A DNA stretch of 32,000 nucleotides from Cylindrospermopsis raciborskii Cr2010 (GTDB lineage: Bacteria > Cyanobacteriota > Cyanobacteriia > Cyanobacteriales > Nostocaceae). The notes under the pieces were generated by a model. The model saw nothing but the letters and a program-made list of their open reading frames with translations. It searched no databases and was not told the DNA's origin. Position 1 is the first letter of the stretch; each line of letters begins with the position of its first letter. Shown here piece by piece: positions 1-32,000 of the stretch. The DNA is taken from contig NZ_CP065936.1 of NCBI RefSeq assembly GCF_003367075.2, forward strand, positions 2,820,001 to 2,852,000, written 5' to 3'. Made by a program: the position numbers and the translations under genes.

Positions 1-468
1 TTCATCAATCAGCTGAAATAAATCCCTGTCTCCTGATAGGATTTTCACTCGATAGCCACTACAGACTGCTGTTTCGGCTAAGGTACCTAATATATCATCT
101 GCTTCGTAACCTGGCTGTGTGATAATTTGTATATTTAATGCTTTTAATAAATCATATAAGTTAAATAAGTCGGGAATGAAATCTTCCGGTGTATCTGCCC
201 TATTTGCTTTGTAGTTACTATCTGCTTCATGGCGAAAGGTGGGCACAGCTAAATCAAATGCTATTGCTATGGCTTGTGGCTGTTCCTTTGCTATTACATC
301 TAATAAGCATTGAATGAAGCCAAAGCAAACATTGGTAGGAATACCTGATTTTGTGCGTAATCCACCTGCTCTACTTTTGGCAAAGGCAAAATAGGAGCGG
401 AAAGCGAGGGAGTGTCCATCTACCAGAATGATGGTAGGATAACTTTGGTCTACAGAATCTAAAATCAC
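1..468 (-). CDS. polA: DNA polymerase I, N-terminal 5'-3' exonuclease domain (partial; continues beyond window start)
   Basis: Not in the ORF track because it runs off the window. Minus-strand translation from GTG at 468-466 (in-frame TAG at 480-478) gives VILDSVDQSYPTIILVDGHSLAFRSYFAFAKSRAGGLRTKSGIPTNVCFGF...PGYEADDILGTLA...ILSGDRDLFQLIDE. This is the classic Pol I/FEN 5'-3' exonuclease N-terminus. Confidence 0.8.
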   Translation of the reverse strand, partial: MILDSVDQSYPTIILVDGHSLAFRSYFAFAKSRAGGLRTKSGIPTNVCFGFIQCLLDVIAKEQPQAIAIAFDLAVPTFRHEADSNYKANRADTPEDFIPDLFNLYDLLKALNIQIITQPGYEADDILGTLAETAVCSGYRVKILSGDRDLFQLIDE

Positions 469-519
469 TGAGTTGGCCTATGGTTGATAATTTGGTGTTG
501 AGATTGAGAACAATCAATA

Positions 520-1398
520 ATGGAAGTATGTTTTATTATGGTATCTATCAACAATCAACCGGTAATTAGTGGGGCGATTAAGCTCCTGGTATTGGACATA
601 GACGGTACAATTGCTGGACATGACAATCAAATTAGTGAAACTGTTAAAATGGCTATTGCCAAAGTTCAAAGTCAGGGAATTCAGGTAGCTATAGCTACTG
701 GAAGGATGTATTGCTCGGCTTTGCGATTTCATCAGGATATTGGGTCTAGCTTACCACTAATGGCTTATCAAGGAGCTTGGATTCAAAATCCTCACACGGG
801 TGAGTTACATCGTCACCTAGCTGTTTCTAAGAGCATTGCTGATCAGTTGTTAGATTACTTTGAACGGCCAGATTTACGCCCTTTGCTTTCTGTTCATTTT
901 TACGTTGGTGATCAACTTTACGTGCGGGAGATGACAACCGAAACCACAATGTATGTGGAGCGTTCTGGAGTTACTCCTTTAGCTATTGGCGATTTACGTC
1001 AATTGTTAACTGATGGGGGTTCAGGACCCACTAAGGTTTTGGCTTTATCCCATGATGTGGATTTGATTCAGGAACTTTTGGGTAAGTTACGTCTCCAATA
1101 TACTCCCGCAGAACTTTATATGACAACTTCTGTTTCCACTTTTTTGGAGGTAACTAACCCTTTTGTTAATAAAGGTACTGCTGTGAGATATTTGGCGGAG
1201 GAACTACTTGGATTAACCAGTGATAATGTGATGACTATTGGTGATAATTTCAATGACCTGGAAATGCTGGAATATGCTGGCATTGGTGTGGCCATGGGTG
1301 ATGCACCTCAACCAGTACAGGCGATCGCCAATTGGGTTACTTCTAGTGTGGAAGAGGATGGGGTAGCAATTGCCATAGAAAAGTTTTTGCTCAAATAG
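520..1398 (+). CDS. HAD-IIB (Cof-type) phosphatase
   Basis: 292-aa ORF with HAD motif I LVLDIDGTI and motif IV GDNFNDLEM, plus a large cap region as in Cof-like sugar phosphatases. Alternative ATG at 538. Confidence 0.8.
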   Translation: MEVCFIMVSINNQPVISGAIKLLVLDIDGTIAGHDNQISETVKMAIAKVQSQGIQVAIATGRMYCSALRFHQDIGSSLPLMAYQGAWIQNPHTGELHRHLAVSKSIADQLLDYFERPDLRPLLSVHFYVGDQLYVREMTTETTMYVERSGVTPLAIGDLRQLLTDGGSGPTKVLALSHDVDLIQELLGKLRLQYTPAELYMTTSVSTFLEVTNPFVNKGTAVRYLAEELLGLTSDNVMTIGDNFNDLEMLEYAGIGVAMGDAPQPVQAIANWVTSSVEEDGVAIAIEKFLLK

Positions 1399-1401
1399 TT
1401 A

Positions 1402-2304
1402 CTACAGCTGAGAAATAGCAGTGACATTCAACTTAACCTCCAAAATATACTTTATAACTACCTGAGTCAAAATCAGCATTCCTATTCTCGCTTTAGCTAG
1501 TTCCAGATCATGAATTTTTACATATCCCCAAATAGGACAGTTAGACCAAAATTTCTCAAACGCGGAACTTAATTTTTCAGCGACTGCTAACCAATTAATA
1601 GAACGCTGAATATGGGGGAATGCCAAATCATCCACAGTTCTCACCAACAGGTGAATGAGATGAATTTCATCTGGTTGATAAAAACGGAGTTTTTGGCAGT
1701 GGTCTAACCAAGGTATGAAACTGACTGATAATAACGGTTGACCCTCAGTGTCATTTTCGACAATTTTTATCCAGCCTTCACGTTTTGCTAAATTAATGAG
1801 CGAAACACATCTGGCGTAAGCATGTTGAACAGCAAAAATACTCAACGAATTATAGACAGAACAAGCATGGCTTTGAATTTGGGAATTCACCCCCCAGTCT
1901 AGAATAGGTTGCCAATTATGATCTTTAATTGTGAGTCTATGTAGCCAAGATGCTATAGTCAAGTCAGTTGGTTGTATATGAATGGAACCAGTTGTGGGGA
2001 CCTGAACGTCAAAAATATCGGTGTTGCTGGCGGAAAAATGGCTTGCAATCAAATTAACCAGATCAAGCTTATGATCAGTTAGTTTACCAGGTGCTAAAAA
2101 ATTAGTCCCAGGGAAGACCTGCAAAGCTACATCAGCAATATATAATATTTTTTTACCATTTGTATCTTGGTATAGAGGTAATTTTCCTCGTTCCATCCAT
2201 AGAATTTTCTCATTCTTAGTATAAACACTTAGAAAATTCACCAAATGGATATATACTAAATGTTTAACTGAGGTATACTTCTGAAATAGTAGCGAGTGTT
2301 GCAC
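1402..2304 (-). CDS. DALR anticodon-binding domain protein (stand-alone paralog of the arginyl-tRNA synthetase C-terminal region)
   Basis: 300-aa ORF with GTG start at 2304. AVQHAYARCVSLINLAKREG resembles the ArgRS (Q)YAHARxxS motif. A helical C-terminus follows (LSSAFEKFWSNCPIWG...LAKARIGMLILTQVVIKYILE), like a DALR domain. No class I HIGH/KMSKS catalytic motifs. Start uncertain; next Met is 36 codons in. Confidence 0.55.
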   Translation of the reverse strand: MQHSLLFQKYTSVKHLVYIHLVNFLSVYTKNEKILWMERGKLPLYQDTNGKKILYIADVALQVFPGTNFLAPGKLTDHKLDLVNLIASHFSASNTDIFDVQVPTTGSIHIQPTDLTIASWLHRLTIKDHNWQPILDWGVNSQIQSHACSVYNSLSIFAVQHAYARCVSLINLAKREGWIKIVENDTEGQPLLSVSFIPWLDHCQKLRFYQPDEIHLIHLLVRTVDDLAFPHIQRSINWLAVAEKLSSAFEKFWSNCPIWGYVKIHDLELAKARIGMLILTQVVIKYILEVKLNVTAISQL

Positions 2305-2615
2305 GTAGTCAAACAGAAAACTCTTAGGGTTATCCCAATTTTATCCTGTTCGATCTGTCTTAAGATAGAAATTTACTCTAAGTGGAGGAAAATGAGGGTA
2401 GGATAAAATTTCATGAGTAATCCATGAATAATCGGTAAACTTCACTACTCTCATGGCTAAGAAGTATAACAAAATAGTAGATAGCAACATATACCCGCTG
2501 TCTACATTTTGGATGGCTGACACCACAGGGTGTTAGGCCCACCCTGTTAACACCAAGACACTCCTTGCGCCTTTTAATTTAATCTTTGTCTTGAGTTGAA
2601 CGCTATTTGTGACCT

Positions 2616-3335
2616 ATGCAATCTCAATCATCTTTTTCCGAAGCATCACGCCCATTTTTAACCTGGCAACGAATTCTTGACTGGGCACAAGAACACTACC
2701 GCTGTCGCACCTTCAGTAAAGACGAACGCATTCCCGCTAGACCTGGTTTGCTATATTTAGTTCAAAGAGGTGCCATCCGCATGGTGGGAACAGCACAAGT
2801 AAGTGCTACTGCTAGTCAACTAACATCCAGACGTATCAACAGAACTCCTGAGGAAGCATTTTTGGGTTTTGTAGGAGCAGGACAACCATTTGAAATAGTT
2901 GCCCAGTCCCCATTTACACTCCAAGCTTATGCCCACGTTGACCAAACTGCGGTTCTGTGGATGTACTGGCATGATTTAGATAACTGGCCTCACTTCCGCC
3001 GTGAAGTTATGGATGCTTTTAGATACCAACATCAACGCAAGTTGTTATGGTTAAGTGCTTTAGGTCAACGCCGCACCATCGATCGACTCCTCGGATTTCT
3101 TACCCTGTTGATTGAGGAATACGGAGAACCAGCAATGAGTGAGACTGATCCTGATGTCATTCGTGGCTATTGTTTACCTTTCCCCCTTACCCATGCCCAA
3201 ATTGGTAGTGCGATCGGTTCTACCCGGGTCACTGTCACCCGCTTGATGGGTAAGTTACGTCAACGTGGACTAATTCTTACCCAGGGTGATAATTTGATTT
3301 GCTTACCAGCAGAATCAATTAACAGAGTTAGTTAA
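2616..3335 (+). CDS. Crp/Fnr-family transcriptional regulator
   Basis: 239-aa ORF. The C-terminal HTH THAQIGSAIGSTRVTVTRLMGKLRQRGLI is very close to the NtcA/Crp recognition helix region, and an N-terminal beta-roll-like effector domain is present. It is not NtcA itself, because the N-terminus differs. Confidence 0.8.
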   Translation: MQSQSSFSEASRPFLTWQRILDWAQEHYRCRTFSKDERIPARPGLLYLVQRGAIRMVGTAQVSATASQLTSRRINRTPEEAFLGFVGAGQPFEIVAQSPFTLQAYAHVDQTAVLWMYWHDLDNWPHFRREVMDAFRYQHQRKLLWLSALGQRRTIDRLLGFLTLLIEEYGEPAMSETDPDVIRGYCLPFPLTHAQIGSAIGSTRVTVTRLMGKLRQRGLILTQGDNLICLPAESINRVS

Positions 3336-3485
3336 AAGCGCCATCAACACTAAATGCGAAATCCACAGTTCCCTCTGTGAAAATTGTCATCTATAGCAAG
3401 CAGGTATGAGTGAAATATAACACCTTTACATGTTTTTATTTCTATACCTGCCCTAACGCATTTAGTGATACCCTGGCTGGAAAAT

Positions 3486-3752
3486 TCAAGGGTTGTGACA
3501 ACGCTTTTGGTAGTATCCTAGGATCTGCTGAATTCGTTGAGAATTACTATCAGCTTGCCAGGAAATACACAGAGACTTGATTTGACTTTGGTGATAATCA
3601 AATTCTGGGGATGTTTGAGTGACTAACTCCACGTGGACACCCTTTACCTGGCATAAATGGGCAGCTATTTCTTTATATACAGCCAAGGGTAAACAGGGGA
3701 ATTCAATTTCAATTTTGGTTTCGGTTTGTGTTATAGTCAGCATTGTTTCCAT
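3486..3752 (-). CDS. hypothetical protein (88 aa)
   Basis: ATG-initiated ORF 39 nt downstream of the lipoprotein gene on the same strand. No motif recognised. Confidence 0.45.
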   Translation of the reverse strand: METMLTITQTETKIEIEFPCLPLAVYKEIAAHLCQVKGVHVELVTQTSPEFDYHQSQIKSLCISWQADSNSQRIQQILGYYQKRCHNP

Positions 3753-3791
3753 ATTTTTTGATATATATACGTTATAAACGGAGTTAGAAGC

Positions 3792-4448
3792 TTAACAAAG
3801 TTCACTCCCATTATCTTGTGCACTGATAACTTTCCTGACTTCTACCCCAAACTGTTCTAAAACGACTACTGGGTTGTTGCACAGATTAACTTCTATCCGC
3901 TTAACTAAAACACCATTAGCCAATCTTTCCCCAGCTTGTACGTAACGACTGTTTAAATCGTCGGGTAGTTTAATAATTGCCTGGGCTTGTTGATTGACTA
4001 GAATTACACCACTTACTAAAATGGAATGTGCCAGTTTAGTACCTGGTAGTTTTGGTAGTGAAGGTTTTATAGGCTTTTTATCCGTAATTTCTAGTTCAGC
4101 TTGGGGAATTACCAGTGGTTTTTTGGAACTACTAGTATTGTTAGTATTGTTGCTCTTTACCACAGAGGGTAATGGGGAGACTTTTTTAGGGATTGGCTGC
4201 GGAACCTGGATAATTTGGGCAAAAGGGTCACGTCTAGTTTTTACCAAGGATGGGACAGACCTGTTTTGGGTGGTTGATGGAATCCCCTGATTTTTTACCG
4301 GACTAACCTTAATTTTAGCAGGAACGACAGGATCGGTAAACTGGACAATGGCGGGGGGTTTTTGGCCTTCTCCTCGGGAATTGTTTCCTAAACCGCACCC
4401 GCTCATAGCCAAAGTTGAAATAGCTAAGGCTATAATTTTCGCGCTCAT
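3792..4448 (-). CDS. putative lipoprotein with Pro/Ser/Asn-rich linker and a C-terminal beta-rich domain
   Basis: 218-aa ORF. N-terminus MSAKIIALAISTLAMSGCGLGNN has a signal peptide and a lipobox-like MSGC. A low-complexity linker follows (PQPIPKKVSPLPSVVKSNNTNNTSSSKKP). The C-terminal segment VSGVILVNQQAQAIIKLPDD..YVQAGERLANGVLVKRIE is reminiscent of PilP/GspC-type domains (tentative). Confidence 0.6.
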   Translation of the reverse strand: MSAKIIALAISTLAMSGCGLGNNSRGEGQKPPAIVQFTDPVVPAKIKVSPVKNQGIPSTTQNRSVPSLVKTRRDPFAQIIQVPQPIPKKVSPLPSVVKSNNTNNTSSSKKPLVIPQAELEITDKKPIKPSLPKLPGTKLAHSILVSGVILVNQQAQAIIKLPDDLNSRYVQAGERLANGVLVKRIEVNLCNNPVVVLEQFGVEVRKVISAQDNGSELC

Positions 4449-4543
4449 TGAGGTTTGATAAGGTTGTAATTAGTTGGGTAAGGGACAAGCCCCGGTTTAG
4501 AACTTCTAAATCCAGGGCTTGGATCTGCTTTTTTGGTCAAGTC

Positions 4544-5374
4544 TTAACTGTTTGTTGATACGCGACCATAGAATAAACCGCGAATCTTCACTTCCTTGGG
4601 CTCACCAGCACCCAAATCCGTATCAGAGGGTTGCTCACTCTCGAAAGTGCCAGCTATTTCACCAGTAGAATTGTCCACTCTAGATACTTGTAAAGAAATC
4701 TTGCCTTGGAGAATTTCTGTGCGCTTCACATTAGTACGAGTTAAATCATCAGCATCGGATTGAGCTGGTAAAGCCACAGCATTGTCATAGCCACTTACCA
4801 CCCCACGACCTTTAGGATCAAGGAAAGCAGCTCCACGATAGGAAGGAACCTTAAACTTACCTTCAAAGTCAGTGGAAGTATTGATGTTAGTCGAGTTAGG
4901 TTGTGTTTGTGCAACTAAATCTTTAATAGTAAATAGGAAAGGTACTAGTTCGCCACCAGGTAGTTTCACGGTAATAGCTTGGAAGTCAAAACCATCTTTT
5001 TCCACAAAAGTCAAACTATTATCTGGATTTATTTTTAGGTCCCCTTGCACTTGGTCAATGGTGGATGTGTATCTAGTCAACAATCTACCAGGTACAAATT
5101 CCGCTTCTTGTCGTTTATTAGCTGGTTCTTCTTTGACAAAGTAACTAGTAGGTTCTAAGCAAAGCTCACTAATGGTATAAGACTGGTTACTTTCTAAATT
5201 AATAGAGCCACGACTAACCTCTGATAACTGAGGACACTTGTTAGCTAAACCAGTTCCTCTAATTTCTTCATAAGTTAGTAGATCCTTGCTGCTGGATGAG
5301 GGAGCATCACTGCAAGCGGTGATCAGACCCAAGCATAAAGCTAAGAAGGCAATTATTAAAGCACGATATCTCAT
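4544..5374 (-). CDS. psbO: photosystem II manganese-stabilising protein PsbO
   Basis: Hallmark PsbO motifs: LTYEEIRGTGLANKCPQL, FLDPKGRG and GEIAGTFESEQPSDTDLGA. The track start at 5386 is a TTG, so I use the ATG at 5374 (MRYRALIIAFLALCLGLITAC...). Confidence 0.93.
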   Translation of the reverse strand: MRYRALIIAFLALCLGLITACSDAPSSSSKDLLTYEEIRGTGLANKCPQLSEVSRGSINLESNQSYTISELCLEPTSYFVKEEPANKRQEAEFVPGRLLTRYTSTIDQVQGDLKINPDNSLTFVEKDGFDFQAITVKLPGGELVPFLFTIKDLVAQTQPNSTNINTSTDFEGKFKVPSYRGAAFLDPKGRGVVSGYDNAVALPAQSDADDLTRTNVKRTEILQGKISLQVSRVDNSTGEIAGTFESEQPSDTDLGAGEPKEVKIRGLFYGRVSTNS

Positions 5375-5688
5375 GGTCAACCTCAATGTCGTTAATATCT
5401 AAGTTGTAAAACTGCTCTACATTCAAACTACCATTGAGGGGAGCATCAATCAATTGACCAATTAACGATGATAATTAATCAAGTAAGGTTAAACCGGGAG
5501 TGTTAGCCCAATCTCTGGGCTAAAAGCGGTTTATCGGCGTTTTAAATAGGCAGTTTATATGGTGATGTTATCCTGGAGTAAGGTTCTGTTATTCCAGCTC
5601 CTGCAAATTTTCGAGGAGCGAGCATAGCAAAAAGTGCCTCAAATGTCAAGCCGTCCACAAGGACGGGGTCTAAAACCCGTAATTTCCG

Positions 5689-6069
5689 ATGAAGAAAGAC
5701 CAAAATCTGCCGTTGGAAGATTCATCCAGCAGTTTACAAGCAATTAATAATGCAGTTAGGGAAGCAGTTACAGCTTGTCAAGGTGAGACAAAAAACTTAC
5801 TAAATTTATTAAGAGAATTAGAGTATTTACATAAAGAAATTCGTGATGGAGTTTTTCAGGATAGTCTACCGGAAAATCGTCAAGAACTATATAGCCTTCT
5901 GAAAGATATTGAATCTACTGGTGGATGGCCCTATATTGAGCGTATGCGATTGCAATGGTTTTTAGTAAACTTAGCTACTAAAACAAATGGCTGTGATGCG
6001 GAAATAGAAATTTCCCATCCTCAACCTCGTACTGATGATACTCAAAGCAATAAAAGCAATATAGAATAG
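5689..6069 (+). CDS. hypothetical protein (126 aa) upstream of ftsQ
   Basis: ATG ORF, same strand and 58 nt upstream of ftsQ. Predicted helical (LLNLLRELEYLHKEIRDGVF..). No recognised domain. Confidence 0.5.
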   Translation: MKKDQNLPLEDSSSSLQAINNAVREAVTACQGETKNLLNLLRELEYLHKEIRDGVFQDSLPENRQELYSLLKDIESTGGWPYIERMRLQWFLVNLATKTNGCDAEIEISHPQPRTDDTQSNKSNIE

Positions 6070-6127
6070 TAAGCCAATCATGGTTGTGTCTGATACCAAG
6101 AATTGCAAAAACTAGAAAGGGGTTGTA

Positions 6128-7006
6128 ATGACAGACATGTTATCGGTTTCTCGTCGGGATTTGCTCAAACGGAGACAAAAATTGCGTCGCCATAGACAGA
6201 TGAAAATTCTCACAGGTGTTTGGCGAATTCTAGCCACTAGTAGCATTGCAGGGGGAATGTTTTGGATAATATTGGGACCTGTTTGGGTGATCACAACTCC
6301 CGGACAAATTTTGATGAGGTCGGGGAATCAACTACTACCCCAGAAAACAGTCCAAAGACTGCTGCAATTTTCTTATCCCCAGTCCCTATGGCGAATTAAA
6401 CCTGCTGCAATTGCCCAATCCCTGGAAAGACAACCAATTATTGCCCAGGCAATAGTTAACCGTCGTTTGTTTCCACCTGGGTTAAATATTGAGATTCAAG
6501 AAAGAGTACCGGTAGCAATGATTCAACTTTCGTTAAAAGCTAATGCAACAAATTGTGTCTCCAATTCTCAGGTCTCTTCAAAAAAAGTCACCTCACCCGC
6601 AATTCCGTGTTCCCAAAGTCCCAAAGGTGATGATATAAATTTAATAGATGCCAGTGGAAACTTGATCCCCTGGGAAAAATATACCGCCTTCAATCCCCAG
6701 GGTAAATTACCTGCTTTGAAAGTATTAGGTTCACCAGAACAATATCGCCCTTACTGGGTTCCGGTGTATCAAGCCATCCAAGACAATTCTTTAAACGTAA
6801 TGGAAATTGATTTTCGAGATCCGACAAATGTAATTTTCAAAACGGAATTAGGTACTGTACATTTGGGGATTCCCGTGGTGCAATTAGATCAGAAAATACA
6901 GAGGCTCAGGGAAATGGGTAATTTAAAAGCAAAATTTAAATCCGGGGAAATAGTGTATATTGATCTCCAAAGTCCTGATTACCCATTAGTACAATTGCAT
7001 CAATAA
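6128..7006 (+). CDS. ftsQ: cell division protein FtsQ (POTRA domain)
   Basis: Basic N-terminus followed by one TM helix (ILATSSIAGGMFWIILGPVWVI). POTRA-like IVNRRLFPPGLNIEIQERVPVAMI. Located immediately upstream of ftsZ, as is typical in cyanobacteria. Confidence 0.8.
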   Translation: MTDMLSVSRRDLLKRRQKLRRHRQMKILTGVWRILATSSIAGGMFWIILGPVWVITTPGQILMRSGNQLLPQKTVQRLLQFSYPQSLWRIKPAAIAQSLERQPIIAQAIVNRRLFPPGLNIEIQERVPVAMIQLSLKANATNCVSNSQVSSKKVTSPAIPCSQSPKGDDINLIDASGNLIPWEKYTAFNPQGKLPALKVLGSPEQYRPYWVPVYQAIQDNSLNVMEIDFRDPTNVIFKTELGTVHLGIPVVQLDQKIQRLREMGNLKAKFKSGEIVYIDLQSPDYPLVQLHQ

Positions 7007-7164
7007 CCACTAATTTTTCTCAGGGTTGCACATTCGGTATTAGACTGTTTGTGGAATAATTTGTGTCCATAGATGATAATAGTTTTCACAGACTATAGTT
7101 AACTCTATGTTTGATTTTCGGATTAAGAACAGCATAAAAAATCGTCCATGTAATTTTGTAAACT

Positions 7165-8463
7165 ATGACACTTGATAATAACCAAGAGCTTACTTATAAA
7201 AACTCCCAATCTTTTGGACAACCGGGGTTATCCTTATCAGTTAATTCTAGTAATCCTTTTGGCGGTTCTGGGCTAAACTTAGGACAGGGTAGCGATAATA
7301 CAAAGATGTTGGAAGCTAAACGGATTGGGGAAATTGTTCCTGGAAGGGTCGCCAATATTAAGGTAATTGGTGTTGGTGGTGGCGGAGGTAATGCAGTGAA
7401 CCGGATGATTGAGTCTGATGTGACCGGGGTGGAGTTTTGGTCCATTAATACTGATGCTCAGGCTCTAACCTGGGCTAATGCATCAAGTCGTCTGCAAATC
7501 GGGCAAAAATTAACTAGGGGTCTAGGTGCTGGGGGTAATCCCTCCATTGGTCAAAAAGCAGCGGAGGAGTCCCGTGATGAAATTGCTACCGCTTTGGAGG
7601 GGGCAGATTTGGTATTTATTACTGCTGGTATGGGGGGTGGTACAGGTACGGGTGCTGCTCCCATAGTGGCGGAAGTAGCTAAGGAAATGGGTGCCCTGAC
7701 AGTGGGGGTGGTTACCAGACCATTCGTCTTTGAGGGACGACGACGGACTAGTCAAGCAGAACAGGGTATTGAAGGATTGAAAAGTCGAGTAGATACTTTA
7801 ATTATTATCCCTAATAATAAACTTTTGGAGGTAATACCTGAACAAACTCCCGTACAGGAGGCGTTCCGCTACGCTGATGATGTATTGCGTCAGGGGGTGC
7901 AGGGTATTTCTGATATTATCACAATCCCAGGTTTAGTCAATGTTGATTTCGCTGATGTGCGGGCAGTTATGGCTGATGCTGGATCTGCTTTGATGGGAAT
8001 TGGTGTGAGTTCTGGAAAATCCAGGGCCCGGGAAGCAGCAATTGCAGCTATTTCATCACCTTTGCTAGAATCCTCCATTGAGGGTGCGAGGGGGGTAGTG
8101 TTTAATATTACCGGTGGCAGCGATCTCACACTTCATGAGGTGAATGCAGCTGCGGAAACTATTTATGAAGTAGTTGATCCCAATGCTAATATTATTTTTG
8201 GGGCGGTAATTGATGATAGACTACAAGGAGAGGTAAGAATTACTGTGATTGCCACTGGCTTTACCGGGGAAGCTCCCGTGCCCACCCCCCAGACTACTAT
8301 TAGTTCTAGAGGGTCTGGTACACCAGCTAAAAAACCAGCACCTCAACCTCCGGTTAATCAACCACCACAACCAACTAACCTAACTCCCCCGCCCTCCAAC
8401 AAGCTTCCCGACATACCCGACTTTTTACAAAGGAGACGTCCTAATCCCCGCAATAATGAGTGA
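7165..8463 (+). CDS. ftsZ: cell division GTPase FtsZ
   Basis: Motifs [17 protein letters not shown], tubulin signature [17 protein letters not shown], and the C-terminal conserved peptide [10 protein letters not shown]. About 60-aa N-terminal extension. Confidence 0.97.
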
Positions 8464-9402
8464 CAACACTTCCCTAGATACATGGGTGCCATTGAGACGG
8501 TCTATTTCCCTGATTCCTGTGGGACTGGTAACATTGACTTCCGTCAAATAGCCACCAATGATGTCAATGCCAACAAAAATTAACCCATGCTGACGCAGTT
8601 TATGGGCTAATAGTTGACAAATTTCTTCCTCTCTGGTGGTGATTTCTGTTTTTGCTACTGTGCCACCCGCAGCCATGTTATTGCGAAAATCATTGCCACT
8701 AGCTAGACGATTGAGCGCCCCCATAGGTTGACCATTAATTAAAATGATTCGCTTGTCCCCATTTTTCGCCTCTGGCAAATAGGTTTGCACCATGACTGGT
8801 AATCGCCCCCGCATGGTGCTAATCTCAACTATGGAATTAAAATTGCGATCGCCTGCCTGTACAATTAGTATTCCTTCCCCGGCCTTATTACCTAAGGGCT
8901 TAATAACTGTTGTGCCTTTTTTTTCCACAAAGTCCCGAATTACATCTTTATCTGCACTAACAATAGTTTCAGGAATTGCTTCTTTGAATTGTAGTGCATA
9001 CATTTTTTCATTAGCAGATCTGATACCACTAGGAGAGTTAACCACCAGAGTTTTGCCAGGATCAATGTAGTCTAAAATATAAGTAGCATAGAGGTAGGAA
9101 TCATTAACTGGGGGATCTGTCCTCATAAATACAGCGTGCATAGATTCCAAGGGAGCAAAAACAGCCTGACCCAAATTATACCAAGGATTTGCTGCTACCC
9201 AACGTCCCTGCACCAATTCGACTGGAGTTATTTCTATAGGTTGAAGTAGGGCCCAGGCTTGACCGTGGATAACATTCAGTAGGTTAACCTGAGTTATCCA
9301 GACCTCATGTCCTAGGATTTGTGCTGCTTCCATCAAGGCCACACTGGTATCATGACAGGGGTCTAGCTGATGGATAGGATCAATAATAAAAGCTAATTTC
9401 AC
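8425..9402 (-). CDS. gshB: glutathione synthetase (ATP-grasp)
   Basis: The N-terminus (M)[27 protein letters not shown] and the C-terminus [23 protein letters not shown] match prokaryotic GshB. GTG start at 9402, 2 nt after the grxC stop. Confidence 0.92.
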
Positions 9403-9404
9403 TG

Positions 9405-9674
9405 CTAGTCCTCAGAATTTTGCAGTAGTGGATCCAGACCCCCTCTACGGTCTAGGGCGTGAATATCATCACAACCACCAATGTGGACGTCATTAATAAA
9501 AATTTGGGGTACAGAGCGTTTTCCATTTGCCCGCATAGCCATTTTCCCCCTTGCTTCCTCATTCCCATCAATTTTGTATTCGGTAAATTGCACCCCTTTA
9601 GATGTAAGCAAGCCTTTGGCAAGTATACAAAATGGACAAGCACTCCAAGTATAAATTTCTACTTTTGCAGTCAT
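9405..9674 (-). CDS. grxC: glutaredoxin 3 (CPFC active site)
   Basis: 89 aa. Motifs VEIYTWSACPFCILAK, RSVPQIFINDVHIGGCDD. GGAAGG Shine-Dalgarno upstream of the ATG. Confidence 0.9.
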   Translation of the reverse strand: MTAKVEIYTWSACPFCILAKGLLTSKGVQFTEYKIDGNEEARGKMAMRANGKRSVPQIFINDVHIGGCDDIHALDRRGGLDPLLQNSED

Positions 9675-9762
9675 AACCTTCCTAGATACTCCCTAATTCT
9701 AGATAATTTCCCAACTTAACCTTATGAAAATTCTACATCATCAATTTGACATTGCCATGTTT

Positions 9763-11571
9763 TTAAAATCCTTGTTCTTGTATCATTGGTTCTAGAGCAT
9801 ATTCAATCAACTGTGACAGTCGTAGTCTGAGAGTTTCCAACCCCAAACGCTGACCAGCTGATATAAACACACTCAAAGGAAATTCCTCCCGTGCGGAAAC
9901 TAGTACTTCATTATTGACCCGATCAATTTTATTAAAAACAACCAAAGCAGGTCCAGGAGTAATAGGCATTTGAGCTAGAATTTCTCGTACTGATCTAATA
10001 TGACTTAACCAAGCAGGGTGGGATAAATCAACTAGATGTATTAAGGCGTCTGCTTCCGTAACTTCCTCCAAAGTAGCACGAAAGGCATCCATCAAAGAAT
10101 TGGGCAACTCATGGATAAACCCCACGGTATCCGTAATTAAGGCCTCCCGAACTTGATGGTTTTCCCCTTGGGGAATAACTAAACGACGGGTGGTAGGGTC
10201 AAGGGTGGCAAATAGCTGATCAGCTGTATAAACCTGGGCATTAGTTAGGGCGTTAAGTAGAGTAGACTTACCCGCATTAGTATATCCCACCAAAGCCACC
10301 GATGGTATTTCCCGATGTTGTCGTTTTTGACGCAAACGGCAACGATGGGCCTGCAATTGGTTAACTTCCTGTTGTAGTCGGGAAATACGTCTTTGAATGG
10401 CTCGTCTTTCCGTTTCTAGTTTGGTTTCACCAGGTCCACGAGTTCCTATTCCGCCTCCCAACCGCGACATAGCCCTCCCCCTACCAGTTAATCGTGGTAG
10501 CATATATTCCAGTTGAGCTAGTTCTACTTGTAACTTCCCAGCTCCCGATTGAGCCCGCTGGGCAAATATATCCAATATTACTTCTGTACGATCAACTACT
10601 CTAATACCAATCTGGGATTCTAAGTTTCGTACTTGAGCGGGTGATAAATCCCGATCAAAAACAATCAGATTGGCCCCCTGAGTTTGAGCAGTTAAAGCCA
10701 CCTCCTGGACTTTTCCTTGACCAATAACCGTTTGGGGATGAATGCGCGATCGCTTTTGCTGGATGCTTTCCAACACCTCTCCCCCTGCTGTATCTACTAA
10801 CCTAGCCAGCTCAGCTATAGTATCTTGGAATTTTTGGTCACTTACATCATCAGTGAATACTCCTACGACGATGACTCGGTCATGATCGCCATTTACTTCC
10901 TGTCCAACATATTCCCGCTCAAATTCTGCCTCTAAACCCTCTACCAAACCCAGAAAATCCATTTGGGCAATTGCATCTAAGCTTAGGGGAGGTGAAACGT
11001 GAAAATCAGGAGATCTCGATTCCCCAACAGTCATAACCGATGACGGACTAAAAGACAGTCTTGTACTATTACACACCAAATGAGCTAAGTACACCCCTTT
11101 AACATAACCAGTTGCTCCCCCACCTCTTTTTGTAAATCCTGTGCCCGTAAGATTTAAAATGACCAAAGCATCCAATCGCTGTAACAGCATTGCTGTGAGT
11201 GCTGCTTCATGGGGAGGTTCTGATTTGAGATTTGTTGCTATGCAGCGAATCCCACTGAGTCTTTCTGCACCATAGCGTGGAATTTCCATGGGAGGAATTT
11301 GAGTTTGACGCACAGTGCCTACACCAACTCTAATCACTTTTCCTTTACGATTAATGTAAGAGCAAATAGGTTGGTTTATTTCTGTACTAATTGCTGCCAG
11401 CCTTTGAGCAAACTCAGATGTAGTAATAAAATTACCTGGTACGCGCTGATGATACAGTCGTTGTAATTGTCTGAGTTGGCTGGATTTTAAACCCTGTAGA
11501 TTTCCGAAAATAGTCTCTATAGGCCCATGACCAGTTACCTGGCCCTCCAAATCATGTTTATATTCTAACAA
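9763..11571 (-). CDS. hflX: GTPase HflX (long cyanobacterial form)
   Basis: HflX N-domain with glycine-rich segment GGGIGTRGPGETKLE. G1 GYTNAGKSTLLNAL, G3 DTVGF, G4 NKID. No ATG is available; the track start is the TTG at 11571, so the 5' end is uncertain. Confidence 0.88.
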   Translation of the reverse strand: MLEYKHDLEGQVTGHGPIETIFGNLQGLKSSQLRQLQRLYHQRVPGNFITTSEFAQRLAAISTEINQPICSYINRKGKVIRVGVGTVRQTQIPPMEIPRYGAERLSGIRCIATNLKSEPPHEAALTAMLLQRLDALVILNLTGTGFTKRGGGATGYVKGVYLAHLVCNSTRLSFSPSSVMTVGESRSPDFHVSPPLSLDAIAQMDFLGLVEGLEAEFEREYVGQEVNGDHDRVIVVGVFTDDVSDQKFQDTIAELARLVDTAGGEVLESIQQKRSRIHPQTVIGQGKVQEVALTAQTQGANLIVFDRDLSPAQVRNLESQIGIRVVDRTEVILDIFAQRAQSGAGKLQVELAQLEYMLPRLTGRGRAMSRLGGGIGTRGPGETKLETERRAIQRRISRLQQEVNQLQAHRCRLRQKRQHREIPSVALVGYTNAGKSTLLNALTNAQVYTADQLFATLDPTTRRLVIPQGENHQVREALITDTVGFIHELPNSLMDAFRATLEEVTEADALIHLVDLSHPAWLSHIRSVREILAQMPITPGPALVVFNKIDRVNNEVLVSAREEFPLSVFISAGQRLGLETLRLRLSQLIEYALEPMIQEQGF

Positions 11572-11582
11572 AAAGTTGAAAT

Positions 11583-12908
11583 TTACAAAAGGGTTGCTAG
11601 AGCTTCTCTAAATTCCTGGATTCCCTGAATCAGGGGGTGAATATCATACCAGCGCTGTATTTCCCCTTCTTTATCCAAATAGCGATATTCTAATAAGCAA
11701 CGATTAAACATTAGATTGCGATACTGATCATCATTAAGGATGCGTTTGGAAATGGATACCTCTGCTAATAAATACCATTGATGATTTTCTACAGCACGGC
11801 GGTAGGTATCTCTAGCTTGAGTAATAGCTCGTCGAACTGCTCTTTCAGATATGGGTAAATCTTGGGTGCGTCCAATGGCATCCTGGGTCAATAGTAATAG
11901 ATTTCGGACATGACCTCCGCTCATTAAACAAAGTTTTTCCAAAGTGTCTGGACTGTCAAAAATTTCGGTTTCTATAGATATATTTGGTGCAAATTGCCGA
12001 ACTCGTCTCCCAATTACCTCGGTTAACCTTTTCAAACCTGGTTGATAAACTTCTCCTTGAGGAGTGCGCACCATCACCATTGGTAAAACTTGGGGATCAC
12101 CATAAATGTCGCGTAGATCAGTAGCTCTAGTGGAATAAACCATAGCAATGGGAACTGTGTAGATGAGGTGACAGTCCAGAGACTTGAGCTGCTCACACCG
12201 GTCTAGAAAAACCTCTTCATAATTAGTCCGATTTCCTTCCTTGACCAGTATCATCCGATCTAAGTTATCAACAATTACTGCTAATTGGTGTTGTTTCGAT
12301 GGCAATCGTTTCTTCGCGTCTCCAATAAATTCATTTAACACCCTAATTAAAGTTACCGTGTGGGGGTTTACCTTCTCTCGAATCTGTTGACGTAATTCGG
12401 GGACTGCTCTTAGGTTAGCTGTTAACTTAGCAAACTGAGTAATTTGCATCTCTATGTTCATATCCTCAAGATGAATTTCTGTCAGTGCTAAATCTTTTAG
12501 ATCTTGCCAACGCTCTTTCAGCCAGTTTATTACTGGTTGAGGATTACCTATTTGTTGTAAATCTTTAAGTAACCTGCGGGTACAAGCCAGAAGAATATCG
12601 GTATAATGAGCATCCTCTGAATCTATATCCTCTTCATCGGCGGCAAAATAAATTACGTAAAACTGCCTCTCTTCCAGATATTTCTTCAATCTTAGTAATT
12701 CAGTAGATTTACCTGCTCCTCTGTGTCCAGAATACAGTTGACAAGTATTTCCCCGTGCCAGCTGAATGCGATTTCCCAATTCCTCTAAAATATCTGCCTC
12801 ACCTCTGACGTCTTGACAGTCTACATAGTTAGGATCTCCTGCTGACAGAGGTTGGAACGGGTTAAAGGCATTATAAAGGTTTTTGAGCAGTTCCGCATTT
12901 TGGGACAT
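11583..12908 (-). CDS. P-loop NTPase, AAA+/STAND-like (ORC/Cdc6- or Arch-ATPase-like), function unknown
   Basis: 441 aa, ATG start. Walker A GHRGAGKST (nt 12728-12702), Walker B-like LAVIVDNLDR, sensor-like LIYTVPIA, lid-like MSGGHVRNLLLL, and a helical, possibly winged-helix C-terminus. No effector or TM domain recognised. Confidence 0.7.
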   Translation of the reverse strand: MSQNAELLKNLYNAFNPFQPLSAGDPNYVDCQDVRGEADILEELGNRIQLARGNTCQLYSGHRGAGKSTELLRLKKYLEERQFYVIYFAADEEDIDSEDAHYTDILLACTRRLLKDLQQIGNPQPVINWLKERWQDLKDLALTEIHLEDMNIEMQITQFAKLTANLRAVPELRQQIREKVNPHTVTLIRVLNEFIGDAKKRLPSKQHQLAVIVDNLDRMILVKEGNRTNYEEVFLDRCEQLKSLDCHLIYTVPIAMVYSTRATDLRDIYGDPQVLPMVMVRTPQGEVYQPGLKRLTEVIGRRVRQFAPNISIETEIFDSPDTLEKLCLMSGGHVRNLLLLTQDAIGRTQDLPISERAVRRAITQARDTYRRAVENHQWYLLAEVSISKRILNDDQYRNLMFNRCLLEYRYLDKEGEIQRWYDIHPLIQGIQEFREALATLL

Positions 12909-12935
12909 AAGTAAACAGCCTGGGTTAATTTGAGG

Positions 12936-14513
12936 TCAATCGTGAAAAGTTTTATTAATTAGGGCCTGAAAGCGTGCATCTTCTCTAATGCGATCAAAAT
13001 CAGGATCAGCTTTTGCCATTTGTGTAAATTGTTCAGGTTTAAGACTAACTGCATTTTCTAAGTTTTCTAGTGCTTCTTGAATTTTACCCTGAACTGCATA
13101 ACAACAGGCTTTGTTATAAAAAGCATATTGATCATCTGGCTTGATTTTCAGAGCTTGATCATAAGAAAAGATAGCTTCTTCTATGTGTCCTAGATCCTCC
13201 AATGCATTGCCTCTATTGTTCCAGCTATAGTGGTCATCTGGTTTCAGTTTCAAGGCCTGATCATAAGATAAAAGTGCCGCTTCGTTTTGTTTGAGTTTTT
13301 TTAGTACAACTCCCCGATTATACCAAGCATAGTAGTCATCGGGTTGCAAGCTTAGCGCCTGATCATAACAAAAAACTGCCTCCTGATATCTGCCTAAACT
13401 TCTCAAGGCAATGCCTCTATTGTTCCATACATTACTCTCATCGGGTTTAATTTTTATGGCTTGACCATAAGATAAAATTGCCTCCTCATTACACCCTATA
13501 TTCCTGAGTGCATTACCCCTGTTGTACCAGAAATAGTGATCATCGGTCTTAATTTTTATAGCTTGATTGTAAGATAAAATTGCTTCTTGATCTCGATGTA
13601 GTTTACGCTGGCAATTACCTAGTGCATACCAGCAAAACGGGTCATCTCGTCGTAATTTCAGAGCCTGGCGATAGGATACAATGGCGGCTTCATACCTGGA
13701 TAAACTAAACAGTGCATGTCCGTGATTACACCAAGCACCATGATCATCTGGTTGAAGTTTCAGTTCCTGCTCATAAAATGTAATGGCTGTTTCGTATTCG
13801 TTAGCGGAATACAGTAGATTCCCCATTTCAAATAACAATCTAGCTTTGTTACTATCATTTTGGTATTTTTCTGTCAGCAGTTCTTGAATTTCCAACATTG
13901 TTTCGATTTTCTGTTGGGGAGTAAGCTCTAAATATTTTTTATAGTCTCCCTCCATAATTAAACGACGAGATTCTTCGTCTACCAATTCTGCTGTGGTTGG
14001 TAAATCATACACTCCAGATCGCCAATCAAAAAAGTCTGGGGCGCGATGAATCAAATAATTTAGAGAAAATGACCGTAGTAAGAACACAAAGCAAAATGAG
14101 AAATCATCTCTGAATCTTTCTCGCTGTTGATTGAGATGATTTAGTATGGGGGGCACCTTGGTCAAGTTGGTGAACTGTCCCTCCGTAACTTCACCAAAAT
14201 TCCTTTTCTCATACTTGTATAGGGAGTATTCTAAACCTTTAACTAGGAGGATATCAATAGTTTGTCCCTGCACATAGTTTTTTACATGCTCATAGAACTT
14301 CTCTATTGGTTCCCATAAGTTTAGTAAGGCTATTTTTTTGTTAGCTAGGTCACGACTAATATGTTGAGCAAAGTTATCAGCTTCAATAGGTGTGCACTGC
14401 ACAAAGTACAGACCAAATCCCACTTTTCGTTCCAGAGTGGAAATTAAATCCTGATATATTTCCTGTGGATCTGGTGGTAGATCATCATCCCAGTTAGAAT
14501 AGTTGGGTTTCAT
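12936..14513 (-). CDS. TPR-repeat protein with ~215-aa N-terminal domain of unknown function (possible degenerate NTPase-like module)
   Basis: 525 aa, ATG start. Eight 34-aa TPRs (aa ~222-495) follow the consensus W-N-RG-AL--LGRY-EA--SYDQALK-KPDD. C-terminal cap is DPDFDRIREDARFQALI. The N-domain has strand-like GFGLYFVQC and IDILLVKGLE but no GK[ST]. Confidence 0.8.
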   Translation of the reverse strand: MKPNYSNWDDDLPPDPQEIYQDLISTLERKVGFGLYFVQCTPIEADNFAQHISRDLANKKIALLNLWEPIEKFYEHVKNYVQGQTIDILLVKGLEYSLYKYEKRNFGEVTEGQFTNLTKVPPILNHLNQQRERFRDDFSFCFVFLLRSFSLNYLIHRAPDFFDWRSGVYDLPTTAELVDEESRRLIMEGDYKKYLELTPQQKIETMLEIQELLTEKYQNDSNKARLLFEMGNLLYSANEYETAITFYEQELKLQPDDHGAWCNHGHALFSLSRYEAAIVSYRQALKLRRDDPFCWYALGNCQRKLHRDQEAILSYNQAIKIKTDDHYFWYNRGNALRNIGCNEEAILSYGQAIKIKPDESNVWNNRGIALRSLGRYQEAVFCYDQALSLQPDDYYAWYNRGVVLKKLKQNEAALLSYDQALKLKPDDHYSWNNRGNALEDLGHIEEAIFSYDQALKIKPDDQYAFYNKACCYAVQGKIQEALENLENAVSLKPEQFTQMAKADPDFDRIREDARFQALINKTFHD

Positions 14514-14548
14514 AATTCAATAGTATATGCTATGGAAGAAAACAGGAC

Positions 14549-16957
14549 TTATCTGGGAGCCATCTGGTTTTGTGGTTTCACACCTCTCAACAAAAGAGAG
14601 TTAGTCACCACGCTAACGGAACTAAAAGCCATAATCGCAGCAGCACTAGAGGGAGTTAGGACAAAATGTAAGCTGGGTAAGAGAACCCCAGCAGCTAAGG
14701 GGATGGCAATGGTGTTATAGGCAAAGGCCCAAAATAGGTTTTGACGAATTTTAGTGAAAGTTTTACGAGCAAGTTGGATAGATGCTACCACATCACTCAA
14801 GCTGTCACCCATAAGGACAATTTCCGCACTTTCCATAGCCACGTCTGTTCCTGAACTCAGGGCAATTCCCACATCCGCTTGGGATAAAGCGGGTGCATCG
14901 TTGATACCATCTCCCACCATAGCTACCACACAGGAATTATCACCTACATTTAAGCTACCCTGCTGGAGAGAACGAATTAGTCCAGCTTTTTGCTCTGGAG
15001 TAACGCCAGCAATAACATTGGTACTATCGAGACCAAGCTGTTGGGCAATCACAACTGCTGCTTCTAACCTATCACCGCTGAGGACTATAACATGTAAACC
15101 CATTCTTTGCAAGTGGTTTACTGTTAATTTGGCATCGGGTCTAATGGTATCACTAACAGCTATTAAACCTGCCAAAATGTCATCCACAGCAACACCAATG
15201 ACTGTTTTTCCTTCCTTTGCCAGTTTTTGTCCTTGTTCTTGGGTAGTTGTATTGATAGTAATTCCATGACTGTTTAACCATTCCCAGTTACCCAACAGCA
15301 CACTTTTCCCCTCTACCATAGCGGAAACTCCCATACCTGGTTCCGTGTAAAAATTCATGGCATGGGGGATGGGTAAATTTAGCTTTTCTCCCGACTGCTG
15401 TATGGCTTTCGCTAGGGGATGACAAGTGCCTTTTTCCACCGCTGCTGCTAATTGCATCAAATTGGTAGTGTCTATATCTGTTAGTGGTAGACAGTCTGTA
15501 ACTATGGGATTACCTGTGGTAAGAGTACCAGTTTTGTCAAATACGATGGTGTTTAAATGGTGAACCTTTTCTAATACATCCCCACCCTTGATTAGTAACC
15601 CAGATTCTGCTCCCACACCAGTCCCTACCAAGATAGCTGTGGGTGTGGCTAGTCCTAAAGCACAGGGACAAGCTACTACTAAAACTGCGATCGCCAGTTT
15701 TAAACTAATGAGCAGTGCCGAATTTTGATCATTGAGTAGGGGGATAGAATGATTACCCATGACCATTCCAGAAGTAATATACACCTCTGGCCAAACACGA
15801 GTTCCTATAAAATACCAGAATGCCCAGGTTAGAAAAGAAGCTGTTAAAACAGCATAAGTAAAATAACCAGCAATGGTATCAGCCAATTTTTGCACAGGAG
15901 CTTTACGAGTTTGGGCACTTTCTACCAGAGCAACAATCTGAGCTAGGACAGTATCTTCACCGATTTTCCTAGCTACAATTGAGACAGTTCCTGACTGATT
16001 AATAGTTCCCGCTGCAACAGAATCTCCTGGTTGTTTAATTACAGGAACAGCTTCCCCAGTCAACATTGATTCATCAACGGTGGTTTGTCCAAACTGCACC
16101 TGACCATCGACGGGAATTTTATCCCCTGGTAGTACTTGTAACCACTCTCCCACTCGTACCTGGTCAGCTGGTATTTCAATAATATTAATGTTGGGACTAA
16201 CTGCTAATTTCTGGCCATCAGGGTTGACAATTAGTCTAGCAATTTGTGGTCTTAGGGCTAACAATTGATGAAATGCTGATGCAGCGCGCCCTTTAGCTTG
16301 TTTCTCCAAGGTTTTACCCAAGAGGATAAAGCCCAACATCATTACTGGTTCATCAAAGAAACAGTCCCAACCCATCCGGGGAAATAAAAGTGCAACTAAA
16401 CTAGTAATATAAGCAGTTAAAGTTCCTAAAGCGATTAAGGTATTCATATTTGGGGATCCTCGTCGCCAACCCAACCAACCATCTATAATGATTGGACGAC
16501 CAGGAAACAGGAGTGCAAGGGTTGCCAATGCACAATGAAACCAAATGTTATTTAACCCAATGGTACTCAAAATAGGAAATAAATGACTGCCAAAGTGTCC
16601 CAGTCCTGAAAACAGCAACAGTCCAGAAGCAACTATTAACTGCATAAAAGCAGATCTCATTTCTTGGTCTTGCTTTCCAACCCTGCTGAACCCTTGAGAG
16701 TTTCGCATTTCTGAGGGGAACCCTTTCGCTGTTAATACCTGTGCCAGCGTATCCCCCTCAACAGCATCTTCTATTTCTACCACAGCAATTTCTGTAGCTA
16801 GATTCACACAGGCGCTTTTTACCCCCGGGTGTTGGGTTAACTGTGTTTCTACCGCTTTTACACAGCCAGCACACTTCATACCGCTAACATCGAGTATGAC
16901 TTTTCTAGTTGTTGCAGCGCTTTCTTCTGTCAATTCATTTTTTTGTGCAAGTTGCAT
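14549..16957 (-). CDS. copper(I)-translocating P1B-type ATPase (CtaA/PacS/CopA family)
   Basis: N-terminal HMA domain GMKCAGC, TM6 CPC (ACPCALGLATP), DKTGTLT, GDGINDAP, TM7 YN (FAYNTIAIP), and TM8 MxxSS (MAFSSVSV), which together indicate Cu(I) specificity. Confidence 0.93.
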   Translation of the reverse strand: MQLAQKNELTEESAATTRKVILDVSGMKCAGCVKAVETQLTQHPGVKSACVNLATEIAVVEIEDAVEGDTLAQVLTAKGFPSEMRNSQGFSRVGKQDQEMRSAFMQLIVASGLLLFSGLGHFGSHLFPILSTIGLNNIWFHCALATLALLFPGRPIIIDGWLGWRRGSPNMNTLIALGTLTAYITSLVALLFPRMGWDCFFDEPVMMLGFILLGKTLEKQAKGRAASAFHQLLALRPQIARLIVNPDGQKLAVSPNINIIEIPADQVRVGEWLQVLPGDKIPVDGQVQFGQTTVDESMLTGEAVPVIKQPGDSVAAGTINQSGTVSIVARKIGEDTVLAQIVALVESAQTRKAPVQKLADTIAGYFTYAVLTASFLTWAFWYFIGTRVWPEVYITSGMVMGNHSIPLLNDQNSALLISLKLAIAVLVVACPCALGLATPTAILVGTGVGAESGLLIKGGDVLEKVHHLNTIVFDKTGTLTTGNPIVTDCLPLTDIDTTNLMQLAAAVEKGTCHPLAKAIQQSGEKLNLPIPHAMNFYTEPGMGVSAMVEGKSVLLGNWEWLNSHGITINTTTQEQGQKLAKEGKTVIGVAVDDILAGLIAVSDTIRPDAKLTVNHLQRMGLHVIVLSGDRLEAAVVIAQQLGLDSTNVIAGVTPEQKAGLIRSLQQGSLNVGDNSCVVAMVGDGINDAPALSQADVGIALSSGTDVAMESAEIVLMGDSLSDVVASIQLARKTFTKIRQNLFWAFAYNTIAIPLAAGVLLPSLHFVLTPSSAAAIMAFSSVSVVTNSLLLRGVKPQNQMAPR

Positions 16958-17055
16958 AACAAGCTATATGGCTAAAACTAGTGCCATCTCTAGGATAAAC
17001 AAAATCTGGAGATTTAAGTGTAAGTAGGATAGAAAATAGGGATGATTAGGGCGTA

Positions 17056-17331
17056 TTAAAACCAGCGCTGTTTACCTATAAAATAAGTATCAACAAAATC
17101 CTCATGGTTTTTATTCAGGTAAATCATACCTTCAATCAGACCAATCAGTTGCATAATAATCAATGTCAATCCAAAGGTGAGAGAACCCCCAACTACAGAA
17201 ATAACCAACATAATAAAACCTTCGGGCGCATAACCAAGGATAAATTTATGAATACCAAATCCACCGAAAATAATACCACAGTAACCTGCCAAAAGCTGTT
17301 TACTGCCATGGGACGGGTTGAGATTAGCCAT
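17056..17331 (-). CDS. TM2 domain-containing small membrane protein
   Basis: Two predicted TM helices and a TM2-like core, GGFGIHKFILGY. The track start at 17337 is a TTG; an ATG at 17331 gives MANLNPSHG... Confidence 0.65.
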   Translation of the reverse strand: MANLNPSHGSKQLLAGYCGIIFGGFGIHKFILGYAPEGFIMLVISVVGGSLTFGLTLIIMQLIGLIEGMIYLNKNHEDFVDTYFIGKQRWF

Positions 17332-17615
17332 ATTCAATCACTCCTAGACAGGGTTTGCTGAAAATGTAGATAGGGGAATGGAGAGTTAAATACAATTATT
17401 GATGATAATTATTTTGTCTTCAACGCAAAATTGGCACAGAAAATAAAATTTTCGGTAGCAAATGAGCAAGAACCGAGGATGAAAGTATCTTGCCGTGTGC
17501 AATATTAAGTAAAGGTGTCGTCAATCTTGGTGTTTAACTAACCACCTTTACGTTTACAATTGAAACTAGATGAAGTCCGGAAATTTTCCAGATCGGTTTT
17601 TAAAAACATCTGGCT

Positions 17616-18959
17616 CTAGAAACTATAACTAAAGTCCTCAACCAACATTCCGGGTACTAAACTACCACCCAATTGACGTTTGGTGTATGTACCTACTTCG
17701 GGGATTAGATCTTGAAAGTTGGTAAAATCAACTAATTTTTCTCCCCAAAAGTCATACAAACTTTCATCGAAACGTAGATTTTCTATGGGGGCGACCATCT
17801 CTCCATTTTCTACCCAAAAACAAGCATACCTGGTCATTCCGGTGATTCTACCAGTTTGACGGTTGCTCCAGTTTAAATAATGTAAATTGGAAACATATAA
17901 CCCAGTTCCTAAACTGGCCAGAATATCTCCAAAATCCAAGTTGCCTATCTTGATTTCGGGGGAGCGTAATGTTTCTGAACTGTTTGCAGCATTGCTGACT
18001 TTATTATATTCCTTAGCAGTGCGGGAATTGACCAAACTATTGACTAAACCCCCATTTTCGATTAGGGTTAATTCCTGTGGTGATATTTCTCCTAAACTGT
18101 TAAATCTGGGGGTCAAACCAGCGCTAAAGTTCTCCTTTAAATTAAACTTGGGTGAAAGCTGTTTTTCACCTCTTGACAATGGTGCTAAAGCACTATTACC
18201 CTGCTGTATAGAAGATTCACTAATAGCACCCCAAGATAACATATCCAATAGTTCAGCTACCGCACCAGGAGCAAAGTAGGTTCTATATTTACCCCTGGGC
18301 AGTTTCCTAGGTTCACGGGATAATAAAGACAATTGTTTTTTGCCATCCGCGATTTTATCAATGTATGCTGATTGTTTCCATTCTCTCCCAGCAAAGGTGG
18401 CTTTGACTGCTTTTTTCGGTGCAATAATTAAAGAATAATCTAAATTAAAAGAATTGGTAACAAACCAATGGCTTTTTCCTCTAGAATCTCCATATCCCCT
18501 TATAATGATACCCCCAGCATACATACCAGTAAAATCTAAATTTTCTAGGGATGTTAAAATGCTATCGGGCACTTTTTCTGGTGCTAATAATTCACCTCTA
18601 TGTATTTCCCTAATGCTTCCCTCTCCCCCTGGTAAAACTATGTAGGGATCTACTGGTAACATGGAGATTTCTTCCCTTAGTTCTTCTAAATTTTGACATG
18701 CAACTTCCCGATCTATCTCCCAATTACCAGTGAAGGGAAAATGACAAAAACTACTGCGATGATCAGCCATTAAAGTTAAATGCACAGAACCATCATACAC
18801 TACTCCCGTTTGTCTAAGTTTTCCCTGATTAAACCGGGTAAACTGACTCCTTTCACTGCTAAGATTAAGTGTAAAATCTTCCTGATCTGATTTTTTGCTT
18901 AACAGCATTTCCCTAAGATTATGAAAGTTTTTTTCTAATTTGAAACCATCTACTTCCAT
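17616..18959 (-). CDS. pmbA: TldD/PmbA-family protein, PmbA (TldE)-like subunit
   Basis: Family-typical C-terminus GTGLYVSNLHYLNWSNRQTGRITGMTRYACFWVENGE and no HExxxH motif. The ATG at 18959 lies 1 nt after the tldD stop; the track start at 18974 is a TTG. Confidence 0.8.
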   Translation of the reverse strand: MEVDGFKLEKNFHNLREMLLSKKSDQEDFTLNLSSERSQFTRFNQGKLRQTGVVYDGSVHLTLMADHRSSFCHFPFTGNWEIDREVACQNLEELREEISMLPVDPYIVLPGGEGSIREIHRGELLAPEKVPDSILTSLENLDFTGMYAGGIIIRGYGDSRGKSHWFVTNSFNLDYSLIIAPKKAVKATFAGREWKQSAYIDKIADGKKQLSLLSREPRKLPRGKYRTYFAPGAVAELLDMLSWGAISESSIQQGNSALAPLSRGEKQLSPKFNLKENFSAGLTPRFNSLGEISPQELTLIENGGLVNSLVNSRTAKEYNKVSNAANSSETLRSPEIKIGNLDFGDILASLGTGLYVSNLHYLNWSNRQTGRITGMTRYACFWVENGEMVAPIENLRFDESLYDFWGEKLVDFTNFQDLIPEVGTYTKRQLGGSLVPGMLVEDFSYSF

Positions 18960-18960
18960 C

Positions 18961-20397
18961 TTACCCTCCACCAAAAACTTCTATATTTGTAAACACACAA
19001 GGGGGTGAACCATGACCTACCCATATAGCTTGATTTGGCTCTCCCTTCCCACAAAATGGCGTGCCATACATTTGCCAATTCTCAAAATTACCCACCTGGA
19101 CTAAACTATGCCAAAATTGTGGTGTTGTTGCTCTGTAATTGGGATTTCTTAAAGTTTTTGTCAGTTGACCATTTTCAATTAGTTTGGCATATTCACACCC
19201 AAATTGGAACTTATGGCGAAGATCATCTATGGACCAAGAGCGATTGGACTCCATATAAACACCATGTTCTATACCCTCAATCATTTCCCCAAAACTAGTA
19301 TCCCCTGGCTCTAAATTAAGGTTAGCCATTCTATCAATTGGTGGACGATTCCAAGAGCAAGCGCGAGCACAAGCTACTCCTGGTAAACCAGAACGAGCTT
19401 GACTTTCTAAACTGCCCAAACCCCTTTGCAAAATACCATCTTGAATTAGATATTATTTTGTAGCTTTTGCACCAGTATCATCAAATTGATAACTGGCCGA
19501 TTCTCCTTCAACAGTGGGATCAAAGGTAATATTCATTAAAGGTGAGCCATATTGTAATTTGCCAAAATCCTCTGGGTTCACAAAACTACCACCCGCGTAG
19601 TTCCGTTCATCACCTAAAATGCGGTCTATTTCTAAAGGATGTCCCACACTTTCATGAATTTGTAGCATCATTTGATCTGGTGCTAACACCAAATTTGTCT
19701 CTGTATTGGGACATTCTGGAGCATTTAATAATTCTATAGCTTGTTCAGCAACTTGTTGAACCTTATCCCATAATTTATCTTGTTTTAATACTTCCCATCC
19801 GCCTTGATAACAATTGGCGTGCATTCCATGATTACTTCGCTGTTGCACCACCCGACCATCCTGGGCTATTACCCCAAAATGATTGCCTACAGAAGTGATT
19901 TTTTGGTAAATTTCCGAGCCATTGCTACTAACAAACCAGGTCTCTTTTTCACTTGCATTAATGTGGCCACTGGTTTGGACTATTTGATCACTAATTTTTA
20001 GTCCATGACAAATACGGATGAGTAAATCATTTATTTCCCCTGGACTCAGAAAATTTAACGGTTGATCCAGGGGTGTATTATATTCACCAACCATTGCTGG
20101 ACGGGTGTTTTTTTCCAGTGGATATATCCGAAATTTACTAGCTGCAACTGCCTGTTGGTAAGCTATTTGAGCCGCGTGCTTGAGTGACAATGAGGTTAGG
20201 CAATTAGTAGCTGCATAACCGATGCTACCATTAACCATCACTTCTATCATTGCTCCCCTTGTTAAGGATTTACCGTTGCTTCTAGGTAGACCATCTCTCA
20301 CATAGTAGTCTCTAGCAACTTCTTTAACAGCACGAATTCCCATCCAATCAACGGTGGTATCAAACTGATCAATAGCTTGTGTTAATTCTTTCCACAT
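18961..20397 (-). pseudogene. tldD: TldD-family metalloprotease interrupted by one in-frame TAA (19455-19453); track fragments 19453-20397 and 18961-19431
   Basis: The N-fragment carries the catalytic HESVGHPLE motif and the C-fragment carries the GTPFCGKGEPNQ region. Reading through gives ...FDDTGAKATK*YLIQDGILQRGLG..., colinear with the E. coli TldD pattern (as recalled) FDDEG..T...LIENGIL. Both fragments are in the same frame. A sequencing error is also possible. Confidence 0.65.
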
Positions 20398-20428
20398 GTT
20401 ACTAATATCGGTTTAGTTGATTAATGCG

Positions 20429-21895
20429 TTAAAAATCCTGTTCCCTTTGCCAACGAGTCCCCTCTTTGCTGTCTATTAGGGTGATACCCTTTGCTTTTAG
20501 TTCCTCCCTGATGCGGTCAGATTCAGCAAAGTCTTTGGCTTTTCTTGCTTCCTGTCTTTTCTGTACTAGGTTCTCAATTACTTTGTCACTTAAACTTTCA
20601 TCTATGGTTTTTTGCTCCTCTGGTTTAGCTATTAAACCTAAAACACTGGTCAAAGTCACTAGTGTTTGCCATTTTGTCAATAGTTTTGCACAGGGGGTTT
20701 GTGTTTTTCCTTCATGAACAATAATATTCCCTTCTTTCCTCAGTTCTTTGGCTATTTCAAAAATAACTGCTAACCCACCAGGAAAGTTAAAATCATCATC
20801 CACTGTTGTGGTGAATTTCTCAATCTCCACTTGGTCTATATTAGTGTTATCTTTGGCTGATTGCAAATCCCAATCTAATTTTCCACCATGATGATAACCA
20901 AATAATAAACCCTCTTTCAGGGTATGCCAACCATTAGTTGCTGCTAAAATGGCCTCCTCGGTAAAATCTAGGGGTTTGCGATATTGGGCCATGAGGACGA
21001 ATAATCTTAATGCCATGGGGTCAACCCCCCGATCTAATAAATCCCTAATGGTGGTAAAATTCCCTAGGGACTTGGACATTTTCTCCCCATCTACTTTTAC
21101 CATACCATTATGTAACCAATAATTGGCCAGTGGTTTCCCTGTGACTGCTTCTGATTGGGCAATTTCGTTTTCATGATGGGGAAATATTAAATCCGCACCA
21201 CCCGCATGAATATCTATCGTATCTCCTAACCTATCTCTCACCATGGCTGAACATTCTATGTGCCATCCTGGACGACCTTTACCCCAGGGCGACTCCCATG
21301 CTGGTTCACACGGTTTTGCGGCTTTCCACAGGGCAAAATCAAAGGGATCTTTCTTTTTTTGATATTCTGGATCTTCTATATTAACTCTCTCACTCGCACC
21401 CGCTTGTAAATCTGCTAATTTCCTTCCTGAAAGTTTACCATACTCATTAAACTTTCTCACAGCATAATAAACGTCTCCATCAGCAGGATAGGCATAACCT
21501 CTTACTTCTAAGTCTTGAATCAACCTTTTGATGCCATTCATGGTGTGTGTCGCCCGGGGATATTCATCTGCTTCCCTTACCCCTAAGCGCCCCATATCCT
21601 CAAAATAGGCTTGAATATAGCGCTCTGCTACTGTTTCCATGGTGGAGTTTTCTTTTCTAGCACGGTTGAGGATTTTGTCGTCAATATCTGTAAAGTTTTG
21701 GATATAACGTACCCTATAACCAATAAATTCTAAGTAACGCCTTACCACATCCCATACTATACAAGCTCTAGCATGACCCAAGTGACAATAGTCATATACT
21801 GTCACACCACAATAATACATCCTAACCTGACCAGGCTCGACGGGTTTAAATTCCTCTTGACGACGGGTGAGAGTATTGTAAATAGATAGGGTCAT
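20429..21895 (-). CDS. cysS: cysteine--tRNA ligase
   Basis: HIGH-type CHLGHAR, KMSKS, and zinc-site residues. The track start at 21928 is a TTG; the ATG at 21895 gives MTLSIYNTLTRRQEEF, a typical CysRS N-terminus. Confidence 0.95.
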   Translation of the reverse strand: MTLSIYNTLTRRQEEFKPVEPGQVRMYYCGVTVYDYCHLGHARACIVWDVVRRYLEFIGYRVRYIQNFTDIDDKILNRARKENSTMETVAERYIQAYFEDMGRLGVREADEYPRATHTMNGIKRLIQDLEVRGYAYPADGDVYYAVRKFNEYGKLSGRKLADLQAGASERVNIEDPEYQKKKDPFDFALWKAAKPCEPAWESPWGKGRPGWHIECSAMVRDRLGDTIDIHAGGADLIFPHHENEIAQSEAVTGKPLANYWLHNGMVKVDGEKMSKSLGNFTTIRDLLDRGVDPMALRLFVLMAQYRKPLDFTEEAILAATNGWHTLKEGLLFGYHHGGKLDWDLQSAKDNTNIDQVEIEKFTTTVDDDFNFPGGLAVIFEIAKELRKEGNIIVHEGKTQTPCAKLLTKWQTLVTLTSVLGLIAKPEEQKTIDESLSDKVIENLVQKRQEARKAKDFAESDRIREELKAKGITLIDSKEGTRWQREQDF

Positions 21896-22103
21896 AATCG
21901 AGAATTGGGACAATCTGATGATTGGCAATTATAGCCCACCAGGGTTTAAGTTGGTTGGGTAAATGGCAATTTTTCCTGATTTCTGTCAATTTGCCAAAAC
22001 TCTTCCTAGTCTCTAAAATGGTTTGTGGGTAAGCTGCATATAACTGGCTATAATTGGCTATAAGTACGAATCTACCTAAACCCTCATTCTCAAATTGATT
22101 ATT

Positions 22104-23177
22104 ATGACTTCAGCAGTTGCTATTGAATCTCCCAAAATGCCTGTTTCTAAACAGGGTTTACCAGTGACGATTATTACCGGATTTCTGGGAAGTGGTAAGA
22201 CTACCCTACTTAATCATATTTTGACTAATCAACAAGGTGTAAAAACTGCTGTTCTCGTGAATGAATTTGGTGAGATTGGCATTGATAATGAGTTGATCGT
22301 TACTACTGACGATAACATGGTAGAATTGAGCAATGGCTGTATTTGTTGTACTATTAACAATGACTTAGTTGATGCTGTTTACCAGGTCTTAGAACGAGAA
22401 GAAAAAATAGATTATTTGGTGGTGGAAACTACCGGTTTAGCAGATCCTTTGCCTGTGGCTATGACCTTTTTAGGCTCAGAACTAAGAGACCTAACTAGAC
22501 TAGACTCTATTATAACTGTGGTTGACGCTGCAAACTATAGTTTAGATCTATTTAATTCTCAAGCTGCCCACAGTCAAATCGTTTATGGTGATGTAATTTT
22601 GCTGAACAAAGTAGATTTGGTTGACGAAGCAACTTTAACAGTCTTGGAAAGGAAGATTCATGATGTTAAGGAAGGTACCAGAATTATTAGAACTAAAAAT
22701 TCTCAGGTTCCCCTGGCCCTAATTCTCAGTGTGGGCTTATTTGAGTCTGATAAGTATTTTGATACGTCAACTGATAAACATGAGCATCATGATCATTCTA
22801 GTTGTGACCATGACCATCATGAACACGAACATCACCACCATTCTCACCATCTAGAAAATGACGGGTTTGTTTCCATTTCTTTCCAGAGTGATAAACCTTT
22901 TGCCATTCGTAAATTTCAATATTTTTTGGATAACCAATTGCCAACCAATGTATTTCGCGCCAAGGGTATTATGTGGTTTGAGGAGAGTCCCAACCGTCAT
23001 ATTTTTCACCTCTGTGGTAAGCGCTTCACCATTGATGATGATCAATGGCATGGGGAAAAGAAAAATCAGTTGGTTTTAATAGGTCAAAACTTGGATGAAC
23101 GGGAGTTACTACAACAAATAGAACACTGTCTTTGTCTCCCCTTCGTAAATAAGGGTAAAGGTTTCAAGGGGGGCTAA
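22104..23177 (+). CDS. COG0523/CobW-family GTPase metallochaperone with His-rich insert (zinc-homeostasis type)
   Basis: Walker A GFLGSGKTTLLNHIL, metal-binding GCICCT (CxCC), ETTGLADP, NKVDL, and the His/Cys-rich tract HEHHDHSSCDHDHHEHEHHHHSHH. The track start at 22095 is a TTG; I use the ATG at 22104. Confidence 0.9.
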   Translation: MTSAVAIESPKMPVSKQGLPVTIITGFLGSGKTTLLNHILTNQQGVKTAVLVNEFGEIGIDNELIVTTDDNMVELSNGCICCTINNDLVDAVYQVLEREEKIDYLVVETTGLADPLPVAMTFLGSELRDLTRLDSIITVVDAANYSLDLFNSQAAHSQIVYGDVILLNKVDLVDEATLTVLERKIHDVKEGTRIIRTKNSQVPLALILSVGLFESDKYFDTSTDKHEHHDHSSCDHDHHEHEHHHHSHHLENDGFVSISFQSDKPFAIRKFQYFLDNQLPTNVFRAKGIMWFEESPNRHIFHLCGKRFTIDDDQWHGEKKNQLVLIGQNLDERELLQQIEHCLCLPFVNKGKGFKGG

Positions 23178-23251
23178 AAGCGGTTGTGGATAAAATGTCC
23201 CCATGATGGGAAAATATTAAAGATGGGTCACAAAACTTAAAATGATTAATT

Positions 23252-23590
23252 ATGGCAAGCATCCAGTTTTCTAAAGGTACTGATGAGAAAGTAGTTCCAG
23301 ATGTAAGGTTGACCAGATCCCGCAGTGGTGACCAAGGTACAGCAACTTTCACCTTTGTCAACCCCGATATCCTCCAAGAAGGCAATACTGACGGAATCAC
23401 TGGAATGTATATGATTGACGAGGAGGGCGAAATTGTTACCCGCGAGGTAAGAGGGAAATTTGTTAATGGTAAACCAGAAGCTGTGGAAGCGGTGTATTTA
23501 ATCAAAACCTCTCAAGAGTGGGATCGCTTTATGCGTTTTATGAATCGCTACGCTGAAGAAAATGGTTTGGGTTTGAGTAAATCTGAGTAA
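23252..23590 (+). CDS. psb28: photosystem II assembly/reaction-centre protein Psb28
   Basis: 112 aa. [44 protein letters not shown] and [19 protein letters not shown] are near-identical in pattern to known Psb28. Confidence 0.92.
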
Positions 23591-23609
23591 CTACTTCATA
23601 CCTGGAATC

Positions 23610-24113
23610 ATGGAAATACAACCACACCATGACATGACAGCAATTATTGCCAACTGCGCAGTGATTACTGTTAGTGATACCCGTAACATCCAAACAGATC
23701 GCAGTGGTCAACTAATTCAACAACTATTATTGACTGCTAACCATGTTGTTGCTGATTATGTGATCATCCCCGATGATCCTGCAACAATTCAATCCCATCT
23801 CAATTACCTCAGTAATAAAACAGAGATTAATGTTGTGATTTGCAATGGTGGTACGGGTGTTGCTCCTAGGGATACCACCTACGATGCGATCGCCAGTTTG
23901 TTAGAAAAGACCTTACCGGGGTTTGGTGAGCTATTTCGTTGGTTAAGTTATCAAGAAATTGGTTCCCGGGCGATCGCTTCTCGTGCTGTAGCTGGTACAT
24001 ACAGAAACAAACTAGTTTTTTCCTTACCAGGATCTAGTAATGCAGTGCGTTTAGGGATGGAGGCGTTGATATTGCCTGAAATTGCTCATCTTGTCAAGCA
24101 GATGGAACAATAA
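23610..24113 (+). CDS. moaB: MoaB/MogA-family molybdenum cofactor biosynthesis protein
   Basis: 167 aa. Motifs ITVSDTR, NGGTGVAPRDTT and LPGSSNAV, typical of the MoaB/Mog fold. Lies 19 nt after psb28. Confidence 0.8.
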   Translation: MEIQPHHDMTAIIANCAVITVSDTRNIQTDRSGQLIQQLLLTANHVVADYVIIPDDPATIQSHLNYLSNKTEINVVICNGGTGVAPRDTTYDAIASLLEKTLPGFGELFRWLSYQEIGSRAIASRAVAGTYRNKLVFSLPGSSNAVRLGMEALILPEIAHLVKQMEQ

Positions 24114-24123
24114 GCTGGGCGCT

Positions 24124-25803
24124 TCAGGTGCAGTTACCAAAACAATAAATCTGTTGTGTTTGGAGACAGTCTTGAAGGGATGAGGGTTTAACATCAGAAC
24201 TAATAAGCTGGCGATCTAACTTTACCTGTAAATTACTCAAAGGGTCACTACCAGATGAGACTAGAAATTCCAACTTATGGATGTATGGTAGCGCAATGAG
24301 CTGATCCAAAATCTGACCCAGGGCTTGTAGATAGGGATGACCTTTTTGTTGATACCAATTTACATCAGCCACGTTTGGTTGATCAAATCCCAAATGTACA
24401 ATCAGTGATACTTGATCAAACAAAGCAATTCCTAAAGGTCTAGCTTCCTCCTGTAAAAGAAGATGATTACTTTTAGCCAGGTATCGTAATTTTTCCAACC
24501 TTTCATAGCGTTGGGCGATGGATTCTGGTTCATCTCCCCAGTGCAATGCGACAGTGGCCAGATAAGTTTGTAACAACATGTGTCCTAACTTCTTAGCTTT
24601 AGTGGCTAAATAATAGGAATTAAAATCATTGGATTCTATGAGCAAAGGAACGCGGTCAACCACTTCCAACCCATAACCTTTAACTCCAGCAATTTTACGG
24701 GGGTTATTAGTAATCAGACGAATTTTCTTAATTCCCAAATCCATTAAAATTTGCGCTCCCATACCATAATCACGCAAATCCGCTGGAAATCCTAATCTTT
24801 CGTTAGCTTCCACCGTATCCAGTCCCATATCCTGCAAGGAATAGGCTTTCAGTTTATTAATTAAACCTATACCTCTTCCCTCTTGACGCAAATAAACAAC
24901 CACCCCCTGACCAGCATTTTCAATCATTTTTAATGCTGCTTGTAATTGCATCCTACAATCACATCGTAGGGAACCCAGAGCATCCCCAGTCAAACACTCC
25001 GAGTGCATGCGTACCATAATTGGGCGCTCCCCAAATTCTGCGGGGTCTCCCTTGACAATAGCAACATGATCTGTATTATCCAAAGTGTGACGATAACCAT
25101 AAATATCAAATTGCCCAAACTGACTGGGTAGTTTAGTCACTATTTCCCTATAGATGAGGCGATCATTTTGTAGTCGGTAACTAATTAGATCTGCAATGCT
25201 AATAATTTTCAGGTGATGTAGGGTGGCATATTCCATCAACTGTTGTAATCTAGCCATAGACCCGTCAGGATTTTGAATTTCACAAATCACACCAGCGGGA
25301 TATAATCCGGCCAATCTTGCTAAGTCTACAGCAGCTTCTGTATGACCTGCCCGTTTTAACACACCTCCTGCTTTGGCTCGAATGGGGAAAATATGACCTG
25401 GGCGGCGCAAATCCAGGGGTTTGGTGGCTGGATTGAGGGCCACTTGAATTGTACGTGCCCTATCTTCTGCGGAAATACCCGTGGTCACTCCCAAATGGGG
25501 ACCAGCATCAATACTTACGGTAAAGGCAGTTTGGTTAGTATCTGTGATATTGCTAACCATTAATGGTAAATCTAATTCATCCAGGCGATCGCCTGTCATG
25601 GCTAGGCAAATCAACCCTCTTGCTTCTACCGCCATAAAATTAATCATATCCGGGGTAGCGAATTGAGCAGCACAGATTAAATCGCCTTCATTTTCCCGGT
25701 TTTCATCATCTACTACTACAATGGCGCGACCAGACTTGAGATCTGCTAAAGCGGCATTAATAGGGTCAAATTTAAAGGTTTGGTGATTATTGGACTCAGA
25801 CAC
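24124..25803 (-). CDS. ribBA: bifunctional 3,4-dihydroxy-2-butanone-4-phosphate synthase / GTP cyclohydrolase II with extra C-terminal domain
   Basis: DHBPS motif VVDDENRENEGDL. GCHII zinc site HSECLTGDALGSLRCDC, plus EGRGIGL. The canonical end is near KKLGHML (aa ~410), followed by ~148 further residues. GTG start at 25803. Confidence 0.93.
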   Translation of the reverse strand: MSESNNHQTFKFDPINAALADLKSGRAIVVVDDENRENEGDLICAAQFATPDMINFMAVEARGLICLAMTGDRLDELDLPLMVSNITDTNQTAFTVSIDAGPHLGVTTGISAEDRARTIQVALNPATKPLDLRRPGHIFPIRAKAGGVLKRAGHTEAAVDLARLAGLYPAGVICEIQNPDGSMARLQQLMEYATLHHLKIISIADLISYRLQNDRLIYREIVTKLPSQFGQFDIYGYRHTLDNTDHVAIVKGDPAEFGERPIMVRMHSECLTGDALGSLRCDCRMQLQAALKMIENAGQGVVVYLRQEGRGIGLINKLKAYSLQDMGLDTVEANERLGFPADLRDYGMGAQILMDLGIKKIRLITNNPRKIAGVKGYGLEVVDRVPLLIESNDFNSYYLATKAKKLGHMLLQTYLATVALHWGDEPESIAQRYERLEKLRYLAKSNHLLLQEEARPLGIALFDQVSLIVHLGFDQPNVADVNWYQQKGHPYLQALGQILDQLIALPYIHKLEFLVSSGSDPLSNLQVKLDRQLISSDVKPSSLQDCLQTQQIYCFGNCT

Positions 25804-25986
25804 GGCAAATTTCTAGCTACCAAAGTGAATTTTGTAAGACCTTCCAATTTCTAATTGTAGACTATTTGTGGTGAGGTAGTTGGCAATAATTCTAGTTTGG
25901 GTGTTGAGAAGACTCAACCGTAATATTATTAGGTAGTATTATATGACATTACTGATATTACCGAAACTGGATGAGGATTTTACAAA

Positions 25987-27045
25987 ATGAATAATTTTAG
26001 GCGCATACCAGTTGGAATTGTTGGCGCCTCAGGTTACGGGGGAGTGCAACTGGTTAGACTACTGATGGATCATCCACAGATAGAACTGGTATACCTAGGT
26101 GGTGAAAGCAGTGCTGGTAAAACATTTTCTGATTTATACCCTCATGTAGGAAGCATACTCAATCTAAACATTGAAGCGGTAGACACAGAAGTGATTGCTA
26201 GTCGCTGTGAAGTGGTATTTCTTTCCCTACCTAATGGTTTGGCTTGTGACATTGCACCAAAACTTCTAGAAAAAGGTTGTAAAATACTAGACCTAAGTGC
26301 TGATTATCGTTTCACTGATTTGACAACTTATACAACTTGGTATGGTATACAAAGGAGCGATCGCCTGACATCACAGAAAGCGGTGTATGGACTACCGGAA
26401 CTATATAGAGACAAAATTGCCGAATCAAGTTTAGTGGGTTGTCCTGGTTGTTATCCCACGGCGAGTTTATTAGCATTAGCTCCCCTATTGAAACAGGGTT
26501 TAGTTGTGCCAGAAACAGCAATTATTGATGCTAAATCAGGAACCTCCGGTGGTGGTAGACAGGGCAAAATTAATCTCTTGTTAGCAGAAGCAGATAATTC
26601 TCTAGCTGCATACAACATTGCTTGTCATCGTCACACCCCAGAAATTGAGCAAATTTGTAGTGACTTAGCCAGACAGGAGGTGACAGTTCAATTTACCCCC
26701 CATTTAATTCCCATGGTTAGGGGAATTCTCGCCACCGTCTACGCTAACCTAAGAGATCCTGGTCTAGTCAGAGATGATTTAAGAACTATTTACACTGCAT
26801 TTTACCGTAATTCTACTTGGGTTAAAATCTGTGATAGTGGGGTTTATCCGCAAACTAAATGGGCCTGTGGCAGCAACACATGTTATATAGGTATAGAAGT
26901 GGATCGGAGAACTAGTCGTGTAATTGTGACATCAGCCATTGACAACTTAATTAAAGGTCAAGCAGGACAGGCAATTCAATGTATGAACATCATGATGGGA
27001 TGGGACGAGACTGTGGGACTACCCAAGCTAGGGTTTTATCCTTAA
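25987..27045 (+). CDS. argC: N-acetyl-gamma-glutamyl-phosphate reductase
   Basis: N-terminal Rossmann motif [10 protein letters not shown], active-site GCPGCYPTA, and [16 protein letters not shown]. Confidence 0.95.
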
Positions 27046-27066
27046 AAACAACTGGTTGAGAACAAA

Positions 27067-27100
27067 GCGAATGGACTGGCAACATTCCAATTCCATTCGC
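27067..27100. terminator. stem-loop between convergent argC and the small basic protein gene (possible bidirectional terminator)
   Basis: GCGAATGGA (27067-27075) pairs perfectly with TCCATTCGC (27092-27100), with an inner TGG/CCA pairing. A T-rich run follows on the minus strand (TTTGTTCTC); only a weak CTTATT follows on the plus strand. Confidence 0.4.
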
Positions 27101-27154
27101 CTTATTGAGTCAAGTCCGAATTTATGCACAGGAGAGTTAAATCAAACAGATAAT

Positions 27155-27325
27155 TTAATCAGCTGCATCCATTGCTGCTGCTACTGTTTCATCATCTTCA
27201 CCCTTAGATGGTCTTTGTTGGAACCTTCTTTGCATTTTTCCTGTAGTAGTCCGTTTACGAAACTTTCTGGCATAAGCCTGGTTCCGTAGCGCCTTTTCTT
27301 TTTTGGGGTTACGGCGCTTGGCCAT
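27155..27325 (-). CDS. small highly basic protein (56 aa) with acidic tail, unknown function
   Basis: The ATG at 27325 is preceded by GAGGTG. Sequence: MAKRRNPKKEKALRNQAYARKFRKRTTTGKMQRRFQQRPSKGEDDETVAAAMDAAD. The track start at 27361 is a GTG and adds an unlikely hydrophobic leader. Confidence 0.5.
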   Translation of the reverse strand: MAKRRNPKKEKALRNQAYARKFRKRTTTGKMQRRFQQRPSKGEDDETVAAAMDAAD

Positions 27326-27607
27326 ATTCACCTCATGAATAAACAACAAGAGCAACCACACTTAGGTCATATCCAGCTACCCATGTAATTGATACACCTT
27401 GGTACTTAGTGTGGAAAAATCTTTAAACAGTGCTCTAGTATATCCTATGTGAATGGGGGATGTCAAGCCAAATAAAGAATTCTAACCATATTCGGAAACC
27501 ATATTAAGATGACTGTAATTGATTTTATCCAAATTTTTATGACAATTCCTAAAACATTGGCATAATTGTCAACAAGTACCAGACAAACCTTGAAGAATCA
27601 GTAAACA

Positions 27608-28093
27608 GTGAACTTTTTTAAGTCGTTGATTTATTCCCCGCCTAAGTTGTGGCGTGTTGTAAAAACTATATTAGGCATTATTTTTCGTCACCCCATTCCG
27701 GGAACGAGTATTATTGCGACTTTATCCGATGGCAGAATCGTCTTGATTCGTCGGAGTGATGATGGATGTTGGGCGTTACCTGGTGGTATGGTAGATTGGG
27801 GAGAAGATATTCCCAGCGTAGTGCGTCGAGAGTTGAGGGAAGAGACGGGACTGGAACTAGTAAGAATTCGACGCTTAGTGGGAGTTTATTCTTCTTGGGA
27901 GCGAGATCCTAGAATTCATTCAATTTGTGTTGTAGTGGAAGCAGAAGTAGAAGGAGAAATGAACATTCAAGATCACCTAGAAGTGCTAGAAATTAAAGCC
28001 TTTCCTCCCACTTCCCTTCCCCTAACCCCCATGTCCCATGATCACTATCAGCAGTTACAAGATTACCTGAGTGGGTTAACCACATTGGCTTAG
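27608..28093 (+). CDS. NUDIX hydrolase
   Basis: Complete Nudix box GGMVDWGEDIPSVVRRELREETGL (GX5EX7REUXEEXGU). GTG start; no upstream ATG in frame. Confidence 0.8.
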   Translation: MNFFKSLIYSPPKLWRVVKTILGIIFRHPIPGTSIIATLSDGRIVLIRRSDDGCWALPGGMVDWGEDIPSVVRRELREETGLELVRIRRLVGVYSSWERDPRIHSICVVVEAEVEGEMNIQDHLEVLEIKAFPPTSLPLTPMSHDHYQQLQDYLSGLTTLA

Positions 28094-28167
28094 TTTAAGC
28101 TTATAAACTTTTTAATTAATCTTTTGATTTTACCCAAAATTCAACCTTAGTATTGCTTCAATGGATT

Positions 28168-28995
28168 ATGCCGTATACAACCCCATTCCGCAACTCCCGC
28201 ATCAAACTTCCCCAAGGACTTCTATTCTGGCATGAAATCGGTGAAGGAATCCCCATAATCTTCTTACACGGACCTTGGAATGATGGTAGTCAGTGGACAC
28301 AGGTAATGAGTTTAATAGCTGATAAATTCCATTGTTTTGCACCAGACCTATTAGGTTTTGGTACATCCGCAAATCCCAATGTACATCATTCAATCAGCTT
28401 ACAAGTAGAGTGTTTGAATGAGTTTGTAAAAGCTTTGAAGCTGAAGCGATTCTATTTAGTAGGGGATTCCTTGGGAGCTTGGATTGCCACTAGTTATGCG
28501 CTGAAATATCCTGATTATATTATTAGTTTGTTGTTATTACAACCAGAGGGCATAAAGACAGATAAATTAGAACCAACTTGCTCAAGTATGCGGCGTTTAG
28601 CTAATACACCGTCCTTATTATTTGCAGTGTTTAAGTGTTTAGATAAGAGATTCAATCCAATAATTAGAATATTAGGTTGGCAAAACAAAATAAATAAATA
28701 CTTGGAATTACACCGCAAATTCTTGGATCATCCTACAGCGTGCCAATTATTATTCAATCGGCAATTTCGGGAAATTGACAGGGAATTATTAGACAATAAT
28801 TTAGTTACCCTAGAACTACCTTGTTTGATTTTGCAAGGTGGTCAGGATGAGAGGGAAAATCTGGAGAAGAGTAAGATCTATTCATCCATGATTTCCCAAT
28901 CCCAGTTAAAAATCATCACCCATGGAAAAAACAATTTACCCCAAACCTGTACAACTGTAGTAGCTCAATATATCCTAGACTTTTTCACTTGTTAA
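28168..28995 (+). CDS. alpha/beta-fold hydrolase
   Basis: HG oxyanion motif IIFLHGPW, nucleophile elbow GDSLGAW, and a C-terminal His (ITHGKNN). The track start at 28153 is a TTG; the first ATG is at 28168. Confidence 0.75.
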   Translation: MPYTTPFRNSRIKLPQGLLFWHEIGEGIPIIFLHGPWNDGSQWTQVMSLIADKFHCFAPDLLGFGTSANPNVHHSISLQVECLNEFVKALKLKRFYLVGDSLGAWIATSYALKYPDYIISLLLLQPEGIKTDKLEPTCSSMRRLANTPSLLFAVFKCLDKRFNPIIRILGWQNKINKYLELHRKFLDHPTACQLLFNRQFREIDRELLDNNLVTLELPCLILQGGQDERENLEKSKIYSSMISQSQLKIITHGKNNLPQTCTTVVAQYILDFFTC

Positions 28996-29816
28996 TGGTT
29001 TCTCAGGACTTCTTCAATCCCCCACAGGATGAGATGTGGGTCTGAAATTAACCTTTTTCCTAGGGAGGGAGATAGTTGAACTAAAAGGTCTTTTAATAAA
29101 GTTCCATCCCCTCCAGTGATTGCAATGTAAGTGTGGGGGAACGAAGACAACCAATAATCAATAAAATCCTGGATTCCCGCCAACAATGTGTAAATAACTC
29201 CACTGAGAATTGCTGTTTTCGTCTCCAGCGCAAAACGTGGTGGTAAATTGAGAATTTCCCCCGTTGTCAATAATGGCAATTGCCCAGTATTTTCTCCCAA
29301 ACTGGCTAGTTGTAAACCCAGACCCGGTAAAATTGCTCCACCAACTAAAGACTCATTTTCATTTACACCTGTAAAAGTTAAAGCTGTACCTGCATCAATT
29401 ACTAAAGCTGGGAATCCATACTTTTTACCCGTACCCAATAAAGCTAAAGCGCGATCAATACCCAGGGTAGGATATATTTCTTTCAGGGGGACTTGATTTA
29501 AGGTGATCACTTGTATGTTAGGGTAGGATAGCCATGTTTGAGTTTCCTGGGGAACCACGGAAGCTAAAAAAATGGGAAGAGGACAGTAAATAGCTGGGGA
29601 GTGAGAGGGAAAAGAAAATTGGGTGGTCAGGGTAATCAGTTCATCCAGGGTTTGACATTGAGGGATCTGCAAGATCACATCTTCCGGTAAATGTCTACTA
29701 TCCCAGGTGAAGTATAACTTGTTCCCCAGAAATAAACCCCAGTGTAAATGGGAATTGCCAATGGCCAATCCTAGCACAAAATCATCCCTAACTTCTGATC
29801 TGCTATTCAGTTTCAC
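28992..29816 (-). CDS. coaX: type III pantothenate kinase
   Basis: Motifs LAIGNSHLHWG (phosphate-1), VIDAGTALT and ITGGDG, in an ASKHA fold pattern. GTG start. The stop shares the tetranucleotide TTAA (28992-28995) with the convergent hydrolase stop. Confidence 0.85.
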   Translation of the reverse strand: MKLNSRSEVRDDFVLGLAIGNSHLHWGLFLGNKLYFTWDSRHLPEDVILQIPQCQTLDELITLTTQFSFPSHSPAIYCPLPIFLASVVPQETQTWLSYPNIQVITLNQVPLKEIYPTLGIDRALALLGTGKKYGFPALVIDAGTALTFTGVNENESLVGGAILPGLGLQLASLGENTGQLPLLTTGEILNLPPRFALETKTAILSGVIYTLLAGIQDFIDYWLSSFPHTYIAITGGDGTLLKDLLVQLSPSLGKRLISDPHLILWGIEEVLRNH

Positions 29817-29929
29817 AGTTTTAAGTTTCTTAACTCAGCCATAGGTTTTTCAATAAACAGTAACATTAAAACCGTGTCACAATCAAGAGTAGAGGAATTA
29901 ATGCTCAAAAGAAATTAAGGAGGGGAGTT

Positions 29930-31675
29930 ATGGTATTGCTCACCGATGCTGGACAGGAAAAACAAGCTCCTGTCAAACGTCTGACCACACAGACTGTAGA
30001 AATTGCTCAAGACACCACAGCTATCCGCTCCTTAGACTGGGATCGGGACCGTTTTGATATTGAGTTTGGGTTACAAAATGGTACAACCTATAACTCATTT
30101 CTGATTCGCGGTGAACAGATAGCTCTAGTTGACACGTCTCATGAAAAGTTCCGTCACCTATATTTTGACGCACTCACTAGCTTAATTAATCTTCAAGATA
30201 TAAACTATCTCATCATTAGCCACACAGAACCCGATCACAGCGGATTAGTTAAGGATCTGCTGCAAAAAGCTCCTGATATCACCGTGGTTGGATCTAAGGT
30301 AGCAATTCAATTTTTAGAAGGTTTGGTACATCAACCATTTAAACGTCGGATAGTGAAAAATGGCGATCGCTTGTCTCTGGGAAATGGTCATGAATTGGAA
30401 TTTGTCATAGCTCCTAATTTACACTGGCCCGACACTATTTTTAGTTTCGATCACCATACAGAAACTTTATATACCTGTGATGCTTTTGGCATGCACTACT
30501 GCTCAGATAGCACATTTGATGACAATTTAGCCACCATTGAAGAAGACTTCAAATACTACTATGACTGTCTCATGGGACCCAACTCCCGCTCTGTGTTATC
30601 TGCTATAAAGCGGATGGCAGAATTGAAACATATCAAAATGATTGCTACCGGTCATGGACCTCTGTTATACCACAACGTGGAGGAATTAACGGGACGTTAT
30701 CGCACCTGGAGTCAAAGTCAAACCAAAGCGGAAAGCGTAGTAGGGATATTCTATCTCTCTGAGTATGGTTATAGCGATCGCCTGGCCCAATCCATTGCTA
30801 ACGGGGTGATGAAGACGGGTCTAGGGGTAGAGATGGTGGATCTAGGTGGAGCAGTAGACCTACAGGAGCTACGGGAACTAGTGGGACGGTGTAAGGGATT
30901 AGTTCTAGGAATGTCGCCAGTTTCCACCACTAATTCCAGCATGCAAGCTGCAGTGAGTACGGTTTTGGGGTCAGCTACTGAAAAACAAGCCATTGGTATT
31001 TTTGAAACTGGTGGTGGAGATGATGAACCCACCTACCCACTGTTAAATAAATTCCGAGCTGCGGGTTTAATGATTGGTTTCCCTGTGATTGAGATACGAG
31101 AAACACCGACAGAAAACACATACAAAAAATGCGAGGAAGCTGGGACTGACCTGGGACAGTTAGTTACCAAAGAGAAAAGCATCAAAGCGATGAAATCCTT
31201 GGGTGCTGATTTAGATAAAGCCCTGGGGAGGATTAGTGGTGGTTTATATATCATCACCGCCAAAAAGGGTGATGTTTCCAGTGCTATGTTGGCCTCCTGG
31301 GTAAGTCAGTCCAGTTTTAAACCCCTAGGTTTTTCCATTGCGGTAGCTAAAGATCGGGCCATAGAATCTCTGATGCAAGTAGGAGATCGGTTTGTCCTCA
31401 ATGTTTTAGAAGAAGGTAACTATCAAACATTGATGAAGCACTTTTTAAAGCGATTTGCTCCCGGTGCGGATCGGTTTGAAGGTGTAAAAACCCAACCAGC
31501 AGAAAATGGCGCTCCGATTTTAAGTGATGCTTTAGCCTATATGGAATGTGAAGTGGTAAGTCGGATGGACTGTGGTGATCATTGGGCGGTATATAGTACC
31601 GTCTATGCGGGAAGAGTATCTAAGCCAGACTCACTCACAGCAGTTCACCATCGTAAAGTCGGTAATCACTACTAA
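29930..31675 (+). CDS. flavodiiron protein, canonical di-iron ligand type (Flv3/Flv4-like), three-domain cyanobacterial form
   Basis: 581 aa. Metallo-beta-lactamase-like domain with ISHTEPDH, then a flavodoxin-like domain, then a C-terminal flavin-reductase-like domain (GLYIITAKKGD...MLASWVSQ). AAGGAGG Shine-Dalgarno. Confidence 0.92.
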   Translation: MVLLTDAGQEKQAPVKRLTTQTVEIAQDTTAIRSLDWDRDRFDIEFGLQNGTTYNSFLIRGEQIALVDTSHEKFRHLYFDALTSLINLQDINYLIISHTEPDHSGLVKDLLQKAPDITVVGSKVAIQFLEGLVHQPFKRRIVKNGDRLSLGNGHELEFVIAPNLHWPDTIFSFDHHTETLYTCDAFGMHYCSDSTFDDNLATIEEDFKYYYDCLMGPNSRSVLSAIKRMAELKHIKMIATGHGPLLYHNVEELTGRYRTWSQSQTKAESVVGIFYLSEYGYSDRLAQSIANGVMKTGLGVEMVDLGGAVDLQELRELVGRCKGLVLGMSPVSTTNSSMQAAVSTVLGSATEKQAIGIFETGGGDDEPTYPLLNKFRAAGLMIGFPVIEIRETPTENTYKKCEEAGTDLGQLVTKEKSIKAMKSLGADLDKALGRISGGLYIITAKKGDVSSAMLASWVSQSSFKPLGFSIAVAKDRAIESLMQVGDRFVLNVLEEGNYQTLMKHFLKRFAPGADRFEGVKTQPAENGAPILSDALAYMECEVVSRMDCGDHWAVYSTVYAGRVSKPDSLTAVHHRKVGNHY

Positions 31676-31694
31676 TCCCTAGTTCGCCAGTTTT

Positions 31695-31713
31695 GGGTGC
31701 GTTTAACGCACCC
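31695..31713 (+). other. intercistronic hairpin between the two flavodiiron genes
   Basis: GGGTGCG (31695-31701), loop TTTAA, CGCACCC (31707-31713). A 7-bp perfect GC-rich stem with no U-tract after it. Confidence 0.35.
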
Positions 31714-31751
31714 CATAAACTTTAAATCACACTTAAAATATTGGAGATACT

Positions 31752-32000
31752 ATGTCAATTACTAAACCCCGTGATGTACAGATAATACCTATTGGTACAA
31801 ATACCATCATATTACGCTCCCGCAGTTGGACAAGATTGCGGTTTGAAATTGAATATGGTTTAGCCAAGGGGACCACAGCTAATTCCTTTGTCATTAAGAG
31901 TGATAAAATTGCCATAATTGACCCCCCAGGGGAAACTTTTACCAAGATTTATTTGGATGCATTACAAGATAGAATTAACCCAAAATCCATTGACTATATA
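31752..32000 (+). CDS. flavodiiron protein (Flv1/Flv2-like partner), N-terminal part; continues beyond window end
   Basis: Not in the track because it is truncated. An ATG at 31752 follows GGAGA. Translation: MSITKPRDVQIIPIGTNTIILRSRSWTRLRFEIEYGLAKGTTANSFVIKSDKIAIIDPPGETF..., a typical FDP N-terminus (RDVQ...LRSRSW.RL.FEIEY...GTTANS). Confidence 0.8.
   Translation, partial: MSITKPRDVQIIPIGTNTIILRSRSWTRLRFEIEYGLAKGTTANSFVIKSDKIAIIDPPGETFTKIYLDALQDRINPKSIDYI

What the first reader, a model, noticed from the sequence alone, without database searches (positions are those of the whole stretch)
11583..14513. Two-gene cassette between a Cu-ATPase and hflX: P-loop AAA+/STAND-like NTPase plus a protein with a Walker-A-less N-domain and 8 TPRs
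Seen in sequence: two same-strand genes lie 27 nt apart, 35 nt after the Cu-ATPase stop and 11 nt before hflX. The 441-aa protein has Walker A GHRGAGKST, a STAND/NB-ARC-style Walker B (VIVDNLDR), a GGHVRN lid motif and a helical C-terminus, but no sensor repeats and no effector. The 525-aa protein supplies what a STAND/NLR protein normally carries in cis: an 8-unit TPR array of the cyanobacterial NB-ARC/CHAT-associated type with the DPDFDRIR..RFQALI cap. That array follows a ~215-aa domain whose strand/helix pattern (GFGLYFVQC ... IDILLVKGLE ... FCFVFLLRSF ... APDFFDWRSGVY) looks like an NTPase core that has lost its P-loop. Inference: this may be a split STAND-like switch, with the active NTPase in one chain and a pseudo-NTPase plus TPR sensor in the other. 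Its output is not encoded as a recognisable nuclease, protease or TIR domain. The tight link to the ribosome-associated GTPase HflX raises the possibility of translation-linked signalling. It could equally be a conserved cyanobacterial housekeeping pair of unknown function.
Basis: partly seen in the sequence, partly recalled or inferred. Interest (0 to 1): 0.7.

Follow-up and report, generated by a model that had tools for sequence, protein, structure and literature searches.

The report
Split ATPase / dead-ATPase–TPR gene pair
Two neighbouring cyanobacterial genes encode an ATPase and a partner made of a dead copy of the ATPase fold plus a protein-binding repeat array; they stay together in about 150 genomes and metagenome contigs, so they very probably act as one molecular switch, whose cellular job is still unknown.

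Summary

- **The 441-aa protein.** It is an AAA+ ATPase with a lid and a C-terminal winged helix. Its best structural matches are Cdc6/Orc1, and it reaches no curated family threshold.
- **The TPR protein.** Residues 1–218 match no Pfam family or PDB sequence. A confident model matches only AAA+ ATPases, and the domain has no P-loop, so it is a pseudo-ATPase.
- **The pairing.** The partner is adjacent in 79 of 80 genome loci and 74 of 83 metagenome loci (ATPase identity 32–87%). It usually follows the ATPase with a 4-nt start/stop overlap, and a fused protein exists.
- **Gene order.** The window's TPR-first order is derived. Close relatives keep a truncated copy of the pseudo-ATPase domain in the old downstream slot.
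- **Wider family.** The partner's C-terminus varies: TPR only, or TPR + nSTAND1 NTPase + WD40. Some ATPase homologues carry CHAT and TRADD-N domains. This is NLR-like logic.
- **The window's clade.** It is slowly evolving, chromosomal and surrounded by housekeeping genes.
- **HflX.** The adjacency is local synteny within Nostocales only.

Verdict: an uncharacterised split, NLR-like two-protein AAA+ switch. Its output and cellular role are unknown.

The parts
12936..14513 (-). Partner gene, 525 aa: pseudo-AAA+ N-domain, 8 TPRs and an end cap
   Evidence: ORF. Pfam finds 8 TPR units. A homologous partner is adjacent to the ATPase gene in 79/80 and 74/83 loci.
13860..14513 (-). Pseudo-AAA+ domain (aa 1-218): alpha/beta base plus helical lid, with no Walker A
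   Evidence: AF2 model with pLDDT 81.8 and pTM 0.80. All of the top 50 Foldseek PDB hits are AAA+ ATPases, including T4 gp44, Hda, MgsA, RuvB, FtsH, CbbX and clamp-loader delta. No Pfam or PDB sequence match, even with a 26-member profile.
14043..14045 (-). Codon of R157 in the HRAPDF motif, a candidate trans-acting arginine
   Evidence: Translation gives YLIHRAPDF. An Arg occupies alignment position 156 or 157 in 82/84 N-domains; N128, R131 and D160 are present in 83/84. Its placement at the end of helix alpha4, before beta5, is read from the model's secondary structure. The functional role is inference.
13029..13844 (-). Array of eight 34-aa TPR units (aa 224-495)
   Evidence: Translation; Pfam TPR_1 with 8 stretches. 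Units are 26-68% identical to each other, except the last, which is 12-29%. No DNA-level tandem repeat is detected here.
12939..13028 (-). TPR end-of-group cap (aa 496-525, DPDFDRIR...RFQALI)
   Evidence: NCBIfam NF047558 TPR_END_plus, E 7.8e-27, 93 bits against a cutoff of 32, aa 464-520.
12909..12935 (-). 27-nt spacer between the partner's stop and the ATPase's start
   Evidence: No terminator-like or promoter-like site lies inside it.
11583..12908 (-). AAA+ ATPase gene, 441 aa
   Evidence: ORF. It is 97% identical to a Cylindrospermopsis raciborskii protein and 61-87% identical across Cyanobacteriales. The family has 2966 clusters (50% identity) at E<=1e-3.
12702..12728 (-). Walker A motif GHRGAGKST (aa 61-69)
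   Evidence: G64 and G66 are in 60/60 and K67 in 59/60 diverse homologues.
12309..12605 (-). Helical insertion inside the NTPase core (aa ~102-200)
   Evidence: Helices 102-117, 124-140, 152-168 and 170-200 lie between beta2 and the Walker B strand in the model. A KAP-like insertion position is inferred from weak KAP_NTPase and RdrA matches.
12255..12284 (-). Walker B motif LAVIVDNLDR (aa 209-218)
   Evidence: D214 is in 60/60; position 217 is D or E in 59/60.
11901..11921 (-). Lid motif SGGHVRN (aa 330-336), a candidate sensor 2
   Evidence: G331 is in 59/60, G332 in 60/60 and R335 in 52/60. Pro occupies position 334 in 16/60, giving a GGxP-like motif.
11586..11846 (-). C-terminal winged-helix-like domain (aa 355-441)
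   Evidence: The model has helices 355-401 followed by a beta hairpin at 405-411/417-423, with pLDDT mostly 75-95. Cdc6/Orc1 are the best fold matches. Y408 and W420 are invariant.

Best explanation
The two genes encode the two halves of one nucleotide-driven switch, built like an NLR/STAND sensor that has been split in two.

- Gene 1 (the ATPase) is a catalytically competent AAA+ ATPase with a lid and a C-terminal winged helix.
- Gene 2 (the partner) has an N-terminal AAA+-fold domain that can no longer bind nucleotide, followed by a TPR array.

Proposed mechanism:
1. The dead AAA+ domain docks onto the live ATPase as a neighbouring protomer would.
2. This ties the ATPase's assembly or ATP turnover to what the TPR concave surface has bound, probably a protein or peptide.
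3. A conserved arginine of the dead domain (R157) may complete the ATPase's active site in trans, as clamp-loader delta-prime does.
4. Output would be nucleotide-dependent assembly, or a conformational change passed on through the ATPase's winged helix. No enzymatic effector is encoded.

In cyanobacteria of this clade the pair looks like a vertically inherited, slowly evolving chromosomal function rather than a mobile defence island.

Shown here: the folds, the motifs, the obligate gene pairing, the fusion, and the variable sensor ends in relatives. Inferred: physical complex formation, the trans-arginine, the ligand class and the output.
For: Pairing:
- The partner is adjacent in 79/80 species-genome loci with ATPase identity 61-87%.
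- It is adjacent in 74/83 metagenome loci with identity 32-60% and GC 0.35-0.65.
- Partners held out of the training set score E 1e-28 to 1e-64 over the full domain with an independent HMM.
- The start and stop overlap by 4 nt in 56/80 genome loci.
- Linkage was kept through a change of gene order in the window's clade.
- P0264 is a fusion of ATPase, N-domain and 12 TPRs.
- No third gene is conserved.

Folds:
- The N-domain model has pLDDT 82 and matches only AAA+ proteins.
- The ATPase model's best matches are Cdc6/Orc1, at E 2.7e-6 to 1.2e-5.

Motifs:
- The ATPase keeps Walker A, Walker B, T251 and R335 across the family.
- The N-domain has no P-loop but keeps an acidic residue at the end of beta3 (E95: 74 Glu + 9 Asp of 84), R131 (83/84) and an Arg at 156/157 (82/84).
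- The ATPase has no family-wide fixed Arg in its own finger region, and 19/60 homologues have none there.

NLR-like logic in relatives:
- Partner C-termini are TPR-only or TPR + nSTAND1 + WD40.
- One ATPase homologue carries CHAT and TRADD-N domains at its N-terminus.

Sensor-like TPR array:
- In orthologues the array is a 102-bp tandem repeat with 4.7-15.8 copies.
- Differences between units concentrate at TPR positions 2, 5, 9, 12 and 13.

Core-like status:
- Neighbours are housekeeping genes.
- Every plasmid copy is below 36% identity, and phages have none.
Against: - No interaction data exist, and no multimer model could be run.
- The AAA+ assignment of the N-domain rests on a predicted structure with modest TM-scores (0.43-0.45). 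Profile comparison shows no sequence relationship to the ATPase or to any PDB or Pfam entry.
- The trans-arginine idea is topological inference only. Within the window's own clade the ATPase has two well-conserved arginines (R261, R266) in its own finger region.
- No output domain is recognisable, so the downstream consequence is unknown.
- The high conservation sits uneasily with the conflict-system character of distant relatives, so the cellular role (housekeeping or immune) is unresolved.
Confidence: 0.55

Rival explanations
1. It is an anti-phage or abortive-infection system of the NLR/Avs type. The TPR array recognises a phage protein, and the ATPase oligomerises and triggers growth arrest or death.
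For: - Distant relatives look like conflict systems: partners with nSTAND1 + WD40, and an ATPase homologue fused to CHAT + TRADD-N.
- Paralogues occur on conjugative plasmids. In Acaryochloris pMB06 one sits beside NB-ARC and TIR genes.
- There are weak similarities to PADLOC PDC-S20 and mad8 and to RADAR RdrA.
- TPR copy number varies between strains. Substitutions favour ligand-facing positions: dN/dS is about 0.84 there against 0.29 elsewhere, and above 1 in the youngest arrays. The positions were chosen after looking at the data, so this test is biased.
Against: - The window-type clade shows 61-87% ATPase identity across an order, about as conserved as HflX in the same loci.
- Its chromosomal context is stable and made of housekeeping genes.
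- No effector domain is present.
- No PADLOC, Pfam or NCBIfam model reaches its threshold.
- No orthologue is found on plasmids or phages.
- The pair is intact in Trichormus azollae (L006) and Cylindrospermopsis. I know both, from memory, to have reduced or eroding genomes.
Confidence: 0.2
2. It is a DNA-directed AAA+ machine of the Orc/Cdc6, TnsC or clamp-loader kind. The ATPase binds DNA through its winged helix, and the pseudo-ATPase acts as a delta-prime-like stator. The role would be in chromosome or replication-related transactions, with the TPR recruiting a protein client.
For: - The best structural matches of the ATPase are Cdc6/Orc1, TnsC, BrxC, RFC and clamp-loader subunits.
- The best matches of the N-domain include clamp-loader subunits, Hda and delta.
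- The C-terminal winged helix has an invariant Y408 and W420 in its hairpin.
Against: - Fold similarity among AAA+ clades does not indicate substrate.
- There is no conserved linkage to replication, repair or transposition genes.
- The nSTAND1-WD40 and CHAT/TRADD-N contexts of relatives point to signalling rather than DNA loading.
Confidence: 0.12
3. It is a translation-linked module working with the ribosome-associated GTPase HflX.
For: - hflX starts 11 nt after the ATPase stop in the window.
- hflX lies 1.5-4.5 kb downstream of the pair in 24 Nostocales loci.
- The ATPase model weakly matches mitoribosomal mS29/DAP3 (E about 1e-2).
Against: - hflX is absent from the non-Nostocales genome loci and from all 83 metagenome loci.
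- Different genes intervene in Nostoc.
- The window's tight spacing reflects loss of an intervening ORF that close relatives retain.
Confidence: 0.05
4. These are two unrelated genes that merely share an operon. The N-domain is a TPR-associated scaffold with no functional tie to the ATPase.
For: No direct interaction evidence exists. No sequence homology links the N-domain to the ATPase.
Against: - The genes are adjacent in about 153 of 163 loci spanning 32-87% ATPase identity and GC 0.35-0.65.
- They usually overlap by 4 nt, survive a rearrangement together, exist as a fusion, and diverge together (Spearman 0.53, p 1.6e-6).
Confidence: 0.03

Closest known systems
nSTAND2 two-gene system: an active and an inactive STAND NTPase encoded side by side (Kaur, Iyer, Burroughs, Aravind, eLife 2021, PMC8195603)
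   Same: Two adjacent genes. One NTPase is active and the other has eroded nucleotide-binding motifs but keeps an arginine. The inactive one is fused to a variable C-terminal module. A hetero-oligomer was predicted.
   Different: In nSTAND2 both proteins are recognisably the same NTPase family, and the variable modules are GT4 or HEPN effectors on a mobile operon. Here the two halves show no detectable sequence homology. The variable modules are sensors (TPR, or nSTAND1-WD40). The window's clade is a conserved chromosomal pair. No nSTAND2 model was available to test membership.
STAND/NLR-like NTPases (NB-ARC, NACHT, nSTAND1-6, Avs)
   Same: P-loop core, helical lid, winged helix and repeat sensor (TPR or WD40). 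Some relatives have N-terminal CHAT/TRADD-N. Repeat arrays are internally conserved and vary in copy number.
   Different: The repeats are on a separate polypeptide. No STAND Pfam model reaches its threshold; the best is nSTAND_NTPase5 at 13.3 bits against a cutoff of 34. A large helical insertion sits inside the core. Many partners carry their own nSTAND1 in addition.
Orc1/Cdc6 AAA+ initiators
   Same: They are the best structural match (7tjh_I, 1fnn_A, 2v1u_A; E 2.7e-6 to 6.9e-6), with the same AAA+ base, lid and C-terminal winged-helix order. In ORC, active and inactive subunits assemble together.
   Different: TM-scores are only about 0.35-0.40. The Pfam ORC-CDC6-like model hits just 3/60 relatives, weakly. 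There is no link to replication genes.
KAP NTPases and RADAR RdrA (PDB 8FNU)
   Same: RdrA is the best NTPase-core hit of the family profile in the PDB (E 1.3e-4, positions 57-216). Paralogous ATPases in Nostocales are annotated as KAP family and carry PF07693 hits. The insertion lies inside the NTPase domain.
   Different: The window protein scores 15.3 bits against the KAP cutoff of 20. It has no transmembrane segments and no RdrB deaminase partner.
Clamp-loader delta-prime (and delta): AAA+-fold subunits that do not bind ATP
   Same: This is a mechanistic analogy. A nucleotide-free AAA+ fold keeps an arginine and acts on a neighbouring active subunit. Delta (1jr3_D) and a delta-prime-like protein (2gno) are among the N-domain's fold matches.
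   Different: There is no sequence relationship, no pentameric loader context, and a TPR array is attached.
iSTAND and iSTAND2 of MoxR-vWA ternary systems (Kaur et al., eLife 2020 and 2021; PMC7159879, PMC8195603)
   Same: An inactive STAND/AAA+-type module serves as a constant component coupled to an active AAA+ ATPase, and is enriched in multicellular bacteria.
   Different: Those systems need MoxR and vWA partners, which are absent here. The active partner here is not MoxR-like.

Membership tests
STAND NTPases (Leipe, Koonin, Aravind 2004) | P-loop NTPase core with intact Walker A and Walker B | tested here: met
   GHRGAGKST and VIVDNLDR are present. G64, G66 and D214 are invariant and K67 is in 59/60.
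STAND NTPases | A helical lid (HD/ARC1) with a GxP-type motif, followed by a winged-helix domain | tested here: inconclusive
   Lid and winged helix are present in the model. The motif is SGGHVR; Pro at the GxP position occurs in only 16/60 relatives.
STAND NTPases | Repeat sensor (TPR, WD40 or LRR) C-terminal in the same polypeptide | tested here: not met
   The ATPase ends after the winged helix. The TPRs are on the neighbouring gene product. They are fused in only a few proteins, such as P0264.
STAND NTPases | Match to a curated STAND model (NB-ARC, NACHT, nSTAND1-6) at gathering score | tested here: not met
   The best is nSTAND_NTPase5 at 13.3 bits against 34. AAA_16 scores 29.9 against 32.6. 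Relatives reach only 3.2e-7 at best.
KAP family P-loop NTPases (PF07693) | Pfam gathering score, and an insertion (often with TM helices) inside the NTPase domain | tested here: not met
   15.3 bits against a cutoff of 20. A helical insertion is present at aa 102-200, but reading the sequence shows no TM segment. Paralogues at 35% identity do carry PF07693.
Orc1/Cdc6 | AAA+ base, lid and DNA-binding winged helix, plus a family sequence signature | tested here: inconclusive
   Top Foldseek hits, but TM is 0.32-0.41. By sequence there are only P-loop-level matches to clamp-loader gamma/tau. ORC-CDC6-like hits 3/60 relatives.
AAA+ fold (for the partner's N-domain) | Alpha/beta base with a five-strand pattern plus a C-terminal helical lid | tested here: met
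   All of the top 50 PDB fold matches are AAA+ proteins, at probability up to 1.0 and TM 0.30-0.45. This rests on a predicted, not solved, structure.
Active P-loop NTPase (for the partner's N-domain) | Walker A GxxxxGK[ST] after beta1 | tested here: not met
   After beta1 the sequence is C-[N/S/T]-P (window: VQCTPIEAD). No Gly-rich loop or Lys occurs in the 84 sequences.
nSTAND2 active/inactive two-gene system (Kaur et al. 2021) | Two adjacent paralogous STAND genes, the inactive one fused to GT4 or HEPN effectors | tested here: not met
   The two-gene active/inactive layout is met. But no homology is detectable between the two halves, and no GT4 or HEPN appears among the 25 most frequent families found in 52 partners. 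Sequence membership is not testable because no nSTAND2 model was available.
Known anti-phage defence systems (PADLOC-DB 2.0, NCBIfam) | Significant match to a system's protein model together with the system's partner genes | tested here: not met
   Only PDC-S20 at E 5.6e-5 (20.8 bits) and DS41_1 at 20.6 bits against a cutoff of 370. At family level the best hit is 3.9e-7.
RADAR (RdrA/RdrB) | An RdrA KAP-type ATPase with an adjacent RdrB adenosine deaminase | tested here: not met
   Weak core similarity to 8fnu_A only. No deaminase is adjacent.
MoxR-vWA ternary systems with iSTAND (Kaur et al. 2020) | MoxR AAA+ and vWA genes adjacent to the inactive STAND | tested here: not met
   No third conserved gene appears in 163 loci.

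The most novel reading that the evidence does not exclude
The pair is an NLR-type sensor that has become a core, vertically inherited cellular function of cyanobacteria. A P-loop-less AAA+ domain from a previously unannotated family serves as the obligatory docking partner, and possibly the arginine-finger donor, for a dedicated AAA+ ATPase. The same two-part module is plugged onto either a bare TPR array or a full nSTAND1-WD40 receptor. That would define a new, widespread adaptor/effector principle for bacterial NLR-like proteins: heterotypic AAA+ to pseudo-AAA+ coupling instead of Death, TIR or EAD adaptors. It would also give a rare example of such a system being universally retained rather than patchy.
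Probability: 0.25. Interest if true: 0.8.

Novelty: new variant of a known kind. Interest (0 to 1): 0.6.

Why it matters
**Scale of the family.** The ATPase family is large: 2966 clusters (50% identity) at E<=1e-3. Neither it nor its partner domain has a curated model, a structure or a paper that I could find.

**What the survey turns it into.** A vague 'AAA ATPase next to a TPR protein' becomes a defined two-component module with testable residues: K67 and D214 in the ATPase; R131, R157 and D160 in the dead domain.

**Open questions it touches.** It links two questions that are usually studied apart:
- how bacterial NLR-like receptors pass on their signal when no enzymatic effector is encoded;
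- what catalytically dead AAA+ or STAND domains are for.

**Two versions in one group of organisms.** Nostocales keep at least two conserved paralogous pairs, one with a TPR-only partner and one with an nSTAND1-WD40 partner. Genetic tools exist for some Nostocales (from memory). The simple and the elaborate version could therefore be compared directly.

**If the role is housekeeping.** It would then be an uncharacterised function conserved across many cyanobacteria and retained even in reduced genomes.

Tried and rejected
**Analyses that found nothing**
- Profile-profile comparison of the N-domain with the ATPase gave no relationship: probability 0.1% with the tool and 0.8% with deeper alignments run locally. 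The two halves cannot be called paralogues.
- Sequence searches with the N-domain found nothing significant. This covers the single sequence and a 26-member profile against the PDB, and every member against Pfam. An earlier PDB profile search was swamped by TPR columns and was uninformative.
- PADLOC, NCBIfam and Pfam scans of both proteins and of 60 diverse ATPase homologues found no family membership.
- Tandem Repeats Finder found no DNA-level repeat in the window's TPR array, unlike its orthologues.
- The promoter and terminator scan gave fewer sites than shuffled sequence and none between the genes, so it says nothing about operon structure.
- Literature searches by locus tag, by 'inactive AAA+/TPR/two-gene', by nSTAND names, and within three conflict-system papers found no description of this pair.
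- Cluster look-ups gave only generic names such as ATP-binding protein or AAA family ATPase, plus a mis-annotation as PilB.

**Ideas considered and rejected or weakened**
- The HflX and Cu-ATPase linkage was rejected by the synteny survey.
- The claim 'the ATPase has lost its own arginine finger' was weakened. 41/60 homologues have some Arg in that region, and the window's clade conserves R261 and R266.
- The dN/dS contrast between TPR positions is suggestive only, because the variable positions were chosen from the same data.

**Not available**
- No multimer prediction was possible.

Full report

| Gene | Coordinates |
|---|---|
| Cu-ATPase | 14549-16957 |
| 525-aa TPR protein | 12936-14513 |
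| 441-aa ATPase | 11583-12908 |
| hflX ORF | 9763-11571 |

- The gaps are 35, 27 and 11 nt.
- Translation confirms GHRGAGKST, LAVIVDNLDR and the eight 34-residue TPR units.
- Pfam counts 8 TPRs. NCBIfam recognises the terminal cap as the TPR end-of-group domain.
- The ATPase is 97% identical to a Cylindrospermopsis raciborskii protein, so the window comes from that organism or a near relative.
- The wider window is ordinary housekeeping DNA: psbO, ftsQ, ftsZ, gshB, a glutaredoxin-like ORF (my reading of its translation), hflX, tldD/pmbA, cysS, a cobW-like GTPase and ribBA.

**The ATPase.**
- It reaches no curated family cutoff. AAA_16 scores 29.9 against 32.6, ATPase_2 20.7 against 33.2, KAP_NTPase 15.3 against 20, and nSTAND_NTPase5 13.3 against 34. 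PADLOC and NCBIfam give only noise-level hits.
- An AlphaFold2 model (pLDDT 77, pTM 0.63) shows an alpha/beta NTPase core. A roughly 100-residue helical insertion (aa 102-200) precedes the Walker B strand. A helical lid and a C-terminal winged-helix-like domain follow.
- Foldseek against the PDB puts Cdc6/Orc1 first (E 2.7e-6 to 1.2e-5). BrxC, TnsC, RFC and clamp-loader subunits, and mS29, follow.
- A profile of 60 diverse homologues finds RADAR RdrA (8FNU, a KAP-type ATPase) as its best NTPase-core match, at E 1.3e-4.
- Across that alignment G64, G66, D214, R302 and G332 are invariant. K67 (59/60), R35 (59/60), T251 (53/60) and R335 (52/60) are nearly so.
- It is therefore a competent AAA+ ATPase in the Orc/Cdc6, STAND and KAP neighbourhood. 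It belongs to a large uncurated family: 2966 clusters (50% identity) at E<=1e-3 and 419 at E<=1e-30.

**The partner's N-domain.**
- Residues 1-218 match no Pfam family and no PDB sequence. This holds for the single sequence, for a 26-member profile, and member by member.
- The AF2 model is confident (pLDDT 81.8, pTM 0.80). Its order of elements is helix, beta1, helix, beta2, helix, beta3, helices, beta4, helix, beta5, then a three-helix bundle.
- All of the top 50 Foldseek PDB matches are AAA+ ATPases. They include T4 gp44, Hda, MgsA, FtsH, CbbX, RuvB, IstB, and the nucleotide-free clamp-loader delta and a delta-prime-like protein. Probabilities reach 1.0 but TM-scores are only 0.30-0.45.
- Where the P-loop should follow beta1, the family has C-[N/S/T]-P.
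- Profile-profile comparison finds no sequence relationship between this domain and the ATPase. I cannot say the two are paralogues.

**Co-conservation.**
- A scan of species-representative genomes returned 80 loci with ATPase identity of 61-87%. 79 of them encode an N-domain homologue next to the ATPase.
- ORF clustering shows only these two genes are shared by all loci.
- In 56 of 80 loci the order is ATPase then partner, with a 4-nt start/stop overlap.
- A metagenome scan with a diverse alignment returned 80 more loci. With three contigs fetched earlier by look-up this gives 83 loci (identity 32-60%, GC 0.35-0.65). 74 of the 83 have the partner immediately downstream on the same strand. Six of the nine misses are cut by contig ends or are short partial contigs.
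- Partners that scored weakly with the cyanobacterial HMM score E 1e-28 to 1e-64 over the whole domain with an HMM trained without them.
- No third gene, no hflX and no Cu-ATPase recur in these loci.
- P0264 fuses ATPase, N-domain and 12 TPRs in one chain.
- ATPase and N-domain similarity to the window co-vary (Spearman 0.53, p 1.6e-6).

**The window's gene order is derived.**
- In the seven closest loci (L001-L007: Sphaerospermopsis, Anabaena cylindrica, Anabaena azotica, Trichormus azollae and three unnamed Nostocales/cyanobacterial MAGs) a full-length partner lies upstream of the ATPase. Its N-domain is 74-77% identical to the window's.
- In the same loci a truncated, faster-evolving ORF with only the N-domain (177-212 aa, 48-54% identical to the window's N-domain) still sits in the ancestral overlapping slot downstream.
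- The window has lost that remnant altogether. That loss is why hflX now starts 11 nt after the ATPase.
- The pair therefore stayed linked through a duplication or rearrangement.

**Family-wide architecture.**
- Among 52 partners from the metagenome loci, 39 have TPRs, 26 have a bona fide nSTAND1 NTPase module, and 18 have WD40 propellers.
- The long form runs N-domain (about 1-230), helical/TPR region, nSTAND1 (about 500-850), WD40 (about 950-1650). The short form is N-domain plus TPRs, as in the window.
- On the ATPase side, P0362 carries CHAT and TRADD-N domains at its N-terminus, and P0308 carries an extra AAA_16-TPR module.
- A 35%-identical paralogue whose partner is the long form is itself 82-96% conserved across Nostocales. 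It coexists with the window-type pair, for example in Cylindrospermum stagnale PCC 7417 and Okeanomitos corallinicola.
- Paralogues at 23-35% identity also sit on cyanobacterial plasmids, in one case beside NB-ARC and TIR genes. No orthologue of the window-type clade is on a plasmid, and phages have none.

**Motif pattern.**
- Over 84 N-domains, N128, R131 and D160 are each present in 83. An Arg occupies position 156 or 157 in 82. An acidic residue ends beta3 in 83 (E95). W164 is present in 79.
- R157 sits at the end of the helix between beta4 and beta5, which is where AAA+ arginine fingers lie. This is read from the model's secondary structure, not from coordinates.
- The ATPase has no family-wide fixed Arg in its corresponding region, and 19/60 homologues have none there. 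The window's clade does conserve R261 and R266.
- The asymmetry is compatible with the dead domain donating an arginine in trans, as clamp-loader delta-prime does (established knowledge). It does not prove it.

**TPR array.**
- In Nostoc, Calothrix, Tolypothrix and Microcoleus orthologues the array is a 102-bp DNA tandem repeat. It shows 70-89% matches and 4.7-15.8 copies, and partner length ranges from 341 to 928 aa.
- Many database entries for the partner are partial, ending inside the array.
- Differences between units concentrate at TPR positions 2, 5, 9, 12, 13 and 17. Most of these face the concave ligand-binding surface in characterised TPRs (from memory).
- Between-unit dN/dS is about 0.84 at those positions against 0.29 elsewhere, and exceeds 1 in the youngest arrays. 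The positions were chosen from the same data, so this is only suggestive.
- In the window and its clade the array is stable at 8 diverged units.

**Mechanism.** I think the two proteins form one heteromeric AAA+ switch.
1. The pseudo-AAA+ domain docks on the ATPase.
2. The repeats sense a protein ligand.
3. ATP binding or hydrolysis gates assembly or a conformational output through the winged helix.
4. In relatives that have them, the output instead runs through fused CHAT/TRADD-N domains.

- Complex formation is inferred from gene linkage and the fusion. The trans-arginine, the ligand and the output are hypotheses.
- For the window's clade, several features argue for a domesticated or core role rather than a classical mobile defence system. 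These are slow evolution, vertical pattern, housekeeping context, and retention in Cylindrospermopsis and in Trichormus azollae. Both have small or eroding genomes, from memory.
- The conflict-system character of distant relatives keeps the defence reading alive, at about 0.2.

**Comparison with known systems.**
- The closest concept is the nSTAND2 two-gene system, with one active and one eroded STAND NTPase (PMC8195603). The iSTAND components of MoxR-vWA systems are also close in concept (PMC7159879).
- This pair differs in four ways:
  - it shows no detectable homology between its halves;
  - it carries sensor rather than effector modules;
  - it has no MoxR or vWA partners;
  - it includes a deeply conserved cyanobacterial clade.
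- It works like a split NLR. It is not a member of NB-ARC, NACHT, nSTAND1-6, KAP, Orc/Cdc6, RADAR or any PADLOC system by the tests I could run.

**Limits.**
- Both structures are predictions.
- No multimer model could be run.
- The phyletic survey was capped at the best 80 loci per scan, so presence or absence across all cyanobacteria is not established.

Noticed in passing
window 9763-11571 (minus strand), especially 10852-11571: The hflX ORF is 602 aa. About 240 residues precede the GTP-bdg_N domain (which starts at aa 250) and match no Pfam family. This N-terminal extension is conserved (63-75% identity) and contiguous with the HflX core in other cyanobacterial loci. It does not match the pair's N-domain HMM.
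   Followed up: partly
L001-L007, about 7323-7960 in each locus: The window's closest relatives keep a truncated ORF with only the N-domain (177-212 aa). It overlaps the ATPase stop by 4 nt, and a full-length partner lies upstream as well. This copy is only 48-54% identical to the window's N-domain, against 74-77% for the upstream copy, and is absent from the window. It may be a decaying duplicate or a functional mini-partner.
   Followed up: partly
L116, L122, L123 and relatives (ATPase 4989-6326, partner from 6296); P0442-P0561: Nostocales hold a second paralogous pair: an ATPase annotated as KAP family with a partner of at least 1,670 aa (cut by the locus end) made of N-domain, TPR, nSTAND1 and WD40. 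It is itself 82-96% conserved across the order and coexists with the window-type pair. On plasmids, PGAP names the partner 'ribosome assembly protein 4' or 'WD40 repeat protein'.
   Followed up: partly
L009, L014, L020, L039, L054, L062, L077 (partner genes, about 8040-9950): The TPR arrays of orthologous partners are 102-bp DNA tandem repeats (70-89% matches, 4.7-15.8 copies). This probably explains why many database entries for this protein are partial, at contig ends.
   Followed up: yes
window 18961-20397 (minus strand): A TldD/PmbA-type gene is split. A 314-aa ORF (19453-20397) carries domains 1-2 and ends at a TAA. A 156-aa ORF (18961-19431) carries the second half of the C-terminal domain (profile positions 93-218). 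It could be a pseudogene, a genuine split or a sequencing error. An intact PmbA/TldD paralogue follows at 17616-18974.
   Followed up: partly
window 8425-8463: The convergent ftsZ (7165-8463, plus strand) and gshB (8425-9402, minus strand) ORFs overlap by 39 nt at their 3' ends.
   Followed up: no
L045 5254-7404; P0241 residues 1-245: Some close homologues of the ATPase have an N-terminal extension of about 245-275 residues with no family match. In L045 no partner gene was detected within 6 kb. Several other homologues (P0306, P0307, P0338) have unannotated N-terminal regions of about 570 aa.
   Followed up: no
L083 1790-7803: In one low-GC metagenome contig the partner (N-domain plus a few TPRs) carries a further region with a P-loop-like SSGGGKT motif. 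Two more STAND-like/TPR genes follow it, suggesting a larger NLR-type cluster around some family members.
   Followed up: no
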